A stretch of DNA of 64,000 nt from the NCBI GenBank assembly GCA_017545525.1, contig JAFWMT010000003.1, positions 60,694 to 124,693 of the forward strand, written 5' to 3'. Shown here one piece after another: positions 1-64,000 of the stretch; positions within the stretch are counted from its first letter, which is position 1, and each line of letters begins with the position of its first letter. This stretch comes from Candidatus Saccharimonadota bacterium (GTDB taxonomy: Bacteria; Patescibacteriota; Saccharimonadia; Saccharimonadales; Saccharimonadaceae). The position numbers and the translations under genes are program-made. The notes beneath the pieces are model-generated. The model saw nothing but the letters and a program-made list of their open reading frames with translations, was not told the DNA's origin and did no database searches.

Positions 1-584
1 GGGGCTTGAGGAAGAGCGTAGAATTTACCTGGATGTAAACGAGAAGGAACGAGAAAATCACGAGCGCCTTCTGGAGAAGAGTTGGCGAGAATAGGGGTAG
101 TAATTTCGGTGAAATCGTGGTCATACATATAGTTGCGAATAAAACGATAATATTCGGAACGGTGTTTCAAGATAGTTTGCATTGAAGGACGACGTAAATC
201 GAGAAAACGATATTTTAGACGGAGCTCTTCAGAAGATTTCTCCCCATCGTCGTGAGTATTAACTGGAAGAGGAGCAGATTTATTCAAAAGGGTAAGGGTT
301 TCAACAACTAATTCGATTTTCCCAGTATTAATATTCGGATTAATTAATTCAGGCGCACGTTCACGCATTTTTCCGGTTGCGGTCAAGACGTATTCGTCGC
401 GGACTGATTCGGCAAGTTTGAAAGATTCGGCGTTTTCGGGAGTGATGACAAGCTGAAGAATGTCGGTATGGTCACGCAAATCAATAAAGATGAGACCGCC
501 ATGGTCGCGACGGGAATTAACCCAGCCAGCGACAGTAATAGTTTTACCTAAAAAATTATGTGATTCGTTCGCTAAAATTCTCAT
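1..584 (-). CDS. aspS: aspartyl-tRNA synthetase, N-terminal part (gene continues beyond window start)
   Basis: Own minus-strand translation from ATG (complement of 582-584): [39 protein letters not shown]...[13 protein letters not shown]...[26 protein letters not shown]. This matches the AspRS OB-fold and motif-1 region. It is absent from the ORF track because no stop lies in the window. Confidence 0.85.
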   Translation of the reverse strand, partial: [194 protein letters not shown]

Positions 585-600
585 ATCTGTTATTATACCA

Positions 601-1173
601 CTATCCGAGTAAATAGTCGAGCAAAAGTTGGACGGTAAAGAAGCCGGCGAGAGAATCGTCTTCGTCGAGTACGAGGAAATAGTAACTATTAGTACGTTCG
701 ATTTCTTCGACAGCGAATTTGAGAGAGTCATTCAGATGAAGATAAAAAACATCTTTGGAAAGATATTTTTCGGCGCGGTCGGTTTTCTTAATCTCGAGGG
801 CGTTAAGGGCCTCAGTATGAATAACGCCTTTAACTTTATGATAATTATCGACCACAGGAAAATTTTTATAACCGGAACGATAGAGTTTATCTAAAACTAA
901 AGGTCCGAGAACGTCTTTAGCGTTGACAAAAACCATATCTTTTTTTGGGATCATAAGATCTTTAACGGCGCGATCTTCGAAGCTCATAATGGCAGAGATG
1001 CGTGAGCGGTCGGTCTCATTTAAAATCGATCTAGGGGTTCGGCGTAATACGCCGATAAAGTCCTCAAGAGTTTTAGGAGTATATTTTACTTTTACAGTTG
1101 GTTTTTTCTCGCGATATTTTTCGAGTTTCGGATCAAGAAATTTTACAATTTTGGTTAAAATTGTCTGCCACAT
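601..1173 (-). CDS. CBS-domain pair protein
   Basis: 190 aa. DLMIPKKDMVFV...FPVVD...VKGVIH and a second CBS-like repeat. No transporter domain. Confidence 0.6.
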   Translation of the reverse strand: MWQTILTKIVKFLDPKLEKYREKKPTVKVKYTPKTLEDFIGVLRRTPRSILNETDRSRISAIMSFEDRAVKDLMIPKKDMVFVNAKDVLGPLVLDKLYRSGYKNFPVVDNYHKVKGVIHTEALNALEIKKTDRAEKYLSKDVFYLHLNDSLKFAVEEIERTNSYYFLVLDEDDSLAGFFTVQLLLDYLLG

Positions 1174-1204
1174 GATATAATCATTATATCATAAAGGAGT
1201 TATT

Positions 1205-1972
1205 ATGAAGAAATTAAAAGGTTTTTCAGTGGCTGGTGTGGTGGTCGGAGTTTTAGTTGTCATATTATTAATAGTGGCGACGGTTGCTATTATTGATGGG
1301 AATAATAAAGCAACTGATTTTAGTAACTATGATTTTTATTCGGTGATAGAACCGACGAAAGATAATGGAAATATTGGTGACCATGTGAAAGGGAACGCTG
1401 ATGCACCAGTTTTGATTTTTGAATATGCGGATTATCAATGCCCTGGGTGTGCTTCGATCAATACGAAGGTGAATAAAGTGATTGAGCAACTAGACGGAAA
1501 ATTAGCAGTGGTATATCGTAGTTTCTTACTCTCTTATCATCAAAACGGAACGGCGGCAGCTTCGGCAGCAGAAGCAGCAAGTTTACAGGGTTATTGGAAG
1601 GAATATGCGGATAAGTTATTTGCGAGACAGTCGGAATGGGAATATGCTTCAGCGTCGGACAGAACAGAGATGTTTAATAAGTATTTTGAGGAAGTGACTG
1701 GCGGGAAGGGAGACATGGAGAAGTTCAACCAGGATATTGCTAGCGAAGAGGTTTCGAAGAAAATTAGTTTTGATATGGGAATCGGCAAAAGGATAGATGT
1801 TTCGGCTACGCCGGCGTTCTATATTGACGGTCAATATATTAGTTGGGGAAGTGAAGGCGAAGTGACGGTGAATGGAAAAACTATCACTTGGGATTCGGCG
1901 AGAAGTGGGGATGAATTTATCAAATTAATTAAGGAAATTGTGGCAGCAAAATTAGAGGGTACGGAGAACTAA
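1205..1972 (+). CDS. membrane-anchored DsbA-family thiol:disulfide oxidoreductase
   Basis: N-terminal TM helix, CPGC active site (YQCPGCA), thioredoxin-like layout. SD aaaggag upstream. Confidence 0.8.
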   Translation: MKKLKGFSVAGVVVGVLVVILLIVATVAIIDGNNKATDFSNYDFYSVIEPTKDNGNIGDHVKGNADAPVLIFEYADYQCPGCASINTKVNKVIEQLDGKLAVVYRSFLLSYHQNGTAAASAAEAASLQGYWKEYADKLFARQSEWEYASASDRTEMFNKYFEEVTGGKGDMEKFNQDIASEEVSKKISFDMGIGKRIDVSATPAFYIDGQYISWGSEGEVTVNGKTITWDSARSGDEFIKLIKEIVAAKLEGTEN

Positions 1973-2143
1973 AACACTTGATGACCTTTTAAAAATTAGA
2001 TTTCGATAAATTCTTGCCAAGCGGCAGGAGGGATTTTTGATTCTGTTTGTTTGTTTGAATGTTTTAAACGTTTGATACGCATATCCCGATATTCTAACAA
2101 AGTTTTTAAATTTATGCAAGCATAATGATATAATATTATATAT

Positions 2144-2818
2144 ATGAAAAAGCGTGGGCGATTTAAAGTCTGGAGATTTAAGACGTGGCAGCTAATTGTG
2201 ATCTTAATACCGTTGTTTTTTATTGACGCCACTTTGCTGAGATTAGACCATATTAAAATGACAGAATTAAGAGATGCGGTGCTTGCGGCGGATGAGGCGG
2301 AGAGTGATGAGGAAATTTCACGAACGCTTGAAGAGCTAAAGGATTTTGTTTTTTCGAATGTGGTAATAAATATAATAGAAGAAAATGGGAAACAGGTAGT
2401 AACGTTTGGGACAGGGCCATTTTATTTAGAACATCAGTATATACGAGCAGCAAATAAGGCGTTGGAGGAAGCGGAGAAGAGATTAGCTTCGGATAACAAC
2501 CCGAATGGGAACATTTATGCGAAGGCATCAGAAGTTTGTCGTGCACGTGCAATTCAGAATGGATGGACTTGGAGTTCGCCAGAGTATATAAACTGTATGA
2601 CGAGTGAGATTGAGAAATATCCGGCGATGGATGAAATACAGGATCAGATTATTGCGAGTTTGCCGTCGACAGAACTTTACCGGAAGAATTATGCTTCGCC
2701 GATTTGGGCGCCAACGTTGACTGGATTTATGTTACTAATAACGCTAATTATTATCATAATAATTTTAATAAGAATGACAATATGGATAATTCTTCGGCTC
2801 TCCCTGTTATTTGTTTAA
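2144..2818 (+). CDS. hypothetical membrane protein (N- and C-terminal TM helices)
   Basis: 224-aa ORF. TGATATAAT ends 9 nt before the ATG. No recognisable motif. Confidence 0.55.
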   Translation: MKKRGRFKVWRFKTWQLIVILIPLFFIDATLLRLDHIKMTELRDAVLAADEAESDEEISRTLEELKDFVFSNVVINIIEENGKQVVTFGTGPFYLEHQYIRAANKALEEAEKRLASDNNPNGNIYAKASEVCRARAIQNGWTWSSPEYINCMTSEIEKYPAMDEIQDQIIASLPSTELYRKNYASPIWAPTLTGFMLLITLIIIIIILIRMTIWIILRLSLLFV

Positions 2819-2843
2819 TTTCGGAGAAAAGCTAAAAAACCTC

Positions 2844-2872
2844 TTGACAATTAACGCCTAGGGTCATAAGAT
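2844..2872 (+). promoter_or_regulatory. sigma70-type promoter (TTGACA-17-TAAGAT)
   Basis: TTGACA at 2844-2849, 17-nt spacer, TAAGAT at 2867-2872, followed by SD aaggagg and ATG 2904. Confidence 0.55.
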
Positions 2873-2903
2873 AGGAATATATTAACTTAAGGAGGAAAGC
2901 TAA

Positions 2904-3107
2904 ATGGCTTACGAACATACCAATGGTAAGGGTGTGAAATATTACCTACATAAATCTGAAGTTACGCTCCGTGGTGGCAAACCGCAGACTATTTATTTCT
3001 TTACTAAGGACGAAAAGGGCGGCAAGGGAACTCCTTGCGATCTTCCTGCTGATCGAGTTGTTTGCGAGAATCCACGCAATGGCTTCTTGACTTTGAAGAA
3101 GAAATAA
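2904..3107 (+). CDS. small hypothetical protein (67 aa)
   Basis: Strong SD (aaggagg), own promoter and a hairpin+T-run after the stop. Confidence 0.55.
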   Translation: MAYEHTNGKGVKYYLHKSEVTLRGGKPQTIYFFTKDEKGGKGTPCDLPADRVVCENPRNGFLTLKKK

Positions 3108-3124
3108 TATTTGGTTACAATGAA

Positions 3125-3152
3125 AAATCGCTCTTAGTAAGGGCGATTTTTT
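3125..3152 (+). terminator. putative intrinsic terminator
   Basis: aatcgc-loop-gcgatt followed by tttttt. Confidence 0.5.
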
Positions 3153-3159
3153 CATTATT

Positions 3160-4896
3160 TTAGGCTACTATTTTGCTTTGTTTTTCGAATTGGTGGAGGT
3201 TTTGGTGATGAACGTCATGCATATAACTCTGGATGATAGGTGTTTCACTGAGATAATTTTTCCACATGCTTTGGTAGCCGTTTTTAGCATCAGACGTGTC
3301 GCCATACCCGTCGGTCATTGAATCGTGTTCATAGAGCGGCGTAATGAAGTCACCAGCAAATACCCAATTTGAACGAAGTCCAGTGCTAGTGATAGGCGCG
3401 TTGGTTTCGATATTTCCAATCCATGCATTGATGTCTCCATCTTCAGAGTACCTTTCGCACATCAGGTAGCGTAGTTTTTGATTGAATGATTGAAATAAAC
3501 GGGTTTTGACATCGCCATATAATGGATGGTCGATGTTAAAGGAGCCTAATTCGTTGCTGAAGTCTGGTGCATTAGAACCCGGGATTCTTAGAAGCTCTGG
3601 CGGCATTCTTTGGTAGGAAAAATCACTAAAATCGAAAGCTGGGTTTTTATTAATTTCTTTGTAATAGTCGCCACTTAATGTTTCTGCTTTTTGATGTGTA
3701 TCATATTCTTCATCTGTATATTTTTTAGCAGTGCCCAAAAATGCTAATTGCGGATTAATACCATTGGTTTCTATCGGGCCGGATTTTGCAATATTATTTA
3801 ATGTTTGTTGCAATTCGAATGGGAGAGTGAGGCTTTCTTCGCTATAAGCTTTGCCATACCAAGATACTATACCATTTTCGTCTTTGATGTAATCGGGTAG
3901 ATAGCGCCAAGTTCCAGCGGAATTAGAGCGATAATATGATCTTGCCTTGAATTGTCCGTCTGGGGTGAATACGTAACCAATTACGGCATCGCGACTGCCG
4001 ACCCTAAAAGTATCAGATAGGCCAATGGTAACATTGTCGAGAATGGTTTCATAACGAGGTCCTAGATTCATTCGTTTAAGATCATTTGGTGTTAAATGGC
4101 GTTCTTGTCCTTGGAAGAGTAAAGCATCGCCATCTATTTTGGTAAGCTCTAAAATTTCTTCTGGCGATAAATTGTTTGGCTGCATGTCTAATTGTTGATT
4201 TGGCGACATTTTGTTAGATTGTTGGAGAGCTAAACTTATAAGGTCTTTTGATGAGTCCCAGTATTCCTGCTTTTTACCATAAAGAACATGTTTAAAATTA
4301 TTCATGGCTTTAACATATTCTTTATACTTTTGGGGAGAATTATAGGTTTTTATGTCTTCAAGAAATGATTCTGCTTGGGTATCGAAATCTGATGGTTCGG
4401 GGAATTGGTTGTAAAATGTTTGGATTTGCGATGGTTGTACTTGATTAGGGTGGTTAAAACCGAGCCCGGTCATAGTTGCCAATATGCGTTTTTCGTGTTT
4501 TTGGTCACTGAGTCTGGCTAGTATTTGGTCTGGTGATTTTACGTCTTGCGGACCTTTAATTTGCGAAACAATATATTGAAAATCTTCAGTTTTAATAGTG
4601 CCGTTATTAATATGGTTTATAACATAGGACAATTCTTGTGTATTCATGTTAACATCTGATTGGTCCAATATGTCAAGATTACCCGATGATAAAATTTTGA
4701 CTAATTTACATTGTTGGCGTGATAATGAGAGGTCGTCTAGTTTTTCTATAGTGTTAGAGTTGCTAGGCTTTTCAGATGATGTATTAGAATCTGGTTCATT
4801 AGGGTTTTGGCCAAAGGGAACATTTTCGAGTGAGTCCCATTCAGTAGCGTTTCGATTTCGTCTGAAGACGTTGTTTGCTTTTTCAAAAAGATTCAT
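3160..4896 (-). CDS. hypothetical protein, 578 aa, no signal peptide
   Basis: Long uninterrupted ORF in an AT-rich pocket. No motif I recognise. Confidence 0.6.
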   Translation of the reverse strand: MNLFEKANNVFRRNRNATEWDSLENVPFGQNPNEPDSNTSSEKPSNSNTIEKLDDLSLSRQQCKLVKILSSGNLDILDQSDVNMNTQELSYVINHINNGTIKTEDFQYIVSQIKGPQDVKSPDQILARLSDQKHEKRILATMTGLGFNHPNQVQPSQIQTFYNQFPEPSDFDTQAESFLEDIKTYNSPQKYKEYVKAMNNFKHVLYGKKQEYWDSSKDLISLALQQSNKMSPNQQLDMQPNNLSPEEILELTKIDGDALLFQGQERHLTPNDLKRMNLGPRYETILDNVTIGLSDTFRVGSRDAVIGYVFTPDGQFKARSYYRSNSAGTWRYLPDYIKDENGIVSWYGKAYSEESLTLPFELQQTLNNIAKSGPIETNGINPQLAFLGTAKKYTDEEYDTHQKAETLSGDYYKEINKNPAFDFSDFSYQRMPPELLRIPGSNAPDFSNELGSFNIDHPLYGDVKTRLFQSFNQKLRYLMCERYSEDGDINAWIGNIETNAPITSTGLRSNWVFAGDFITPLYEHDSMTDGYGDTSDAKNGYQSMWKNYLSETPIIQSYMHDVHHQNLHQFEKQSKIVA

Positions 4897-5035
4897 AATA
4901 ATATTTTAACATTAATGGGAAACAAAAGATAAAAAAATGGTACACCCTAGTGAAAGAAGTTGCAACTATATTGAAGGCAGATTTGATGGGCGGAAATTGC
5001 CCATCAAATCTATTTTTCTTTTGCAAGTTTTGATA

Positions 5036-5824
5036 TTATGATAGATTTGTATTTATATTAGATGTATTTGCATCATTATCTGCTGTTTGTGTTTTGTTTT
5101 TCTTTGAAAAAAGCACTAATAAACATATTATTACAACAGTAATGCTTATTGAAGCTACCGCAATCATAATAATGGCAATTAGTTTCCAATCAACCGTATC
5201 CTCGTCTTTTGTAGTATCGTTTGTTTTTAAATCATTGTCTATGGTTCCAACTTCTTCGTCTAATGAATCATTTTTTTCGGTATTGGCATTGACGTCGGTA
5301 GCTGAATTATCACTATTATTATTTGTTTTTATAGTGTCGTTTGCTTTTATGATGATTTTTTCATTTTTACTAAAGGAATAATTACCTTCAATCGTTGCTC
5401 CAACACCATCTTTAATAATATAATCATTGCTGCTTATTGGTACAGCTGCTTCTATTGTTAGTGTCCCATCACCGCTAAACGTAATTGGTTCAAGTGCGAG
5501 AATACCGATACCTTTATCCACGGTTATATAGTTATCGCCCACAAGATTAATATTGAAGGTATGACCTAGCCCCGTTCCCCAACATTCTATTTTTATCTGA
5601 CCACCATTGTAGTTATTCAATGTTAAAGTACCGCCATCTTTATTGGCTTCGTTGTCTCTTTGCCACGAAGCAGTGCCAGCAGTATTTGAATTGCCGATCC
5701 TAAGCTGCTCGCCGTCTACTGTCCAAGAGTAAGCATAAGCCGCAAAGCAATTTTGGACTAATGATGGCCCAGTGATTAATAAAGCTACTAGCAGTGTGAT
5801 AACGAAGAATATATTCTTTTTCAT
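5036..5824 (-). CDS. signal-peptide surface protein with C-terminal TM anchor
   Basis: N-terminal MKKNIFFVITLLVALLITG...A signal. N/D/T-rich linker. C-terminal TM helix plus a short tail. Confidence 0.6.
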   Translation of the reverse strand: MKKNIFFVITLLVALLITGPSLVQNCFAAYAYSWTVDGEQLRIGNSNTAGTASWQRDNEANKDGGTLTLNNYNGGQIKIECWGTGLGHTFNINLVGDNYITVDKGIGILALEPITFSGDGTLTIEAAVPISSNDYIIKDGVGATIEGNYSFSKNEKIIIKANDTIKTNNNSDNSATDVNANTEKNDSLDEEVGTIDNDLKTNDTTKDEDTVDWKLIAIIMIAVASISITVVIICLLVLFSKKNKTQTADNDANTSNINTNLS

Positions 5825-5954
5825 TGAAGTCCTCCTTTTTATGAATGAAAGCTTAAGTAAATTATAACATATGTCCAGTCATATTTTTTGAGTTTTCATC
5901 CCTTATCGAATATATTAGAGAATAAAATAGAGCCTAAAGCTCTTTTTAATGTCT

Positions 5955-6031
5955 TGGTACACCCAGGAGGATTTGAACCTCTAACCTTCAGCTCCGGAAG
6001 CTGATGCTCTATCCAGTTGAGCTATGGGTGC
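5955..6031 (-). tRNA. tRNA-Arg (anticodon CCG)
   Basis: Hand-folded cloverleaf: GCACCCA acceptor, anticodon loop TTCCGGA, TTCAAAT T-loop, encoded CCA. Confidence 0.85.
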
Positions 6032-6039
6032 ATAGAAAA

Positions 6040-6116
6040 TGGTACACCGGGAGGGGTTCGAACCCACGACCTTCTGTTCCGAAGACAGACGCTCTAATCC
6101 GCTGAGCTACCGGTGC
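6040..6116 (-). tRNA. tRNA-Arg (anticodon TCG)
   Basis: Hand-folded cloverleaf: GCACCGG acceptor, anticodon loop CTTCGGA, TTCGAAC T-loop, encoded CCA. Lies 8 nt from the preceding tRNA. Confidence 0.85.
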
Positions 6117-6198
6117 ATATAATATATTATAGCATAATTAGATGGTTTTTCATAGAGAGGGGTTGAAATAAAATGGGAGGCATGTTAGAGATGGGGAC

Positions 6199-7641
6199 AT
6201 GTTAAAAATATTATGGAGAGATATTCATCAATCGTATTTTATAGTGATGTTAGCGATAGGGATAGTAGTTGGGACGATTTTGGCGTTAGTTTTTAGAATA
6301 AACTATTTTGCATCTCTAATTTGGGTATTTTTTGTAATTATACTTTTAATTTTTTCATATTTAAAACCGAAATTAGCGTTTGTCGTAATAGCGTTAATTG
6401 CAGGGATGATATTGGCGTTTTTTCGGACATCGGGAGAACTGGAGGGAGAAAATTATATTCGACAATTCTGCAACCAAACAATTTTAGTTTCGGGTTTTAT
6501 TAAAGGAGATCCAGAGACGGATGAGAATACAACTAAATTTAAATTAGGTGATTTAAAATTTGGGGAAGAAGAAATTATTAGTGCAGGATATTTATATATT
6601 TCAGAATCCAAGAATGAAAATTTAGCGAGAGGAGATGAAATAACGTTGTCTGGTAAGTTAAGCGAGGGGTTTGGAACTTATGCGGGGTATATGTATAAAC
6701 CAAGAATAGTGGCGTGGAAAAGGGCGGAGCCGGGAGATTTAATTTTAAAAATGAGAAATTGGTTTTCGGAAAGAATTAGCCAGCTAGTGCCGGAACCGGA
6801 AGTAAAATTAGGGCTTTCGTATTTGCTGGGGATGAAGACTGGTTTGCCAGAGGATTTAAGTGAAAATTTGAGAATGGTAGGGCTAGTGCATATTGTAGTA
6901 GCGAGCGGAGCGCATTTATCGATTTTGGTGGAAATTGCACGAAAAATTTTTGGAAGAATTTCACGTTTTTCGGGATTATTATTTTCAGAATTGTTTGTAA
7001 GCTTTTTTATGGCGATGGTAGGATTTACGCCATCGATTTTAAGAGCGGGAGTGATGTCGATATTATCACTTTTAGCGTGGTATGTAGGGCGGAAGTTTGA
7101 ACCGTGGCGAATAATTATAATAACAATGGCGACGACTTTAATGATTGAACCGATGTTTATAATAAATATTGGATGGCTACTGTCTTTTGCTTCGTTTAGT
7201 GGAATTATGATTTTGGGTCCGAAATTGACAAAACTCTTTTATGGCGAAAAGAAGCCAAAATTTATAGCTTCAACCGTTATCACAACAGTTTCGGCGACTT
7301 TAATGACTTTGCCAATTACGTTATATTTTTATGGACAAATTTCATTAATCTCAGTATTAGCAAATTTGTTAATTTTGCCGACTTTGGCTTATGCAATGGG
7401 TTTAGTGTTATTAGAAGGAGTAGTTTCTGGATTTTGGGGAATTGAAACTATCGTTTCATTTTTGGCGACAAAATTATTGAGTTTTCATATTTTGATAGTG
7501 GAATGGTTTGGCGGAATGCGACAGTTTTTGGTTGAGATGCCGAAATACCAGTGGCAAGTGTTTTTAATATATGGAGGGATAGTTTTAATGGTTTTAATTG
7601 TTTGGTTGCGTAAAAAAAATAAAATGTATGTTAAAATTTAA
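6199..7641 (+). CDS. comEC: ComEC/Rec2-family DNA uptake channel protein (no beta-lactamase domain)
   Basis: Polytopic membrane protein with the LLGMKTGLPEDL...GLVHIVVASGAHLSIL competence motif. Confidence 0.75.
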   Translation: MLKILWRDIHQSYFIVMLAIGIVVGTILALVFRINYFASLIWVFFVIILLIFSYLKPKLAFVVIALIAGMILAFFRTSGELEGENYIRQFCNQTILVSGFIKGDPETDENTTKFKLGDLKFGEEEIISAGYLYISESKNENLARGDEITLSGKLSEGFGTYAGYMYKPRIVAWKRAEPGDLILKMRNWFSERISQLVPEPEVKLGLSYLLGMKTGLPEDLSENLRMVGLVHIVVASGAHLSILVEIARKIFGRISRFSGLLFSELFVSFFMAMVGFTPSILRAGVMSILSLLAWYVGRKFEPWRIIIITMATTLMIEPMFIINIGWLLSFASFSGIMILGPKLTKLFYGEKKPKFIASTVITTVSATLMTLPITLYFYGQISLISVLANLLILPTLAYAMGLVLLEGVVSGFWGIETIVSFLATKLLSFHILIVEWFGGMRQFLVEMPKYQWQVFLIYGGIVLMVLIVWLRKKNKMYVKI

Positions 7642-7643
7642 GC

Positions 7644-8603
7644 ATGAACGGTTTATTTAATGAAAAGACAATAGCAAATATAAAAAGCATAAAGAAGACT
7701 TTTCTGTGGGCTGCAGTATGTATATTGATAGGCGAGTTGATTGTCGGCGCAATATTGATTATAACGCAGAGCTTTGACTCGACAATTGGAAGATTGATGG
7801 GGACTTTTGCTTTATGCGCGATAGTATTATTCGTAGGGGTGAATAATTTTTCGTTGATGGAAAAGGGGAACAAAGTAGCGCAAGGGTTTGCGCTGGTAAG
7901 TTTGATTGCGAACATAGTTTGGCTGGTGTTATGTATTTTGTTTATATGGGAGGTGTTGCCGTTTATTGAAGGAAGCTACTTCGATTATTCTATGACCGTA
8001 ATGGCAAAACTGATGTTGATTGCAATTGATGTCGGAGTGGGATGTTTCTGGATTTCGAATGTGTGGGCGATTGAAGAGACAGTAAAACCAGTAAAACCAT
8101 TGAAGATTACGGCGATTGTTTGTGAGCTTTATTGTGGATGTTATGCAATTATAATGACATTGATGGATACTGAGAATTTATTAGAGATGGATTCGAGATG
8201 GCATGCGTTGGCTGGATTAGCTGGATTTGCATTTTTGGTGATGGCGATAGCGGCGTTGATTGTATCGAAGAGTGGAAAAAAGAGAAGTGAAGAGAAAAGG
8301 GTTTTGGATACGGACAGTACGGAAATGCAAGCTAAAATCCAAGAAATGGTAGAGAAAGAAGTGCAAGCGAGATTAGCATCGCAGGGGGGCGAGGATGTGC
8401 AGGTTAGTGCGGCGCAAGAGCCTCAGACAATGTCGGAATCGCAAGTCGTACCAGAGCCTCAGCCTGTGCAAGAGCCGCAACCTGTGCAGCAAACACAGGT
8501 TGACGAAACTCCGCAAGTTCAGAATGAACCGTCCACGCCGAATCCGATTAATCCGGGGACTGATGCGGGAGCTAACCCAGAGAATGACAATTTAGCTCAA
8601 TAG
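7644..8603 (+). CDS. polytopic membrane protein with P/Q-rich C-terminal tail
   Basis: Several TM helices. Tail with EPQPVQEPQPVQ repeats. Confidence 0.55.
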   Translation: MNGLFNEKTIANIKSIKKTFLWAAVCILIGELIVGAILIITQSFDSTIGRLMGTFALCAIVLFVGVNNFSLMEKGNKVAQGFALVSLIANIVWLVLCILFIWEVLPFIEGSYFDYSMTVMAKLMLIAIDVGVGCFWISNVWAIEETVKPVKPLKITAIVCELYCGCYAIIMTLMDTENLLEMDSRWHALAGLAGFAFLVMAIAALIVSKSGKKRSEEKRVLDTDSTEMQAKIQEMVEKEVQARLASQGGEDVQVSAAQEPQTMSESQVVPEPQPVQEPQPVQQTQVDETPQVQNEPSTPNPINPGTDAGANPENDNLAQ

Positions 8604-8668
8604 ACATTTGAGGTAAAAAGTGGTAAAATTAAGGTAAGTTGATTATTAAATTTTGATGGGAGAAAAAT

Positions 8669-9370
8669 ATGTCTGGACATAGTAAATGGGCAACCACGAA
8701 AAGGCAAAAGGCGGTAGTTGATGCGAAGCGAGGGGCGTTGTTTACGAAAATCGGGAATCAGATTGCGATTGCGGCGAGAGCTGGAACAGATCCAAATATG
8801 AACCCTAGTCTTGCGATGGTACTAGAGAAAGCGCGACTGGCGAATATGCCGAAGGCGAATATTGAGCGAGCGATTCAACGGGTGGCGGATAAGTCGGCGG
8901 CAGCGTTGATTGAAGAAGTATATGAAGCGTATGGACCTGGGGGAGTAGGAATTGTGATTGAAGTGGCGACGGATAATAAAAATCGGACAATGCCGGAAGT
9001 ACGACACACTTTAGATAAGAATGGTGGACGAATGGCAGACCCCGGTTCGGTGATGTTTCAGTTTGCAAGAAAAGGCGTGATAGAAATTAGTGATAAAGGT
9101 GAGGAAGCTTTAATGACGGCTTTGGAAGCGGGAGCGGAGGATGCAACGGAAGAAGATGAAGGAATAACAATTTATACGGAAGCGTCGGATTTGATGAAAG
9201 TGCGACAGGCTTTAATTGATGGCGGATTGACAGTAACTAGTGCGGAGCTACAATATGTACCAACTTCGTATGTGCCGATAGAAGGAGAGAATGCGGAAAA
9301 GTTGGAAAAATTGCTTTCGGCGATTGATGATTTGGATGATGTAGTGAATACTTATACAAATGCAGAATAA
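8669..9370 (+). CDS. yebC: YebC/PmpR-family transcriptional regulator
   Basis: MSGHSKWATTKRQKAVVDAKRG... is the canonical N-terminus. Confidence 0.9.
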   Translation: MSGHSKWATTKRQKAVVDAKRGALFTKIGNQIAIAARAGTDPNMNPSLAMVLEKARLANMPKANIERAIQRVADKSAAALIEEVYEAYGPGGVGIVIEVATDNKNRTMPEVRHTLDKNGGRMADPGSVMFQFARKGVIEISDKGEEALMTALEAGAEDATEEDEGITIYTEASDLMKVRQALIDGGLTVTSAELQYVPTSYVPIEGENAEKLEKLLSAIDDLDDVVNTYTNAE

Positions 9371-9388
9371 TATGTTATAATATATAAT

Positions 9389-9493
9389 ATGGCAAGAAAA
9401 ATTACGTTAAAACCAATTGCGAAGCAAAATCGCAATAATAATCATAAACACAGCGATAAGCGAAAACATCCACGTTTAAAGAATGGTCGCTAA
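9389..9493 (+). CDS. candidate unannotated small basic protein (34 aa)
   Basis: MARKITLKPIAKQNRNNNHKHSDKRKHPRLKNGR. TATAAT (9376-9381) lies 7 nt before the ATG, as at other leaderless genes here. An intrinsic terminator directly follows the stop. Too short for the ORF track. Confidence 0.4.
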   Translation: MARKITLKPIAKQNRNNNHKHSDKRKHPRLKNGR

Positions 9494-9498
9494 AAAAT

Positions 9499-9520
9499 AG
9501 CCCGCAAGGGCTTATTTTTT
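9499..9520. terminator. bidirectional intrinsic terminator
   Basis: agccc-gcaa-gggct hairpin flanked by an A-run and a T-run. Confidence 0.65.
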
Positions 9521-9524
9521 GGTT

Positions 9525-9548
9525 TGATTTGGCGGAAAGGACAGGATT
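9525..9548 (-). repeat. 24-nt direct duplicate of the tRNA-Ser 3' end plus 5 nt of downstream flank
   Basis: tgatttggcggaaaggacaggatt occurs at 9525-9548 and 9605-9628. Confidence 0.9.
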
Positions 9549-9609
9549 AGCATCCCTAGTCCATTCCTTCAAATCACTAAATCTAAAGTGAACTTTAGAT
9601 TTACTGATT

Positions 9610-9695
9610 TGGCGGAAAGGACAGGATTCGAACCTGCGGAGGTTTCCCTCTCTGGTTTTCAAGACCAGTGCCTTCAACCACTCGGCCACCTTTCC
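9610..9695 (-). tRNA. tRNA-Ser (anticodon TGA)
   Basis: GGAAAGG acceptor, anticodon loop CTTGAAA, long variable arm, TTCGAAT T-loop, encoded CCA. Confidence 0.85.
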
Positions 9696-9783
9696 GCTAA
9701 ATATTATAGCATATTTGGTTGATATTGTGGTAAAATAGGGGTAAAGGTTATGATAATTAATGGTGGGCAGAGGAGGTTGCCAC

Positions 9784-11400
9784 ATGAAAAATAAAAAATG
9801 TAAATATATATTTGTAACTGGGGGTGTGCTTTCTGGAGTAGGCAAAGGAATTACGGCAGCTTCAATTGGGGCGATTCTGAAAGCGAAGGGTTATAATGTG
9901 ACGATGCAAAAATGTGACCCGTATCTAAATGTGGATGCGGGACTTTTGAATCCGGTGGAGCATGGTGAATGTTTCGTAACACATGATGGAGTGGAGACGG
10001 ATTTGGATTTAGGTCATTATGAAAGATTTTTAGATTTTGAAACTTCAAAATATTCGATTACGCTTTCAGGTTCGATTTATAAAGAATTAATTGAGCGAGA
10101 ACGAGCGGGGGGATTTCATGGAAAGACAGTACAACTAGTGCCGCATTTTACGGGATTAGTGTGTGAGAAAATCGAAAAGGCTTCGGCGGAGAGCGATATT
10201 CATATTGTTGAGATCGGTGGGACGGTAGGCGATTATGAAGGGTTACCGTTCATTGAAGCGATTAGACTGTTCGCGAATAAAGTAGGAAGAAGAAATTGTC
10301 TATATGTTTCGGTAGTTTATGTACCATTTATCCATACGTCGAATGAATTAAAAACTAAACCGGCGCAAAATGCATTAAAAGATTTACGAGGGTTTGGAAT
10401 TATCCCGGATATTGTATGTGTAAGAACAGAAAAACCTTGCGCGCGAGCGATTTGCGAAAAGATCGCGAGTTTCTCGGGAATTGCACCGGAGGCGGTGTTG
10501 AATTTGCCAGATATCAATTCGGTTTATGATGTACCATTTAATGTTTTGAAATCGGGAGTACTAGAAATTCTGAATGATTTTATGGGAGATAAAAGAGAAC
10601 CAGACATGTCGCGTTGGCAGGAGTTTTCAAAGAGGAGAGCGCGTAAATATCCGAAGACGGTAAAAGTAGGATTAGTAGCGAAGTATGTGGGAAATGATGA
10701 TACGTATATGTGTGTGACGGAGGCTTTAAAGGCGGCGGGAGCGTGGAACGGAGTGAACTTAGATTTGAGATGGCTGAACGCAGAAGCGGTGACGGAAAAG
10801 GATTTGAAAAGTGTAGACGGAATTGTGGTACCGGGCGGTTTTGGAGCGCGAGGAGTTGAAGGAAAAATAAAGGCGGCGGAATATGCGTTAAAAAATGATG
10901 TGCCATATCTTGGGCTATGTTTAGGCATGCAGGTAGCTTGTATTGGAGCAGCGAGAAGAGCTGGTTTGAAGAAAGCAAATTCGGAAGAGTTTGGTGCGAG
11001 TGAAAATGATGGAAATAATGTAATATATATAATGGAAGACCAGAAGGGGAAAGAATCGACGGGTGGGACGATGCGTTTAGGAGATTATGTAGCGAGATTG
11101 GTGCCGAAAACAAAAACGGAGAAGATTTATAGGAAATATAAAGCTGGAAAAGAAATAAAAGATGGGTATGAAGTAGTTGAAAGGCATCGCCATCGGTATG
11201 AGGTGAATCAAAAGTATTTGAAAGAAATGGAAAAGGGCGGGATTAAAGTTTCAGGGACCTCGCCGGACGGGAAGTTGGTAGAATTTATTGAAGCGCCTGG
11301 TCATAAATTCTTTGTGGCGACACAAGCGCATCCAGAATTTAAATCTAGACCGCTTTCAACACACCCGCTTTTTATGGAATTTATTAAAAGTTTAAAGTAG
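9784..11400 (+). CDS. pyrG: CTP synthase
   Basis: KYIFVTGGVLSGVGKGI..., GLCLGMQ glutamine amidotransferase motif. Start chosen at ATG 9784 behind ggagg (track start 9760 overlaps the tRNA region). Confidence 0.92.
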   Translation: MKNKKCKYIFVTGGVLSGVGKGITAASIGAILKAKGYNVTMQKCDPYLNVDAGLLNPVEHGECFVTHDGVETDLDLGHYERFLDFETSKYSITLSGSIYKELIERERAGGFHGKTVQLVPHFTGLVCEKIEKASAESDIHIVEIGGTVGDYEGLPFIEAIRLFANKVGRRNCLYVSVVYVPFIHTSNELKTKPAQNALKDLRGFGIIPDIVCVRTEKPCARAICEKIASFSGIAPEAVLNLPDINSVYDVPFNVLKSGVLEILNDFMGDKREPDMSRWQEFSKRRARKYPKTVKVGLVAKYVGNDDTYMCVTEALKAAGAWNGVNLDLRWLNAEAVTEKDLKSVDGIVVPGGFGARGVEGKIKAAEYALKNDVPYLGLCLGMQVACIGAARRAGLKKANSEEFGASENDGNNVIYIMEDQKGKESTGGTMRLGDYVARLVPKTKTEKIYRKYKAGKEIKDGYEVVERHRHRYEVNQKYLKEMEKGGIKVSGTSPDGKLVEFIEAPGHKFFVATQAHPEFKSRPLSTHPLFMEFIKSLK

Positions 11401-11435
11401 ACTAATTTCGTTTCCGGTTGTGCTATAATGGTACT

Positions 11436-13058
11436 ATGGACGAAAATGAGGTTCAGCTAAAACGAAGACAAAATGAAGAGAATGCGACAGAATCACGAGC
11501 GCGAATTTTGGGTTTGCCATATTTAGACACGCGCGAATTTGAAGAAGCGATCCCGCTAGTGCCAGATTTAATACCAGTGACGGAAATGCACGAAAAGTTT
11601 TTGATTCCTTTACAGAAAGGCGGAGGCGAGGAACATTATCAGTTCATGGTGACGAGTCAAACACCGCGGACTTTAATTGAGCAAATGCGAAAAGAATATG
11701 CGGATGAAGGTGAGAAAGTAGATTTTTTCTTAATTTCCGGTTCGGCTTATAAAGTTTTCATGCTACGGTATGATCCGCCGAAAGTAATACATTATGATGA
11801 TATTAAGATTGCTGGAGAAGGTGATTCAGAGACAATTGCGTCAGTATCGAAAACCTTATCGATGGTTTCGACGGAAAAAGTATTTGATTTTTTAATCGAT
11901 CAAGCGGATAAATTGTCGGCGTCGGATATACACATCGAAAATTTAAGAAATGAAATTCGAATTCGGATGCGAGTTGACGGGATTTTGCATCCAGTGGCGG
12001 TGATTGATAGAGATAGATATCGGATTTTTCTGGGCGAATTGTCATCGCGAGCAAATGTCTCGACAGCATCGAATAAACCGCAATCTGGACACATGCAGAA
12101 AGAAATCCACCGTGACGGAGCGACACATTTATTAAATATTAGAGTTGAAACAATTCCAACGATGTATGGGCAGGATGCGGTACTACGTTTGTTTAATTTT
12201 GATGAATCATTATTAAATTTAGATTTACTCGGTTTGTCGGAAGAAGAGCGAGCGGAGATTAATGAAGTGATTTCGCATCCGAGAGGTTTAGTTTTAATGG
12301 TTGGTCCGACTGGTTCTGGTAAATCGACAACTTTATATTCTATGTTAAATGCTTTAAATACGACGGATAGAAAGATAATTACTTTGGAAGACCCGATTGA
12401 ATATGGTATTACGGGTATTTCGCAGATTCCGGTGAATACGAATGCGGGAGGGTCATTTGCAGAAGGGTTGAGAAGTGTTTTAAGATTAGACCCGGATGTC
12501 GTAATGGTGGGGGAGATTCGAGATGCGGATACAGCGAAAACGGCAATTCAAGCTTCGATTACGGGGCATTTAGTTCTATCGTCGTTCCACGCCAATTCGA
12601 CAAGTGCGGCGTTTTCGCGAATGATTGATTTGATTGGTGTAAATCCAATTTTTTCAAGTTCGATTAGGTTAATCATCGCGCAGAGATTAGTGAGAAAATT
12701 AGCTGCGTCTAAAAAAGCGAGGCCAGCGACGGAAGCGGAAGCGGATTATATTCGTGGAGCCTTGAAGTCGGTGCCGGAGGAAAAATTAGCTGGGGTAGAT
12801 TTAGAGAATATTACAGTATATGATCCGGTAGTGACAGAAGAAAATCCGTTTGGATATGATGGACGAACGGTGATTATGGAACAATTAGTAGTTTCAGATG
12901 ATATTCAGGCGTTTATTCGAGGCGAGGTAGCTGATATTAATACGAAGGCAATTGAAGAGACGGCGAAGAAAAATGGGATGCTGACCTTAGAACAGAAGGG
13001 GATTTTGGCGGTACTAAGAGGCGATACAACGTTAGAGGAAGTATCACGCGTAATATAA
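11436..13058 (+). CDS. pilB: type IV pilus / type II secretion ATPase (PilB/GspE family)
   Basis: Walker A GPTGSGKST, Asp box and His box (SSFHANST). Start moved to ATG 11436 because TGCTATAAT sits inside the track's TTG-initiated extension. Confidence 0.85.
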   Translation: MDENEVQLKRRQNEENATESRARILGLPYLDTREFEEAIPLVPDLIPVTEMHEKFLIPLQKGGGEEHYQFMVTSQTPRTLIEQMRKEYADEGEKVDFFLISGSAYKVFMLRYDPPKVIHYDDIKIAGEGDSETIASVSKTLSMVSTEKVFDFLIDQADKLSASDIHIENLRNEIRIRMRVDGILHPVAVIDRDRYRIFLGELSSRANVSTASNKPQSGHMQKEIHRDGATHLLNIRVETIPTMYGQDAVLRLFNFDESLLNLDLLGLSEEERAEINEVISHPRGLVLMVGPTGSGKSTTLYSMLNALNTTDRKIITLEDPIEYGITGISQIPVNTNAGGSFAEGLRSVLRLDPDVVMVGEIRDADTAKTAIQASITGHLVLSSFHANSTSAAFSRMIDLIGVNPIFSSSIRLIIAQRLVRKLAASKKARPATEAEADYIRGALKSVPEEKLAGVDLENITVYDPVVTEENPFGYDGRTVIMEQLVVSDDIQAFIRGEVADINTKAIEETAKKNGMLTLEQKGILAVLRGDTTLEEVSRVI

Positions 13059-13102
13059 TATCTTATAAAAAAATCAATAGTTTTTCTGAATTTATGATCT
13101 GA

Positions 13103-13179
13103 ATGGTGGGGGTATTTGGATTCGAACCAAAGACACTGCGTGTATAAGACGCATGCTCTAACCAGCTGAGCTATACCCC
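13103..13179 (-). tRNA. tRNA-Ile (anticodon TAT)
   Basis: GGGGGTA/TACCCCC acceptor, GCTC/GAGC D-stem, anticodon stem TGCGT/ACGCA with loop CTTATAC, TTCGAAT T-loop, CCA. Confidence 0.75.
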
Positions 13180-13218
13180 CGCTACTTTATTTTACCATAA
13201 AATGATATAATGATAAGC

Positions 13219-13647
13219 ATGAACGGGATTAAAACGGCAATTCGGCGGATGAAGTTTCGGATGAAGCATGATTTTTTTTCGGTTGAAAACGTAGTATTAA
13301 TTTTAGCGATTATTTTATGTTTGGTTTGGACTTATCAATCGATTGTAGCAATGTCGAGAAACTGGAGCTTAACGGAAAAATTGGCAATGGAGAAAAAAGA
13401 GTTGGAACTTCTGACTGTGCAAGTTGAGGCGGATGAATTGGAAAATGATTATTATCGCTCGGACGAATATCAAGAACTTTTGGCGAGGAAATATCTAGAT
13501 AAAAAAATGGAGGGGGAGAATATGGTAGTATTGCCAAAAAATTCGGAAGAAGCAAAAAATAAGCATAAAAAGGTGAAAGCGGAAGCGAGTGAAGAAGATT
13601 ATTCGAATTTTGAGGAATGGATGAGATATTTATTCCCGAATTTTTAA
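13219..13647 (+). CDS. FtsB/DivIC-like septum formation initiator (bitopic, coiled coil)
   Basis: TM helix followed by a coiled coil and ...YQELLARKYLDKKMEGENMVVLP. Start set at ATG 13219, 7 nt after TATAAT. Confidence 0.5.
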   Translation: MNGIKTAIRRMKFRMKHDFFSVENVVLILAIILCLVWTYQSIVAMSRNWSLTEKLAMEKKELELLTVQVEADELENDYYRSDEYQELLARKYLDKKMEGENMVVLPKNSEEAKNKHKKVKAEASEEDYSNFEEWMRYLFPNF

Positions 13648-13689
13648 AGATTTTTTTAAATTTTTTTATGCTTATGGTATAATGAAAAT

Positions 13690-14787
13690 ATGAAAAAGAG
13701 TAGACTAGGCTTTACTTTAATTGAAGTAGCGTTGTTTTTGGCGGTGACCGGGATGTTATTTGTGGGCATTGCGGTAGGAGTACAAAATTCGATTTATCAA
13801 CAAAGATATAATGATTCAGTGCAAAACTATGTTGAGTTTTTGAGAAGTGTTTATTCGCAGGTGATGAATGTGCAGAGTTTAGGAGAAGGGAGAACGGAAC
13901 AGGCGATTTATGGAAAATTGGTGACGTTTGGAGAGAGCGTGGATTTGTCTGGATGCCCGGTAAATGGAAACACTGAGGTGGTGGCGGGATGTGATGAAGA
14001 TAATAGAAACAAAAATATGATTTTTACATATGATGTGGTGGGATGGATTGGCGTAGACGATAGTGGCTTGAATGTTTTGGATGCTTTGGACAAGGCGAAT
14101 GCAAATGTAATTGATGTGGAATCAAATGAACTTGAGGGTACTGGTTCAGTAGAGCCGGTGGGTATTATAGAAAGTTATGTACCAAAGTGGACGGCACAGA
14201 TTCAGAATACGAGCGAAAATTATGAGCTTTTCAAAGGAGCATTGTTGATTGCACGACATCCGCGTTCAGGTACAGTTTATACTTATGTTTTGGATGGAGA
14301 GACGATTGAAGTAAATAAGTTTATAGATAAACAGACGACCGATTTTCAAGAAGTAAAAGGGCAAATAACGGAGGCGACAGAGACAATAAATAATAAAAAT
14401 GATGAGATTGCGGGGTACAATGATCAAATAGCGACAATTCAGGGTGAATTAAGTGATTCAGAGTTGAGTGAAGAACAGCAATCTGAAATAGAAAGATTGG
14501 AAGGATTGATAAATGAGGCTAACATGGCAATTGATGTAGCAAACGGTAAAAAAACGGTAGCAGAGAGCGAGAGAGCGAATATCATTAGAGGCATGAAAGA
14601 AAATGCGTTGAGAGACGCATTAAGAGGTGGTAAGTTTGAAATGAAAGCGGTAGATTTTTGCGTAAATCCGAATGGCGACGAAAAAGGAGGGTTAAGGAGA
14701 GATGTTAGAATAATAGCAAAAGCTAGGAATTCTTCGGGAGTTGAGTTGTTGTCGGATGAGGATAGTCAATGCAAGCGAGGGGATTAA
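13690..14787 (+). CDS. prepilin-type (class III signal) protein with long coiled-coil insert
   Basis: MKKSRLG/FTLIEVALFLAVTGMLF prepilin cleavage-methylation motif. 365 aa. Confidence 0.7.
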   Translation: MKKSRLGFTLIEVALFLAVTGMLFVGIAVGVQNSIYQQRYNDSVQNYVEFLRSVYSQVMNVQSLGEGRTEQAIYGKLVTFGESVDLSGCPVNGNTEVVAGCDEDNRNKNMIFTYDVVGWIGVDDSGLNVLDALDKANANVIDVESNELEGTGSVEPVGIIESYVPKWTAQIQNTSENYELFKGALLIARHPRSGTVYTYVLDGETIEVNKFIDKQTTDFQEVKGQITEATETINNKNDEIAGYNDQIATIQGELSDSELSEEQQSEIERLEGLINEANMAIDVANGKKTVAESERANIIRGMKENALRDALRGGKFEMKAVDFCVNPNGDEKGGLRRDVRIIAKARNSSGVELLSDEDSQCKRGD

Positions 14788-15701
14788 TGAAGGATTTTAA
14801 AAAAGGCTTTACGATAGTTGAACTTTCGCTTTCGATTGCTTTTATTGGGATTCTTTCAATTACGATAGTATTGATTATAAATAATACGATAGTTTCTTAT
14901 CGAAGGGGAATTGTTCTAAACCAAATTAATACGGTGGGAATGGATATAGTAGATGATATGAGGGCGGCAGTGCAGAATTCGCCTGGGAGATCTCTACTAA
15001 ATGAATGCTCGGTATTATATGAGGGGAAAAATGCTGAATCTTTGGAGTCATGTTTGCTAGATGGCGGGAAGAAGCTGGTATCAGTGACTAGAGATGCGGT
15101 TGTAAGGATAAATGGACAAGATAAAACAGTGCCTGTATTTGGAGCATTTTGCACGGGTAAATATTCATATATTTGGAATTCTGGTTATTTCTTTTCTAAT
15201 GAATACCAAATTGAGAATAATTTAGGTGCTGCAACATTGAAATACAAGAAGAGCGATACCGAAACGCCTACGGTAGAAAATTTTAAGTTGTTAAAGGTAG
15301 AAGATGACCAAAGGGCGGTTTGTATATCGGCGATTAATGGGTATGGTAAAAATGGGAATGGTCCTGTATATAATAACCAGGGGAATAGGGGCAATTTGAA
15401 GAATGAATTTGATATAAGCGATCTTAGTGTGATAATGTATGATGAGCCTGTGGAAGTTTTATCAAAAAGCGGAGAAAATAATTTGGCGATTTATGATGTA
15501 GAAGTGGCAAAGCCGGCGGAAGGTGGGGAGATGAATAATATCTTTTATGCGGTCTCGTTTATTTTGGGTACAGTTCAGGGAGGGATTAATGTGAAGACGG
15601 CTGGTAATTTCTGTGCGACGCCGAATGATTATGAGAATGAAAATTTTGATTATTGTGCGATTAATAAATTTAATTTTGCTGTGCAGGCAAATGGAGAGTA
15701 G
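14787..15701 (+). CDS. prepilin-type minor pilin-like protein
   Basis: MKDFKKG/FTIVELSLSIAFIGILS. The ATG overlaps the upstream TAA by 1 nt. Confidence 0.7.
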   Translation: MKDFKKGFTIVELSLSIAFIGILSITIVLIINNTIVSYRRGIVLNQINTVGMDIVDDMRAAVQNSPGRSLLNECSVLYEGKNAESLESCLLDGGKKLVSVTRDAVVRINGQDKTVPVFGAFCTGKYSYIWNSGYFFSNEYQIENNLGAATLKYKKSDTETPTVENFKLLKVEDDQRAVCISAINGYGKNGNGPVYNNQGNRGNLKNEFDISDLSVIMYDEPVEVLSKSGENNLAIYDVEVAKPAEGGEMNNIFYAVSFILGTVQGGINVKTAGNFCATPNDYENENFDYCAINKFNFAVQANGE

Positions 15702-15704
15702 AAA

Positions 15705-17069
15705 ATGAGGAAGATGAAGAATCATTTTAAAAAAGGGGCAGCGTCGTTTTATATTGTAGCGTTTTCAACATTGATATTAGTAATCATTGCGGCTAGTTTT
15801 GCGGCGATTATTGTTTCGGAAATGACAAGGACGTCAAATGATGATTTGGCACAATCAGCGTATGATTCGGCATTGGCTGGAATAGAAGATGCGAAATTGG
15901 CAGTGGCAAATTACCAGACTTGTGCACAATCTAATGCAGGAGTAGCAGATGGGTTAAATAAGGATGGAAATTTATCTTGTAGCGAGATTCGATATTTAGT
16001 GGAAGAGAGTAATAGCTGTGATATGGTGGGGTATATTACTGGAAGATTAAAAGATACACCCGATGAAAAGGTTGGAGAGATTTTGGTACAAGAATCATCA
16101 ACTGCAGGTCAAGGTAATAATATGCAACAGGCATACACTTGCGTAAAAATTGATATGTCGCCAGATAATTATACAGCAACTATGTCGGAGAGGAGTCCGA
16201 CGAAAGTTATAAAGTTGAAATTCGAAGAGTTTAATGGTCAACCAGTTGAGCCATTAATTAAAAGGGTGAAAATAAGTTGGCTGTCAGGTTCGAATAACAC
16301 AAGTAATTCTTACACTAATTTTAAAGAAGAAGGAGAGGATAAAGGAGTTACGTTCCCGAGTATCAGTAATATGTTTAAGCCAGCGACTCCGCCAACAATT
16401 TCAGTAGGTTTTATACAAACTGGCGAGAATTTCACTCTAGATGATTTCGGAATGACTAGAAATGGGCAAACAGATAGAGCGATGGTCTATTTGGTACCGA
16501 CCGATAGTAAAACATTGGCAAGGCAAAGAAAAGACGATAATTACATTGGAGCATATAATGGTAGTGAAAATGTTGTTGGAGTTAACGAAGTCTTAAAATC
16601 AAATGATAAAACGGTGAAGAATTTGCCTTATGCGGTGTATTGTCCAGAAGATTCAACAGAATTTAGTTGTTCAACAACAATTGAATTACCGGATCCGATA
16701 GGCGGAACTCGCAATAGTGAGACATTTGTGTTTGTGGTTTCGTTACCATACGGAAAGCCAACAACTGATTTTAAGTTGGAGTTTCTTTGTGATGTTAATT
16801 GCGGGACGCTCAAAACTTATACGGTGAATGATGAGGGTGGGGTTGATGAACATTCAGAAGATAAGACTCAGGCATTGTTAGATGGAATTCAAATAAAAAT
16901 TGATTCAACTGGTAGAGCGAACGATTTGTTTAGAAGGGTAGAGACTAGATTAGAGCCAGAAGACAACCTTTCACTTTCGATTTTAGGACCGCTCGAATTG
17001 TTAGGCGAAGGTGGTGGGGATGCTTTGAAAAAAGATTATGCAGTGACGAAAGAATGGAATTTTAGGTAG
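15705..17069 (+). CDS. PilX/TadG-like pilus-associated protein (N-terminal TM, no G/F-T-L-E site)
   Basis: KKGAASFYIVAFSTLILVIIAASFAAIIVSE hydrophobic N-terminus. Lies directly after two pilin genes. Confidence 0.45.
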   Translation: MRKMKNHFKKGAASFYIVAFSTLILVIIAASFAAIIVSEMTRTSNDDLAQSAYDSALAGIEDAKLAVANYQTCAQSNAGVADGLNKDGNLSCSEIRYLVEESNSCDMVGYITGRLKDTPDEKVGEILVQESSTAGQGNNMQQAYTCVKIDMSPDNYTATMSERSPTKVIKLKFEEFNGQPVEPLIKRVKISWLSGSNNTSNSYTNFKEEGEDKGVTFPSISNMFKPATPPTISVGFIQTGENFTLDDFGMTRNGQTDRAMVYLVPTDSKTLARQRKDDNYIGAYNGSENVVGVNEVLKSNDKTVKNLPYAVYCPEDSTEFSCSTTIELPDPIGGTRNSETFVFVVSLPYGKPTTDFKLEFLCDVNCGTLKTYTVNDEGGVDEHSEDKTQALLDGIQIKIDSTGRANDLFRRVETRLEPEDNLSLSILGPLELLGEGGGDALKKDYAVTKEWNFR

Positions 17070-17096
17070 CAAAAAGCTAGAAGAGATATTTGTCAG

Positions 17097-17125
17097 ATTG
17101 ACAAAATTATAAACTTAAGATATAA
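17097..17125 (+). promoter_or_regulatory. consensus sigma70 promoter for tRNA-fMet
   Basis: TTGACA (17097-17102), 17 nt, TATAAT (17120-17125). The tRNA starts 13 nt downstream. Confidence 0.7.
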
Positions 17126-17137
17126 TGTATGGTGTGA

Positions 17138-17214
17138 CGTGGGGTAGAGCAGTCTGGTAGCTCGTTTGGCTCATAACCAAAAGGTCGTTGGTTCAAATCC
17201 AACCCCCACAACCA
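17138..17214 (+). tRNA. initiator tRNA-fMet (anticodon CAT)
   Basis: C1-A72 mismatch and CGTGGGGTAGAGCAG...CTCATAA...AAGGTCGTTGGTTCAAATCC...CAACCA, closely resembling E. coli tRNA-fMet. Confidence 0.85.
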
Positions 17215-17228
17215 TATTTATAGTAATT

Positions 17229-17247
17229 CTCCGTAAGGAGTTTTTTT
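17229..17247 (+). terminator. weak hairpin + T7 run
   Basis: ctcc-gtaa-ggag then ttttttt. The stem is only 4 bp. Confidence 0.35.
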
Positions 17248-18622
17248 AATGCCTATATTTTTTGCCAAGTAGTTTTTTAGTAGCAAGTTTTATGAGGTAA
17301 CTATAATTATTAATAATGTGCGGAGTGCTAGCGATTTCGAGGATAGAAAGACGATGGCGGATGGCGATAGCAATTTCGTTGATAATGTATTCAGCATTTG
17401 GGGCGACAATAGTAGCACCGAGAAGATGACCATTTTTGTCTGACAGAAGTTTAACGAAACCGTATTCTAAGTTATCGATTTTACTAATAGGAAGTTCAGT
17501 CAAATTAATTAGCGCTTTTTTATATTTTCGTTTTAGACGAATGAGGTCGCTTTCATTGAAGCCGACTGTTGCTACTTCGGGATAAGTTTTAACTAGGCGA
17601 GTGAAGCCATTGTAATTTACGATGTTTTTAGCTTTGCTTAATAAATTAGAAGCTAATATAGTGCCTTCATAATTGGTAAGTTCGGTCGAGGAATCTTTTC
17701 CAAGACAATCGCCAATGGCATAAATGTTTTTGGCGGAAGTGCCGAAAAGTTTGTTGACCATAATACCAGTTTCTTTATATTTTACGCCAGCATTTTCTAG
17801 ACCGTAATCTAAGATGGGCTCGCTACCGGTTGCGAGTACGACGTTTTCAATACGAATCATTTTTTCAGAATTAGCATTACGGAATATTACACATTTACCT
17901 TCTCTATCTTTTTCTAGAGCAATGACTTTACAATGAGGGAGTACCATCATATCGAATTTTTTAGTGAAATAATTAGTTAGAGTTTCACTAACTTCTTTGT
18001 CTTCACGAGGCAGAATACGTTCGGCGGATTCCATAAGAATAACTTTGGAGCCGAGTTCGGCGAAGTAGTTGGCGATTTCACAACCGGTTGAGCCGGCGCC
18101 AACGACTAGGATAGCTTTAGGGATGCGACGAACCTTTAAGGCAGTTTCAGGAGTAAGATAATTAACGATATCGGTTCCGACAATATCAGTTATTTTGAGA
18201 TGAGCACCAGTTGCGAGGATGAAATTTGCGGAAGTAAATTTTTTAGTTCCGATAGCGATGGTATGTGCGTCGATGAAATTAGCATAGCCATTTAAGCAGA
18301 TAACACCAGCGTTTTCAAAAAGTTTTTTATAGTCTTTTCCGATAGCTAAAATAGTATTAAGTTCGCGAGTGAGAAGGGTTGGGAGGCTAAAAGTAGGGTC
18401 TTGATTCCTAAATTCTGGGTAATGGGAAAGTTTTGAAAAAGTATTAGAAAAGTCTAACGAAAGCGCATAAGGTATATCACGAGTATTAATATTAGACCCA
18501 CCGAAGTGATTTTTTTCAATTAATGCGACGCGTTTTTTTCCTTTAGCAAGAGCTAAAGCAGCAGCGGAACCAGCGGGACCACTACCAATAACTATATATT
18601 CAAAATTATATTTTTTACTCAT
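17246..18622 (-). CDS. class I pyridine nucleotide-disulfide oxidoreductase fold (Lpd-like) lacking the redox CxxxxC
   Basis: GSGPAGSAAA FAD motif and GAGSTGCE NAD motif. The position of GGTCLNVGC reads GGSNINTRD. Confidence 0.7.
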   Translation of the reverse strand: MSKKYNFEYIVIGSGPAGSAAALALAKGKKRVALIEKNHFGGSNINTRDIPYALSLDFSNTFSKLSHYPEFRNQDPTFSLPTLLTRELNTILAIGKDYKKLFENAGVICLNGYANFIDAHTIAIGTKKFTSANFILATGAHLKITDIVGTDIVNYLTPETALKVRRIPKAILVVGAGSTGCEIANYFAELGSKVILMESAERILPREDKEVSETLTNYFTKKFDMMVLPHCKVIALEKDREGKCVIFRNANSEKMIRIENVVLATGSEPILDYGLENAGVKYKETGIMVNKLFGTSAKNIYAIGDCLGKDSSTELTNYEGTILASNLLSKAKNIVNYNGFTRLVKTYPEVATVGFNESDLIRLKRKYKKALINLTELPISKIDNLEYGFVKLLSDKNGHLLGATIVAPNAEYIINEIAIAIRHRLSILEIASTPHIINNYSYLIKLATKKLLGKKYRH

Positions 18623-18624
18623 TC

Positions 18625-18864
18625 TTATATTATTTTATCACGATTTTCATAAACATAAGCTAAATCGGCGTGATATTTTTTTAATTCTTTCAAAATGGCT
18701 CTTTCTAAATCTTTCTCAGTAATGATAGTTTTTGTTCTCAAAGTTTTTTTCGCATCGGAAAGAGATCTTTTGATAAAGATTTCAGCAGAGCCGATTGGGA
18801 TACCAAGGCCGAGGGCGTCAATTTTGAGTTCGTGGATAATGGATTGCTCGTTAAAGTCTTTCAT
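18625..18864 (-). CDS. small hypothetical protein (79 aa)
   Basis: ORF tightly packed between two minus-strand genes. No motif. Confidence 0.45.
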   Translation of the reverse strand: MKDFNEQSIIHELKIDALGLGIPIGSAEIFIKRSLSDAKKTLRTKTIITEKDLERAILKELKKYHADLAYVYENRDKII

Positions 18865-18865
18865 A

Positions 18866-19570
18866 TTAATTAATCCTGAAACAAATGATTAATATTGCGA
18901 TAATAAAGTAGCTAGAACCGAGAAGGACACGAGTGAAATTTTTATCCTTAATACGAGAACGTTCGATTTGGGCAAGATTACGACCAGATTGGAAAAGCCA
19001 GCGTTTAATGAAAAGTGATACGACGGGAGAAAGAATATAAATAATGGTGAGCAAAGTATTAGGTAAAGGCATGTTGTTCATGCGCATAATTTCAGCAGAA
19101 GTAATAATGTAAAGTGGTAGAGTAAACATGAGTTCTAGAACGCCGGTTAGAGCACCGAGGACAAAAGCGTCTGAAGTAGTTTTGACAGTTTTGGCATAAT
19201 GGATAAGAGTGTTTGCGAATTCACGAGGAATAAAAAGTCTTGTACCTGGACCACGACGAAAATAAAAGAAGAAGCTAGCGAAAGAAAGAGCGAAAAGAAC
19301 GCCAACGATAATCCAAGTAAGGACATTGTTTCTTAGGTCGGGATGATCGAAAAATAAAATAGAAGTCAAAAAATAAACGGAAAGAAATAGGCAAGCGGAA
19401 ATTATTTCCGTACCAAGAATGAAAAAAAGACTAAGACGAGAGGCGCTTTTTCTGGAAAATCTACCAATAGTGTAATGGTAAAAAAGAATGAAAACGCCCG
19501 GAGTGAGTTCCAAAAAAGCCATGATAAGCATAGCCAGAATAAGAATTCCTAAAGGGGTCAAAACGCTCAT
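18866..19570 (-). CDS. polytopic membrane protein
   Basis: Multiple TM helices. Start set at MSVLTPLG because TATAAT (complement of 19577-19582) lies 6 nt upstream. Confidence 0.5.
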   Translation of the reverse strand: MSVLTPLGILILAMLIMAFLELTPGVFILFYHYTIGRFSRKSASRLSLFFILGTEIISACLFLSVYFLTSILFFDHPDLRNNVLTWIIVGVLFALSFASFFFYFRRGPGTRLFIPREFANTLIHYAKTVKTTSDAFVLGALTGVLELMFTLPLYIITSAEIMRMNNMPLPNTLLTIIYILSPVVSLFIKRWLFQSGRNLAQIERSRIKDKNFTRVLLGSSYFIIAILIICFRIN

Positions 19571-19630
19571 GTTTAGATTATAACATGTGGGGGGTTGATT
19601 TTCTAGAGGCTTTATGCTAGTTTCCACGTC

Positions 19631-21028
19631 ATGAAGAAAATTTTATTTATTTTTACTTTAATATCAGGATTAATAATGGGTGGAATTTTCGGTGTGGGGA
19701 ATGTTTTGGCATATGCGTCTGAAGATGACGGAACGCATTTAGAGCTTCCGGAAATCTATATCAGAGCGGTTAATCCTGGTTATACTGTAGATGGAAAAAG
19801 CAATGTTGGAGAGCTGATTGAAATTTCCCGAAAAAACTCCGACGCACTGATTTCGCTCGCTGGAATGGCTGTCAGCTATACTAATTCACGCGGGAATAGT
19901 TCGATTTTGTTCGAATTTCCCGAGCACAGCTTTTTGACTGGCGAGAACCTTCTCCTTCGATTGGCTAGCTCACCTGACAGTGAGCTAGCTAACGTGAATT
20001 ATAAAACGACGATTGCGATAACGGCAGGGAAGATTTCGCTAATAAAAGGAGAGGAGATTTTAGATGAAGTTTGTTGGTCGGGAAAGGATGGATGTTATAA
20101 GGCGTTTGATTCGAAAAAACCGACGACGCTAGTAAGGAATCTGGAGACTTTAGAATTTGAACATGTAGCTAATTATGAACCGGTTTATGAAGAGGACAAT
20201 TATAAAGTAGAGGCAATAGATGATGATGGGGAGGGGCAAGTGACGGAAAGCCAGTGCAAAAATTTAAGATTTTCGGAAATACTGAGTTATTATGAAACTT
20301 TAAAATCGGAGCAATTTATCGAATTTTATAATGCAGGTTCGGAACAGATTTTGATGGATGGATGCAAAATTAGGTATAAAAATAAAAACTATGAACTGAC
20401 GGGAATTTTAAAAGCGGAAGGATATTATGCATATTATCCATCGGAATTTAGCTTAACTAAAAATCCGGCTAATGCGAATACACTTGAGATAATTGACACA
20501 ACTGGCGAAGTAGTAGATAAATTGGTTTATCCGAATGGGCAAAGAAAAGGAACGACGTATGCATGGATTGGGTATGATGAAAAAGGAGAGGAGATTTGGC
20601 GAGTGACTTATGCGCCAACGCCTGGAACAGAAAATAATTATCAGGAATTTAAAACTTGTGAGGCGGGGAAAGTGATAAATGAGGCGACGGGAAATTGTGT
20701 GAAAGTGACAACATTGACAGAAAAAGTTTGTAAGGAAGGTTATTATTTAAATATTTTGACGGGAAGGTGTAAGAAATATGAAGAGAAAAGTGAAAAAACT
20801 TGTAAAGAAGGATATTATTTAAACCCAGAAACGAATAGATGTCGGAAAATTGTTGAGAATGATGGAGCAGATTATAGTTTAAAACCAGAAAATTATGAAG
20901 AAAGCTCTTCGTTCGTGGGTTTATATGCGGTACTGGGCGTAATAGGGGCAGGATTACTATATATGATATATGAATTTAGGAAAGAGATCCTGAAGCTTTT
21001 GAAGCGAGTTTTTCGATTATCTCGTTAA
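19631..21028 (+). CDS. secreted protein with two lamin-tail-like domains, three Cys-bracketed repeats and a C-terminal TM anchor
   Basis: Signal peptide. FSEILSYY...QFIEFYNAG...MDGC LTD-like signature. CEAGKVINEATGNC / CKEGYYLNILTGRC / CKEGYYLNPETNRC repeats. C-terminal TM. Confidence 0.55.
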   Translation: MKKILFIFTLISGLIMGGIFGVGNVLAYASEDDGTHLELPEIYIRAVNPGYTVDGKSNVGELIEISRKNSDALISLAGMAVSYTNSRGNSSILFEFPEHSFLTGENLLLRLASSPDSELANVNYKTTIAITAGKISLIKGEEILDEVCWSGKDGCYKAFDSKKPTTLVRNLETLEFEHVANYEPVYEEDNYKVEAIDDDGEGQVTESQCKNLRFSEILSYYETLKSEQFIEFYNAGSEQILMDGCKIRYKNKNYELTGILKAEGYYAYYPSEFSLTKNPANANTLEIIDTTGEVVDKLVYPNGQRKGTTYAWIGYDEKGEEIWRVTYAPTPGTENNYQEFKTCEAGKVINEATGNCVKVTTLTEKVCKEGYYLNILTGRCKKYEEKSEKTCKEGYYLNPETNRCRKIVENDGADYSLKPENYEESSSFVGLYAVLGVIGAGLLYMIYEFRKEILKLLKRVFRLSR

Positions 21029-21599
21029 AGACTTCTTCGCGGGATTGTTCGCCGTTGACTTTAATGAGGAGATTGAGCGTTTCGTAGTGTTCCAAGACAG
21101 GGAGAGTTTTTTCACGAAATTCTTTGAGACGAGTGGCAAAAATCTTCGGGTCTTTATCATCAGCACGGTCGCCACGATCATTTAAGGTTTTAGCATTTTC
21201 AAAACGTTTTTTAGCTTCGGATTCGGAAATATGGAGATTGATTACGGCTTTAATGGCGTGTCCAGCACCTGCGGCAATAGACATAACTTCGGTTTCTTCA
21301 CCAGACCAACGGCCGATGGAAGAAAGGATGAGAGGATATTTAAAAAGGTCGCGGCGTTCAAAATAGGGTAAAACCCATTTATAAAAGACATTAGTAGGAA
21401 TAAGTGCGCCAGAATCGGAATAAGATTTTTGGCTTTCTTTTTCCATGGCACGAATAATGATGCCAGAAGATAAAAATTTAGCGTTTAGAGCTTCGGCGAG
21501 TTTTAGACCTTGGGTATCTTTGCCGGACATCGGAAGTCCGAAAATGTTAATACTGCCAGTGCCCAACCATTTTTTAATTGTCTCAATTTTGTCGTCCAT
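20976..21599 (-). CDS. adenylate kinase-family nucleoside monophosphate kinase (divergent P-loop)
   Basis: FGLPMSGKDTQG P-loop region and overall Adk-like length. The 3' end overlaps the convergent gene. Confidence 0.55.
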   Translation of the reverse strand: MDDKIETIKKWLGTGSINIFGLPMSGKDTQGLKLAEALNAKFLSSGIIIRAMEKESQKSYSDSGALIPTNVFYKWVLPYFERRDLFKYPLILSSIGRWSGEETEVMSIAAGAGHAIKAVINLHISESEAKKRFENAKTLNDRGDRADDKDPKIFATRLKEFREKTLPVLEHYETLNLLIKVNGEQSREEVFNEIIEKLASKASGSLS

Positions 21600-21648
21600 A
21601 ATATAATAATAGCATATATAATACGTTTAAGGGGTTTGATTGATTAAA

Positions 21649-21675
21649 TTAGCACTCTTTACATTTTAGTGCTAA
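21649..21675. promoter_or_regulatory. CIRCE operator (HrcA binding site)
   Basis: TTAGCACTC-N9-TAGTGCTAA, one mismatch to the TTAGCACTC-N9-GAGTGCTAA consensus. Lies just upstream of the hrcA -10. Confidence 0.85.
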
Positions 21676-21693
21676 TTTTATATAATATAAGGT

Positions 21694-22416
21694 ATGGAAA
21701 TAACTGCTAGACAGAGAGAAATATTGTGTCAGATTATTGAGGAGTATGCTGAAACAGCGTCGCCGGTTGGGAGTGTGACGATGGCGCGGTTGTTTGGGGT
21801 GTCGCCGGCTACGATTAGGGCAGAAATGGCGAGACTAGAAGCATTAGGTTTAATTGCGCAACCGCATACTTCGGCGGGGCGAGTGCCAACGGATGCAGGG
21901 TACCGATATTACGTTAATCATTTAGATGGAATTTCGGATGATGCGGAAAAACCGGAGATTAAATCGTTCGAGAGAGGCGTACATGCAATAGAAGTAAGAG
22001 TATCTTCGCAGTCGCAAGCGGATGCGGCGATTCGGCGAGCAGTGGATTCTTTGGTAGAGTTGACTGGTAATTTAGGGCTAGCGACGATTGGTGGGCAGTT
22101 GTATTTATCTGGGATTTCACAATTGTTTACACAACCGGAATTTGTGGATACGAGGAGAGTGCAAGCAGTAGCGAAATTATTAGACAATTTAGAACCATGG
22201 CTTCGAGAAGCAGCGCCTTTAGAGCCGTTAAATATCTTCATTGGGCATGAGAATCCGATTGGCAAAAATTCGGAAGTATCTTTGATTATTTCGAAATTCC
22301 GTTCGCCATTTTCGGATCGAAGCTATATTGGAGTATTGGGACCGACGAGACAGAATTATATGAAGGTGATGGGACTAGTGAAATATACTGGGAAAATGTT
22401 AGAAGAAACATTGTAA
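21694..22416 (+). CDS. hrcA: heat-inducible repressor HrcA (short, 240 aa)
   Basis: N-terminal wHTH REILCQIIEEY...PVGS...ATIRAEMARLE..GLI.QPHTSAGRVPT..GYR. Confidence 0.85.
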   Translation: MEITARQREILCQIIEEYAETASPVGSVTMARLFGVSPATIRAEMARLEALGLIAQPHTSAGRVPTDAGYRYYVNHLDGISDDAEKPEIKSFERGVHAIEVRVSSQSQADAAIRRAVDSLVELTGNLGLATIGGQLYLSGISQLFTQPEFVDTRRVQAVAKLLDNLEPWLREAAPLEPLNIFIGHENPIGKNSEVSLIISKFRSPFSDRSYIGVLGPTRQNYMKVMGLVKYTGKMLEETL

Positions 22417-22432
22417 AAATAAAAGGAGGAAG

Positions 22433-22882
22433 ATGAGTAAAATTAAGAAAGAAGAACAAAATGAGCCTGTGGTGGATGAAAAAGATAAACAAATTGAGGA
22501 GTTAACCGGAGATTTGCAGAGGACCCGAGCGGATTTTGAAAATTTTCGTAAACAAGTAGAAGTGCAGAGAATGTCGGCAAAAAAGTCGGCGAGACTGGAA
22601 ACTGTTTTGAGGATGTTGCCATTATTAGATGATCTGGAGCGAGCAATTTTAACTTATCATGAATTGAACCCATTGCTAAAATCTTTTGCGAAAACCTTAA
22701 AAGATTTAGATTTGGCAAGGATTCCATCAGAAAAGGGAGTGGAATTTAACCCAGATATACATGAGGCGGTAATGGTGGAAGGCGAAGGTGAAAAAGAAGT
22801 GATTGAGGAGACTTTGCGCCCTGGATATTATTACGAGGGAGAGGTACTGAGACCAGCGATGGTGAAAGTAAAGAAAGTATAG
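22433..22882 (+). CDS. grpE: nucleotide exchange factor GrpE
   Basis: RTRADFENFRKQ motif and position after hrcA. Confidence 0.85.
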   Translation: MSKIKKEEQNEPVVDEKDKQIEELTGDLQRTRADFENFRKQVEVQRMSAKKSARLETVLRMLPLLDDLERAILTYHELNPLLKSFAKTLKDLDLARIPSEKGVEFNPDIHEAVMVEGEGEKEVIEETLRPGYYYEGEVLRPAMVKVKKV

Positions 22883-22951
22883 GGGTGAAATTTAGGATTT
22901 GAAAAAATAACAGATAGGTGGTATAATTAATTAAAAGAAAAGGAATTATTT

Positions 22952-23629
22952 ATGGCTGAATATAAGTTAACGCTAGAAAAGCGTGAGATTACAGGTAAAA
23001 AATTGAAAGATTTAAGAGCCAAGGGTATGATCCCTTCGGTAGTTTATGGTGGGAAAGAGCCAGTTTTGCTAGCTTCGGAATATGTAGCAACGGAGAAAGT
23101 TTTACTTGGAGCAGGTTATCACTCGCCGATAGATTTAGACATGGCGGGAAAGAAACAGATGGCGATTGTGAAGGATATACATGTTGACCCAGTATCGCGA
23201 AAGATTATTAATATTGAATTCCAAGCAATTTCGGCAAGAGAGGTAGTAGAAGCTACGACACCGGTAGTGGTGATTAATTTTGAAGAATCGGAAGCATCAA
23301 AGATTTATCATTTTGCGATGACGCAGTCGATTGAAGAGTTGGATGTAAAGGCGAAGCCGGCAGATCTTCCAAAAGAATTAACTGTTGATGCGGCAGAGAT
23401 GAAGGAAGTAGATGACAAATTAATTATTTCGGACATTAAGTTACCGGCTGGTGTAGAATTGGCTGATAAGGAACTTGACCCGGAACAAGTAGTAGCATCG
23501 CTTTATGACCCAGCAGCTGAAGCAGAAAAACGTGAAGCAGAAGCAGTAGTAACTGAGGTAGCTGAGGAAACTGCGGAAGGTGCAGAAACTCCAGCTGAAG
23601 AAAAATCTGAAGAGAATAGCGAACAATAA
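22952..23629 (+). CDS. rplY: ribosomal protein bL25 (Ctc form) with acidic tail
   Basis: REITGKKLKDLRAKGMIPSVVYG... is the canonical L25 N-terminus. Confidence 0.85.
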   Translation: MAEYKLTLEKREITGKKLKDLRAKGMIPSVVYGGKEPVLLASEYVATEKVLLGAGYHSPIDLDMAGKKQMAIVKDIHVDPVSRKIINIEFQAISAREVVEATTPVVVINFEESEASKIYHFAMTQSIEELDVKAKPADLPKELTVDAAEMKEVDDKLIISDIKLPAGVELADKELDPEQVVASLYDPAAEAEKREAEAVVTEVAEETAEGAETPAEEKSEENSEQ

Positions 23630-23630
23630 T

Positions 23631-25472
23631 TTACTTTTCTAAAGCTTTTTGATTAGCGACGAGGCGTTCTTTGAACGCCTCGCGTGCTTTGTCGGCGTTG
23701 TCGTTATTACCTCCCCAGGCGTAGAGAGCAGGATCTTGGAGGGCACGAGCAAAAGAGAAAGTGACTGGCCAAGGGAAAGGCCCATTTTTAGTGATTTCGG
23801 CGAGATTGGCGGTAGCTTGTTCAGGGGTTTGACCGCCAGAAAGGAAAACGATTCCGGCGAGGCTGCTTGGCACGCAGTTTTTTAATACCTCAGCAGTTTT
23901 AATACCAATTTGTTCAGGTGTAGATTGGGTTTCAAATTTTTTACCAGCAAGCACCATGTTGACTTTAAGAATGCAAGCTTTAAGGTCGACTTTGAAATTA
24001 TTTAGTTCTTTAAAGAGGCAGTCGAGGATTTTGCCAGTAACGAAAGCGGATTGGTCGATGTCATAATAACCATCATAGACAACTTCTGGCTCGACGATAG
24101 GAACGAGGCCGGCAGATTGACAGTTTTTCGCATATTCGGCGAGAATTTTGCAGTTTTCTAGGATAGCGTGGTCGGAAGGTGTGATAATTTCATGTTTTTC
24201 GTCAAGGCGAATTTCGAAAGCGGCGCGCCATTTTGCGAAACGAAGCCCCATCAGATAGTATTCTTTGAGGCGTTTAGCGAGCCCATCTAGTCCTTTAGTG
24301 TATGTTTCTTCGGAGTTTTCGAATTTTTCGAGGCCTTGATCGACTTTAATGCCAGGAATAATACGCTTGCTAGTAAGGAAATCGACGAAGTTTTGGCCGT
24401 TATCGGCAAATTGACGGGCAGTTTCGTCGAATAGGATGACGCCGTTAACATATTTCTCTAAATCCGAAGTGGTAAAGAAGATGTTACGATAATCACGGCG
24501 ATTTTCATAAGTATCAGGGATACTGAGCTGATCGAATTTTTTATGGATGCTACCACCAGATTCGTCGGCGGCGAGGATACCTTTAGGATAGAGAACGAGG
24601 TTTTCGGCAATAAGCTTTAAATTAGAGTCAGAAGAGATATTTTCAGAGATGGTTTTTAGCTCATCTAAATCTAGAGTAGAATTTAATCTAGAGTTTTCAA
24701 TATTGGCACGAGCCATTTTAAGACTATCTTCTACGGAGTATCCGAGGATAAAGCTGCCAAGAATGGTGGCAGAGGCAATGGAATAGAGAGACAAATGGGT
24801 TAGAACGTCGATGCGTTCTGGGGAAATGCTTTCGGAAATATCTAAATAGGAGAGATGATTTTCGGAGAGATAAATGAGTTTTTTGGGGTCGAGATCGGAT
24901 GAAGCAGGCGCGTAGGGTTTTTCCGAATTATCTCTGTTATTTTCAGTAAAGATTAAATCGGCGGAGGTAAGCAATCGATTTAGATGTGGATTTTCAAAAT
25001 TTCTAACGTAGAGCACTAGTTTGGTGTTTGGGAATTTTTCTAGATAAGTTGAGATTTTTTGGGAGTTTTCAGAATCAATTTCGGCGGAACGGTCAAGATA
25101 AATGTAATCAACTGATATATCCGGAGGAATAAAAGTAGACTTTTTAAAAGTAGTAGGAGCAAAATAAGAGACATTTTCGTCAGAAACAAGAATGTAACGA
25201 TGAGAAGAAGCGGGGTTTAAGGCGGTTTCTTCAGAGGCAAAATTCAGGGTAGAGTTAGAAATAGCTGCCTCGAGGTTTAGTTTTTGAAGAATTTCTAAAG
25301 TAATAGCAGAGCCACCGAGACTAGATTCGCGACTGAAAAAATGGTGTTCGCTTGCGTTGAAGCTCAAATCAAGCCATTTAGTATGGTTTTTATCAGTTTC
25401 GAACTTTTCAGTTCTCGAATCAAGATTAAGATAAACGTCATTAATAACGTTGCCCACGATGAGAATGCTCAT
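23631..25472 (-). CDS. fusion: PfkB/ribokinase-like (degenerate) N-domain + class I fructose-bisphosphate aldolase
   Basis: C-terminal ~320 aa: ILAADESGGSI.KKF..., FAKWRA, active-site region typical of class I FBA. N-terminal ~290 aa: IVGNVINDVY...LGGSA but no DTxGAGD. Confidence 0.75.
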   Translation of the reverse strand: MSILIVGNVINDVYLNLDSRTEKFETDKNHTKWLDLSFNASEHHFFSRESSLGGSAITLEILQKLNLEAAISNSTLNFASEETALNPASSHRYILVSDENVSYFAPTTFKKSTFIPPDISVDYIYLDRSAEIDSENSQKISTYLEKFPNTKLVLYVRNFENPHLNRLLTSADLIFTENNRDNSEKPYAPASSDLDPKKLIYLSENHLSYLDISESISPERIDVLTHLSLYSIASATILGSFILGYSVEDSLKMARANIENSRLNSTLDLDELKTISENISSDSNLKLIAENLVLYPKGILAADESGGSIHKKFDQLSIPDTYENRRDYRNIFFTTSDLEKYVNGVILFDETARQFADNGQNFVDFLTSKRIIPGIKVDQGLEKFENSEETYTKGLDGLAKRLKEYYLMGLRFAKWRAAFEIRLDEKHEIITPSDHAILENCKILAEYAKNCQSAGLVPIVEPEVVYDGYYDIDQSAFVTGKILDCLFKELNNFKVDLKACILKVNMVLAGKKFETQSTPEQIGIKTAEVLKNCVPSSLAGIVFLSGGQTPEQATANLAEITKNGPFPWPVTFSFARALQDPALYAWGGNNDNADKAREAFKERLVANQKALEK

Positions 25473-25492
25473 GGTTTAATTATAGCACAAAA

Positions 25493-26251
25493 TTAAATAA
25501 CGCCGAGGATTCCTCTTAAGGCGTAGGCGGTATCTTCGTGATTGCGGACAGTAATAGTTTCAATCCCCATTTTAACGACTGGGTAATCGTTACCGCCTGG
25601 CTGGGTCATGTCGCCGAAATAAAGAATATCTGACTTTTCGACATTTAATTCTTCGAGGAGATGAGTCATGCCGAAGACTTTATTCATACCCGGAGTAATG
25701 GCGTTAATAGAGGTAGTACCGCCGATTTCATAGTCAAATTCGGGGGCAAGTTCTTTACAGCGAGCAACGATTTTCTCGCGTTTTTTACAGTCGGGGTCCC
25801 AGGCGTATTTTTCTTCGGTGCCAGCTTTTTGGCCGAGGGCAGAAAAAGTAACTTGGGAGAGGCGATTTTCAATGATTTCGTCACCTGGTTTTAATTTATC
25901 TTCTTTCCAGTAACCCAATTCGCGTGCTGCGCTTTCAATCGTCTCAGAGATTTTTTTCACTTGTTCATCGGTTAAGGGGTAGTTGTAGACTTGTTTCCAG
26001 TCATTATTCTCGTAACGATAATATTGAGTGCCTTGAGCAACAAAAAGGTGGAGATGACTGAGTTGTTCAGGGGTCGGATGGGGAAGACGGTCGACAATTT
26101 GAATTAAAAATTGATCGAATTTTTGTCCAGAGATAGGGCAGATTTCGAAATGATTAAGACATTTCACTAGCAAATCGGCGATTTCGTCCGTAATCGGAGT
26201 TTTCGCAACGTTTAAGGTTTGGTCAATATCAAATGCAAGAACTTTTTTCAT
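25493..26251 (-). CDS. HAD-IIB phosphatase / phosphomannomutase-like protein
   Basis: FDIDQTL (DxD) motif I and GDMTQPGGNDYP motif IV. Confidence 0.65.
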   Translation of the reverse strand: MKKVLAFDIDQTLNVAKTPITDEIADLLVKCLNHFEICPISGQKFDQFLIQIVDRLPHPTPEQLSHLHLFVAQGTQYYRYENNDWKQVYNYPLTDEQVKKISETIESAARELGYWKEDKLKPGDEIIENRLSQVTFSALGQKAGTEEKYAWDPDCKKREKIVARCKELAPEFDYEIGGTTSINAITPGMNKVFGMTHLLEELNVEKSDILYFGDMTQPGGNDYPVVKMGIETITVRNHEDTAYALRGILGVI

Positions 26252-26281
26252 GATTTCATTATAACATGATATAATGGAAAC

Positions 26282-27052
26282 ATGAAAAGTTATATCGTGG
26301 GCAACTGGAAGTTAAATTTTACGGTCGGAGAAGCTTCCATCTATCTTCATAAATTACAAAAAAATTTACCAAATTATCGAGATATAGAGGTAATAATTGC
26401 GCCCTCGACGATTGCTTTGCAGCCGCTATCTTTGCAGATAGATAGGCATAAAATGAAACTAGGCGCGCAGAATGCGTTTTACCGAGATTATGGCGCATTT
26501 ACTGGCGAGACGGCGTTTTCGCAACTAAGGGGAATAGTAGATTATTGCATCGTTGGGCATTCAGAGCGGCGATATATTTTTAGAGAAGACGATAAGATGG
26601 TAGCGAAAAAGGTGGCAGCGGCGGTACGGAATAAAATTACGCCGATTTTATGCATAGGTGAGACGGAGAGTGAACGGGCATTTGGAGAGACAGCGGATGT
26701 GATTAGAGATCAGTTAATTGGCGGGCTTTCAGAGGTAGCCGACGATGATTTAGAAAAAGTTATTATTGCTTATGAACCGATTTGGGCGATTTCGTCGACT
26801 AAGTCGGCGAAATTAGCGTCGCCAGATGAAATTGCGGAAGTAGTGAGCCTGATTCGGAAGATTTTAGGAGATACTTACGGGAAGAAATTGGCGGAAGAGG
26901 TACCGATTTTGTTCGGTGGAAGCGTTAATAGTTCGAACGCGGGAGCATATTTAACGGTTCCTGGCGTAAACGGATTATTAGTAGGAGGGGCGAGTTTGAT
27001 TTTAAGCGAATTTACTGATATAATAGAGGTAGCTAAAAGAGTAAAGTCATGA
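26282..27052 (+). CDS. tpiA: triosephosphate isomerase
   Basis: GNWKLN, VGHSERR, AYEPIWAI and GGSV motifs. Confidence 0.92.
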   Translation: MKSYIVGNWKLNFTVGEASIYLHKLQKNLPNYRDIEVIIAPSTIALQPLSLQIDRHKMKLGAQNAFYRDYGAFTGETAFSQLRGIVDYCIVGHSERRYIFREDDKMVAKKVAAAVRNKITPILCIGETESERAFGETADVIRDQLIGGLSEVADDDLEKVIIAYEPIWAISSTKSAKLASPDEIAEVVSLIRKILGDTYGKKLAEEVPILFGGSVNSSNAGAYLTVPGVNGLLVGGASLILSEFTDIIEVAKRVKS

Positions 27053-27573
27053 ATAAAAAATACATGGATTTCGTGCCGAAGGGGAAGAAGCCGGCAAAAA
27101 AGATGGCTAGTAAACCAGTGAAAGTGGCGAGGCCGGCAGTTAAATCTGAACCAGTGAAAGAAGAGAAAAAAGCGCCGGTAAAGAAGGCGGGATTAAGGGG
27201 TTATGGGATATATAACGGAGAAGATTTGAAGACGATTAAGAGTAAGAAGGTAAGCGGAGCGAGAACAGTTGGCAGGATTGTGGAAAAACCTGTGGAAAAG
27301 TCTGTGGACGAAGGGTTCAAGATTGAAGAGCGGAAAACGATGAAAATTCCGCAAACGACGTTCATTAACAAAGAGAAAGTGGTAAAAAGACCATTATCGA
27401 AGAATGTTTATCAAAAGAAAGTTGAAAAGCCGGAAAAGGTACAGACGGAACCGGTGACGATTATTTCTAAACCGGAAAAAGATAAACATGCGGGCCTAAT
27501 TATTGCGGTAATAATTACGATTATTCTAGGGGCGGCAGCGGGTACGGTCGCGTTTCTACTGTTGCCAAAATAG
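27049..27573 (+). CDS. lysine-rich protein with C-terminal TM anchor
   Basis: ATGA overlap with tpiA. K/P/V-rich. Terminal TM helix. Confidence 0.5.
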   Translation: MNKKYMDFVPKGKKPAKKMASKPVKVARPAVKSEPVKEEKKAPVKKAGLRGYGIYNGEDLKTIKSKKVSGARTVGRIVEKPVEKSVDEGFKIEERKTMKIPQTTFINKEKVVKRPLSKNVYQKKVEKPEKVQTEPVTIISKPEKDKHAGLIIAVIITIILGAAAGTVAFLLLPK

Positions 27574-27598
27574 AGGTATGTGGTATAATAAAGGGAAT

Positions 27599-27676
27599 GG
27601 TGGGATTAGCTCAGATGGTTAGAGCGTCTGATTGTGGTCCAGAAGGTCGTCGGTTCGATCCCGATATCCCACCCCA
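27599..27676 (+). tRNA. tRNA-His (anticodon GTG) with encoded G-1
   Basis: G-1 + GTGGGAT acceptor, loop TTGTGGT, discriminator C, CCA. TGTGGTATAAT promoter just upstream. Confidence 0.85.
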
Positions 27677-27719
27677 TTTAACAATGGGCGTCAAGAAACG
27701 ACGAACCGGGCTTCGCCAA

Positions 27720-27754
27720 CGGTTCGATCCCGATATCCCACCCCATTAACAATT
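27720..27754 (+). repeat. direct duplicate of tRNA-His T-arm/3' end plus flank
   Basis: cggttcgatcccgatatcccaccccatt(t)aacaat occurs at 27651-27686 and 27720-27754. Confidence 0.9.
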
Positions 27755-27755
27755 T

Positions 27756-27830
27756 GCGGGTATAGTACAGTGGTTAGTATGCAAGTTTTCCAAACTTGAG
27801 ATGAGAGTTCGATTCTCTCTACCCGCACCA
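27756..27830 (+). tRNA. tRNA-Gly (anticodon TCC)
   Basis: GCGGGTA/TACCCGC acceptor, loop TTTCCAA, TTCGATT T-loop, CCA. Confidence 0.85.
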
Positions 27831-27885
27831 GAGAATAAAAAAATGAGAGCTTGCTCTTATTTTTTGTTGTTTTATGGTCTTGTAG

Positions 27886-27914
27886 TTGACAAAACGAGTG
27901 TTGTGTGATATAAT
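27886..27914 (+). promoter_or_regulatory. perfect consensus sigma70 promoter with extended -10
   Basis: TTGACA-17 nt-TATAAT preceded by TG (gtgTGaTATAAT). Confidence 0.7.
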
Positions 27915-27976
27915 GGGAGTATATGGCACGTTAACAGTTGGTTTAGTTTGTTTCTTCAGATAAGGAGGGAAATAAT

Positions 27977-28633
27977 ATGTCGAGGCTGAAGAGAAGAATG
28001 GACCGCGAGGCCTATATGAGAGAAGCTGAAGAAGCCAGAAGAAAGGCTGAAGCCGAAAAGATGGTTTCTTCTGTTGAGGATGAAGATAGCATCGATGCTA
28101 AGATCGATGCAAAACTTGAGGAGGCTATGGCAAAGGCCGTCAAAGAGGATACTTTACCTGGCATTCCCAAGGTGGAGGATGAATGGACTTCGGTGTTCCA
28201 GAACGAGTTCAACAAGAAATTGGCTGAACAAGTTTCTGGGAATACCGAACTGATTTCAGCCCTCTATAAGGAAACGGGTCATCTTTCCGAGAAAGTGCAA
28301 ACTCTTTCCGGCAGGATGGATAAGCTCACTAAGGAAGTAGGTGGGCTAAAGACTCGGGTAGAGAAACTTGAGAAGGGAGGTGTCGGGCTTGTTTTAACGA
28401 GGGGCGCCGACAGAACCCCTTCGAAGGTCAAGTTTATGAATGAGGAAAACTATACGGGTGAAGCCCTGATTCCTCAGGCTTATGATCCTACTCTTGGGAT
28501 TACTTGGCCAATCAAGGACCCGCGAGTTGCGGAGTTCTATGATAGTAACTACAAGGCGGCACCTTGCAAGCTGAAAAAAGGCGTAATCGAGAGAACGTTA
28601 ACCCTCGAAGAAGCCAGCAAAGCTGGGTGCTAA
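27977..28633 (+). CDS. hypothetical coiled-coil protein (218 aa)
   Basis: SD aaggaggg. Own promoter and strong terminator. Codon choice differs from neighbours. Confidence 0.6.
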   Translation: MSRLKRRMDREAYMREAEEARRKAEAEKMVSSVEDEDSIDAKIDAKLEEAMAKAVKEDTLPGIPKVEDEWTSVFQNEFNKKLAEQVSGNTELISALYKETGHLSEKVQTLSGRMDKLTKEVGGLKTRVEKLEKGGVGLVLTRGADRTPSKVKFMNEENYTGEALIPQAYDPTLGITWPIKDPRVAEFYDSNYKAAPCKLKKGVIERTLTLEEASKAGC

Positions 28634-28648
28634 TAAATTAACGTGCCA

Positions 28649-28675
28649 GGGGGGCCGAAAGGGCCCCCGTTTTTT
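28649..28675 (+). terminator. strong GC hairpin + T6 intrinsic terminator
   Basis: ggggggcc-gaaa-gggccccc then gtttttt. Confidence 0.8.
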
Positions 28676-28734
28676 ATGGCAATTATTTATGATAACCATA
28701 AACTTGATACCGGGGCAAAAAGCTGATTTTATTA

Positions 28735-28763
28735 TTGACAAAAAAGCTAAAGTGTGATACAAT
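28735..28763 (+). promoter_or_regulatory. near-consensus sigma70 promoter, paralogous to the one at 27886
   Basis: TTGACA-17 nt-TACAAT. Shares TTGACAAAA...GTGTGATAyAATG with the upstream promoter. Followed by a ~160-nt leader. Confidence 0.65.
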
Positions 28764-28810
28764 GTAAGTAGTCTGAGTTTTTAGTGTGTAAAAAACAATG
28801 AAGACCATTA

Positions 28811-28859
28811 ACAACCAAATCATCTCAGATTTCAAATGAGATCTGAAGCTATCTATTTT
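28811..28859. repeat. left arm of inverted repeat bracketing the 654-aa gene (lies in its 5' leader)
   Basis: The reverse complement of 28811-28859 matches 30887-30904 (17/18) and 31000-31025 (14-nt perfect core ctgagatgatttgg plus flanks). Confidence 0.85.
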
Positions 28860-28923
28860 TACTCGTCATCCCCAACAACTGGGGGCGACGGCCTCCAGGA
28901 AAATCTTTAAGGAGGTAAAAAAG

Positions 28924-30888
28924 ATGATATTCTCAATCATTTTAAGGTGGGTTTTACCTGCCTTTGCGATTTATTTTCTTTTCACTGTGATTTCGAGCTT
29001 TCAGCATGAAGTCGAAGTGTTAGAAGTCGCAAAAAAGGAGAAAACGCTGTTTGCGGTCATAGGAAGAAGAGCAAAGCGATTTTTCGCTTGCTCGACAACT
29101 GATGACCGGGGGAGAGGCTTATTGATTGGTATCGTCGTAGGAGCGATAAATTACTTCGCTTATTATACGGCTGTCATAAGATGGCCTTATTTTCGAGTCA
29201 TAGCAGTGGTTGGGACAGTTGTTTTAGTTGCTTTTCTTATCTCTTTGGTTAGAAGAGCGCTCGACAACGATCTCGGCCCAGCTGAGATTCGAGAATTAAT
29301 CCCGTTTTTGCTTTTAGCGTGCATTTATTGCGTTACGTTAAAAGTGACAATGCCGCTTATCCTTGCGGGGTTAAATATCAATGATTTCTGGAAGTACGCG
29401 ATGAGGGCGCTTCCTTGGATTTTATTGATTATAGCCATCGTTTGGATGGTGGTCAACTACTGCCTGTATCTTGTTGAGGACGTTTACGTCGAAAACGAGA
29501 AGAAGCGCGGAAGTGCTTCTAAGGCAGTAGCGACGCTTGCCGTTGTTCTTGGGGCGATTTTGATTGCAATGGCAATTATTAAGTTACCCTGGGGGACGGT
29601 AGTCGCCTCGGCAGCGTATTCTGATAGTGGCGTGAAAATCGCCGAATCAGAAGCCGCCGGGAAAACCTCACCTTCTTCGGGAGCCTCTTCGGAGGTTTCC
29701 GAGAAGGAAGCGGAGGCGGAGATGGTCAAGGTCTTGACCGTTCCGAAGCTCACTCCGGAAGAGCTCGAGAAACTGACCGTGAATAAATATGCGGCCATTT
29801 CCGAGACGCTTCTCGATTCTTCTTTGTCTCCTAAGGACAAGGCAAGAACTGAGGAAACCGGCTTCTTCGATGCTCTGACTTTTGGATTCGCGTCCAAAAG
29901 TGACGAGGAGAAATTCTCGGAGCTCGAGGAAGAAGTGCTTCGGAACCCCGTTTACGGGGTAACCTTGGCGAAGGCGCTGAAAGGCAAGTACATCGGCTCC
30001 AAAAAGCTTGGAGACTTGAACCCCTGGATGGGGGAGATGGTCGAAAAGAATAAGGCCGGAGTATTTATTTGGTGTGAATATAGGGACGATTCTGGGACGA
30101 TTTATGTCACTCCAGAATATCGCCTCTATGCGGCGACGTTATGTACGTTCTTGGAACGTTTAACGCCGCAGGGTATCAAAAAGCTTCAGACGGTCGAGAA
30201 CTGGTGTTTAAATAGTGCCATGAAAAATAACGACCGTCGGGGTATTGAAGCTGAGTACCAATATAAGAAAAAGGCTTTAATACTAGAGGCTGTTGGAAAG
30301 GACGGCTCAGTGATGTTTAGAATGGGCTTCAATGTCCATGATAAACGTCCGGAGTTCTTCGATGAAGAACCAGCGCCGGAACCGACTCCGGATGAACCAA
30401 TACCGACACCGGATGAGCCGACGCCGACACCTGGACCGGAACCGACTCCGGAACCGACTCCGGAACCGACTCCAGAACCGCCGACACCGACTCCAGAACC
30501 GCCGACACCGACACCGGAGCCGCCGACACCGACGCCTCAGTATGATAAAGACCCGGAGGATGCCCCGAAGGAAAATACTGAACCGAACGATGACCCGGGT
30601 CCGGGCCCGGAAACTAACAATCCGGATGATCCTCAGCATTCAACTGAGGACCAGCCGGAAAACTCCGACCATTACCCCTCTTACGAGGAGTATCGGGAGG
30701 ACATGGAGGAGATGGAGGAAACCAATCAGAACCAGAAAACTGGGGAAGATGATAATACCCCATCGACTCCGAAGCCATCGGAGGATACAGTTGTCGACAA
30801 TCCTGACGACAACATGTATACTCCGGTGACACCAGGAGAAACTGTCAACGATGAAACGTCTGACGGGCATATCACGTTGGACGACTAA
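28924..30888 (+). CDS. polytopic membrane protein with soluble domain, PEPT-repeat linker and acidic tail (654 aa)
   Basis: SD aaggagg. ~6 N-terminal TM helices. PEPTPEPTPEPTPEPPTPTPEPPTPTPEPPTPTP. No recognisable family. Confidence 0.65.
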   Translation: MIFSIILRWVLPAFAIYFLFTVISSFQHEVEVLEVAKKEKTLFAVIGRRAKRFFACSTTDDRGRGLLIGIVVGAINYFAYYTAVIRWPYFRVIAVVGTVVLVAFLISLVRRALDNDLGPAEIRELIPFLLLACIYCVTLKVTMPLILAGLNINDFWKYAMRALPWILLIIAIVWMVVNYCLYLVEDVYVENEKKRGSASKAVATLAVVLGAILIAMAIIKLPWGTVVASAAYSDSGVKIAESEAAGKTSPSSGASSEVSEKEAEAEMVKVLTVPKLTPEELEKLTVNKYAAISETLLDSSLSPKDKARTEETGFFDALTFGFASKSDEEKFSELEEEVLRNPVYGVTLAKALKGKYIGSKKLGDLNPWMGEMVEKNKAGVFIWCEYRDDSGTIYVTPEYRLYAATLCTFLERLTPQGIKKLQTVENWCLNSAMKNNDRRGIEAEYQYKKKALILEAVGKDGSVMFRMGFNVHDKRPEFFDEEPAPEPTPDEPIPTPDEPTPTPGPEPTPEPTPEPTPEPPTPTPEPPTPTPEPPTPTPQYDKDPEDAPKENTEPNDDPGPGPETNNPDDPQHSTEDQPENSDHYPSYEEYREDMEEMEETNQNQKTGEDDNTPSTPKPSEDTVVDNPDDNMYTPVTPGETVNDETSDGHITLDD

Positions 30889-31025
30889 ATAGATAGCTTG
30901 AGATGCCTATGGGGATAGGCGTCTCGCTTTAGGCTGGATTTAATCTAGCCTGCACATTCTTTGGCACCAGGTGGCTTTGCCACCTGGTCCTCTCTATGAA
31001 TTTGAGACTGAGATGATTTGGCTGT
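30887..31025. repeat. right arm of inverted repeat, split by a ~95-nt block of three stem-loops
   Basis: Arm parts at 30887-30904 and 31000-31025. Between them are the hairpins gagatgcctat-gggg-ataggcgtctc, aggctgga-tttaa-tctagcct and accaggtggc-ttt-gccacctggt. Confidence 0.8.
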
Positions 31026-31094
31026 TTAGACGAAGATTAACAATTCGACTAGCAAAAACAAATGATTATTAATATTAGAAAGGAAATATCTGCT

Positions 31095-32357
31095 ATGAAA
31101 AGTATTTATAAATCTATTTTAGGTGTTTCTGCTGCTGCGATTGTAATGGCAGGAACGCTTGCTCCTGTGATGGTGCAAGCTTGGGGCGATTCTGATAATG
31201 GTCGTCCAAGTTATACACTTGATCAGATCAATAATGGTGATTTAGGAGACACCATTACGTTTAACTCGATTTCAAACGGTAAAATCGGGGATGAAAAGAA
31301 CTTCGTAGGCGCGAAGGTTGCCGGTGCTACGGTTGAAACCTGGAACGCTAATACGATTAAGGTGAAAGATGGCGAAACTTACACGATTCGTTTATTCGTT
31401 CACAATAACAGCCCTAAGGGTATGGACGCAATCGCGAAAGGCGTGAAAGCGACTTTTTCGATTCCTACCACAGTAGCTAAATCTCAAACGATTATCGGTT
31501 ACATCGATTCTTCGAATGCAGCTCCTAGCCGTTACTGGGATGAAGTTACTTTAGAGGCTGACGAAGACGTCTATCTTGAATATGTAGACGGTTCGGCTAA
31601 GTATAACAACAATAAAGGTACTTTCAAACTTTCTAACGATGTAATTATCTCGGGTGCTACCCTTGGTTATACCTCGATGAATGGTGAAATTCCTGGTTGT
31701 TATGAATATTCTGGTGTAGTAACAATTGATGTGAAAGTTCACAGTTCGGTTGCTGCTAAGGTTGCAAAACAGGTTCGTATCAAAGGTACTAAAACTTGGG
31801 GCGAATCGATTGAAGCAAAAGTTGGTGACGAAGTTGAATATCAGATCGAATACGAAAACTTATTGGCTGAGCAAGTTAATGATGTAATGATTCGTGACGT
31901 TCTTCCAACCAACGTTGAATATGTGAAAGATTCTACCTATCTTTATAACGCAAACCATAAAGATGGTATAAAGATGAAAGAGAATATTCTTACAACTACC
32001 GGTATTAATATCGGTAATTATACTGCAAAAAGTAACGCTTACATTCGTTTCACGGGTAAAGTAGTTGACAATACTTTAGCTTGTGGTTCGAACCAATTAG
32101 TAAACTGGGCGAGCGCGACGGTTTCGAGCTCTTCGGTCAAAGATGCAGTTTATAAAGATGACGCTTCGGTAATGGTAACGAAGGATGGTGATGTCTGTAA
32201 AGATAAACCAACTCCTACTCCAACTCCAACTCCAGAAACTCCGAAGACGATTGTCAATACCGGTGCAGGTACGATTGTGACTGGTGCGATTGGCGCTGGT
32301 TCGGTTGTAACTACACTTGGTTACTACATTGCTAGTCGAAAAAAGTTAATGAAATAA
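31095..32357 (+). CDS. secreted surface protein with DUF11-like repeat domain and LPXTG-like (IVNTG) sorting signal
   Basis: Signal peptide MKSIYKSILGVSAAAIVMAG...A. VGDEVEYQIEYEN...IRDVLP..VEYV.S signature. PTPTPTPTPETP linker. IVNTG + hydrophobic stretch + SRKKLMK. Confidence 0.65.
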   Translation: MKSIYKSILGVSAAAIVMAGTLAPVMVQAWGDSDNGRPSYTLDQINNGDLGDTITFNSISNGKIGDEKNFVGAKVAGATVETWNANTIKVKDGETYTIRLFVHNNSPKGMDAIAKGVKATFSIPTTVAKSQTIIGYIDSSNAAPSRYWDEVTLEADEDVYLEYVDGSAKYNNNKGTFKLSNDVIISGATLGYTSMNGEIPGCYEYSGVVTIDVKVHSSVAAKVAKQVRIKGTKTWGESIEAKVGDEVEYQIEYENLLAEQVNDVMIRDVLPTNVEYVKDSTYLYNANHKDGIKMKENILTTTGINIGNYTAKSNAYIRFTGKVVDNTLACGSNQLVNWASATVSSSSVKDAVYKDDASVMVTKDGDVCKDKPTPTPTPTPETPKTIVNTGAGTIVTGAIGAGSVVTTLGYYIASRKKLMK

Positions 32358-32396
32358 GAGTTGACCGCTTGCGCTAGAGTGGGAACTTCAAGAAAA

Positions 32397-32419
32397 ACCT
32401 CCCCTTTTGGGGAGGTTTT
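32397..32419. terminator. bidirectional intrinsic terminator
   Basis: cctcccc-tttt-ggggagg flanked by A5 and T5, between convergent genes. Confidence 0.8.
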
Positions 32420-32423
32420 TCGT

Positions 32424-33218
32424 TTATTTAGATTGTGCTTTAAAGGCTTGGAGGAGATGATCAAATAAGCAGGTAACAGTAAGAGGGCCGACGCCACCGA
32501 GTTTGGGGGTAATAGCGAAGAGATCTTTGCGCTCGCGGATTTTTTCGTCTAGATCGCCTTTAATTACGCCTTTTTCAGAGGCGGTACCAGCATCGACAAG
32601 AACGGCACCCGGTTTGACGTAATCATCAGAAATCAGGCCGGGAACGCCGGTTGCGCTTATGATTATATCAAAATTCTTAAGTTTTGTCAAGTCTGAGCCG
32701 CGATGGAAGATTTCGACATCGTAATTTGAGGCCTTGAACATCTTAAAAAGAGGCATGCCGACGAGTTTACCGCGACCGACGAGGGCGATTTTTTGGTTTT
32801 CGAGTTTAATGTCGTAGCCGGTGAGTAGCCAAAGAATAGCGGTGGCGGTGGCAGAGTCGTAATGACTGTTTTCGCTTAGTCCATCGACGTCTTTTTCGGG
32901 ATTGATAAGATTAACTAACGAGTCGGTTTTTTCTTTATCAAGAAGGGGAAGTTGGATGATGATGCCGTGAGTGTTTTGGTCTTGGTTGGCTGACTTTATC
33001 TTTTCAGCAATTTCATCGGGATTTTTAGCATAAAAATCTTCAACAGTGACGCCAATATCGTCACCGTAGCGGATTTTAAGATCGACATATTTTTTAATCA
33101 CAGGGTTTTCGCTGTCGCGAATGATGAGTAACTTCGGTTTTTTAAAAAAACTACGAACTTCGGTCGCTTGACGTTCTTTAATGAAGCCAGCAAGTTCTTT
33201 ACCGTCGAGGATTTTCAT
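32424..33218 (-). CDS. folD: bifunctional methylene-THF dehydrogenase/cyclohydrolase
   Basis: MKILDGKELAG..., GRGKLVGMP and GGVGPLT motifs. Start set at MKILDGK. Confidence 0.88.
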   Translation of the reverse strand: MKILDGKELAGFIKERQATEVRSFFKKPKLLIIRDSENPVIKKYVDLKIRYGDDIGVTVEDFYAKNPDEIAEKIKSANQDQNTHGIIIQLPLLDKEKTDSLVNLINPEKDVDGLSENSHYDSATATAILWLLTGYDIKLENQKIALVGRGKLVGMPLFKMFKASNYDVEIFHRGSDLTKLKNFDIIISATGVPGLISDDYVKPGAVLVDAGTASEKGVIKGDLDEKIRERKDLFAITPKLGGVGPLTVTCLFDHLLQAFKAQSK

Positions 33219-34215
33219 TTTGGATTTCCTCAGGTTCTTGTTTGAGCCAGTAGCCAAATTTATCGTAAACTTTTGCGATAATCTCTTCGCGGGCTTTTCT
33301 TAGGTCGTCGTAGCTTTTGGCAGATTCATTGATGAGGACGAGGCAGGCTTTTTCGTTGACACGGAAACCGTGGAGGAGTTTACCTTTGAAGCCGGCTTGT
33401 TCGATTAGCCAGCCAGAATTGATTTTATTCCCATCTTTACCGCGATAAACAGGATAATTCTTGTTTTCGGCGGCTTCGGCTTCTTCATCGGATAAGTAAA
33501 TGTTTTTAAAGAATGAGCCGGCGCTAGGTTTTTCGAGCGGATCAGGTAATTTATCGGCGCGAATATTGCTAACGATTTCGCGGATACCTTTTGGACTAAA
33601 GTCGGTGGAGTGATGCTCAGAGATATATCTTTCAATAGAATTATAAAAAGGACGAGACATCTCACCTTCGGATAATTCAAGAGTGATGGAAATGACAAAA
33701 TAACGATTTTTTTCGGTAGTATTTAAAATACTTTTACGATAAGAGAAATTTAGCTCATCTTTTTTTAGGGTTTTAAAGGTTTTGGTAAAAGAATCGTAAA
33801 CTTCGATTTCGGTTAAGGTGTCGGCGATTTCTTGGCCGTAGGCACCGATGTTTTGGACCGGGGCGGCGCCAGCGAGACCGGGGATTTTCGAGAGAGCTTC
33901 AATGCCAGTGAGATTTTTTTCTACAGCATAAGCGACGACATTGTCCCAATATTCGCCACCCATGATTTTTAATTTACCGTTTTCTTCAGTGATGCCTTGC
34001 ATGCGGTTAATGATGATGACGCCTTTAAAACCTTCGTCGTGGCCGATGGTGTTAGCGCCGTAGCCAAGAACAAAAGTGGGGAGATTAAATTGTTCGGCGA
34101 AGCCGTAGGCATCGGCAACATCTTCAGGGGTTTCCGTTTCTAAAACATACCTGGCGGGACCGCCGAGACGCATGGTGGTTAAGCTAGAAATAAGAATGTT
34201 TTCATTTACTCGCAT
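33199..34215 (-). CDS. murB: UDP-N-acetylenolpyruvoylglucosamine reductase
   Basis: TTMRLGGPA, GYGANT and SAGSFFKN motifs. Confidence 0.85.
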   Translation of the reverse strand: MRVNENILISSLTTMRLGGPARYVLETETPEDVADAYGFAEQFNLPTFVLGYGANTIGHDEGFKGVIIINRMQGITEENGKLKIMGGEYWDNVVAYAVEKNLTGIEALSKIPGLAGAAPVQNIGAYGQEIADTLTEIEVYDSFTKTFKTLKKDELNFSYRKSILNTTEKNRYFVISITLELSEGEMSRPFYNSIERYISEHHSTDFSPKGIREIVSNIRADKLPDPLEKPSAGSFFKNIYLSDEEAEAAENKNYPVYRGKDGNKINSGWLIEQAGFKGKLLHGFRVNEKACLVLINESAKSYDDLRKAREEIIAKVYDKFGYWLKQEPEEIQNENPRR

Positions 34216-34503
34216 ACTAATGATTATAACATTTTAGGTGGGGGGTTGCAAAATGAATTTCTTTATGATACAAGAGGGCGCAGAAATAGGGTTGGTGAAG
34301 TTTAAATAAACATGGTCAGAAGAAAGGAGGGTTATGGAAGTTGAAGTAGAAAACATAAAAGTTACTATAAAACTGAAAATTACCCCTCGCAAGAAGGGTA
34401 ATTAACAAAACCTAAATTGATTCTACCATACACAAGTGTAAAAATCAACTCTATTTCTATTTTACTGTATAATATATAATAAGTAAAGAAAGGTAATACT
34501 ATT

Positions 34504-35535
34504 ATGGGAAAAAAGGAAGCGGTGGCAGAAAAGAAAAACGACAAGCAAGATGGAAAGAGCGAAGCGTTAAAGCTCGCGATGGCACAAATTACAAAACAAT
34601 TTGGCGATGGGGCGATTATGAAGTTAGGGGAAACGCCGAAAATGGATGTGGAACTTTTGCCGTCGGGATCGTTATCGCTTGATTTGGCGTTAGGTGGGGG
34701 CTGGCCGAAAGGGCGAATAATTGAGATTTATGGACCGGAGTCATCGGGTAAAACGACTTTAGCGTTGCATGCGATTGCAGAAATGCAGAAACAGGGTGGG
34801 CAGGCGGCGTTTATCGATGCGGAGCATGCTTTAGATCCAGCATACGCGAAGAAAATTGGTGTCGATACGGCGAATTTGTTAATTTCTCAGCCGGATAATG
34901 GGGAACAGGCATTAGAAATTTGTGAAACTTTAGTGCGCTCGAATGCAGTAGATTTGATTGTCGTAGATTCAGTAGCGGCATTAGTACCGCAAGCTGAAAT
35001 TGATGGTGATATGGGCGATGCGCAGATGGGGTTACAGGCGCGACTAATGTCGCAGGCGATGCGCAAATTGACTGGGATTATTTCGAAATCGCGAGCGACA
35101 GTGATATTTATCAACCAGATTCGAATGAAGATTGGTGTGATGTTTGGAAATCCGGAAACGACGACGGGCGGAAATGCATTAAAGTTTTATGCTTCGGTAC
35201 GGGTAGATATTCGAAGGATTGGACAGATTAAAGAAGGCGATAATATTTCGGGAAATCGTACGAAGATTAAAGTAGTAAAAAATAAGATTGCGGCGCCATT
35301 TAGAACGGCGGAATTTGATGTAATGTATAATGAGGGGATTTCAAAATCGGGTGACGTCTTAGATCTCGGGGTAGCTTACGGAATTTTGGAAAAAGCAGGT
35401 GCATTTATCAAATATAATGGTGAAACTTTAGGTCAGGGGCGTGAAGCGGTGAAAAAACTGTTCCGAGAAAAACCGGAACTAATGGCGGAAATTGAAGCTA
35501 AAGTAAGGGAAAAGGCAAAAACTGATGCATCATGA
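34504..35535 (+). CDS. recA: recombinase RecA
   Basis: GPESSGKTT Walker [31 protein letters not shown]. Confidence 0.95.
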
Positions 35536-36082
35536 TGAAGCGTGGCAAGTGTTTTACCCGAATGGTGAACCTATTCGTGGTGAAGGTTGGAATTCGGCGT
35601 TAGATAATCCGGAAAAAACTGGCGTTGATAAAATAGTAGGAGTGGCGATTGTGTTTTTATATCGTTTGAATGAGCAGGGTAAATTAGAATTATTATGGCA
35701 AAAAAGATCGGATGCGGTGGATAGATATCCAGGTTATTACGATATTTCAGCGGGTGGGCATATTAATCTTGGCGAGACGGTGATAGAAGGGGCGATACGT
35801 GAAGCAAAAGAGGAGATTGGTGCTGAAATTTTGCCAGAAGATTTACAGTTTGCTTTTACGAAGCCATTTAATAAGAATCGGTTTGCTTGGATTTTTATGG
35901 TGGATTGGACGGGGAAACTGGAAAATTTTCAGTTTAATGATAAAGAGGTTTCTGAAGTGAAATGGGTATCTTATGATGAGAACGAGGCTTTTCGGAAGGA
36001 ATTTGCAAAACCGCCGTTAGCAAAAGATGATTTAACTTTTATGAATTTGAATGATTGGTTCAAAATGCGTGAGATAGTTTAA
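35525..36082 (+). CDS. NUDIX hydrolase
   Basis: Nudix box [23 protein letters not shown]. Confidence 0.8.
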
Positions 36083-36789
36083 TGGAAATTATAAAATTAA
36101 ATGAGCCTAATAACATATTTACGATTACGAATTTAAAGCAGGGTGTAAAAAATCCGAATCGAGTAAATGTTTATATAGACGAAACATTTGCTTTTTCACT
36201 TGATGTAGCTCAAGTGGTAGATTTTAAGTTAAAAGTTAGACAAAAAATCTCAGAAGAAGACTTAGAAAAATATAAAAAAGCTAGTGAATTTGGGAAATTA
36301 TATCAAAGAACTTTGGAATGGGTGTTAATAAGGCCGAGGTCGGAAAAGGAAACGAGAGAATACTTGCGTAGAAAATTCAGAATGTCTTCTTCGGGACGTT
36401 CGTCACTCCCGTCTTCACGGGGTTCCTCACTGCGTCCTCGTAGCAACTGCGGATGCCCCTCAGAAGACATTCTTGAATTTTCTCGGACAATTATTGAGCG
36501 TTTAGTCGAGAAAGGATATGTAGATGATCGAAAGTTTGCGGAGTATTATGTTGAGAATCGGTTTGTGAAAAAAGGGATTTCGCAGAAGAGGTTGAAGATG
36601 GAACTAATGAAAAAAGGAATTGCGGCGGAAATAATTGAGGAAGTTTTGGGCGGGAGAAATGATGAAGAAGAAATTCGGAAAATGGTGATGAAAAAGCGGG
36701 GAAAATATGATGAAGAAAAATTAATTGCATATCTTTGTCGTCAAGGATTTAGTTACGATTTAGTAAAAAAAGTAGTTGAAGAAGACTAA
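36082..36789 (+). CDS. recX: RecA regulator RecX carrying a ~30-aa S/R/P-rich insertion
   Basis: Position after recA. Repeated helical RecX motifs (...ERLVEKGYVDDRKFAEYYVENR...). Confidence 0.7.
   Translation: MEIIKLNEPNNIFTITNLKQGVKNPNRVNVYIDETFAFSLDVAQVVDFKLKVRQKISEEDLEKYKKASEFGKLYQRTLEWVLIRPRSEKETREYLRRKFRMSSSGRSSLPSSRGSSLRPRSNCGCPSEDILEFSRTIIERLVEKGYVDDRKFAEYYVENRFVKKGISQKRLKMELMKKGIAAEIIEEVLGGRNDEEEIRKMVMKKRGKYDEEKLIAYLCRQGFSYDLVKKVVEED
36372..36481 (+). repeat. GC-rich in-frame insertion bounded by inverted repeats (element A, in recX)
   Basis: Arms aaaattcagaatgtcttct / agaagacattcttgaatttt (11 bp perfect). The 71-nt core is ~63% GC by hand count and contains the hairpin cccgt-cttc-acggg. 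Confidence 0.8.
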
Positions 36790-37382
36790 GCTTCTTCTTG
36801 TTCAGTTTCGGAAGGAGAGAAACCTGGTTGTTTTTCGCGGAAAGGATTGACGAAGTTTGGGATAAAATCTTCTTTTTCGGCACGAGCTTTTAAAACTTTT
36901 TCTTCATCTTTAATGATAACTTTGTAGTCGGTAATCTCAACGATTTCTTTTCTGGAGATAGTAAGTTCGGGATCAAGGAAAGATTTCAAAGTTGGACGCT
37001 TAACGATGAGCTGTTGGATGACGAAATCTTCTGAAGTAACAGTGTAGTCTTCGACGTGACCGAGCTTAGAGCCTTTTTTGGTTTCGACTTTAAGGTTGAT
37101 GAGGTTAAAATTTAGTTTTAAAATATCTGAAATTTTAACGACATCGTCATCGGCGATGAGTTCTTCTACGCTATCTATAACCATGCCGAGATTAGAATAT
37201 TCGCGAATTGATTCTACAGCTAAAAGATTATTTGCTCTATCAACGAGTGGGCCTTGAAGGCGGAAGGCGATGATTTTAAGATTGTCGGGGTTAACGATGG
37301 GTTCGGTGATGAAACCGACAGGGGCGCCAGTCTGGACGCTAAGTACTGGTACGTTTAAGAGTCGAGAGCGATAAACTAACAT
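36786..37382 (-). CDS. double PRC-barrel domain protein
   Basis: LLNVPVLSVQTG.PVG...I..D...I.AF and a second similar half. Confidence 0.5.
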   Translation of the reverse strand: MLVYRSRLLNVPVLSVQTGAPVGFITEPIVNPDNLKIIAFRLQGPLVDRANNLLAVESIREYSNLGMVIDSVEELIADDDVVKISDILKLNFNLINLKVETKKGSKLGHVEDYTVTSEDFVIQQLIVKRPTLKSFLDPELTISRKEIVEITDYKVIIKDEEKVLKARAEKEDFIPNFVNPFREKQPGFSPSETEQEEA

Positions 37383-37386
37383 AAGT

Positions 37387-38097
37387 CTATTGTAGCATAA
37401 TAGTGTCTTTAACGCTATAATTGCCAACAGAAATACGGCGAAGGGCAGTGAGGTAGGCGCCGGTGCCGAGTTTTTTGCCGATATCTTCGGCGAGAGTTCT
37501 AATATAAGTGCCAGAGCTGCAATGGACTTTAATTTTGAGTTCGGGATAATTGTAGTCTAGAATTTCAATACTATAAATTGTGACTTTTCTAGTCGGAGTT
37601 TCAAAGTCTTTGCCTTTTCTGGCGAGTTTGTAGGCTCTTTCGCCGTTGATTTTGACGGCGCTGAATCTCGGGACTTGTTGGCTGATTTCACCATTGAACG
37701 AGTAGAGAATAGATTCAACAATATTCCGTTCGGGGCCGCGTCCGGCCGGCCCGTCGCCACGGGCGGCCGGCGCTATAACTCGCGCTGCCGCGCTCCGTAA
37801 TACCCCTTCACTGGAATATTGTTGAATTTCTCCTTCAGGGTCGCCGGTGGTGGAAGTGTAGCCGAGCTTTAGGGTAGCTTCGTAGACTTTGTCGAGCTTC
37901 AAAAATTCGTTGGATTTTTTGGTCATTTTGCCGGTTAATAAAATTAGGAGTCCAGTCGCAAAAGGGTCTAGCGTACCAGTATGGCCGACTTTTATTTTAT
38001 GGCCAAGTTCAGCTTTCAATTTCCCGCGAACTTTAGCGACGACGCCGAAACTGGAAATACCGGCAGGTTTGTCAATGAGAATAATCTGGTCTTCCAT
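37387..38097 (-). CDS. truB: tRNA pseudouridine-55 synthase carrying a ~25-aa A/R/G/P-rich insertion
   Basis: IDKPAGISS..., GHTGTLDPFATGLL catalytic motif, CSSGTYIR. Confidence 0.9.
   Translation of the reverse strand: MEDQIILIDKPAGISSFGVVAKVRGKLKAELGHKIKVGHTGTLDPFATGLLILLTGKMTKKSNEFLKLDKVYEATLKLGYTSTTGDPEGEIQQYSSEGVLRSAAARVIAPAARGDGPAGRGPERNIVESILYSFNGEISQQVPRFSAVKINGERAYKLARKGKDFETPTRKVTIYSIEILDYNYPELKIKVHCSSGTYIRTLAEDIGKKLGTGAYLTALRRISVGNYSVKDTIMLQ
37713..37827 (+). repeat. GC-rich in-frame insertion bounded by inverted repeats (element B, in truB)
   Basis: Arms attcaacaatattcc / ggaatattgttgaat (15 bp perfect). 85-nt very GC-rich core with the hairpin cccgt-cgcc-acggg. Confidence 0.8.
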
Positions 38098-38190
38098 ATC
38101 TTTATTATACCATTGATAACAGATATGAGAAAAAATTGAATGCCATGAAAATCTTATGATATAATGAAATTAGTTAAACGGAGGAACAAT

Positions 38191-38880
38191 ATGAAAAAAT
38201 ATTTTGCCGAATTTATCGGTACCATGGTTTTGGTGCTGATTGGTTGTGGCACGGCAATGGCAGTAGGATGTGATCCGGCGAATGGGAGCGGGTACATTTT
38301 GACGGCTTTTGCGTTTGGGTTGGGCCTGATTACGATGGCTTATAGCATCGGGAATATTTCAGGATGCCATATTAATCCAGCAGTGTCGCTTGGGATGTTA
38401 ATTTCGAAAAGAATTTCTGTGAAAGATTTCTGGGGATATATTGCTTTCCAAATTTTAGGAGCGTTAGCTGGAGCTGGGCTTTTAGCGTTAATCTTCAATG
38501 GATCAGGTATTGTAGACATGACGGGAGCTTATGGCTCAAATGGACTAGCCGGTGTTAATGGTGATATGGGTATTGGCGTTCTAGTTGAAATATTACTAAC
38601 GTTTGTCTTTGTACTTTCTGTACTTGGCGTGACTTCGGAAAAAGCCAAACATGGTCATGTAGCGGGGGTAGTGATTGCTTTCTCACTAGTTGCGGTACAT
38701 ATTCTAGGGATTGGCTTAACGGGAACGAGTGTAAACCCAGCAAGATCGCTTGGGCCAGCAATTGTTTCGGCGTTTAGCGGTAGCGGAGCGGCGCTTGGCG
38801 TAGTTTGGGTATTTATCGTTGGACCATTAGTAGGCGGAGCTTTGGCGGCGTATACTTATAAGATGTTAGAGAAGAAATAG
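38191..38880 (+). CDS. MIP-family aquaporin/glycerol facilitator
   Basis: Two NPA boxes (HINPAVS, SVNPARS). Six TM helices. SD ggagga. Confidence 0.88.
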   Translation: MKKYFAEFIGTMVLVLIGCGTAMAVGCDPANGSGYILTAFAFGLGLITMAYSIGNISGCHINPAVSLGMLISKRISVKDFWGYIAFQILGALAGAGLLALIFNGSGIVDMTGAYGSNGLAGVNGDMGIGVLVEILLTFVFVLSVLGVTSEKAKHGHVAGVVIAFSLVAVHILGIGLTGTSVNPARSLGPAIVSAFSGSGAALGVVWVFIVGPLVGGALAAYTYKMLEKK

Positions 38881-38927
38881 TGCTAATAGGGGTTCACAGA
38901 TGAGGGGATTTGTGGTATAATGGGGCA

Positions 38928-39194
38928 ATGATAACAAAAGAGAATAAGGACAAGGCTATTGCCAAGGTTGCTCGTAATAAAGCGGACGTTGGTTCTCCTG
39001 AAGTTCAAGTTTCGATTCTAACGGAGCGGATTAAAGAAGTAACCGCGCACGTAAAGAATAACAAACATGACTTTATGGCCAAAAGAGGTTTAATGCAGAT
39101 GGTAGGGAAGCGAAAGAAATTGCTGCGCTATCTTGAAGAGACCGATTTTGAGCTATATAAGAAGACTGTGAAGAAGCTCGGCCTCAGGAAATAA
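38928..39194 (+). CDS. rpsO: ribosomal protein uS15
   Basis: GSPEVQVSILTERI..L..H.K.NKHD..S.RGL..MV.KR..LL.YL. Start 6 nt after TGGTATAAT. Confidence 0.9.
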   Translation: MITKENKDKAIAKVARNKADVGSPEVQVSILTERIKEVTAHVKNNKHDFMAKRGLMQMVGKRKKLLRYLEETDFELYKKTVKKLGLRK

Positions 39195-39208
39195 ATTAGC
39201 AAGAGAAA

Positions 39209-39235
39209 ACCCGTCGGTTAAACCGGCGGGTTTTT
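39209..39235. terminator. bidirectional intrinsic terminator
   Basis: acccgtcggtt-aa-accggcgggt flanked by A- and T-runs, between convergent rpsO and the alarmone synthetase gene. Confidence 0.75.
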
Positions 39236-39244
39236 GTATGGGAC

Positions 39245-39880
39245 TTATGAATCGCGGAGTTTGATGGCTTTTTCCTCAACTTTAGTGAGGGCATCAGCAA
39301 GCTCACGAAACATTTTCTCGATTTTTTCCCGTTTTTCTTCGGGAAGATTGGCATTTTTATACTTAAGACTATGTTCGATAGTAGCCCAGAAATCCATCGC
39401 TTTGTCGCGGATTTGGATTTCGATGGGGAACTTTTTGGATCCGAAGCCTGGATAGAAGATATTAACCTCGATGTGGAGGTGATAACTACTATATCCATTT
39501 GGCTTTGGATTCTTGACATAGTCTTTTTCGTCTAAAATGACGAAATCTGGGAATTGGTGGAGAATTTCCACCACCCGATAGATATCGTCGCGGAAAGCCG
39601 TAGTGATACGGATGCCGGCGATATCGAGGATATTCTTCTTAACACTTTCGAGCGTAAAAGGATGACCTTTTCGGCCACACTTTTCTTCAACGGATCCGTA
39701 TTCTTTGATGCGAGATTCATATTGCTCAAAAGGATTTCTTCCCTCGGAACGTTCCATCGAGCGATCCATAATTTCAATGGAAGCCATGGCCTTATTCATT
39801 GCATCTTCGTATTCGATGGCAAGGGCCTCATAGTCTTCCTCTGTCAATAAATTTAAGTTGCTTTTTTCTGTTTCTTGCAT
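39245..39880 (-). CDS. small alarmone synthetase (RelQ/RelP-type GTP pyrophosphokinase)
   Basis: DIAGIRITT, GYSSYHL and EIQIRD.AMDFWA..EH motifs. Single domain, 211 aa. Confidence 0.8.
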   Translation of the reverse strand: MQETEKSNLNLLTEEDYEALAIEYEDAMNKAMASIEIMDRSMERSEGRNPFEQYESRIKEYGSVEEKCGRKGHPFTLESVKKNILDIAGIRITTAFRDDIYRVVEILHQFPDFVILDEKDYVKNPKPNGYSSYHLHIEVNIFYPGFGSKKFPIEIQIRDKAMDFWATIEHSLKYKNANLPEEKREKIEKMFRELADALTKVEEKAIKLRDS

Positions 39881-40061
39881 TATTACTACCCCCGTAAAAT
39901 ATTTAGAGAGGAACAGAAACCAAACCCCTCATGTTTAATTATAGCATACTTTGCTAAAAAAGTCAATGTTTGGTATAATAAAAAGAGTAAATTAACATGG
40001 GAAGACGGCAGATATAAGATGGGGCTTATACCTGAAGTTTTCCCGAGAAAGGAACATTTTT

Positions 40062-42236
40062 ATGGATATTATTAACCCTAACGGAAAGAAGACAGTTAGA
40101 GTTTCAACAGAGTGGCTGGGGCGGGAGTTGACTCTAGAGGTAAACAGGGTAGGTTTTAGGACGACTTCGTCGGTCTTAGTAACCTATGGAGACACCGTAG
40201 TTTTAGGTTCGGTGGTAGTGGGGACGAAGCCGGTAGTACAGGATTTCTTCCCGCTTTCAATAGATTATGAAGAGAAGTGGTATGCGGCGGGCAAGATTTC
40301 GGGCTCGCGGTTTATTAAGAGAGAGGGGAAGCCGGCGGATGAGGCAGTACTGGTTGGGCGATTAATTGATCGGCCGATTCGACCGTTATTCCCTAAGGGA
40401 TATCGTCAAGAAATACAGGTAGTTTGCACGGTTCTATCGATGGATCCGGCTTTTCGTCCAGATTGCGTGGCAATGATTGCAGCGTCGTCTGCTTTAATGA
40501 ATGCGGGAGTGCCGTTTGATGGGCCGGTAGCGGGGATTAGAATTGGGCGAGTCGGGGATGAATTTAAGGGCTTTTTGTCGCCGGAAGAGAGAGAAGTTTC
40601 GCCAATGGACCTTGTAGTAGCGTGTAAAGACGGTAAAATTATGATGGTCGAGGCGGGAATGAAAGAAGTGCCAGAAGAGATGATTATTGAGGCGATGCAA
40701 TGGGCGGTAAAGAATGTGCAACCAGCGTTAGATCTACAGAGAGAATTAGCAAAACAGGTAGCGATGCCGGAGCAGGAATATGAGCTAGTTTTGCCGTCGG
40801 AAGAGGTAATTAAAGAGGTAGCGGATTGGACGGAAGGGAAATTTGGTTTGAAGATTCGGGGGAATGTGATGGAGCGAGCGCAGGTGTTAGACGATATTAA
40901 ATATGCGATGCATGATGAATTTGCGCTCTCTAAAGGGGAGGGTGAGACGGACAATGAGAAGGTAGCATGGTATGACGAGAATTTAAGGGATGTGTATGAT
41001 CAAGCGTTTGAGTTAGCGGTATTTAAAGAGGTAAGGAGAGGGATTGTTGAGGAAGGCGTGCGTCCAGATGGACGAAAGTTGAACGAGGTGAGGCCTCTGT
41101 CGAGTCAGATTTCAATTTTGCCGAGGACACATGGTTCATCTTTGTTTACCAGAGGTGTTACTCAGGCAATGAATATAGTGACACTCGCGCCTTTGTCGTA
41201 TTCGCAAGATGTGGATACAATGGAAGTAACAGAGGGGAAAAGGCGCTATATGCATCATTATAATGCGCCATCTTATACGGTAGGAGAACCTGGGCGGATT
41301 GGTTCGCCGGGGCGACGCGAGATTGGGCATGGATATTTGGCGGAGAGAGCGTTAATCCCGGTTTTGCCTTCGGAAGAAGAATTTCCTTACGCGATTCGTT
41401 CGGTGACTGAAATTATGTCGCAAAATGGTTCGACTTCGATGGCGGCAACTTGTTCGTCTTGTATGGCGTTAATGGATGCGGGGGTGCCGATTAAGCGACC
41501 AGTTTCGGGGGTAGCGATGGGACTAATGGTAGATGTGCCTAAGGGGTCTGAGATTACGGCGAAAGATGTTGATAAGGCATATGTTCTAACCGATTTGATG
41601 GATGCGGAAGATTTTGCAGGCGATATGGACTTTAAAGTCACAGGGACTAAAGAGGGTGTAACGGCCTTGCAGATGGATATGAAAGTGCATGGGCTGCCGG
41701 TAGAAATTATGGAAAAGGCTTTGAAACAGTCGCATGAGGGTAGGATGTTCATTCTAGAGCATTTAGTTTCGGTGATTGCGGAGCCGAGGAAAGAGATTTC
41801 GCCGTATGCGCCAAGAATTGAGAAATTGATGATTTCGCCAGATAAGATTGGGGCGGTGATTGGTAAAGGTGGCGAAATGATTAATAAGATTACGACAGAA
41901 ACTGGGGCGGAAGTAGATATTGAGGATTCGGGGTTGGTGACGGTATCGGGAAGTGATCCAGAAAGAATTCAAAAAGCATTAGATTGGATTAAATCGTTAA
42001 CTGAGGAACCGGAAGTAGGAAAAATTTATGAGGGAACGGTGGTTTCGATTAAAGATTTCGGAGCATTTGTAAATATTATGCCTGGAATTGATGGGATGTT
42101 GCATATTTCGCAAATTACAGATAAGAAGCGTCTGAAGAAGGTAGAAGAAGTTTTGCACGTAGGGGACAAAGTGAAAGTACGATTAGTGGCGATTGATCAT
42201 GGAAAATTGAGTTTATCGATGATAAACGTAAAATAA
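40062..42236 (+). CDS. pnp: polynucleotide phosphorylase
   Basis: Two RNase PH domains, KH (GKGGEMINKI) and S1 (GTVVSIKDFGAFV). Confidence 0.95.
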   Translation: MDIINPNGKKTVRVSTEWLGRELTLEVNRVGFRTTSSVLVTYGDTVVLGSVVVGTKPVVQDFFPLSIDYEEKWYAAGKISGSRFIKREGKPADEAVLVGRLIDRPIRPLFPKGYRQEIQVVCTVLSMDPAFRPDCVAMIAASSALMNAGVPFDGPVAGIRIGRVGDEFKGFLSPEEREVSPMDLVVACKDGKIMMVEAGMKEVPEEMIIEAMQWAVKNVQPALDLQRELAKQVAMPEQEYELVLPSEEVIKEVADWTEGKFGLKIRGNVMERAQVLDDIKYAMHDEFALSKGEGETDNEKVAWYDENLRDVYDQAFELAVFKEVRRGIVEEGVRPDGRKLNEVRPLSSQISILPRTHGSSLFTRGVTQAMNIVTLAPLSYSQDVDTMEVTEGKRRYMHHYNAPSYTVGEPGRIGSPGRREIGHGYLAERALIPVLPSEEEFPYAIRSVTEIMSQNGSTSMAATCSSCMALMDAGVPIKRPVSGVAMGLMVDVPKGSEITAKDVDKAYVLTDLMDAEDFAGDMDFKVTGTKEGVTALQMDMKVHGLPVEIMEKALKQSHEGRMFILEHLVSVIAEPRKEISPYAPRIEKLMISPDKIGAVIGKGGEMINKITTETGAEVDIEDSGLVTVSGSDPERIQKALDWIKSLTEEPEVGKIYEGTVVSIKDFGAFVNIMPGIDGMLHISQITDKKRLKKVEEVLHVGDKVKVRLVAIDHGKLSLSMINVK

Positions 42237-42244
42237 TTGGGGTT

Positions 42245-44086
42245 ATGGATAAGATTCGAAATTTTTGTATTATTGCGCATATCGATCACGGGAAATCGAC
42301 GATTGCTGATCGGATGATGGAACTAACGGGGACGGTGGAAAAAAGAGAGATGAAGGAGCAGCTACTTGATTCGATGGAATTGGAACGCGAAAAAGGGATT
42401 ACGATTAAGCTTGCGCCGGTGACGATGAAGTGGAAGGGATATACGCTGAATTTGATTGATACGCCGGGGCATGTGGATTTTTCGTATGAGGTTTCGCGGT
42501 CGCTGGCGGCGGTAGAAATTGCAGTTTTAGTAGTTGATGCGACACAGGGGATTCAGGCGCAAACTTTGGCGAATGTTTATCTAGCTTTAGAACAGAATCT
42601 AAAGATTATTCCGGTGATTAATAAAATTGATTTGCCGGCGGCGGATGTAGAAGGGGTGGCGGCGCAGATTATGAATTTGCTTGGATGTAAGCGTGAGGAA
42701 ATTGTCGAAGCGAGTGGTAAAACTGGGTTTGGCGTAGATAAATTATTGGATGAAATTATAAAACACGAGCCGATGATTGTTTCGTCGCCGGAGTCCTCGC
42801 GCCTGTCTTCACAGGGCTCGGCTCCTATGGCTCGACAGCAGTCTGCGCAATGCGCCGGAACAACATCGTCTCGTGCTCTTATTTTCGATTCGTATTTTGA
42901 CGATTATCGAGGGGTGGTGCTTTATGTGAGGGTATTTGAGGGAGAGATTAGAAAAAATGCGGAAATTTTGATGATGGCGGCGGGAGCGAAGGGTTTGGCG
43001 CTTGAAGTTGGAGTATTGACGCCGAAAATGACCCCGCGAGAAAAATTATCGGCGGGAGAGATTGGCTATATTGTGACAAACTTAAAGACAACTAGAGAAG
43101 CGAAAGTTGGTGATACAGTTACGTTAGCAGAAAAGCCAGCTTTAGAGTCGCTGCCTGGTTACAAGAATGTGTTGCCGTTTGTTTATGCGGGATTTTTCCC
43201 AGTTTCGAATGATCAATATAAAGATTTAAAGGAAGCAGTGGAAAAATTGGCGTTGTCGGATTCGGCGCTTCGGTTTGAGCCGGAGAATTCGCCAGTTTTA
43301 GGGTTTGGACTGAGGATTGGCTTTTTAGGACTCTTGCATATGGATATTATTAAAGAACGACTAGAACGAGAGTTTAATTTAGATTTGATTGTAACGAATC
43401 CATCGACTAACTACGAAGTTTTAATGAACAATAGTGAGGTGATTGAAATTAAGTCGGCTGCGGATTTGCCGGATATGAGTGAGATAAGTGAAATCAGAGA
43501 GCCGTGGGTAAAAGGAGAAATTATTTTACCGAAATCAATGATTGGCAATGTTCTAAATTTAATCAACGAAAAGCGTGGGCATCAGACGAATCTTGGTTAT
43601 ATTGAAGAAAGGGCAGTAATTGATTTTGAGGCGCCGATGGCAAATTTATTGACAGATTTTTATGATCAGCTAAAGTCGGCGACTTCTGGTTATGCGTCGT
43701 TTAATTATGAATTGAACGGTTATCGGACGGAAGATTTGGTGAGAATAGATTTTTTGGTTGGAGGGCATAAAATTGATGCGTTGTCGGTAATGGCGCATCG
43801 GAGCGAGGCGGAAAGAATTGGGCGTGAGGTGACAAAGAAATTAAAAGCGATTATTCCGAGACAGAATTATGAAGTGGCTTTGCAAGCGGCGATTGGAGCA
43901 AGAATTATAGCGCGGGAAACGATTGGGGCTTATCGGAAAGACGTAACAGTAAAGATTCATACAGGAGACAGGGATAGGAAGGCGAAATTACTTGAGAAGC
44001 AGAAACGCGGAAAAGCGCGCATGAAAAGGTTTGGCAAAATTGATATACCGTCCGAAGCATTTACGGTGATGTTAAAAAGAGATTAG
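42245..44086 (+). CDS. lepA: translation factor EF4 (LepA) carrying a ~25-aa S/A/Q-rich insertion
   Basis: IRNFCIIAHIDHGKST, DTPGHVDF, NKID, and the conserved C-terminal LepA domain. Confidence 0.95.
   Translation: MDKIRNFCIIAHIDHGKSTIADRMMELTGTVEKREMKEQLLDSMELEREKGITIKLAPVTMKWKGYTLNLIDTPGHVDFSYEVSRSLAAVEIAVLVVDATQGIQAQTLANVYLALEQNLKIIPVINKIDLPAADVEGVAAQIMNLLGCKREEIVEASGKTGFGVDKLLDEIIKHEPMIVSSPESSRLSSQGSAPMARQQSAQCAGTTSSRALIFDSYFDDYRGVVLYVRVFEGEIRKNAEILMMAAGAKGLALEVGVLTPKMTPREKLSAGEIGYIVTNLKTTREAKVGDTVTLAEKPALESLPGYKNVLPFVYAGFFPVSNDQYKDLKEAVEKLALSDSALRFEPENSPVLGFGLRIGFLGLLHMDIIKERLEREFNLDLIVTNPSTNYEVLMNNSEVIEIKSAADLPDMSEISEIREPWVKGEIILPKSMIGNVLNLINEKRGHQTNLGYIEERAVIDFEAPMANLLTDFYDQLKSATSGYASFNYELNGYRTEDLVRIDFLVGGHKIDALSVMAHRSEAERIGREVTKKLKAIIPRQNYEVALQAAIGARIIARETIGAYRKDVTVKIHTGDRDRKAKLLEKQKRGKARMKRFGKIDIPSEAFTVMLKRD
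42764..42875 (+). repeat. GC-rich in-frame insertion bounded by imperfect inverted repeats (element C, in lepA)
   Basis: Arms cacgagccgatgattgtt / aacaacatcgtctcgtg. 77-nt GC-rich core with the hairpin cctgt-cttc-acagg and the ctcgacagcagtctgcg block resembling element A. Confidence 0.75.
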
Positions 44087-44123
44087 CTATTATTTTTCGG
44101 AAAAAATGTATATAATATATAGT

Positions 44124-44618
44124 ATGAAACGCATTTTAGTCGTAATGGCGGTTTTTATGGTTGGCTTGTTAATTTTGCCGGTATCGGTAAGAGCGGACGA
44201 AAAACAGGCGGCGATTTCTGATAATTGTGGGACGATTAAGGAAAATTTGAAGAAAGTGCAGAAACAGGATGCGCGGACGAGAGTCTATCTTGGGGGATAT
44301 TATGAGAAAATTTTATCTAAATTTATGATACCGCTAAATGTACGTTTAGTTGAAAATAATTTGGCGAATGCGAAATTAACGGAAAATCAGAATAATTTTG
44401 CAGATGCGAAAATTTTGTTTATGAATGATTATGTAGATTATCAACAAGGTCTGGAAGAGTTAGTGATGATGGATTGTAAAAATGAGTCGGAAAGTTTTTA
44501 TAAAAAATTGATGAAAGTAAGAGAAGAGAGGGAAGTTGTGAATCGAGATGTTGCGACAATGCGAAAAATAATTAGTGAACACATGAAATTAGTGAAAGAA
44601 TTAAAGGGTAAGCTATAA
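44124..44618 (+). CDS. secreted helical hypothetical protein
   Basis: Signal peptide MKRILVVMAVFMVGLLILPVSVRA. Start 7 nt after TATAAT. Confidence 0.5.
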   Translation: MKRILVVMAVFMVGLLILPVSVRADEKQAAISDNCGTIKENLKKVQKQDARTRVYLGGYYEKILSKFMIPLNVRLVENNLANAKLTENQNNFADAKILFMNDYVDYQQGLEELVMMDCKNESESFYKKLMKVREEREVVNRDVATMRKIISEHMKLVKELKGKL

Positions 44619-45022
44619 TGGAAAAGATGGACGAAGTACAGGAACAGAAGGAAAAAAAATACACGAAAGGTGGTTGGAATTTGTTAGTGTTAGGGATTAT
44701 TGCAATTGTAATTGCGACAGCTACAACTGGTGTGAGTTTGATGATTTATCATAATTCTGGAGATATATATCTAGATCGTTCGCGTCCTGGGTTTTTGCCG
44801 GATGAAGAGGAGATTGAGGAAGAAGAAGTAAAAGAAGAGGAATACAATTTTTCCAAAACGGGGAAGATGTCGGCGGAAGTGGTAAATGAATATTTAAAGA
44901 ATTTAGAGGAAGAGGTGAAAGCAATAGATGATTATGAAAAGCCATTTGAAAAAGAAGCACTGTCGGATGAACATTTGGGGATACCGATAGAAAGCGAAAG
45001 TTCGGCGGAGGAGGAAGAGTAA
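44618..45022 (+). CDS. bitopic acidic hypothetical protein
   Basis: ATG overlaps the upstream stop. One TM helix. E-rich. Confidence 0.5.
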   Translation: MEKMDEVQEQKEKKYTKGGWNLLVLGIIAIVIATATTGVSLMIYHNSGDIYLDRSRPGFLPDEEEIEEEEVKEEEYNFSKTGKMSAEVVNEYLKNLEEEVKAIDDYEKPFEKEALSDEHLGIPIESESSAEEEE

Positions 45023-45057
45023 ACTTGCTTTTTTAACTAGAAAAGCTTATACTTTAA

Positions 45058-46209
45058 ATGGAGATTAGTATGAAAAAGAAGAGCAAAACTAAAAAGACTA
45101 GGAATAAAGAAGCACAAATATTTGGCGGAATAGCTTTGGTGGCTTTTATGGTGGCGACATTTTTTACGATTTTTGGACTTTCGCGTACGGTAATAGAAAT
45201 GGAGGAAGTGGCGATTGAAAAGACGCCAGAAGCAATTTTGGCGAAGGCCGGAGTTGCGGAAGGAAAAAATATTGCGTTACCGGTAATATATTATGACCAG
45301 AGAGCAGATGAGTGCGTGGATTTGTATGATGTGGGACTTTCGGACGCGCTTTATGCGCGACAGTTTGAATGGACGGAATGTGGTTATCATAACAGACAAC
45401 TAGAACAAGGGTTGGTAGACTTTTATCTTGATGATAATTATTTACCAGTAGCGAAAGGCGGGAATTTGGTACCAAATCGAGGAGTCAAAGATATGACGAG
45501 GTGGTTTTCAACGGTTGAAGGTAAGAGCTTTAGCTATTCTGGTGTTTTAGGGATGAACTATCGTAATGATGGGGCAGAATTCTCATTCTATCATGACAAT
45601 TTTTATCCTCTAGATGAAGTTGATTTTTCGAAGGGAGATTTTACGAGCAAAGATGGACATAACCATTTGTTTACAATGAGTTTTGCGGTACCGTTTACGG
45701 TTTTAAATAGCGGGAATGAGGATTTCGTAGTTACAGCAGATGATGACACGTTTGTTTATGTTGGAAATGAATTAGTAATTGATATGGGCGGAGTACACGA
45801 GGCGATGACGGGAAGATTTCGAATCAGCAAAGAAGGAGAAATTTACGCTGGAGTAAATGGCGAAGAATTAGCTTATACGGGAGTTAATGTAGAAAGTGGC
45901 GAAGGTTCGATTGTGAGAATTTTCCATGCGGATAGAGATTCGAGCGAGTCAGTTTTCAACATTGTCTTTACGGAAATGAATTTGAGCGTAATGAATACGA
46001 CTTTGGCAAAACAAGAAGGAATTCAGATTGCCTACGATCCGACTGACCCGACTTATGTGGCGCCGCTAGGCGAAAGTAAAGTCTTTAAACCTGATAATAC
46101 AAAAAGTTATATTATCTTAGCGACGATTGAAGGATTCTTGGTTGTAATTTTTGCGATTCTGATGTCGTTTGCAATTAAATTTATGGTAGAGAGAAGAACT
46201 AAAAAATAA
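45058..46209 (+). CDS. fibro-slime/PA14-like domain protein with N- and C-terminal TM segments
   Basis: HLFTMSFAVPF...FVVTADDDTFVYVGNELVIDMGGVH resembles the fibro-slime signature. The start could instead be ATG 45070. Confidence 0.5.
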   Translation: MEISMKKKSKTKKTRNKEAQIFGGIALVAFMVATFFTIFGLSRTVIEMEEVAIEKTPEAILAKAGVAEGKNIALPVIYYDQRADECVDLYDVGLSDALYARQFEWTECGYHNRQLEQGLVDFYLDDNYLPVAKGGNLVPNRGVKDMTRWFSTVEGKSFSYSGVLGMNYRNDGAEFSFYHDNFYPLDEVDFSKGDFTSKDGHNHLFTMSFAVPFTVLNSGNEDFVVTADDDTFVYVGNELVIDMGGVHEAMTGRFRISKEGEIYAGVNGEELAYTGVNVESGEGSIVRIFHADRDSSESVFNIVFTEMNLSVMNTTLAKQEGIQIAYDPTDPTYVAPLGESKVFKPDNTKSYIILATIEGFLVVIFAILMSFAIKFMVERRTKK

Positions 46210-46542
46210 TTATTTTTTAGGTTCACTAATGCGGGCGGGGCGACCATAGTCGGGAAGGATGATTTGGTGGGATTTGTGATGATGGTCGTAGAGGGGAATA
46301 TTTAGTTCGCTGGCTAAGGTATTAACGATAGTAGCGCCAATACGTAACCCGGTAAAGGAACCTGGGCCGGACATAAAAGTGATTTCTGTGATATCGTTAA
46401 AAGTCTTATGATTTTCTGCTAGTTTATCTTTGATAAATTCAAGTAATTTTTCAGCTAAATCATTGGCGAAGGTATATTTATATTCTTTATCGTCGAGTTT
46501 TAAAATAGTTTCGGGTGTACTAGTGTCTAAATATAGTTTCAT
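46210..46542 (-). CDS. tsaB: truncated TsaB-like protein (N-terminal half only, 110 aa)
   Basis: LDTST...SGPGSFTGLRIG motif. ATGA-type overlap with tsaE. Confidence 0.65.
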   Translation of the reverse strand: MKLYLDTSTPETILKLDDKEYKYTFANDLAEKLLEFIKDKLAENHKTFNDITEITFMSGPGSFTGLRIGATIVNTLASELNIPLYDHHHKSHQIILPDYGRPARISEPKK

Positions 46543-46964
46543 GTAGAGATTATATCACGATTACCCTGGTCGTCATAGTTTATGATGATAGTAAGATGTT
46601 TAGGCGGGAGTAAGTTGGAAATAGAATTGCCCCATTCGATGATAATGATATTTTTGGGATTTTGAAGGTTTTCGGCTAAATCTTCTTGCATGAGTCCAGG
46701 GTCGTTTAAACGATAAAAATCGTAGTGGATTAAATTTCCGTTAGAGGGAAGAGCATAAGATTTAGAAATGGTAAAGCTGGGGCTAGTGACAGGTTCTTTA
46801 ACACCAAGGCCTTCAGCGAGACCACGAGTAAAAGTGGTTTTACCGACACCGACATCGCCAATAAGTTCGATTACGGTTGCTTTAGCATGATTTGGGGACG
46901 ATTTTAGCTTTTTGGCAAAGCTTTTGCCAAAATCTAGCATCTCTTTTTCGGAATGAATTTTCAT
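46539..46964 (-). CDS. tsaE: tRNA t6A ATPase TsaE
   Basis: GDVGVGKTTFTRGL Walker A and HYDFYRL motif. Confidence 0.85.
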   Translation of the reverse strand: MKIHSEKEMLDFGKSFAKKLKSSPNHAKATVIELIGDVGVGKTTFTRGLAEGLGVKEPVTSPSFTISKSYALPSNGNLIHYDFYRLNDPGLMQEDLAENLQNPKNIIIIEWGNSISNLLPPKHLTIIINYDDQGNRDIIST

Positions 46965-46978
46965 GGTATTATTATAGC

Positions 46979-48259
46979 ATGAATATTTATATATCTGGAA
47001 TATCAGGGACGGGGATGGGACCGTTGGCTTTGATGGCGAAAGATGCAGGATTTCGAGTTTTTGGTTCAGATTTAAGTGAAGGAGCGATTTATCCGGAGCT
47101 TTTGAAAAAAGGAATAGAAGTTAAAATTGGTGAACAGGATGGTGAGTTTTTAGCAGAAAAAATGAAAGAAGGGGTGGATTGGTTTATTTATACGTCGGCA
47201 TTGCCGGAAGACCATCCAGAATTAAAAATAGCGAAAGAAGCGGGGATTAAATGTACAAAACGAGATGATTTTACGGCGTTTTTGGTGGAAAAATTGAATT
47301 TAAAAATGGTAGCAGTCGCGGGAACGCATGGAAAAACGACGACGACAGCGATGATAATCTGGGCGAGTTTAAAATTACAACTTCCGGTAGCTTATATCGT
47401 AGGAACAACTTTAGGATTTGCTCCGAGTGGCTCGTACCGAAAGGGAGATAGATTCTTTATTTATGAAGCGGATGAATACGATCGGAATTTTCTGAAATAT
47501 CATCCGTGGATAGCAGTAATACCAGCAGTTAGCTACGACCATCCGGATATTTATCCGACAAGAGAGGATTATGAAAAGGCTTTTTCACAGTTTAGGGATC
47601 AAAGTGAGATGGTGGTTGAAGCGACTGGAGATGGGATTAAATGGGCAGACGGAGAGTACGCATTATATAAGACGGAAGATTTTAAGTTAGCTGGTGAGGC
47701 AAGAAGGATAGATGCAGGATTAGCGGCGAACGCAGTGATGCGAATATTTGATGATGAGATGAAAGAAGAAGGATTTGATACATTATTTACTCCGCTAACA
47801 ATGATAGATATTATGAATAAATTTCCTGGAATAGGTCGAAGATTTGAGAGAATTACGGATGGGGTTTATTCGGATTACGCGCATCACCCGGAAGAAATTA
47901 TGGCGACGATGGAAATAGCACAAGAAGAAGCGAAAATGAACGGTAAAAAAGGAGTAGTGGTTTTATATCAGCCGCATCAAAATACCAGGCAACATGAAGT
48001 AAAAGATGAATATCATAGTGCATTTCTCGGAGCGGAAAAAATATTTTGGTTACCAACTTATCTAACGAGAGAAAACCCGGAATTAAAAGTAATTGAGCCA
48101 GAAGAATTTATTGAAGGGTTGGAGAATCGAGAAGTTGCAGAAGAAGTGGAATTAAATGATGAGCTGTCGAGAAAATTAAAAGAGTATGTAAAAGATGATT
48201 ATTTGGTGATTTTGATGACGGCGGGACCAGCAGATGAATGGTTCCGTAAAGTTTTTTAG
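46979..48259 (+). CDS. murC: Mur ligase, MurC-like
   Basis: ISGISGTGMGPLA..GF.V.GSD and GTHGKTTTTAMI. Start set at MNIYISG (the track start overlaps tsaE). Confidence 0.65.
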   Translation: MNIYISGISGTGMGPLALMAKDAGFRVFGSDLSEGAIYPELLKKGIEVKIGEQDGEFLAEKMKEGVDWFIYTSALPEDHPELKIAKEAGIKCTKRDDFTAFLVEKLNLKMVAVAGTHGKTTTTAMIIWASLKLQLPVAYIVGTTLGFAPSGSYRKGDRFFIYEADEYDRNFLKYHPWIAVIPAVSYDHPDIYPTREDYEKAFSQFRDQSEMVVEATGDGIKWADGEYALYKTEDFKLAGEARRIDAGLAANAVMRIFDDEMKEEGFDTLFTPLTMIDIMNKFPGIGRRFERITDGVYSDYAHHPEEIMATMEIAQEEAKMNGKKGVVVLYQPHQNTRQHEVKDEYHSAFLGAEKIFWLPTYLTRENPELKVIEPEEFIEGLENREVAEEVELNDELSRKLKEYVKDDYLVILMTAGPADEWFRKVF

Positions 48260-48266
48260 ATTTTTA

Positions 48267-51200
48267 TTATAATCTTGGTGAAAGTTCGCGCGAATAAGCA
48301 GAAACCAGTTTAAGAGACATATTTTTCTCGGATTTCTTGTTCCCCCATAGATAAAGAGTATTGTCGAAATTAATAATTTCGGCAGAAATGATTGAGTTAG
48401 CACCAGTTGCTGCACCATAAGTGCGATTAGCGATTAGTTTATTGGCAATAATTGCGCCGTTGATGGCTAATTGAACGGAGTTTTCTGGATTATTAATATT
48501 TTTTCCAATTTCCGATTCGCTTAAGCTCATGTCAAAGCTGTTACCACAAGTTACAATCGTATTTGCTACCAGTAATGCATCAATTCTCTCTACATTGCAA
48601 TTAATATAAATGTTCTCTTTGGCGTAAATGATAATTTTTGGCATATCTTCTAATGTGGAATATGTTCCACTATATGTTAGATTTCCACTAATCATGATGT
48701 TTTTAGCTTCTACGACGTGCGTGCCAGTAGTAAGTTCGGCGGTGCCAGAGACTACTAAGTTCATATTGTCATCTTTATAATAAGCATCTTTGGTAGTATC
48801 ATCGATTTTCGTTAAGGTGAGAGGATTAGTCGGAGTTATTGGATCTTTACTGTTAAGGTTATCAATAATATTTGCTTTATCATCATTAACGTTTCCTTTT
48901 ATAGCGTTAGAATCAGTGAGATTTCCTACTGAACCGTTGCTACATTTATCGTTAGCGAAACTCAACGGACTTCTTAGACAATAATCTATTTTTTTCTCAG
49001 ATGCTCCGCCTGGTTCACTGACGAGACCATTGTTGCCATCGCTTCCATTGACATTGCCAAAAGAATGCCGAGGTGTCAATGTACCGTTATTATTTAAGGC
49101 ATATCCTGTGCTAGCTCCACTTACTAGACCGGTTATTCTGCCTGAAGCAATAATTCCTAATTCTCCCCATGAACCGAATATATGATAGCTATCGTTTGAA
49201 GTTGATCCTAACAGGTTTTTCTTTTTGCTTATTCCAGTTGTGATGCTTCCGGCTGAATAGATATTTCCTCCCCAAACTTGAAGACTTGGGCGTTTAGCGA
49301 CATCGAAGCATTCTGAGTCGGAAATTGCCCAATGATGATTACCTTCACTATCGGAATAATTATCTTTTCCTCCACTGTTGCTTGGATAAATAGCTGAAGC
49401 TATACAGATTCTTGAGCCAGCAGTAAGATCTTGAATAAAGAACGTCGCTGAATAATTATTGGATTGACCATCTTTGTTGCTATTACTATTTAAGGTACTA
49501 TCTATAATTGTTGAATCCGATGCATTGGCATTAGTATTTACTTTGGCATATCCGCATATTTCATTGTTGGCACCATTGCTGAACCCAAAATATTGGCAAA
49601 GATTATCGTCTTTGGAATTTCCATATGATCTAGTCCCTTCTTTTATAGTGCCTCCAGCATTGGGGTTGTAAACAATTATTCTTCTCCTGGTAGGTGCTTT
49701 TGTGGCATATTTTTCATTTTCTGAATTAGTAGTGAGATCATTTTTTCTTGGTTTGACATTAACATTATATTTAATAGAAATCTCTTCACCGGCATAAATG
49801 GCAGTATCACCATCTTCTGAATTTGTCTTGTCTTTGCTAGTAATTTCTGTTGAGGTAATAAAATTATATGGTACTCGTATGTAGGCTGTGTCATCTTTCG
49901 AGTCGATATCAACGTCGTAGACGACGACATTTTTAGTTTCAGTTGTGGGAATAGTATTTGACGAGAAGTCGTCTTCAGCTCCAGTTCTTTCGACAGCTAC
50001 TTGGTAAGATTTGATGGAGGATGATACTGAAAATGGTGCGGTTTTTTTGTCGCCACTATTTGCGTTCGTGAGAGCTTTACCAAAATAGTTTGTTTTTCCT
50101 ACATCGCTCGAACTAACTGAACGGGTATCGGTTGTTTCTACAACTTTGGATGGGTCGCCGACAGTTGGTCCGTCATTGTACACATCGTAATTGTCGTATG
50201 TGCCAGAAATACGGAAGCCATTATTCCAATCTGGTCCATCGTAGCAATCGTTGAAGGCTGTGCCCAAAGTTTTTCGCCAAGTTTTAGGTTCAGTAGAAGA
50301 AGGGCACTCAGTATTTTTAATTTTGACTTGTCCGTCTATAGTGACTCCATATGCAGACTGAACGGTTGGTTCGTAGGTTGCGCGAAAATTAACTTGATCG
50401 CCAGGTTTTGCATAGACTTCTTTTTGATAACTATTGTATTTATCGACGGAAGTATTGATGACTTCCATTTTTATGAAATCGGTTGGGATAACATTATTTG
50501 TTACTACAGCACAGGCAGTTGTAGTTGCGTTTTTAATAGTTCTAGCAGCATTATTACTGGGTTTAAAACTTAGACTTTCACAAATTCTGAAACCCAACAT
50601 GCCTGGAGATATATTTTTATAGATGCTTTCACTGACTTCGTTTGGATTGTTGGTTGTAAAATTTTCGGTACTAGTTTTAATTGTGCCATTACCTTCGATG
50701 GTCGAAGTTTTTGTAACTTCGTAGTCGATTGAACCCTTTGTGCCATCAATTCTTTTTAGATAGTGTTCGAATCCTACGGAACAACTAGGAGAACAATTAT
50801 TAATGACATGGGTTACTTCTTTATTATATTGTACGAAGTCGGTAGTTTTCTTTTTTGAATTGTTGATGGAGTCATAATTAAGGGTCGTTGTATTACTGGA
50901 CACCTCGGCTATTCGTGACATGCCCATGAACGTAGTAGCGATAGCTTTGGCACAAGCAGTAACAGTTGCTGTAGCATTTTCCCCTCCACTTCCCCAAGTG
51001 TGGAAAGTGAGGCGATAGCACAGGGTTTGGCCAGGGTAGATTTTTTTGGTTTGAAGAAATACGTTGTGATGATCTTCGTCGCCATCAGTTCCATAACTTG
51101 GGCTGGATTTAAGATTTTCATCTGCTGGTATGTTTCCCCAACTGCCGTTGTTGAGTTTCTTTTGAGCCGTGAAACTACTGGTTCCGCCGCCACCGGTTTT

Positions 51201-52736
51201 TTTAATGCTAAGCATAAATCTTACGTCACAGCCGGTATTTTCACATTCAATTTCTAATGGACTGCCATCAGCAGTTTTATTTGTATTAACGAATCCAGTA
51301 CTAATGCGAGGTTTACCGTTGTTAGCGCTAAAAGAGTTTCCTTCTACGACGGCAGCACGACCTTTAAAAGAGTTCATTTTGTATACGGCATATACGGTTA
51401 CGTGATTAGCCATACTTTCAATTGTAATTTTATTTTTATCAATGGATTTAATGGTTTGTTCGTTTACTTTATTACCATTTGAAAGGTATGTTCCGGTTGG
51501 TTCTGCTCTAAAGCCCAGTAACGAGTATTGTGTGTTTGTGCGTGCTGAGCCGGTAACATCTTTCAATACTTCGTCGGTACCTAGACTACCGTAAATTGGA
51601 CCAACATCGCTGAAAGTGTCTTCCATAGAATTACCATTTTCATCAACTGCTTTAATAATTAACTTAGGTCTGATGTATGTAAGGACTAGTTTAGTTTGCC
51701 TAGTTGAGCAAGAAGCTTGCCATGTACCTGATACCATACCAGGATAACTATCTTTAATACAACCAAACACGTAGACATTGTTGGCGATAAATCTGACGTA
51801 ATGGGCAGGATCGTGGTTCTCATCTATATCTATATCTACACTTGTGTTACCTGCGGCTTTTTGTTCAGTGACGTAGTTAATAAAGTCTTCCACATCTAAC
51901 TTAAGAGAAATGGGGTTTCCAACTCCGGCCCACACATAGGGTTCTTTGCCTAAGCCACTCGTCGTCAACCATGTACCAAGGCCGTATGTTGGCAAATTCT
52001 TAAAATAATTTACTGATGTTCTATTGACGTTTCCAGTGTCTGCTGGGATGTAACCACTGCCAGAACCATAATCTGGGTTTAAACTGAAGGAAGTTATATT
52101 GCCGGAAACTGTTACTGCTGAAGCGACGCTCTTTTTATCTTCGATTTTCCAACCGTCATTATTACAATTTGGCAAGAGGATTTGACGAGTACTTGCATTA
52201 TGCCAGGTTTGTCCATTTGCTGCTACATAGCTTGTGCCTAGTGGACATGCACTAGTGGAAGAATTGACGCCATCTTGAATATTTATAAAACTTTTGTCCA
52301 TTCCTGCTGAGTTTTGTGGAGTCATGGCACAAGAATTTCCAGCTGTAAAGAGATAAATATCTATAGTGTTTTTCTTTACGCCTATATATGAAGCACCATC
52401 GTTATAGGCTCCGTCGGTACTATTATCGCTGGAAAACCAAGTTGCTGATTGAGTATAACCACCACCTTGCCATTGGTTATCACTACCTTTACAACTTCTA
52501 CAAGCTGATACAATAGAATCTACGGCACTACTCGAAACTCCACCATTGGCCGTTTCGGTTACGCTGTGTGCTTCTAGACTTGAACCACCAGCTTCGTAAG
52601 CGTCTTTGACGCAGTCATAAATTGAAGTCCATTGGTTTGCTGCACTGACGTCATAAATATTCCAATTGATTGAATTTAGCGCAAAGATGAATAATCCAAT
52701 GGATATGAACGAAAAATGTTTAATTTTGATTTTCAT
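48267..52736 (-). CDS. giant secreted protein A (1489 aa), paralog of 53748-58829
   Basis: Signal peptide. Cys-containing N-domain. One GY/LLGF-type repeat. Two tandem Cys-bracketed modules (50503-51371). Conserved C-terminal ~350 aa. Confidence 0.8.
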   Translation of the reverse strand: MKIKIKHFSFISIGLFIFALNSINWNIYDVSAANQWTSIYDCVKDAYEAGGSSLEAHSVTETANGGVSSSAVDSIVSACRSCKGSDNQWQGGGYTQSATWFSSDNSTDGAYNDGASYIGVKKNTIDIYLFTAGNSCAMTPQNSAGMDKSFINIQDGVNSSTSACPLGTSYVAANGQTWHNASTRQILLPNCNNDGWKIEDKKSVASAVTVSGNITSFSLNPDYGSGSGYIPADTGNVNRTSVNYFKNLPTYGLGTWLTTSGLGKEPYVWAGVGNPISLKLDVEDFINYVTEQKAAGNTSVDIDIDENHDPAHYVRFIANNVYVFGCIKDSYPGMVSGTWQASCSTRQTKLVLTYIRPKLIIKAVDENGNSMEDTFSDVGPIYGSLGTDEVLKDVTGSARTNTQYSLLGFRAEPTGTYLSNGNKVNEQTIKSIDKNKITIESMANHVTVYAVYKMNSFKGRAAVVEGNSFSANNGKPRISTGFVNTNKTADGSPLEIECENTGCDVRFMLSIKKTGGGGTSSFTAQKKLNNGSWGNIPADENLKSSPSYGTDGDEDHHNVFLQTKKIYPGQTLCYRLTFHTWGSGGENATATVTACAKAIATTFMGMSRIAEVSSNTTTLNYDSINNSKKKTTDFVQYNKEVTHVINNCSPSCSVGFEHYLKRIDGTKGSIDYEVTKTSTIEGNGTIKTSTENFTTNNPNEVSESIYKNISPGMLGFRICESLSFKPSNNAARTIKNATTTACAVVTNNVIPTDFIKMEVINTSVDKYNSYQKEVYAKPGDQVNFRATYEPTVQSAYGVTIDGQVKIKNTECPSSTEPKTWRKTLGTAFNDCYDGPDWNNGFRISGTYDNYDVYNDGPTVGDPSKVVETTDTRSVSSSDVGKTNYFGKALTNANSGDKKTAPFSVSSSIKSYQVAVERTGAEDDFSSNTIPTTETKNVVVYDVDIDSKDDTAYIRVPYNFITSTEITSKDKTNSEDGDTAIYAGEEISIKYNVNVKPRKNDLTTNSENEKYATKAPTRRRIIVYNPNAGGTIKEGTRSYGNSKDDNLCQYFGFSNGANNEICGYAKVNTNANASDSTIIDSTLNSNSNKDGQSNNYSATFFIQDLTAGSRICIASAIYPSNSGGKDNYSDSEGNHHWAISDSECFDVAKRPSLQVWGGNIYSAGSITTGISKKKNLLGSTSNDSYHIFGSWGELGIIASGRITGLVSGASTGYALNNNGTLTPRHSFGNVNGSDGNNGLVSEPGGASEKKIDYCLRSPLSFANDKCSNGSVGNLTDSNAIKGNVNDDKANIIDNLNSKDPITPTNPLTLTKIDDTTKDAYYKDDNMNLVVSGTAELTTGTHVVEAKNIMISGNLTYSGTYSTLEDMPKIIIYAKENIYINCNVERIDALLVANTIVTCGNSFDMSLSESEIGKNINNPENSVQLAINGAIIANKLIANRTYGAATGANSIISAEIINFDNTLYLWGNKKSEKNMSLKLVSAYSRELSPRL

Positions 52737-53207
52737 CTGAAATCTCCATTACATTGTTCGAGTGGGTTTTCATCGTTATACATATATTCATAAACGCAAA
52801 GTTCTGATGTTGTTGTCTCACTATTGTCTAAATCATGAATTGTATGGACATCGCTCAAAATTTGTTCACTACATTCCCATTCGCAAAAAGCATCTAGTGC
52901 TGAAATACGATATTTTAGATATTTGATTTTTTCATCTGTATTACTTGTACCGTTGATGTATTTGTCATATAAAGCAATTACCGGTTCCTTGCCATTTGAT
53001 TGATAAATTTTATAAGCTTCGTTACGAATTTCATATTCTTTGGAAGTAAGAATTTTATCTAACTCACTTTCAACATTTCCATTATTGTCTTTTGTAATGA
53101 AAATTATAGCAATAATGATTAGTAATATGATTGCTATGCTGATGGAACAAAAAAGAATGATTTTTAGCTTATTATTTCCTTGCACCTGCTCTGACATATA
53201 GTAATAT
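52733..53207 (-). CDS. small bitopic Cys-motif protein A' (158 aa), paralog of 53294-53758
   Basis: MSEQVQGNNKLKIILFCSISIAIILLIIIAIIF TM. KIKYLKYRI...FCEWECSEQILSDVHT...SELCVY...CN. Its stop overlaps the giant-gene ATG (ATGA). Confidence 0.65.
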
Positions 53208-53293
53208 ATTACCATAACCGTTTTAAAAAATCTATATTTTAAATTTAAATAAATTGTGGATTTTTGAAAATGTTTGTGGTAATATGAAAACAT
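53208..53293. promoter_or_regulatory. 86-bp AT-rich divergent control region
   Basis: TGGTAATAT lies 9 nt before ATG 53294. The reverse strand has GGTAATATATTACTAT before ATG 53207. Confidence 0.5.
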
Positions 53294-53758
53294 ATGAAAG
53301 GTCATGAAAAGAAAAGAGAGGTTGGGCTGAAAATCATTTTGGGGATTTTGATTGGAGCGGCGTTAGTATTGCTCATTGCAATTATCTGCGTGAAGAATTT
53401 AATTTCGGGAAATGATGAAGAATTGGCGCAACTGCGAAGCGTAGAAAGTAAGGCAAACGCAATTTACGAGGATGAAGGCGTAAAACATACAGTCGAATAT
53501 TATGATGAATTTATAGAAAAAGAAGAAACAGCAGAAGGAAAAATTAGATATTTAAAGTCGCGCATTAAGAATTTTGATTTTTGGTGTGAGTGGGATTGTA
53601 GCGAACAGATTTTGACAGATGTGCATACAGTAGCGGAATTGGCCAACAACAATGCGTCAATTACGAGTGAACTTTGCGTATACCAAGAAATATATCTCGA
53701 TACTAATCCAATAGCAGGATGCAATTATACAATTGAGGGAATATCCAATGAAGAATAA
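53294..53758 (+). CDS. small bitopic Cys-motif protein B' (154 aa)
   Basis: TM helix LKIILGILIGAALVLLIAIICV. KIRYLKSRI...FWCEWDCSEQILTDVHT...SELCVY...GCN. Confidence 0.7.
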   Translation: MKGHEKKREVGLKIILGILIGAALVLLIAIICVKNLISGNDEELAQLRSVESKANAIYEDEGVKHTVEYYDEFIEKEETAEGKIRYLKSRIKNFDFWCEWDCSEQILTDVHTVAELANNNASITSELCVYQEIYLDTNPIAGCNYTIEGISNEE

Positions 53759-56700
53759 AAAAATGCCAAAGTTTTCAAAAATATTGTTTTTAGTCTTGAC
53801 GGTTCTTTCGTGTAGTAGCCTGACCTTAAATAATACGTGGGCAGTGCAGAATAATAGCGCAACATGGAATAATGTCTTTGATTGTGTAAAGGCGGCTTAT
53901 GAAAAAGAAGGGAAAAATGTTTCAGATTATGGTATAACGTCTAGCAATTATGGATCTAAAGCTGTAGCATCTGTCGTATCTGCTTGTAATGTATGCTTAA
54001 ATAACAATAAACATTTGGGCGCCTCTCAGTCGGCTGCGTGGTTTAATAAAAGTTCAAGCAATTCATATTTGAAAGATGCGATTTTCGATCAAGCAACGGA
54101 CGATTCGTTGGTCAAAGGGAAAGTTTATGGCGTAGATAGTTCTGACACCGTAGATATTTATTTGAGAGTGGCTGGGCTTTTGTGTGGGATAGAGGATGTT
54201 GGAAATCCAATTGCTAGACAATTTATAAATTTACAATATTCAGAAAATAATAGTAATGATAATAATGGAAGGGCGATTGCGGGAAGTTGCCCCGAAGGGA
54301 CTACGAGAAAAGCTCCAAGTGGATCAACTTTACCTAACTGTAATAATGATGGATATAATAAAGGTAGTTTTACTCCTAATGCCCCAGTCACTAATAATAC
54401 GTTAAGAGATACTTATTATCCTCCATATACGATACCGAATGATACGGGTAACCAGAATAGGAAAAGTTTAAGTTATTTAAATAGTGCCATTGCTTATAAT
54501 GATAGTAATGTTCTAAGAAGTGGTTCGATGGTTTCGTATGGTTGGTCATCAACTGGTGGTAATACTCAGAAAGTAGTGGTAAATATTAAAAAATTTAAAA
54601 ATGATAGTGCAGTAACAAAAACTCGACCAGATGGAAAACACTATGTAAATTATACTCAGATGGTTTATATTTTTGGGTGTGTCCCTAATGCTTACCCAGG
54701 GATGTCTTTGAATATAAGTGAAGGTATAAGTTGGTTTTATGGGTGTAGGACTCATAAGAGTAAATTATTTATGAGATTTTATGATCCGATATTAACGTTG
54801 AAAGCAGTGGATACTGAGGGTAATTCTTTATCAAGTGTAATAAAAGATAAAGTTGTATATGGAGATGAAGCTGAAATAAAAGAAGTTTCAATAACAAGAA
54901 GAACAAAAACAGGATATATTTTCAAGGGGTTTGCGACGTCTTTAGCTAATGCAAAAGATGGAAAATTTGTGACGGCTACGGATTCTAATAATAATACGAG
55001 ACATTATGTTTCTGGAACGAAAAGCGTAAAGGAGACATTTCACAATATAAAGTTATCAGAAAATAAGACTAGATATGCGGTTTATTTGAACGCCAATGAA
55101 ATTGAAAATATGTTGGTCGCTGATGCAGCGAAGGAAGATGGAACTATCCTGGAGGCAAATATTGATTCCGATTCCGCTGGCTATAACGAAAATGCGACAG
55201 TTGATAGAAGAGAATATAGTACTCCAACTGGATATACTTTTAGAGGTTGGCGAGAAAAAGCAAATACTGGCGATCTTACGACAGGAAATACCTATACTAC
55301 TAAATTAACGGGTTCTGATAAAAAGATTTTTGCAATATATTCTAGGAATTCTTTTAAAGGTGAGGCTAAGGCCACAAAAAACGGAACAACAACTAGCACT
55401 ACTACGGGGTTTGTAGACACGAGTAAAACAGCTTCTAATTTAGAAATCACTAGTTGTGATAGTTCAGGATGTAAAGTTGATTTTGAGCTTAATATACAAA
55501 GAGTTGGGGCTGGCGGATCGACGGATTATTATGTAGAAAAGAAAATTAATAATGGACAATGGTTAGATATTCCAACTGATGAAGGTGAGTTTAGTGGAAG
55601 CAGTAGTGGTGGGAATGTCTTTAAAATAACAAAAACATTGAGCCCTGGTCAGACAATGTGTTATAGGCTTACATTTAACCCACGCGGTGTGCATGAGAAT
55701 AACTATGAAGCAACCGTAGCGGTCTGCGCGGAAGCAGTGAAATCTTTTGAGGGTTTGGCTAGAGTGGCGGAGGGTACCGCGATGGTAGATGAGGCGACAA
55801 AGAATACTACTGGTTGGGTGAATGAAGATGCCACGGCACAACCTAATCCGTTGAGCGTAGGCTGTGGTAATGATGGATGTCAAGTTCGTTTTGTATTAAG
55901 TATAAAGAAGAAGGGCGCAGGTGGGACTACTGCTTATACGATACAAAAGAAAGTTGATAATGGCGATTGGGGCGATATACCGGTAGATGAAGGTGGTGCT
56001 ACTGGTAATAGCCCGGGCGTTGAGGATGGGTCGACTCACCATAATGTTTTCAAAATTACAAAAAAGTTAAATCCTGGGCAGCAAATGTGTTATAGATTGA
56101 CGTTTAAGCCTTACGGAGATAAAAGTAGTAGCACTACGGCGACTGTAACGACTTGTGCAAAGGCAGATTTATCTAAATTCCAGGGGATGTCTCGGGTTGG
56201 AAGTGGGTCTAGTTCCGGTTGGTACGAAAGTGGGTATGCTAGTAAGAGCGCTTCGGCGGCATATTATACAATAGATAATTGTGACGATGGATGTTCGGCA
56301 AAATTTGAACATTATTTAAAGAGGACAGAGGGAACAGGTTCGACACAGTATAGAATAAGAAGAATAATTAATAAGAGTGGTTCATATGCAGTAAATGAGA
56401 AAATAGAAGAATTTTCGGGCATTAGCAATGGTTCAGGGAAAAAAGTAAATACTTATACGAAGAATAATCTTTATCCGGGCGATAAAGTATGTGAATATTT
56501 ATATTTCCGGCCGAATAATTCGATGGATACTTCGACTAATCCGTGGGCGTATAGTGCGAGTTATGTATCGACGAAAGCTTGTGTTTTAGCGTTAGGAAAA
56601 TGGCAACCTGGTGGACCGGATGATCCTGGAAGTAGTGCGGTAGAAAATGCATCGTTCTTAAATATCAAAGTGAAGAATAAGACTTTGGGTGGAGATTATA

Positions 56701-58829
56701 AAAATGACTATGTTTATGGGAAACCTGGAGATGAAATAGTTTGGAGGGCGAAATACGAGCCTACTTTGCAGAGTCGCATTAATATGGTTCCGGAAAGAAT
56801 AGGTATAAATATGAGCAGTAGTAGCGATTGGCTTAGTAATAGTTTTGAAAATTCTGACAATAATTTAATATATGTATTGTTTAATCAAAATAAAGGTTCA
56901 AATTTAGGATATTGGAATAATGCATTTAGCGTAAAGCGTGGGTTTGCTAGTAATAGTTTAATAAATTATTGTCGCGACACTTCAGAATGTTTTGCTGCGG
57001 CAGAAAATATTACGCCAACTAATAAATATGAAGTTGGAAATTCTGAAAACAGGTGGGAATTAAATAGTTACAATGATTACAGAACTGGCGGTATTAGTAA
57101 TAGTGAAGTTGGAAGAAAATTGAGTGAAACAGCATTAACTAATGCTAGTGATTTGACAACATCAACACCTAGTCAAGTAATCTTTCGAGCCGTGACTGAT
57201 AGCGATGGGAAGATGTGGAATATCGGCAATGTGATTACAAGGACTATTACGGCTTCAGCGGAAGCAATGGTACCATATAATTTCGGTACTGGTGCAAGGG
57301 TGGTAGATGAACAGAAACCGATTTATGCAGGGGAGGAAAATGAGATAAAGATTGAAATTGACATAAAACCGAAGCACAATAATTTAACTATGAAAGATGG
57401 AGATGAAAATTATGCAACTAAGGCTAGTGAGAAATGGAAAGTTATCATATACAGTGGAGATGAATCAGGCGGTTGGGTGAGTGGCGAGGATCAAAGTGAT
57501 TTGTGTTCACATTATTATCCGGCTGATTGTAGTTATTCTAAGGAAGGAAGTGGAACGTTAAATAATTACTCGACCTTAAGCGACATGTTCAAAACAAGTG
57601 TTAATTCAAGAACATTAAGCTTTTATGCGCAAGATTTGGCGGCTGGTTCGAAGTTATGTTTTGCTGCGGCGGTATATCCGGCTAGTAGTGGAGCGGACGA
57701 TAATTTGTCTTCGACTGGTGATAAAAAATGGAGAGTTTCGGAGTCTAAATGCTATCCGATTGCTAAACGTCCAAGTCTTCAGGTTTGGGGTGGGAACATC
57801 TATTCGGCAGGCAATATCACGACCGGAGTAAGTAAAAAGAAGAATTTAGCCGGATCGGCTTCGGGTGATGGCTATTATATCTTTGGCTCGTGGGGAGAGC
57901 TAGGTGTTATCGCGTCTGGAACAATAAAAGGTATGGCTAGTGGAACCAGCACGGGATATGCCACAAATAATAACGGAACGTTAGCCCCGAGGTATACTTT
58001 TAAAAATGGTGGAAGTACGGCTAGTTACAATGGTAATGGTAATAATGGTTTGGGTGTTTCGCCTGGTGGAACTTCTGAGGGGACAATAAATTATTGTTTG
58101 AGGGGCATACTTAGCTTTGCTAATAATAGTTGTAATGGTAGCAGTGGGTTCACGGGGAAAATTACTGACGCGAATACCGTTAAAGGAAATGTAAGTGATG
58201 ATAAAAATAATATAATAAATAGTTTCGGTAGTAAGACGCGTTATGATGTTGTGGATGATACTATTAATTTGCCGAGAAACGTGGAAGAAAGAAACGAGGC
58301 GGAGGTTAATGGCGTCCACTACAGAAAAGGTGGCAATTTGATAATTTCTAGTAGTACGGTGGATGCTGGGACAACTTATGTGGCAGAAGCTAATAATATT
58401 ATGATTAGTGGCAACCTTATTTATGGTGGGCAATATCAAACATTAGAAGGTGTGCCTAAGATAATTATTTATGCGGAAAATAATATTTATATTAATTGCA
58501 ATGTAGAGAGGATAGATGCGTTATTAGTGGCAAAGACCGTGGTAACTTGTGGGAATGATTTCAATATGAGCCTTAGTGATTCAAATATTGTCAGTGGCAT
58601 AAATAATCTGGAGAATTCAGTACAATTGATGATGAATGGTGCGATTATTGCTAACAAACTAATTGCTAACCGTACTTACGGTGCAGCGACTGGGGCTAAT
58701 TCAATGATATCTGCTGAGATTATTAACTTTGACAATACACTTTATCTTTGGGGGAGCAGAAGATCTGAAGCGAATACGTCAGTTAAATTGACGGATGCTT
58801 ACACTCGCGAAATATCGCCGAGATCATAA
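53748..58829 (+). CDS. giant secreted protein B (~1693 aa)
   Basis: Start set at ATG 53748 (the track start 53733 is TTG). Signal peptide. Two GYxFxGW (Listeria-Bacteroides-type) repeats. Three tandem Cys-bracketed modules (55347-56592). C-terminal region conserved with protein A. Confidence 0.8.
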   Translation: MKNKKMPKFSKILFLVLTVLSCSSLTLNNTWAVQNNSATWNNVFDCVKAAYEKEGKNVSDYGITSSNYGSKAVASVVSACNVCLNNNKHLGASQSAAWFNKSSSNSYLKDAIFDQATDDSLVKGKVYGVDSSDTVDIYLRVAGLLCGIEDVGNPIARQFINLQYSENNSNDNNGRAIAGSCPEGTTRKAPSGSTLPNCNNDGYNKGSFTPNAPVTNNTLRDTYYPPYTIPNDTGNQNRKSLSYLNSAIAYNDSNVLRSGSMVSYGWSSTGGNTQKVVVNIKKFKNDSAVTKTRPDGKHYVNYTQMVYIFGCVPNAYPGMSLNISEGISWFYGCRTHKSKLFMRFYDPILTLKAVDTEGNSLSSVIKDKVVYGDEAEIKEVSITRRTKTGYIFKGFATSLANAKDGKFVTATDSNNNTRHYVSGTKSVKETFHNIKLSENKTRYAVYLNANEIENMLVADAAKEDGTILEANIDSDSAGYNENATVDRREYSTPTGYTFRGWREKANTGDLTTGNTYTTKLTGSDKKIFAIYSRNSFKGEAKATKNGTTTSTTTGFVDTSKTASNLEITSCDSSGCKVDFELNIQRVGAGGSTDYYVEKKINNGQWLDIPTDEGEFSGSSSGGNVFKITKTLSPGQTMCYRLTFNPRGVHENNYEATVAVCAEAVKSFEGLARVAEGTAMVDEATKNTTGWVNEDATAQPNPLSVGCGNDGCQVRFVLSIKKKGAGGTTAYTIQKKVDNGDWGDIPVDEGGATGNSPGVEDGSTHHNVFKITKKLNPGQQMCYRLTFKPYGDKSSSTTATVTTCAKADLSKFQGMSRVGSGSSSGWYESGYASKSASAAYYTIDNCDDGCSAKFEHYLKRTEGTGSTQYRIRRIINKSGSYAVNEKIEEFSGISNGSGKKVNTYTKNNLYPGDKVCEYLYFRPNNSMDTSTNPWAYSASYVSTKACVLALGKWQPGGPDDPGSSAVENASFLNIKVKNKTLGGDYKNDYVYGKPGDEIVWRAKYEPTLQSRINMVPERIGINMSSSSDWLSNSFENSDNNLIYVLFNQNKGSNLGYWNNAFSVKRGFASNSLINYCRDTSECFAAAENITPTNKYEVGNSENRWELNSYNDYRTGGISNSEVGRKLSETALTNASDLTTSTPSQVIFRAVTDSDGKMWNIGNVITRTITASAEAMVPYNFGTGARVVDEQKPIYAGEENEIKIEIDIKPKHNNLTMKDGDENYATKASEKWKVIIYSGDESGGWVSGEDQSDLCSHYYPADCSYSKEGSGTLNNYSTLSDMFKTSVNSRTLSFYAQDLAAGSKLCFAAAVYPASSGADDNLSSTGDKKWRVSESKCYPIAKRPSLQVWGGNIYSAGNITTGVSKKKNLAGSASGDGYYIFGSWGELGVIASGTIKGMASGTSTGYATNNNGTLAPRYTFKNGGSTASYNGNGNNGLGVSPGGTSEGTINYCLRGILSFANNSCNGSSGFTGKITDANTVKGNVSDDKNNIINSFGSKTRYDVVDDTINLPRNVEERNEAEVNGVHYRKGGNLIISSSTVDAGTTYVAEANNIMISGNLIYGGQYQTLEGVPKIIIYAENNIYINCNVERIDALLVAKTVVTCGNDFNMSLSDSNIVSGINNLENSVQLMMNGAIIANKLIANRTYGAATGANSMISAEIINFDNTLYLWGSRRSEANTSVKLTDAYTREISPRS

Positions 58830-58852
58830 GATTTTGATATATAATATTATAT

Positions 58853-60202
58853 ATGAAGGGAAAAAGCCAGTTTGTTTGTCAGCAGTGTGGGGCAACGTAT
58901 GCAAAGTGGGTGGGTCAATGTAGTAATTGTCAGGAATGGAATACGTTAGTTGAACAGGTGATTGAGGTTGCGGATGGAAAAAAGTCGGCGCTTTCAAAAG
59001 GACAAGTGTCGGGAAAAAAATTGGATTTTGTAAAGATATCGACAATTACGCCGTCGGATGCGAAAGCGAGACTTTTGACAGAATTTAAGGATTTAAATAC
59101 AGTGCTTGGGGGTGGAATTTTGATGGGCTCGGTGACGTTGCTCGCGGGTCAGCCTGGGATTGGGAAATCGACACTTTTGATGCAGATTTGCGCAGAGGTA
59201 GCGAAGATTCATAATGTATTATATGTTTCGGGCGAGGAGTCGGCGGGACAAGTGAAGTTACGAGCTTTGAGATTAGGAGCGGAGTCGGAACGACTAAGTT
59301 TTGCGGGTTCGACGTCGGCGAATGATATTGCGAAAACGATTGAAACAGGCGAATTTGATTTAGTGATTGTTGATTCGATTCAGACTTTAGTAATGAACGA
59401 AATTTCGTCGGCACCTGGTACGGTATCTCAGGTGACAAATTCTGGTAATTTGATTATCCGAGCGGCGAAAAAAACTGATACAGCGGTTGTAATTGTTGGA
59501 CATGTGACGAAGGAAGGGACTTTAGCTGGGCCAAAGGTACTAGAGCATTTAGTTGATGTAGTGTTGAATTTTGAGGGAGATAGATATGGCGGATTTAAAA
59601 CAGTAAGGGCGGTAAAGAATCGGTTTGGTTCGACGAATGAAGTGGCTATCTTCGAGATGGTCGCGTCGGGATTAAAGGAAGTTGAAAATCCGTCGGCGGC
59701 GTTACTGGCGGAGAGGACAAATACGGATGGCTCGATTATTCTTGCGACGCTCGAAGGGAATCGCCCGATTTTAGTTGAGATACAAGCGCTTGCGACTAAA
59801 ACAAATTTTGGGTATCCAAAAAGAACGGCGTCAGGGTTTGACTTAAACCGACTTAATTTATTAATCGCAGTTTTAGAAAGACGAACGAAATTAAAGTTGT
59901 CGGATAAGGATATTTTTATTAATGTAGTTGGGGGATTAAAATTGAGTGATTCAGCGGCGGATTTGGCGGTTTGCATGGCGATTGCGTCGGCGGTAGCTGG
60001 GCGAAAATTAGGAGAAGAATATGTCGTATTTGGGGAAGTTGGGCTTGGAGGGGAGATTCGGTCGGCTTTTCGGGCGGACCAAAGAATTGCGGAAGCAAAG
60101 AAGTTAGGATTTAAGCATGCAATTGCGCCGGCGACGATACATGATAAATTTGTGACGCCGGTGAAAGATTTAAGAGATACTTTGATAAGGTATGTAAAAT
60201 GA
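58853..60202 (+). CDS. radA: DNA repair protein RadA/Sms
   Basis: CxxC-x-CxxC zinc finger, GQPGIGKST Walker A, KNRFG, Lon-like C-domain. Confidence 0.93.
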   Translation: MKGKSQFVCQQCGATYAKWVGQCSNCQEWNTLVEQVIEVADGKKSALSKGQVSGKKLDFVKISTITPSDAKARLLTEFKDLNTVLGGGILMGSVTLLAGQPGIGKSTLLMQICAEVAKIHNVLYVSGEESAGQVKLRALRLGAESERLSFAGSTSANDIAKTIETGEFDLVIVDSIQTLVMNEISSAPGTVSQVTNSGNLIIRAAKKTDTAVVIVGHVTKEGTLAGPKVLEHLVDVVLNFEGDRYGGFKTVRAVKNRFGSTNEVAIFEMVASGLKEVENPSAALLAERTNTDGSIILATLEGNRPILVEIQALATKTNFGYPKRTASGFDLNRLNLLIAVLERRTKLKLSDKDIFINVVGGLKLSDSAADLAVCMAIASAVAGRKLGEEYVVFGEVGLGGEIRSAFRADQRIAEAKKLGFKHAIAPATIHDKFVTPVKDLRDTLIRYVK

Positions 60203-60726
60203 GAATTTTAGGAATTGATCCTGGAATCGGTATTTGTGGATTTGGTTTAATTGAGACGACTTCTCGAGCGGGAGCGAAAGTATTAGATTATGGAGCGGTG
60301 ACGACAAAAGTAGATGCGCCGATGGCGGAGAGATTATTGGAACTATACGAGTCGCTTACGGAGGTTTTTAAAGAAACAAAGCCAGAAGTGGTGGCAATTG
60401 AGAAATTGTTTTTTTCGAAAAATATTACAACGGGGATTGCAGTAGCAGAGGCGAGAGGAGTAATTTTATTGGTAGCGGAACAGTTTGGAGTAAAAATTCG
60501 GGAATATACGCCAAATGAAATTAAGAAATCTTTGACTGGTTATGGGTCAGCGACAAAAACGCAAATGGAAGAAATGGTGAGAGTGCACCTAGGACTAAAA
60601 GAAAAACCGAAACCAGATGACGCGGCGGATGCATTAGCGGCGGCGATTACGTGCGGATTATTGTACCGAGAAGATGATATAATAGAGACAGAAAAATTTT
60701 CAAATACACGCGGGAGGCGAAAATGA
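60199..60726 (+). CDS. ruvC: Holliday junction resolvase RuvC
   Basis: ILGIDPG... with a conserved acidic catalytic residues pattern. ATGA overlap with radA. Confidence 0.88.
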   Translation: MRILGIDPGIGICGFGLIETTSRAGAKVLDYGAVTTKVDAPMAERLLELYESLTEVFKETKPEVVAIEKLFFSKNITTGIAVAEARGVILLVAEQFGVKIREYTPNEIKKSLTGYGSATKTQMEEMVRVHLGLKEKPKPDDAADALAAAITCGLLYREDDIIETEKFSNTRGRRK

Positions 60727-61304
60727 TATCACATATTAAAGGCATTGTGGAAGAAAAGTTTGGTGCGAATGGAATAATTGTGGATGTTTCTGGTGTGGGT
60801 TATGAAATGATGGTGCCAGAGACGGATTTTGAGAATGTGAATTTGGGTGAGGAAAGAAAATTCTATACTTATCATCAAGTAAGAGAAAACACGGAAGAGT
60901 TGTATGGGTTTTCAAGTTTAGTAGCGAAGAAGATGTTTGAGCTGTTAATTTCAGTACAGGGGGTGGGGCCGAAGGCGGGGATTGCGATTATGTCGCTAGC
61001 TGAAGCGGAAGAAGTGCGAAATGCGATTGCGAATGGAGATGCGAGTTTTATTGCTAAGGCGTCGGGAGTTGGGAAAAAGTCGGCGGAAAGAGTAATCGTA
61101 GATTTACGCGATAAAGTTGGGATTCCTTCGCGATACGGAGCGACGGAAGTGAAAGTTAAGGGTGAGGTCAATGAAGAGCCGGATGAGGCGCTGGATGCTT
61201 TAATTGCGCTAGGATTTACATTAAAAGAAGCTACGGCGGCGTTAGAAAAGATAGATAAAAATTTATCGGTAGAAGAACGAATAAAATTAGCTTTAAAGGG
61301 TTAG
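60723..61304 (+). CDS. ruvA: Holliday junction helicase subunit RuvA
   Basis: MISHIKG...VDVSGVGYE, and the HhH region LISVQGVGPK.A..I. Confidence 0.88.
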   Translation: MISHIKGIVEEKFGANGIIVDVSGVGYEMMVPETDFENVNLGEERKFYTYHQVRENTEELYGFSSLVAKKMFELLISVQGVGPKAGIAIMSLAEAEEVRNAIANGDASFIAKASGVGKKSAERVIVDLRDKVGIPSRYGATEVKVKGEVNEEPDEALDALIALGFTLKEATAALEKIDKNLSVEERIKLALKG

Positions 61305-61306
61305 GC

Positions 61307-62278
61307 TTAGTTATCGAGAGGGAACCAGGTTATTTTTAAGGTTTCGGGTTTTTTTAAATTGCCGGAAATGGAAGCGACGGCGAGAAGAGGTTCGAATTTG
61401 TGGTATTTAGTATTTTGATATTTTAGGTAAGATTCGGCGGCGAATTGCATTTGGCGTTTTTTAGTCGGAGTAATAGCTTCAAGACCGGAGCCGTGAAGAT
61501 TGTTATGACGATATTTAACTTCAGTAAAATAGATTTGATGGTTTTTTGTCGAAATGATATCGATTTCATAGAAATAGGTTTTGTGATTTCTAGCGATAAT
61601 GATGTGGCTAGTATGTTCTAAATAATTGACAACTGCGGACTCGGCTTTTTGGCCGATGGTGGTGGTATTTTTCTTTAAAGTTGTGTTTGGGATGAACCCG
61701 GAAAGGGATTTACAAGGTTCGAAGGATTTGCGATGTTCTGGCGTAAGTCCATATTGATAAATGGCTTCGACATGAGCTTTGGTGCCATAACCGACGTGTT
61801 TTTCAAAGCCATAGTTTGGATAGGTACTAGCTAGCTCAACCATGTAATGGTCACGGGCGACTTTAGCAATAATAGAAGCAGCAGAGATTTCGCGAATTTT
61901 CGAATCAGCTTTGATGCAAGTAGAAACATATTTTTCTAAGGGAGTTTGACTTAGGAAATTAACTTTTCCGTCGATGATAATCTGAGAAAAAGGGACGTGA
62001 AGGCCTTGAGCCGCCTTCACGGCTTTCTTGGTTGCGAGCTTTAGGGCTCTAGAAATACCAATTTTATCTAACTCATCAGCAGAAACCCAACCGAGACCAG
62101 TAGCAGATTCTTTGAGAATTAACGTACTAAGTTCTTCGCGTTTTTTGGCGGTAAGTTTTTTTGAGTCATTTAAAGCGGAGAACCAGGGACGTTCATCTTC
62201 TGGTAAAATTACGGCACCAACGACAAGCGGACCCGCTAGGGGTCCGCGTCCAACTTCGTCAATGCCGAGAATTGACAT
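61307..62278 (-). CDS. rnhB: fusion of RNase HII with a YraN (UPF0102) endonuclease-like domain
   Basis: N-terminus: GIDEVGRGPLAGPLV..AV, DSKKL, ASIIAK. C-terminal ~110 aa: G.KAE..V..YL...H.I.ARN.K....EIDII......I.F.EVK.R. Confidence 0.8.
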   Translation of the reverse strand: MSILGIDEVGRGPLAGPLVVGAVILPEDERPWFSALNDSKKLTAKKREELSTLILKESATGLGWVSADELDKIGISRALKLATKKAVKAAQGLHVPFSQIIIDGKVNFLSQTPLEKYVSTCIKADSKIREISAASIIAKVARDHYMVELASTYPNYGFEKHVGYGTKAHVEAIYQYGLTPEHRKSFEPCKSLSGFIPNTTLKKNTTTIGQKAESAVVNYLEHTSHIIIARNHKTYFYEIDIISTKNHQIYFTEVKYRHNNLHGSGLEAITPTKKRQMQFAAESYLKYQNTKYHKFEPLLAVASISGNLKKPETLKITWFPLDN

Positions 62279-62755
62279 TTAAGCAGTCTTTTCCTCGTTT
62301 TCGGTTTTTTCAGGTTTTGCAGTTTCTTCGGTAGGTTCTTTAGCTTCTGTCGGTTCTTCGACTACTTCTTCAGGTACAGTGACATCGTTAACCGCTGCGC
62401 GGTCGAAATCTTTACCAGCAAGACGAGCGGATTTACCAGAACGTTGCCTTAAGTAGCTTAAATTATTGCGGCGGACCTTAGAGCGTTTGGTAACTTCAAT
62501 TTTCTCGACAAGCGGAGAATGAATGAGGTAGCTCTTTTCAACGCCAACACCGGAAGTGACTTTGCGTACAACGATGCGTGCGGTATGCGACTCTTTGCGG
62601 TCAATACGAATGACAACACCTTCAAAAGTCTGGAGGCGGAACTTCTCGCCTTCTTTAATTTTTTGGGTGACTTTTACGGTATCCCCAGATCTCACGTCTA
62701 CGACGGCTTTCTTTTTTTGGGCGTCACCAATCTGTTTTAATATTGAAAAACTCAT
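62279..62755 (-). CDS. rplS: ribosomal protein bL19 with acidic C-terminal extension
   Basis: RSGDTVKV..KI.EG...R.Q.FEGVVI...R...HT...VRK...G.GVE....HSP. Confidence 0.9.
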   Translation of the reverse strand: MSFSILKQIGDAQKKKAVVDVRSGDTVKVTQKIKEGEKFRLQTFEGVVIRIDRKESHTARIVVRKVTSGVGVEKSYLIHSPLVEKIEVTKRSKVRRNNLSYLRQRSGKSARLAGKDFDRAAVNDVTVPEEVVEEPTEAKEPTEETAKPEKTENEEKTA

Positions 62756-62856
62756 AACTTACCTTTATATTAGACAATTATCTGTTATTTTAGCATACAT
62801 TATGGAAAAATTCAAGTGTTTAAAAACAGTAAAAGTTATTTTATAATACTACTATA

Positions 62857-64000
62857 ATGAGTGAGGTAATAAATTCTAATAATAAGGAATCAGTTTCAGA
62901 AAGTTTGCCGGTTGGAGAAGATGCTTTTTTGAGTTGGGAAGAACATCGAGAGAAGCAAAAAGAAGATGGGACGGATAAGGAATCGTCTTTGGTAGGTGCG
63001 GAACAAGCTGATAGTCAGACTGCTAATGCAGAAGAATTAAGGGATGCCGTTTTAGATTTGGCTAAAAGTGTTGATGAGTATGAAAGAGATGGTGATGATG
63101 ACTTGATTGAGTTTGCTGGGATGAAATTATCGAGAGAAGCGGTTGGCACAGATAAAGTAATGGTGACGGAACTGAAGAAAAGATCTAAATTTGATGTTCT
63201 GGGAAAAGCAAAAGATAAAAAAGCTATGGATAAATTGATGGAAATTATCTCGGATGAAGATTGTAGCGATGAAGAAAAAGAAGAGGCGATGAAGAGACTT
63301 TTTGATCCTTATGTTGCGAATTTGTTTTTGCAGGAGGCGCATGAGGATTATAATTTTGCTCATCATCTGACTCATTATCATCGTATGTTTGAAGCGTTGC
63401 CTTTAAAAATTCAGCTAGAAGAGTTTTTAGGTCAGGAACATTTATTAACCCTATCTACTCCAAGAGATTACCCACGTTCCTTATTGAATAAAATTGCTTG
63501 TGGGGTTCTTGATAGTATAGAAAGTGAGACTGGTAAAGAAAAAAGAACTGGGAAAGATAGGCTTGGAAAAATGATAGAGAGACGGATGTTCGAGAGGAAC
63601 TTTGGCCATGAGACTGCTATTGATATGGTAGATGATAATATTATGCAAAGATTATATGATAAGGCGGTTGATTTTGGGTTTGGCGAAGCTAAAAGATGCT
63701 TGGGATTATTAAAAAGTGAGCAAATTATAGCTAAGCTTGGTGATATAGCAAATGACCCTGACTTAAGGGTTGGAGATGTGTCTAATACTTATTTGATGAT
63801 AGAAAATGAAGATATGGACGATAATAAAAAGGCTGAGTGGCGAGAGAAATATGAAGAAATATTGCCTTACGAAATGAGGAGGATAGTTTCAATTGGTGAT
63901 GCTTTTATGACAGAATTAGATTTAGAAGGAGCGAAAGAATATCTGGAAAAATTAGACGAAGATAGAGAGTTAAGGGAAGAAATTGGTTTGGATGAGGGAG
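62857..64000 (+). CDS. hypothetical acidic protein, 5' part (open to the window end)
   Basis: Own translation from ATG 62857 is stop-free to position 64000 (MSEVINSNNKESVSE...). TATAAT lies 9 nt upstream. Absent from the ORF track because there is no stop. Confidence 0.6.
   Translation, partial: MSEVINSNNKESVSESLPVGEDAFLSWEEHREKQKEDGTDKESSLVGAEQADSQTANAEELRDAVLDLAKSVDEYERDGDDDLIEFAGMKLSREAVGTDKVMVTELKKRSKFDVLGKAKDKKAMDKLMEIISDEDCSDEEKEEAMKRLFDPYVANLFLQEAHEDYNFAHHLTHYHRMFEALPLKIQLEEFLGQEHLLTLSTPRDYPRSLLNKIACGVLDSIESETGKEKRTGKDRLGKMIERRMFERNFGHETAIDMVDDNIMQRLYDKAVDFGFGEAKRCLGLLKSEQIIAKLGDIANDPDLRVGDVSNTYLMIENEDMDDNKKAEWREKYEEILPYEMRRIVSIGDAFMTELDLEGAKEYLEKLDEDRELREEIGLDEG

Follow-up and report, generated by a model that had tools for sequence, protein, structure and literature searches.

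The genomes of Saccharibacteria and other ultra-small bacteria are generally regarded as streamlined and poor in repeats. In the 64-kb stretch of gut Saccharibacteria DNA analysed here (the window), three housekeeping genes, recX, truB and lepA, each carry an additional GC-rich segment bounded by an inverted repeat, which raises the question of what these segments are, how they came to lie in unrelated genes and how their ends are kept paired. The segments, their host genes and a related site between them are as follows.

36082-36789, + strand: host gene recX, 235 aa (Pfam RecX_N and RecX_HTH2 on the identical gene in locus L081)
36372-36481, + strand: element A in recX, with left arm 36372-36390, core 36391-36461 and right arm 36462-36481
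36408-36421, + strand: central hairpin of element A, CCCGT-CTTC-ACGGG
37387-38097, - strand: host gene truB, 236 aa (Pfam TruB_N; alignment to E. coli TruB)
37706-37834, + strand: element B in truB (gene on the - strand), with perfect arms 37713-37727 and 37813-37827 and core 37728-37812
37750-37763, + strand: central hairpin of element B
39999-40044, + strand: unoccupied counterpart site, a short hairpin in the pnp 5' leader
42245-44086, + strand: host gene lepA (EF4), 613 aa (Pfam GTP_EFTU and LepA_C; alignment to 3cb4_D)
42764-42874, + strand: element C in lepA, with arms 42764-42781 and 42858-42874 and core 42782-42857
42802-42815, + strand: central hairpin of element C

The original prediction had described cores of 71-85 nt that are far richer in GC than host DNA of about 40% GC, and the measured values agree: core A is 71 nt long with 63% GC, core B 85 nt with 74% and core C 76 nt with 67%, against 40.2% for the window. 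The arms of A pair at 19 of 20 positions with a single bulged base, those of B form a perfect 15-bp repeat that extends to 22 nt at 86% over 37706-37834, and those of C, 17-18 nt long, contain one mismatch and one indel. They had been called AT-rich and different in every copy; their GC contents are 26% (A), 27% (B) and 49% (C), and a search with each arm returned zero matches at other loci, which upholds that description. The full hairpins in recX, truB and lepA measure 110-115 nt each, with folding energies of -53.5 (A), -66.2 (B) and -52.6 (C) kcal/mol and z-scores against shuffled sequences of -7.0, -7.2 and -4.0, respectively; 0/200 shuffles folded as well. As had also been stated, the three cores share one orientation on the + strand, even though truB is encoded on the - strand, and none of them contains a stop codon in the frame of its host gene. 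Element A is placed between helical repeats of RecX (residues about 97-132), element B encodes TruB residues about 94-129, and element C falls in the EF4 linker from the G domain to domain II (residues 184-209).

The cores had further been proposed to be related through a common central hairpin. CCYGTCNYCACRGG occurs exactly three times in the window, always on the + strand, where 0.11 occurrences are expected and only 1/100 shuffles reached three, and the motif count is 49 in 1.47 Mb of related loci. The string ctcg.agca..ctgcg, common to A and C, corresponds to the second hairpin of the element family. Across 43 copies, 79.7% of cells are paired compared with 66% in shuffles, and 123 cells show double changes compared with 51 in shuffles, none of 500 shuffles being as high; four of the five central-hairpin pairs never vary, and the remaining one shows covariation (C-G to U-A). 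The covariance model R1 scored element A at 55.3 bits (E = 4e-16), B at 76.3 bits and C at 66.2 bits. These results demonstrate that the cores of recX, truB and lepA belong to one family with a structure supported by covariation, as proposed. The cassette is closed by a G/C stem and contains two hairpins, the first with CCCGT-NNNN-ACGGG at its tip and the second short.

R1 matched only these three copies in the window, but 57 in loci L001-L080, 16 in L082-L161 and 14 in L165-L170, with best scores of up to 97 bits and E-values down to 1e-29. Beyond the window's three, 71 copies lie in the pnp neighbourhood of related gut and rumen Saccharibacteria and 14 copies in six unrelated loci (L165-L170), which makes 85 further copies in related loci outside the window. 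In addition, core-derived peptides were found at 75-100% identity in 94 proteins, which represent no fewer than 25 housekeeping families, including EF4, TruB, RecX, Obg, Der, DnaX, UvrB/C, GatA/B, aminoacyl-tRNA synthetases and DNA polymerase I; all of those proteins with a named source come from Candidatus Saccharibacteria. As far as sampled, the family is restricted to gut and rumen Saccharibacteria. The possibility that no further copies or no supported similarity would be found is thus contradicted by the many copies and by their supported similarity and covariation. The window and all compared relatives are metagenome-derived, which would suit an assembly artefact, and the three sites are generally hypervariable in length, which would suit ancestral variable loops that are alike by composition only. 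Either explanation has next to no probability, since copies in independent assemblies of different studies are 100% identical (L015/L091, L005/L085 and L007/L088), the R1 scores come with covariation, and the same cores stand in unrelated genes.

Because close relatives have empty sites, the segments in recX, truB and lepA are insertions. Filled sites are 108 nt long in recX compared with 33 nt in empty relatives, 132 compared with 63 nt in truB, and 99 compared with 27-30 nt in lepA. An extra segment relative to E. coli TruB and LepA had been predicted and is present: EF4 residues 184-209 stand opposite 3 residues of the E. coli protein (3cb4_D), and TruB residues 94-129 (36 residues) opposite 13, while RecX residues 97-132 are unaligned to solved RecX structures. 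The predicted size of 25-35 codons was too large, the excess over the nearest empty alleles being 23-25 codons. An ancestral loop fails as an explanation, given that orthologues from both E. coli and close relatives are without the segment.

Long open frames contain 58 of 74 copies (78%), each of the 58 stop-free in the host frame, and all alleles shorter than 400 nt at the three sites have lengths that are multiples of three; the reading frame is therefore preserved by intragenic copies. The core is oriented in the same sense as the gene in 34 copies and in the opposite sense in 24, and the frames used number 10, 12 and 11 in sense and 1, 13 and 5 in antisense, so that all six frames are used and no peptide is conserved. 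Judged from frame and stop statistics alone, the inserts are most probably retained in the genes and translated, in any of six frames, as an unstructured linker rich in S, R, P, A and G. An intervening sequence removed in expression (a self-splicing or bulge-helix-bulge intron, a translational bypass element or a mini-intein) might be considered in its place, since the flanking inverted repeat would join both ends in RNA and the lepA insert of L009 contains two in-frame stops; moreover, the ribosome can bypass GC-rich mobile clusters in AT-rich mitochondrial genes of yeast. However, removal would free both length and stops from constraint, which is the opposite of what the intragenic copies display, the orientation relative to the gene varies, no intron or ribozyme family was matched, and about 25 codons without a conserved peptide are far too short for a mini-intein. 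The L009 stops are explained more simply, because an ATG directly follows that insert and lepA is split into two genes at the element's linker site in six other genomes. Removal in expression is thus highly improbable.

The cores move from gene to gene. Identity between cores of different genes is 88-96%, for 23 of the 58 intragenic copies the closest relative lies in another gene, and the nearest match of core B is in lepA of L087 (89% identical). They are also replaced and flipped between retained arms: the recX site harbors three core subfamilies, truB at least five and lepA at least four; the truB arms are orthologous in gene orientation with the core on the + strand of the chromosome whether the gene is on the + or the - strand; and at the lepA site L013 carries the same core as L005 and L018 in the opposite orientation. 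The arms, on the other hand, show concerted evolution. Among 13 recX orthologues, pairing holds in 94.6% of arm cells; double changes affect 34 cells and single changes 3, with transversions among the double changes and few wobble intermediates. Deletion derivatives exist as well. Arms-only lepA alleles occur in L033 and L039, only the core's GGAC/GTCC closing stem is left in lepA of L045, and recX of L003 retains the left arm, TCGG from the start of the core and the outer part of the right arm. In the pnp leader, the hairpin that is short in the window is lengthened, with a core at its tip, in L002, L004, L011, L023 and L082, and L087 has an arms-only allele. L004 and L087, the one near-isogenic presence/absence pair found, are about 98% identical around this leader; what separates them is a 94-nt indel located precisely in the middle of a palindrome that both retain, with arms of about 23 bp. 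At the indel, ATCTA...TAGAT forms an inner inverted repeat of 5 bp, and there is a 2-nt overlap (AT), which in this single pair would be either a target duplication or a deletion microhomology. This is one clean gain or loss of a core at a palindrome centre, by insertion or by symmetric deletion. These findings indicate that the arms are persistent local palindromes and not the ends of the mobile unit.

An ordinary MITE or REP/REPIN moved by a transposase or RAYT encoded elsewhere, with the arms as diverged terminal inverted repeats, would be expected to behave differently, and we regard it as unlikely. It would accommodate two intergenic copies with the same long arms in each of L056 and L061, the only exceptions to private arms, as well as the inner repeat and AT overlap of the L004/L087 indel, and the strand bias described below is reminiscent of the IS200/IS605 type of single-strand transposon. 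It does not accommodate arms that differ at every locus without cross-locus matches, arms that overlap ancestral coding sequence (for example GGGGAAATT, which encodes G-E-I in truB of L072), or orthologous arms that persist while core subfamily and orientation change. Furthermore, most copies are intragenic, unlike REPs, and neither the 64-kb window nor the DNA beside the copies showed a transposase.

Core orientation tracks the chromosome strand, with the C-rich strand of the core on the G-rich strand, and not the gene. In the pnp neighbourhood, where GC skew of the + strand is always positive, 65 copies are on the + strand and 9 on the - strand; the bias comes mainly from this one syntenic neighbourhood, whose copies are non-independent, and after collapsing to lineages it is 37 vs 7 (p = 5e-6). 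At the six independent loci, 8 of 11 informative copies agree, and 8 vs 3 is not significant by itself. The C-rich strand is the less stable strand in 67 of 74 copies. These observations bear on whether the elements are mRNA devices selected by the host, such as RNase III processing or decay sites or sites of ribosome pausing at domain boundaries, with selection on RNA keeping the pairing. The preservation of arm and inner-stem pairing through many compensatory changes would be in keeping with such devices, as would the domain-boundary positions in lepA and recX and the recurrence of the pnp 5' leader as a site; in the E. coli pnp leader, a hairpin cleaved by RNase III mediates autoregulation. 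Nevertheless, the near-random orientation relative to the gene means that the mRNA carries either the core or its complement, and the better-folding strand is the G-rich one regardless of which strand is transcribed. At one site, presence, subfamily and orientation vary among close relatives, and the excess of double over single arm changes, with transversions and few wobble intermediates, likewise speaks against selection on RNA. Neither strand of the elements matched Rfam at gathering thresholds, and at E-values up to 10 only microRNA noise on element C appeared. Host-selected RNA devices are accordingly quite improbable; for the explanation preferred below, the possible effects of a perfect stem of 20-35 bp in mRNA, such as RNase III cleavage or ribosome pausing, count as a point against. 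The original prediction had flagged the copy-specific flanks as unexplained; beyond it, the new features are the arms as persistent palindromes evolving in concert, the swapping, flipping and loss of cores at the tip, and the strand-tracking orientation.

Our data make it probable that the elements are selfish non-coding cassettes at hairpin tips, with arms kept paired and cores flipped by template switching. A GC-rich, non-coding DNA cassette about 75 nt long would be scattered through the genome, and each insert would be one of its copies, seated at the apex of a longer locus-specific palindrome. Copies would land genome-wide and be seen only where harmless, that is, in intergenic hairpins or, when in frame and stop-free, in protein surface loops and linkers. 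The mobile or exchangeable unit would be the core with a few flanking bases, which enters, leaves or is exchanged in the middle of a hairpin that is already present. The private long arms would be local sequence, one arm overlapping ancestral host sequence and the other mirroring it, and long arms at new sites may be copied at insertion or grown afterwards. We infer that template switching within a strand during replication is what keeps the arms complementary, and the same process could invert the core; the surviving orientation would be biased, the C-rich strand, which is less stable, lying on the G-rich and presumably leading strand. Arm homogenisation and spacer inversion are known outcomes of template switching between short inverted repeats (PMC8604942), and in E. 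coli mutagenesis by template switching at quasipalindromes is an established process (PMC7202029). Transfer between loci could involve an enzyme acting in trans or ectopic template switching; neither a transposase nor another mobilising gene was seen in the window or in the flanks examined beside copies. It is possible, but doubtful, that the cores represent a novel type of mobile element that itself lacks terminal repeats. In one form, a folded single strand would integrate at a hairpin or palindrome apex on the lagging-strand template; in the other, self-primed fold-back copying of the target flank would make the hairpin, an inverted rather than a direct target duplication. Such an element would account for three features: arms that are private and mirror the flank, cassettes that are replaced while the arms stay, and the replication-strand bias. 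If true, it would imply an unrecognised enzyme or enzyme-free, replication-dependent spread.

Under the cassette explanation, a hairpin element has spread into the loops of dozens of essential proteins, and its inserts would enlarge and diversify them. Alignments, marker-gene trees and gene calls in these lineages can be expected to be disturbed. The family offers a natural experiment on the birth, pairing upkeep, flipping and loss of palindromes in a bacterium, and template switching and the strand-biased instability of hairpins could be tested in it at many replicated loci; should its route of spread prove new, this would amount to a new mode of transposition.

The dispersed GC-rich double-hairpin DNA element of Saccharibacteria (TM7) is apparently undescribed so far, and several known systems resemble it in part. 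MITEs have terminal inverted repeats conserved between copies, whereas the arms here are private to the locus apart from L056 and L061. REPs and REPINs are small, GC-rich, multi-copy hairpin palindromes thought to move as single strands, and REPs are extragenic, have a conserved GTAG or CGTC head and co-occur with a RAYT gene (PMC3733652). The Saccharibacteria element shares the small size, GC-richness, hairpin formation and copy number, but its copies are mostly intragenic, CGTC lies inside the first-hairpin tip in many of them with no external head, and neither the window nor the flanks examined beside copies showed a RAYT gene. By inspection, the R''/R' boxes of integron attC sites (RYYYAAC ... 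GTTRRRY) are not reproduced: element A has neither, C has both in reverse order, and only B has AAC ... GTT. A known structured RNA (intron, ribozyme or tRNA-like) is likewise not indicated, tRNA prediction at the elements having given none and Rfam no match. Quasipalindrome template switching is a mutational process and not an element (PMC8604942, PMC7202029); it brings about the same arm homogenisation and spacer inversion, and by itself does not account for near-identical cores in unrelated genes.

Mitochondrial GC clusters, double-hairpin elements and repetitive hairpin-forming elements are described from yeasts, Allomyces, sponges and placozoans (PMC4478555, PMC2800124, PMC7813641). As portrayed there, they too are GC-rich (double-)hairpin mobile modules of an AT-rich compact genome, intergenic as well as in coding sequence and often nested in one another. 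The two-hairpin GC-rich module in coding and non-coding locations is thus common to both, in form only, and the mitochondrial elements are organellar rather than bacterial. To our knowledge, neither flank-mirroring arms nor a replication-strand bias has been described for them.

The Rickettsia palindromic elements (RPEs) of Ogata et al. (2000) are selfish in-frame palindromes in housekeeping genes of reduced Rickettsia genomes, about 150 bp long, each family encoding a conserved peptide in a fixed frame (PMC10969869). A comparison with the RPE description reveals shared features: short palindromic repeats of 110-115 nt, in the range of about 100-150 bp, with many copies in a reduced bacterial genome, inserted in frame at function-compatible positions of many unrelated housekeeping genes, apparently without disrupting them, and read as selfish DNA. 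The differences are the host phylum, a unit of about 75 nt with local arms, and arms that are specific to the locus, undergo concerted evolution and persist longer than the core. The resemblance to RPEs put forward in the original prediction holds functionally but does not extend to membership, because the element has no conserved peptide and uses all six frames. As judged from its sequence, the element appears to be translated through, and it appears to be the counterpart in the phylum of Saccharibacteria of the selfish in-frame palindromes of Rickettsia.

The recX, truB and lepA genes of the window were each found by direct reading to contain a GC-rich stretch (the core) flanked by AT-rich inverted repeats (the arms), and these were designated elements A, B and C, respectively. 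Host genes were assigned from the ORF listing and from Pfam matches on identical genes of another locus, L081.

36082-36789, + strand: host gene recX (Pfam RecX family)
36372-36390 and 36462-36481: arms of element A in recX, pairing 19/20 with one bulge; core 71 nt, 63% GC
37387-38097, - strand: host gene truB (Pfam TruB)
37713-37727 and 37813-37827: arms of element B in truB, pairing 15/15, extended 22 nt at 86%; core 85 nt, 74% GC
42245-44086, + strand: host gene lepA (Pfam GTP_EFTU/LepA_C)
42764-42781 and 42858-42874: arms of element C in lepA, 17-18 nt with one mismatch and one indel; core 76 nt, 67% GC

The overall GC content of the window is 40.2%. The CCYGTCNYCACRGG motif occurs three times in it, on the + strand only (expected 0.11). 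On folding, each element formed a single long hairpin (-53 to -66 kcal/mol, z -4 to -7), and none of 200 shuffles matched these energies. Alignment with solved structures placed the extra segments at residues 184-209 of EF4, 94-129 of TruB and about 97-132 of RecX; SSSGRSSLPSSRGSSLRPR is an example of the peptide predicted from the RecX insert. Reading, folding and structure alignment thus confirm the original prediction of three GC-rich, hairpin-bounded inserts in these genes, and the extra length that it gave, 25-35 codons, is corrected to 23-25 codons over the nearest empty alleles, that is, sites without a core. Elsewhere in the window, a GC-rich tandem repeat (30366-30612, + strand, up to 73% GC) within the ORF at 28924-30888 codes for a proline-rich low-complexity segment of the P-E-P-T-P-D-E-P type and has no relation to the hairpin elements. 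ARAGORN also called a tRNA-Ile with anticodon TAT (UAU) at 13104-13180 on the - strand. In most bacteria AUA is decoded by a CAU tRNA modified by TilS, and this tRNA may have a bearing on AUA decoding in this lineage.

A scan with the neighbouring PNPase gene yielded 80 syntenic loci from genome assemblies (L001-L080, 73-92% protein identity), all of Candidatus Saccharibacteria or Nanosyncoccus and mostly from the gut of sheep, goat, yak, buffalo and deer, and a second scan yielded a further 80 from metagenomes (L082-L161). No strain-level relatives were present among the metagenome matches (top identity 92%), and an exact-protein match of ribosomal protein S15, used to seek sister strains, returned the window's own strain only. 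The three insert sites were highly variable in length among the relatives: 27 to 180 nt in lepA, with AT-rich empty alleles of 27-30 nt (e.g. IEVINSNQT), 51 to 210 nt in truB, with empty alleles of 63 nt, and 27 to 174 nt in recX, with empty alleles of 33 nt. All alleles shorter than 400 nt had lengths that are multiples of 3. The empty and variable alleles indicate that the GC-rich cores are insertions and not ancestral loops. Since filled alleles exceeded empty ones by 66-102 nt, roughly one core, the comparison suggests that the arms at these three sites mostly overwrite sequence already there instead of being added to it. Unlike these sites, the pnp leader has arms that are plainly additional.

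The cores belong to one family. The central hairpin was found 49 times in 1.47 Mb of related loci, and 43 copies were aligned. RNAalifold on the plain MAFFT alignment recovered the central hairpin alone because the stems were out of register, and a consensus structure drawn by hand was used instead; its parts are the closing stem, the first hairpin, which has two tiers, and the second hairpin, of which only the base is included. On this structure 79.7% of cells were paired, compared with 66% in shuffles and 31-57% with slid partners, and double-change cells numbered 123 versus 51 in shuffles (0 of 500 as high over the 43 copies). With filters off, R1, the covariance model built from this alignment, detected no copy in the 64-kb window besides the three already known (runner-up 10.6 bits); it matched 57 copies in L001-L080 and 16 in L082-L161, with none in L100-L161, the more distant, largely human-associated relatives. 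No Rfam family matched on either strand, either across the whole window at gathering thresholds or in the region at E up to 10, and a tRNA and tmRNA scan had no hit at any of the elements. Readings as a bulge-helix-bulge motif, a hammerhead or an attC site were rejected, the junctions fitting none of them when folds and sequences were inspected by eye. Viral contigs scanned for the core pattern gave three matches, each a chance match to the central hairpin alone.

Other hairpin inserts were observed in these loci. In L099, a metagenome locus, one long-armed GC-rich hairpin is present in two copies 1.3 kb apart (1190-1350 and 2530-2670), which have arms and second hairpin in common; the CCCGTCGTTACGGG hairpin module is in the first copy only, so gain or loss acts on single hairpins as modules. 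GC-rich hairpin-forming inserts not matched by R1 lie between efp and the gene upstream of it in five loci (L066, L076, L056, L065 and L041) and at the murB site in L003 and L045. These genomes probably harbor more than one family of such inserts.

Among 74 copies of the core family, 58 lie inside long open frames (truB 20, lepA 19, recX 13, tsaB 4 and murB 2 near pnp) and 16 are intergenic, five of them in the pnp 5' leader, where the window itself has only a short hairpin (39999-40044). None of the intragenic copies has a stop in the host frame, and all six frames are used, indicating that the protein sequence of the insert is incidental. A query with the translated-core peptide retrieved 94 proteins, with 75-100% identity over about 27 residues, from at least 25 housekeeping families, including MnmA, TsaD/TsaB, Obg, Der, DnaX, RarA, UvrB, UvrC, IscS, QueA, MiaA, TrmD, TatD, GatA, GatB, ArgRS, AlaRS, PolA and PriA; those with a named source were from Candidatus Saccharibacteria without exception. 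Six of the genes with the core peptide, fetched with their flanks as independent loci (L165-L170), contained 14 further copies with arms of their own of 15-35 base pairs each. Copies in so many unrelated genes and loci demonstrate that the family is genome-wide and that the grouping of three of them in a 6.5-kb part of the window is nothing special. Local spread as the meaning of this grouping, whose chance was only about 0.03 by a rough estimate, was therefore dropped. Two separate family elements occur within a single 655-codon lepA ORF of L087 (4083-4184 and 4473-4573). At the tsaB site, a stop-free frame of 249-294 codons runs across the element in relatives; the TsaB/TsaD-like gene of the window (46210-46542, - strand), abutting tsaE, has 110 codons only, and some database proteins with the core peptide have TsaD-like and TsaE domains together.

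Cores and arms have different histories. Cores in different genes can reach 88-96% identity, as in truB of L035 and the pnp leader of L023 (96%), truB of L020 and lepA of L035 (92%), and truB of the window and lepA of L087 (89%), and for 23 of the 58 intragenic copies the nearest relative lies in a different gene. Several core subfamilies occur at each site (three in recX, at least five in truB and at least four in lepA), and different sites within one genome usually carry different ones. The arms are private to a locus, yet orthologous across species at that locus, and none was found travelling with a core to another locus, apart from orthologous sites and the L099 duplicate. In truB of L072, L077 and L080 the left arm includes the conserved G-E-I codons, which are ancestral coding sequence, and the right arm mirrors the left. 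Across 13 recX orthologues, the arms are strongly diverged between species and 94.6% paired within species, with double changes in 12 of 17 pairs. The 34 double-change cells versus 3 single-side-change cells, with transversions among the changes, show that the recX arms undergo concerted evolution by copying rather than stepwise compensation via wobble pairs.

Which strand carries truB, + or -, varies among genomes; its arms are unchanged in gene orientation, whereas in 16 of 17 cases its core has the + chromosomal orientation regardless of gene strand. This means that the core was flipped, or another took its place, while the arms stayed. At the lepA site, L013 has the same core as L005 and L018, but oppositely oriented. 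The truB strand relative to pnp differs between the window and its close relatives L006, L008, L013, L028, L030, L034, L039 and L075, so small local inversions or rearrangements recur in this neighbourhood.

Gain or loss of a core was captured in L004 and L087, which share about 98% identity over a stretch that starts at the pnp promoter and extends into the gene, and which differ by a clean 94-nt segment. This segment is made up of a core and an inner inverted repeat of 5 bp, and a 2-nt overlap, AT, is present. The segment lies at the exact centre of a palindrome whose arms of about 23 bp are kept in both genomes. A systematic search for near-identical flanks with differing insert state gave two pairs only, each in the same state. 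Remnants were also found: a palindrome of arms alone in lepA of L033 and L039, the GGAC/GTCC closing stem only in lepA of L045, and, in recX of L003, the left arm with the first core bases (TCGG) plus the right arm's outer end.

Further events were observed at the same sites. In six relatives lepA is split into two genes at the same linker as element C (window 42773-42871): L002 8391-8878, L004 8945-11882, L011 6905-10396, L016 12703-13444, L017 8206-8947 and L024 5771-6467. The N-terminal part stops just past the conserved GP.PR motif. An ATG of its own, with a TGnTATAAT-like promoter ahead of it, serves the C-terminal part. Other genes separate the two: a 0.5-0.7 kb insert with an ORF, or a secreted repeat protein of 845-1004 aa. 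In L009, lepA contains a 117-nt palindromic insert of different sequence (13241-13357) that has two stops in frame and is closely followed by an ATG; this allele may be split in place rather than a pseudogene. Inserts unrelated to the family also occupy these loops. At the truB site of L007 (8489-8647) and L003 (7979-8170) they are AT-rich palindromes that lack a GC-rich core and have one outer stem enclosing two hairpins, and the recX site of L009, L027, L031 and L039 carries purine-rich segments of 93-153 nt coding for charged, K/E/R-rich peptides.

The orientation of the cores is biased relative to the chromosome. GC skew of the + strand is strong and positive throughout the window (+0.05 to +0.38 per 4 kb), including long - strand genes, and it is positive in all pnp-oriented loci. 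The window appears to belong entirely to a single replichore. In these loci 65 cores are + and 9 are -, and the bias persisted after collapse by site, orientation and core identity to 44 lineages (37 versus 7, p = 5e-6); relative to the host gene, 34 copies are in the same sense and 24 in the opposite. The six independent loci point the same way: of 11 informative copies there, 8 match the local skew, a sample that does not reach significance by itself. Folding energies computed with DNA parameters are weaker for the C-rich strand than for its complement in 67 of the 74 copies (mean difference 2.4 kcal/mol), and the C-rich strand has 44 G-T pairs versus 95 on the complement. Together, the bias and the fold asymmetry indicate that the less stable strand tends toward the presumed lagging-strand template. 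Trinh and Sinden reportedly observed differential survival of asymmetric palindromes in E. coli; such survival and strand-specific insertion fit the bias equally well.

Template switching at short inverted repeats both homogenises the arms and turns the spacer around (PMC8604942), and in E. coli the mutagenesis of quasipalindromes by template switching is an established process (PMC7202029). These two published processes explain how the arms behave and why cores flip; neither of them explains how near-identical cores reach unrelated genes, and no transposase was seen in the window or the fetched flanks. On the whole, we consider it rather probable that the elements are selfish non-coding cassettes that would sit at hairpin tips and be translated through where the host gene tolerates the insert, with template switching during replication keeping the arms paired and flipping the cores; we are less confident about how the cores are transferred and about what causes the strand bias.

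Full-text literature searches found no prior description of such elements in Saccharibacteria. From MITEs, REP/REPINs and attC sites as defined, the elements depart in each case in one or more of the features tested. Their form is shared by mitochondrial GC clusters and double-hairpin elements. The closest analogue is the Rickettsia palindromic element (RPE), an in-frame, dispersed, palindromic and selfish repeat (PMC10969869), and the Saccharibacteria elements are like it in all four respects. The RPE peptide, however, is conserved in a fixed frame, and RPEs are without locus-specific co-evolving arms. These differences in peptide, frame and arms indicate a functional likeness to RPEs rather than membership.

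Follow-up and report, generated by a model that had tools for sequence, protein, structure and literature searches.

What do the two giant secreted proteins encoded back to back in this window (the whole stretch of 64,000 nucleotides that was analysed) do, and why does each of them come with a small membrane protein? Type IV pili (T4P), of which T4P-1 is the main one, are essential or important for host attachment by Saccharibacteria and other CPR epibionts (PMC10633639, PMC12206443, PMC9894109). The genes concerned are laid out as follows:

48267-52736, minus strand: giant A gene, 1489 aa (open reading frame; C-terminal HMM E 7e-148; paralogy with giant B)
52733-53197, minus strand: small partner A gene, 154 aa (open reading frame)
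53198-53293, no strand: shared spacer, 96 bp
53294-53758, plus strand: small partner B gene, 154 aa (open reading frame)
53748-58829, plus strand: giant B gene, 1693 aa (open reading frame, ATG at 53748)

The list of open reading frames and the pairwise comparisons confirm a mirror-image arrangement of two divergent operons (operon A, 48267-53197, minus strand; operon B, 53294-58829, plus strand), each composed of a gene for a small bitopic protein and a gene for a giant, both paralogous to their counterparts, as an earlier sequence-only reading of this DNA had described. Two of its measurements were corrected. It had reported a pair of bitopic proteins of about 155 aa, and both are indeed 154 aa long, but the start that it gave for small partner A (53207) is wrong, the correct one being 53197. 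Because position 53207 is out of frame, the spacer measures 96 bp and not 86 bp (53208-53293). The ATGA overlap between the stop of small A and the ATG of giant A is present at 52733-52736, and the giant B start lies, as had been seen, within the end of the small B gene, of which it overlaps the last 11 nt. Shine-Dalgarno-like boxes (GGAG and GAGG) stand 8-14 nt 5' of the giant starts. The module had also been described as visibly AT-rich: its GC content is lower than that of the rest of the window (0.377 vs. 0.407) and ranks 6th lowest among 107 segments of the same size, but the difference is modest. Horizontal import was rejected as the origin of this AT-richness, the GC gap being only 3 points and the flanks being syntenic in relatives.

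The spacer common to both operons has a GC content of 0.177 and forms a 47-nt imperfect palindrome with 74% complementarity (mirror arms 53195-53241 and 53250-53296). It carries an identical box before each small gene, in the only two copies found in the 64 kb:

53206-53214, minus strand: TGGTAATAT box (extended -10-like), 8 nt before the small A ATG
53277-53285, plus strand: TGGTAATAT box (extended -10-like), 8 nt before the small B ATG

These boxes are putative promoter elements. No Shine-Dalgarno sequence was found before either small-gene ATG, which, together with a box only 8 nt away, suggests that the small-gene transcripts are leaderless or near-leaderless. A generic promoter and terminator scan returned fewer sites than in shuffled sequence.

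In pairwise alignment, the two operons are paralogous at a level that chance does not explain: identity is 43% between the small proteins (E 3e-33) and, between the giants, 52% in the final 550 aa (E 4e-158) against 30-33% in the N-terminal and middle parts (E 1e-39 and 5e-33). Between the two copies of the C-terminal domain, pS is about 0.75, i.e. saturated, and pN is 0.21-0.30. The duplication is therefore ancient, and recent gene conversion between the copies was rejected on the same saturation of synonymous sites. By these values, both copies in the window are functional and old; they stem from an ancient inverted duplication in which the putative promoter was copied too.

Both giants had been taken for secreted proteins of a surface apparatus. 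They are Sec-exported modular surface proteins, as borne out by their Sec signals and by the matches of their stalk to Ig-like adhesins and pilins. Giant A comprises a Sec signal peptide, a Cys-containing N-terminal head, a degenerate Flg_new-like segment, Cys-bracketed Ig-like modules, a beta-sandwich stalk and a C-terminal domain. The parts of giant B, and those delimited in giant A, are the following:

giant B, aa 1-32: signal peptide
giant B, aa ~33-345: Cys-containing N-terminal head
giant B, aa ~346-533: two Flg_new-like GYxFxG[WF] segments
55347-56540, plus strand: giant B, aa 534-931, three tandem ~135-aa Cys-bracketed Ig-like modules (jackhmmer domain table)
giant B, aa ~932-1323: Ig-like stalk (Foldseek matches to Ig-like adhesin and pilin stalks)
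57717-58829, plus strand: giant B, aa 1324-1693, conserved C-terminal domain and terminal peptide ...AYTREISPRS
58794-58826, plus strand: giant B, terminal 11 aa
50499-51344, minus strand: giant A, aa 465-746, two tandem ~135-aa Cys-bracketed Ig-like modules (jackhmmer domain table)
48270-49379, minus strand: giant A, aa 1120-1489, conserved C-terminal domain, ending ...YSRELSPRL (family alignments)
48270-48302, minus strand: giant A, terminal 11 aa

The tandem Cys-bracketed modules that had been noticed by eye were thus recovered by jackhmmer, three in B and two in A. Of the Listeria-Bacteroides-type repeats attributed to both proteins, two were retrieved in B with the strict GYxFxG[WF] pattern and none in A. 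With the Flg_new profile (PF09479), giant B remains below threshold (E 0.003; 18 bits, with the cutoff at 27), giant A is not matched at all, and a relative (L010) passes with 51 bits. The family thus has Flg_new repeats, and those of the window are degenerate. Foldseek pairs the stalk with Ig-like domains of adhesins and pilins (E 2e-6 to 1e-3), but at TM-scores of 0.1-0.18, low enough to limit the likeness to the generic fold. The strongly conserved C-terminal region also held up, as a beta-rich, family-defining domain of about 370 aa found in both giants. The AF2 model of giant B (m8dd0f6783c1d) has a pLDDT of 81, and that of its C-terminal domain (m23db97ba6665) a pLDDT of 78 and a pTM of 0.82; the latter displays long strands of 11-13 residues and a tail that is disordered in the monomer (pLDDT <50). 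Six polar residues of the domain are invariant (S58, E61, S75, D267, R319 and E334 in the 370-aa numbering).

Small partner A begins with a short basic stretch, crosses the membrane with one TM helix and exposes a helical, TPR-like domain with four cysteines outside the cytoplasm; small partner B has the same architecture. A word-indexed protein search with small B found only the protein itself, as an identical hypothetical protein in a Candidatus Saccharibacteria MAG. Since full-length jackhmmer searches drifted via the TM helix onto pilins and a 74-aa pilus-operon protein, we used counts from ectodomain-only searches. These connect both small proteins of the window to 43 out of 67 upstream partners; another 13 upstream partners are of an unrelated, non-TPR type. 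Using hhalign, the subtype of the window was aligned with the remaining family at 94% probability (E 1e-7), and the larger small-partner family with the consensus TPR CTPR3 at 98.2% (E 3e-14, 87 columns); the window subtype alone vs. CTPR3 was not significant. In an independent PDB profile search, CTPR3 and peptide-binding TPRs ranked at the top, weakly (E 0.02). By these profile comparisons the small partner is a membrane-anchored TPR protein with about 2-3 repeats. The CEWxC motif, proposed earlier as the signature of the small protein, does not define the family: most relatives lack these cysteines and the motif is specific to a subfamily. The small protein was also considered as a pilin and rejected, as it has no G-1/E+5 signal and its TPR ectodomain is all-helical.

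We searched species-representative genomes with a tight alignment of the C-terminal domain containing the conserved stretch. The domain was found in 202 loci, nearly all in Saccharibacteria, and it also occurs in 87 protein clusters. The module, which could have been a peculiarity of one genome, is thus one case of a Saccharibacteria-wide cassette. Searches of Pfam, NCBIfam, PHROGs and PADLOC gave nothing significant for the four proteins of the window, in agreement with their placement outside any named family; PDB sequence searches with giant B and the C-terminal profile, and a Foldseek search of the C-terminal domain against viral structures, found nothing. Large proteins of the family typically have 600-900 aa, the giant size being specific to the gut lineage. 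They share a design with variable N-terminal heads, Ig-like stalks, the conserved ~370-aa C-terminal domain and the terminal peptide ELPPR[F/Y]. This peptide (TVYTxELPPR[F/Y]-COOH) is near-invariant and is the most conserved element of the family, with E at 95%, P at 94% and R at 96% among 96 members that have an overall identity of about 25-30%. All large members have Sec-type signal peptides ending in AxA-like sites, and none has the prepilin G|F-x-x-x-E motif.

Most complete large members are directly preceded by a gene for a bitopic protein of 150-300 aa, often with an overlap of 1 or 4 nt. In the other direction, 41 of the 51 small-family matches lie immediately upstream of a large gene, the 10 exceptions being weak matches. 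The small proteins are therefore mostly found next to a large gene, and a dedicated partner, as the sequence-only reading had proposed, is confirmed. The pairing is not strict, however, since the large paralogs L007 and L019 and the first copies in L001, L008 and L011 are partnerless. In addition, the type of small partner goes with that of the N-terminal head: the OR is 30 over the whole set and 13-16 once members are stratified by C-terminal similarity. Physical linkage may by itself produce this co-variation, since small gene and head adjoin on the DNA.

In about 47 out of 82 distinct loci, the pair stands directly ahead of pilM-pilN-pilO-pilB-pilT. The very next gene is pilM, on the same strand, in 41 of them (gaps of 15-81 bp, median 50), and in 6 more pilN lies about 1.1 kb downstream of the pair; pilB and pilT are found further down in the pilM-linked loci. 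Because the cassette stands at the head of a type IV pilus operon in most relatives, it is a candidate host-attachment device for ultrasmall epibionts. Upstream of the pair, EFP-TlyA-YchF is found in 28 out of 31 loci, with YchF divergent. As the pilM adjacency belongs to this larger conserved block, the many pilM-linked loci cannot be counted as independent cases, and part of the association can be put down to phylogenetic inertia. Southlakia keeps the same block without the pair, YchF being directly beside PilM, so the pair is an accessory cassette heading the pilus operon. The annotated T4P locus one of TM7x likewise begins at pilM1, with no such pair included. The cassette is therefore no general requirement for pilus assembly, given that T4P-1 is essential in Southlakia although the pair is missing from this position. 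Among the candidates retained by a word-indexed search with a diverse C-terminal profile, none linked the family to TM7x or Southlakia. When the Southlakia annotation tables were searched for a beta-helix or ice-binding-like protein, the one match was a beta-helix protein that Pfam recognises and that is unrelated. The gut lineage, to which the window belongs, has the pair between a Mur ligase and radA, with no adjoining pil gene, an observation that goes against a pilus reading. The window contains T4P genes between 11.4 and 17.1 kb: one encodes a PilB-like ATPase, and three encode pilins whose signals are of the G|FTLIE type. True prepilins are encoded at 13690-14787 and 14769-15701, and a PilX/PilK-like protein at 15705-17069. 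Judged by these genes, the organism makes T4P.

The explanation that we tentatively prefer, without considering it probable, is that the large protein is a PilY1/MshQ-like pilus-associated adhesin, docked by its C-terminal peptide and served by a head-specific TPR chaperone. PilC/PilY1 dock via their last ~10 residues, as a beta-strand added to the apical minor pilin, and the same is predicted for MshQ (PMC12918778). Like the large family, these proteins are non-pilins with a Sec signal, a variable N-terminal adhesive region, a constant C-terminal domain and a short, critical C-terminal peptide (PMC12918778). They are also encoded with pilus genes, as is the large family in the ~47 loci described above but not in the window. 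The vWA domain of Pseudomonas aeruginosa PilY1 has a possible echo in three members with sub-threshold vWA matches and a DxSxS motif in the variable N-terminus. In contrast, there is no sequence relation to PilY1/PilC (no Pfam or NCBIfam match at E <= 1), and the AF2 model of the C-terminal domain has no propeller match, whereas PilY1/PilC have a seven-bladed beta-propeller as C-terminal domain. The gene order differs as well, PilY1 being encoded after the minor pilins and the large family ahead of pilM, and only the large family has a dedicated TPR membrane partner. The PilC/PilY1 peptide strand-complements a PilK-type minor pilin; its counterpart here is conserved and is disordered when the chain is modelled alone, which would suit a stretch that takes up its fold upon binding a partner. 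Against such docking, the terminal peptide includes Pro-Pro, a pair of residues seldom met within beta-strands.

We infer pilus attachment, a chaperone role and host binding; the analysis itself shows the gene structure, the paralogy, the pairing throughout the family, the TPR relation, the pattern of constant tail and variable head, and the place beside pilM in most relatives. In this reading, each operon would provide a Saccharibacterium with a surface device of two components. The small TPR protein would be translated just ahead of the large one, from the same mRNA, and would keep it on the outer side of the membrane until pick-up, acting as a chaperone or holding factor specific to its head. 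The large protein, exported by Sec, would bear a lineage-variable and probably adhesive N-terminal head on a beta-sandwich stalk, and its constant C-terminal domain and peptide would attach it to a conserved partner. This partner would most likely be the initiation/tip complex of the type IV pilus (T4P-1), with docking as in PilC/PilY1 and MshQ, so that the variable head could be displayed at the pilus tip and bind the host bacterium.

In Foldseek, no PDB structure matched the C-terminal domain at E <= 0.001. The best-ranked neighbour is the T4P tip pilin ComZ (probability 0.93-0.98, E 0.05, TM 0.19-0.24, not significant), followed by ice-binding-type beta-solenoids (TMt up to 0.47 at E > 1). 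The solenoid-bearing minor pilins ComZ (Thermus) and PilX (cyanobacteria) have been proposed as a tip plug in lineages without PilY1 (PMC6561018; bioRxiv 10.64898/2026.02.12.705559). They are however genuine pilins that start with a prepilin signal and carry the N-terminal pilin helix, whereas the large family has a Sec signal, no pilin domain and no sequence similarity to them; the 11-13-residue strands of the model are also atypical of a solenoid.

A surface adhesin independent of the pilus, essentially the idea of the sequence-only reading, is the main alternative, possible but doubtful. Here, the C-terminal domain and peptide would bind a conserved component of the envelope (cell wall, S-layer or the small membrane protein) and so keep the protein on the cell body with the head facing outward, and the small TPR protein would be a membrane anchor or folding factor. 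A Sec signal, an Ig-like stalk and a variable head with a constant anchoring end are the standard Gram-positive design, and the large family resembles SpaD, EbpB, the Ig-like regions of PrgB and InlB-type Flg_new proteins in its beta-sandwich stalk and its Flg_new repeats, which are weakly matched in giant B and reach significance in L010. Moreover, the gut-lineage cassette, including that of the window, works away from pil genes, the synteny of the whole block weakens the pilM association, and at least Southlakia has no pair beside pilM. On the other hand, Pfam and NCBIfam searches found none of the known wall-anchoring modules (LPXTG, SLH, LysM, CWB): unlike Gram-positive adhesins and sortase pilins, the giants have no LPXTG/sortase signal, their ...ELSPR[L/S]-type end has no hydrophobic segment, and a novel domain stands there in place of a wall anchor. 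The small protein was rejected as the receptor of the almost invariant tail, being far too variable and missing beside some large genes. Where pilM is linked, the pair is also consistently the first element of its transcription unit, 15-81 bp ahead on the same strand, with YchF divergent. The surface design and the dedicated membrane partner of the earlier proposal stand; the strongest functional lead, that from the pilus operon, was not visible within the window.

That the large protein is a secreted or surface enzyme or effector acting on the host envelope seems improbable. Its C-terminal domain would be catalytic (e.g. a polysaccharide lyase or hydrolase), with N-terminal targeting and a small chaperone or protective partner. 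The only structural neighbours of this domain are beta-helix proteins, many of which have carbohydrate-active folds, its six invariant polar residues could make an active site, and Saccharibacteria have to get through the envelopes of their hosts or reshape them (PMC10633639). But these structural matches are non-significant, no enzyme family was matched in Pfam, NCBIfam or PDB sequences, and an exactly invariant C-terminal peptide is left unexplained. Polymorphic toxins and two-partner secretion systems combine conserved N-terminal delivery with a variable C-terminal toxin and a downstream immunity gene, i.e. the opposite polarity to the cassette, and TPS-domain structural matches to the C-terminal domain had a probability <= 0.12.

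The small partner recalls TPR assembly factors (PilF/PilW/Tgl, TadD, PscG/YscG), which are also small TPR proteins encoded beside one large or polymerising partner on which they act. It differs from them as a bitopic inner-membrane protein with ~2-3 repeats, neither a lipoprotein nor a cytoplasmic chaperone, and its partner is neither a secretin nor a needle subunit. The pilotins PilF/PilW/Tgl are outer-membrane lipoproteins with a lipobox and ~6 TPRs, whereas the small partner has a TM helix in place of the lipobox and an ectodomain of only ~110 aa. A structural part of the pilus machine, such as a conduit or collar crossing the wall or the S-layer, built with a TPR assembly factor (like PilQ with PilF/PilW/Tgl in diderms), is very improbable: the pair does lie directly beside pilMNO and a small TPR protein with a large beta-rich one echoes a pilotin and its secretin, but no secretin was found in any locus, the small protein has a TM anchor and not a lipoprotein signal, and variable N-terminal halves, frequent duplication and absence beside the Southlakia pilM fit an accessory adhesin better.

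Returning to the pilus-docked adhesin, the cassette is an unannotated two-gene family, widespread in the phylum and with a tip-adhesin-like build. This build and its position in the pilus operon make its large proteins concrete candidates for the host-binding protein of T4P-1, and the cassette offers two new families for genome annotators to name. A bolder proposal, which we regard as rather unlikely, is that the family supplies the type IV pilus of Saccharibacteria with its missing tip adhesin, a new structural class docking via ELPPR[F/Y], in which an exchangeable cassette of TPR gene and head, swapped and duplicated as a unit, sets the host range. The exchange of head plus partner could serve to predict host range from metagenomes. 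If the tip-adhesin reading is true, duplicated cassettes such as the pair of the window would encode two host specificities, the diverged heads of the two copies giving two binding specificities in one cell. Similar cassette duplications arose independently, several times, in other genomes.

The four genes proposed in the sequence-only reading were all recovered by ORF calling. They form two divergent operons, each pairing a small bitopic protein (small A, small B) with a large secreted one (giant A, giant B).

Genes of the mirror-image module
48267-52736, minus strand: giant A, ORF of 1489 aa
52733-53197, minus strand: small A, ORF of 154 aa
53294-53758, plus strand: small B, ORF of 154 aa
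53748-58829, plus strand: giant B, ORF of 1693 aa

The start previously given for small A (53207) is in the wrong frame; the in-frame ATG lies at 53197, and the spacer is therefore 96 bp long (53198-53293). The paralogy of the operons is far above chance, with 43% identity between small A and small B (E = 3e-33) and, between the giants, 52% across the last ~550 aa (E = 4e-158) and 30-33% in the N-terminal and middle regions. The reported overlaps between small and giant genes were confirmed (ATGA at 52733-52736 for A; 11 nt, 53748-53758, for B). GGAG and GAGG boxes lie 8-14 nt 5' of the giant ATGs, and this arrangement is consistent with translational coupling. Tandem Cys-bracketed modules of ~135 aa were also found as described, three in giant B and two in giant A, and the mature giants have even cysteine counts (26 in A, 30 in B). 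The Listeria-Bacteroides (Flg_new) repeats held only in part, with a sub-threshold Pfam match in giant B and none in giant A. The module is indeed richer in AT than its flanks, but the difference is modest (GC 0.377 vs. 0.407 in the rest of the window; sixth lowest among 107 windows of the same size).

The spacer (GC 0.177) is an imperfect palindrome whose arms, 53195-53241 and 53250-53296, of 47 nt each, are 74% complementary. Both small genes have the start context TGGTAATAT-N8-ATG, and this 9-mer has two copies in the whole 64-kb window, both in the spacer and in mirror image. It resembles an extended -10 box, with a predicted transcription start at or beside the ATG. As the box is mirrored before both small genes, the duplication would have brought its promoter along. 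No Shine-Dalgarno sequence was found ahead of either small-gene ATG, and the mRNAs from which these genes are translated may be leaderless. The sole further match in the window to TGNTAWWAT-N8-ATG, TGATATAATGGGAGTATATG (27906-27925, plus strand), lies 5' of an ATG at 27923, ~50 nt before the listed ORF 27977-28633, and may mark another promoter-proximal start.

Synonymous differences between the giants are saturated over the entire alignment (pS 0.57-0.86), with lower non-synonymous differences (0.21-0.30 in the C-terminal domain, 0.37-0.54 elsewhere); the small genes give pS 0.75 and pN 0.36. The duplication is therefore old, with purifying selection on both copies, and the pS/pN profile shows no sign of recent gene conversion between them. 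The mirror-image duplication is thus real but not peculiar to this genome, since the family duplicates recurrently: two members, in tandem or divergent, occur in 14 of 82 loci, and in a neighbour-joining tree of C-terminal domains the paralogs cluster by genome (A with B in the window, and the pairs of loci L001, L011 and L016 from other genomes). At L005 (1038-7375), three large genes in a row (966 aa; 706 aa, faintly matching Flg_new; the third incomplete) come after one small gene, which suggests that a single partner can serve more than two large genes in an array.

The family itself, and its link to a pilus operon, is a more interesting result than this duplication. In line with the first reading, no named family accommodates the four window proteins, which have no significant match in Pfam, NCBIfam, PHROGs, PADLOC or PDB sequences. 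With the C-terminal ~530 aa of giant B as query, 87 protein clusters were retrieved, typically of ~900 aa and without Pfam domain. Scanning one genome from each GTDB species identified 202 loci encoding relatives, nearly all in Saccharibacteria/Saccharimonadales. An exhaustive search with a profile of small A and small B gave 15 cluster representatives, all of 150-205 aa, and small B has an identical counterpart among the hypothetical proteins of a Candidatus Saccharibacteria MAG. Five contigs carrying the family (L054, L067, L073, L038, L084) come from MAGs labelled Dongiaceae, Thermomicrobiales, Verrucomicrobiia, Parcubacteria and Nomurabacteria; three of them (L038, L054, L073) also hold a typical Saccharimonadales pilus block. 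Binning contamination or loose labels are likely here, rather than true occurrence outside Saccharibacteria.

In the first contexts inspected (L001, L002, L003/L004, L005, L006), a small homolog always precedes a large gene with the same C-terminal domain, in most cases overlapping it by 1-14 nt (zero gap in L008). The 82 distinct loci contain 67 large genes that have, upstream on the same strand, an ORF of 100-330 aa whose product carries a TM helix at the N-terminus. Conversely, 41 of 51 matches to the small-family HMM adjoin a large gene, the remainder being weak matches, so that the co-occurrence proposed earlier is borne out. Large genes without small partner are both of L007, that of L019 and the first paralogs of L001, L008 and L011.

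In 41 of the 82 loci, pilM lies directly 3' of the large gene on the same strand (gap 15-81 bp, median 50 bp), followed by pilN, pilO, a 74-aa gene, pilB, pilT and pilC; in six further loci pilN lies ~1.1 kb 3' of the large gene, leaving space enough for an undetected pilM. EFP-TlyA-YchF is found upstream in 28 of 31 pilM-linked loci. These loci share a larger conserved block and so do not count as independent observations. With YchF divergent, the pair opens a transcription unit running on into pilM. The same block in Southlakia epibionticum has YchF adjoining PilM with no pair between, and the annotated type IV pilus locus one of TM7x starts at pilM1 and does not include such a pair; the cassette is therefore an accessory element heading the pilus operon, not part of the core machine. 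Between pilO and pilB, a highly conserved single-TM protein of 72-107 aa (mostly 72-94), MKKTDIAMIILIAS...VKVKTI..., without family name, is present in nearly all Saccharimonadales pilus operons (L004 10472-10696, with equivalents in ~45 loci); its Southlakia equivalent, SEML1_0107, is essential. In one marine Saccharimonadaceae genome (L003/L004, 3983-5215), and at this locus only, a HopA1-effector-like protein (Pfam E = 2e-8) lies just 5' of the pair.

In the animal-gut lineage (window, L001, L002, L007-L019), the cassette instead lies between TsaB-TsaE-Mur ligase and RadA-RuvC-RuvA. The window organism has pilus genes, namely a PilB-like ATPase and three pilin-like genes, two with textbook prepilin signals.

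Second pilus-type cluster of the window (11418-17069), with ComEC
6199-7641: ComEC
11418-13058: PilB-like T2SSE ATPase without MshEN domain
13210-13647: bitopic coiled-coil protein, 145 aa
13690-14787: prepilin-signal gene, ...G/FTLIEV (slash, cleavage mark)
14769-15701: prepilin-signal gene, ...G/FTIVEL
15705-17069: PilX/PilK-like protein, 454 aa, without Glu5

No pilM, pilN, pilO, pilC or pilT was found near this cluster. Its pilin-like proteins (13690-17069) are natural candidates for a tip complex onto which the giants might dock.

Full-length iterative searches with the small protein drifted via its TM helix, and counts were taken from ectodomain-only searches. Seeded with the window protein, these reach only 8 partners; seeded with the pilM-linked L004 protein, they reach 43 of 67, both window proteins included. 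Compared profile to profile with the remaining partners, the window subtype reaches 94% probability (E = 1e-7), and the larger small-partner family matches consensus TPR (CTPR3) with 98.2% probability (E = 3e-14). An independent profile search of PDB sequences places CTPR and peptide-binding TPRs (Toc64/OM64, STI1, PP5, TOM70) on top, with E values of only 0.02-1. The small partner is thus a bitopic, N-in/C-out protein with a short TPR ectodomain, a fold in common with known TPR proteins. The cysteine motif that had been taken as its hallmark stands for the window subtype, but most partners do not carry CxWxC...C...C: cysteine is absent from 38 of 67 ectodomains, and the motif is missing from L001, L002 and L004. 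A second, Cys-containing partner group (n = 13) has no detectable relation to the TPR type.

Detectable similarity of two partner ectodomains associates strongly with detectable similarity of the first ~235 mature residues of their large proteins (odds ratio 30; 13-16 inside strata of C-terminal-domain similarity), the locus pairs compared being non-independent. By eye, the 8 window-subtype partners pair with large proteins starting C-x2-A...S-x2-AC, and other partner types with G-Y-F-x-N or Gly-rich YGxGWYxF heads. The variable unit is thus the small gene plus the head, and the constant unit the C-terminal domain. The variability of the small TPR protein, and its co-variation with the head, favour a role as holding factor or chaperone of the head over one as receptor for the invariant tail. 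Small gene and head are contiguous on the DNA, so linkage alone could yield the co-variation, which does not by itself prove physical interaction.

All large proteins start with a Sec-type signal peptide, and their N-terminal regions vary widely: L010 has significant Flg_new repeats, and three pilM-linked members have sub-threshold vWA matches, with a DxSxS motif in these and in L051. Modelled with AlphaFold2, giant B aa 934-1693 (pLDDT 81, pTM 0.73) gives structural matches, with low TM-scores, to the tandem Ig-like domains found in sortase pilins, PrgB, RbmA and integrin legs, and we therefore read this region as a generic stalk. The last 370 aa modelled alone (pLDDT 78, pTM 0.82) have no significant PDB or viral structural neighbour; the top-ranked match, non-significant, is ComZ (probability 0.93-0.98, E = 0.05, 160-187 columns), followed by the HpmA secretion domain and ice-binding-type beta-solenoids. 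With long strands in its second half, the model does not resemble a textbook solenoid. The most conserved element of the family (96 unique members) is the last hexapeptide, at the exact C-terminus after T-V-Y-T: E (95%), L (80%), P/A/S, P (94%), R (96%), F/Y/L. The terminal tail has pLDDT <50 in both models.

We rate the family as putative modular surface or pilus adhesins with a cognate partner. The best single explanation, still tentative, is that the large protein would be a pilus-associated adhesin with variable head, constant C-terminal domain and a terminal peptide as in PilC/PilY1. This reading draws on the PilY1/MshQ-like design, the weak ComZ-class fold match and the position ahead of pilM. 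The likeness to PilC/PilY1 and MshQ covers four points: Sec signal, variable head, constant C-terminal domain and an invariant end peptide unstructured alone. In PilC/PilY1, the adhesin is fixed at the pilus tip by its last ~10 residues, which join the apical minor pilin as an extra beta-strand (PMC12918778; 2026). ComZ, the tip pilin of the Thermus competence pilus, bears a solenoid in a lineage without PilY1 (PMC6561018), and so does cyanobacterial PilX, a tip pilin found where PilY1 is absent (bioRxiv 10.64898/2026.02.12.705559); this fold class ranks first, though weakly, for the predicted 370-aa structure. The family lacks the propeller that defines PilY1/PilC and the pilin domain that defines ComZ/PilX. 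The main rival, somewhat less probable, is an adhesin displayed on the surface independently of the pilus, with its constant end holding it to the envelope; the family has no LPXTG sorting signal, and has only generic Ig-like and Flg_new modules in common with Gram-positive adhesins. An enzyme or effector acting against the host envelope is improbable, and the polarity of polymorphic toxins is opposite to that of the family. An envelope conduit with a pilotin-like partner is the least credible, as pilotins go with a lipobox and a secretin and the family has neither.

Four other window proteins were noted. The 613-aa protein at 23631-25472 (minus strand) combines a ~280-aa N-terminal extension without Pfam match and a class I fructose-bisphosphate aldolase as C-terminal half. 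The 654-aa protein at 28924-30888 (plus strand), without Pfam match, has several TM helices in its N-terminal part and a long PEPTPEPT linker rich in Pro/Thr/Glu, which explains the local GC peak of 0.48-0.51 at 29-31 kb. The 431-aa protein at 31062-32357 (plus strand), with a DUF11 repeat (E = 4e-6), is probably another envelope or surface protein. The 383-aa protein at 45058-46209 (plus strand), with TM helices at both ends and a sub-threshold PA14/fibro-slime-like domain (E = 8e-5, 22.9 bits vs. a cutoff of 24), may be another surface protein of the cassette neighbourhood; it is kept 5' of TsaB-TsaE in gut-lineage loci and also lies near family members in L037 and L070.
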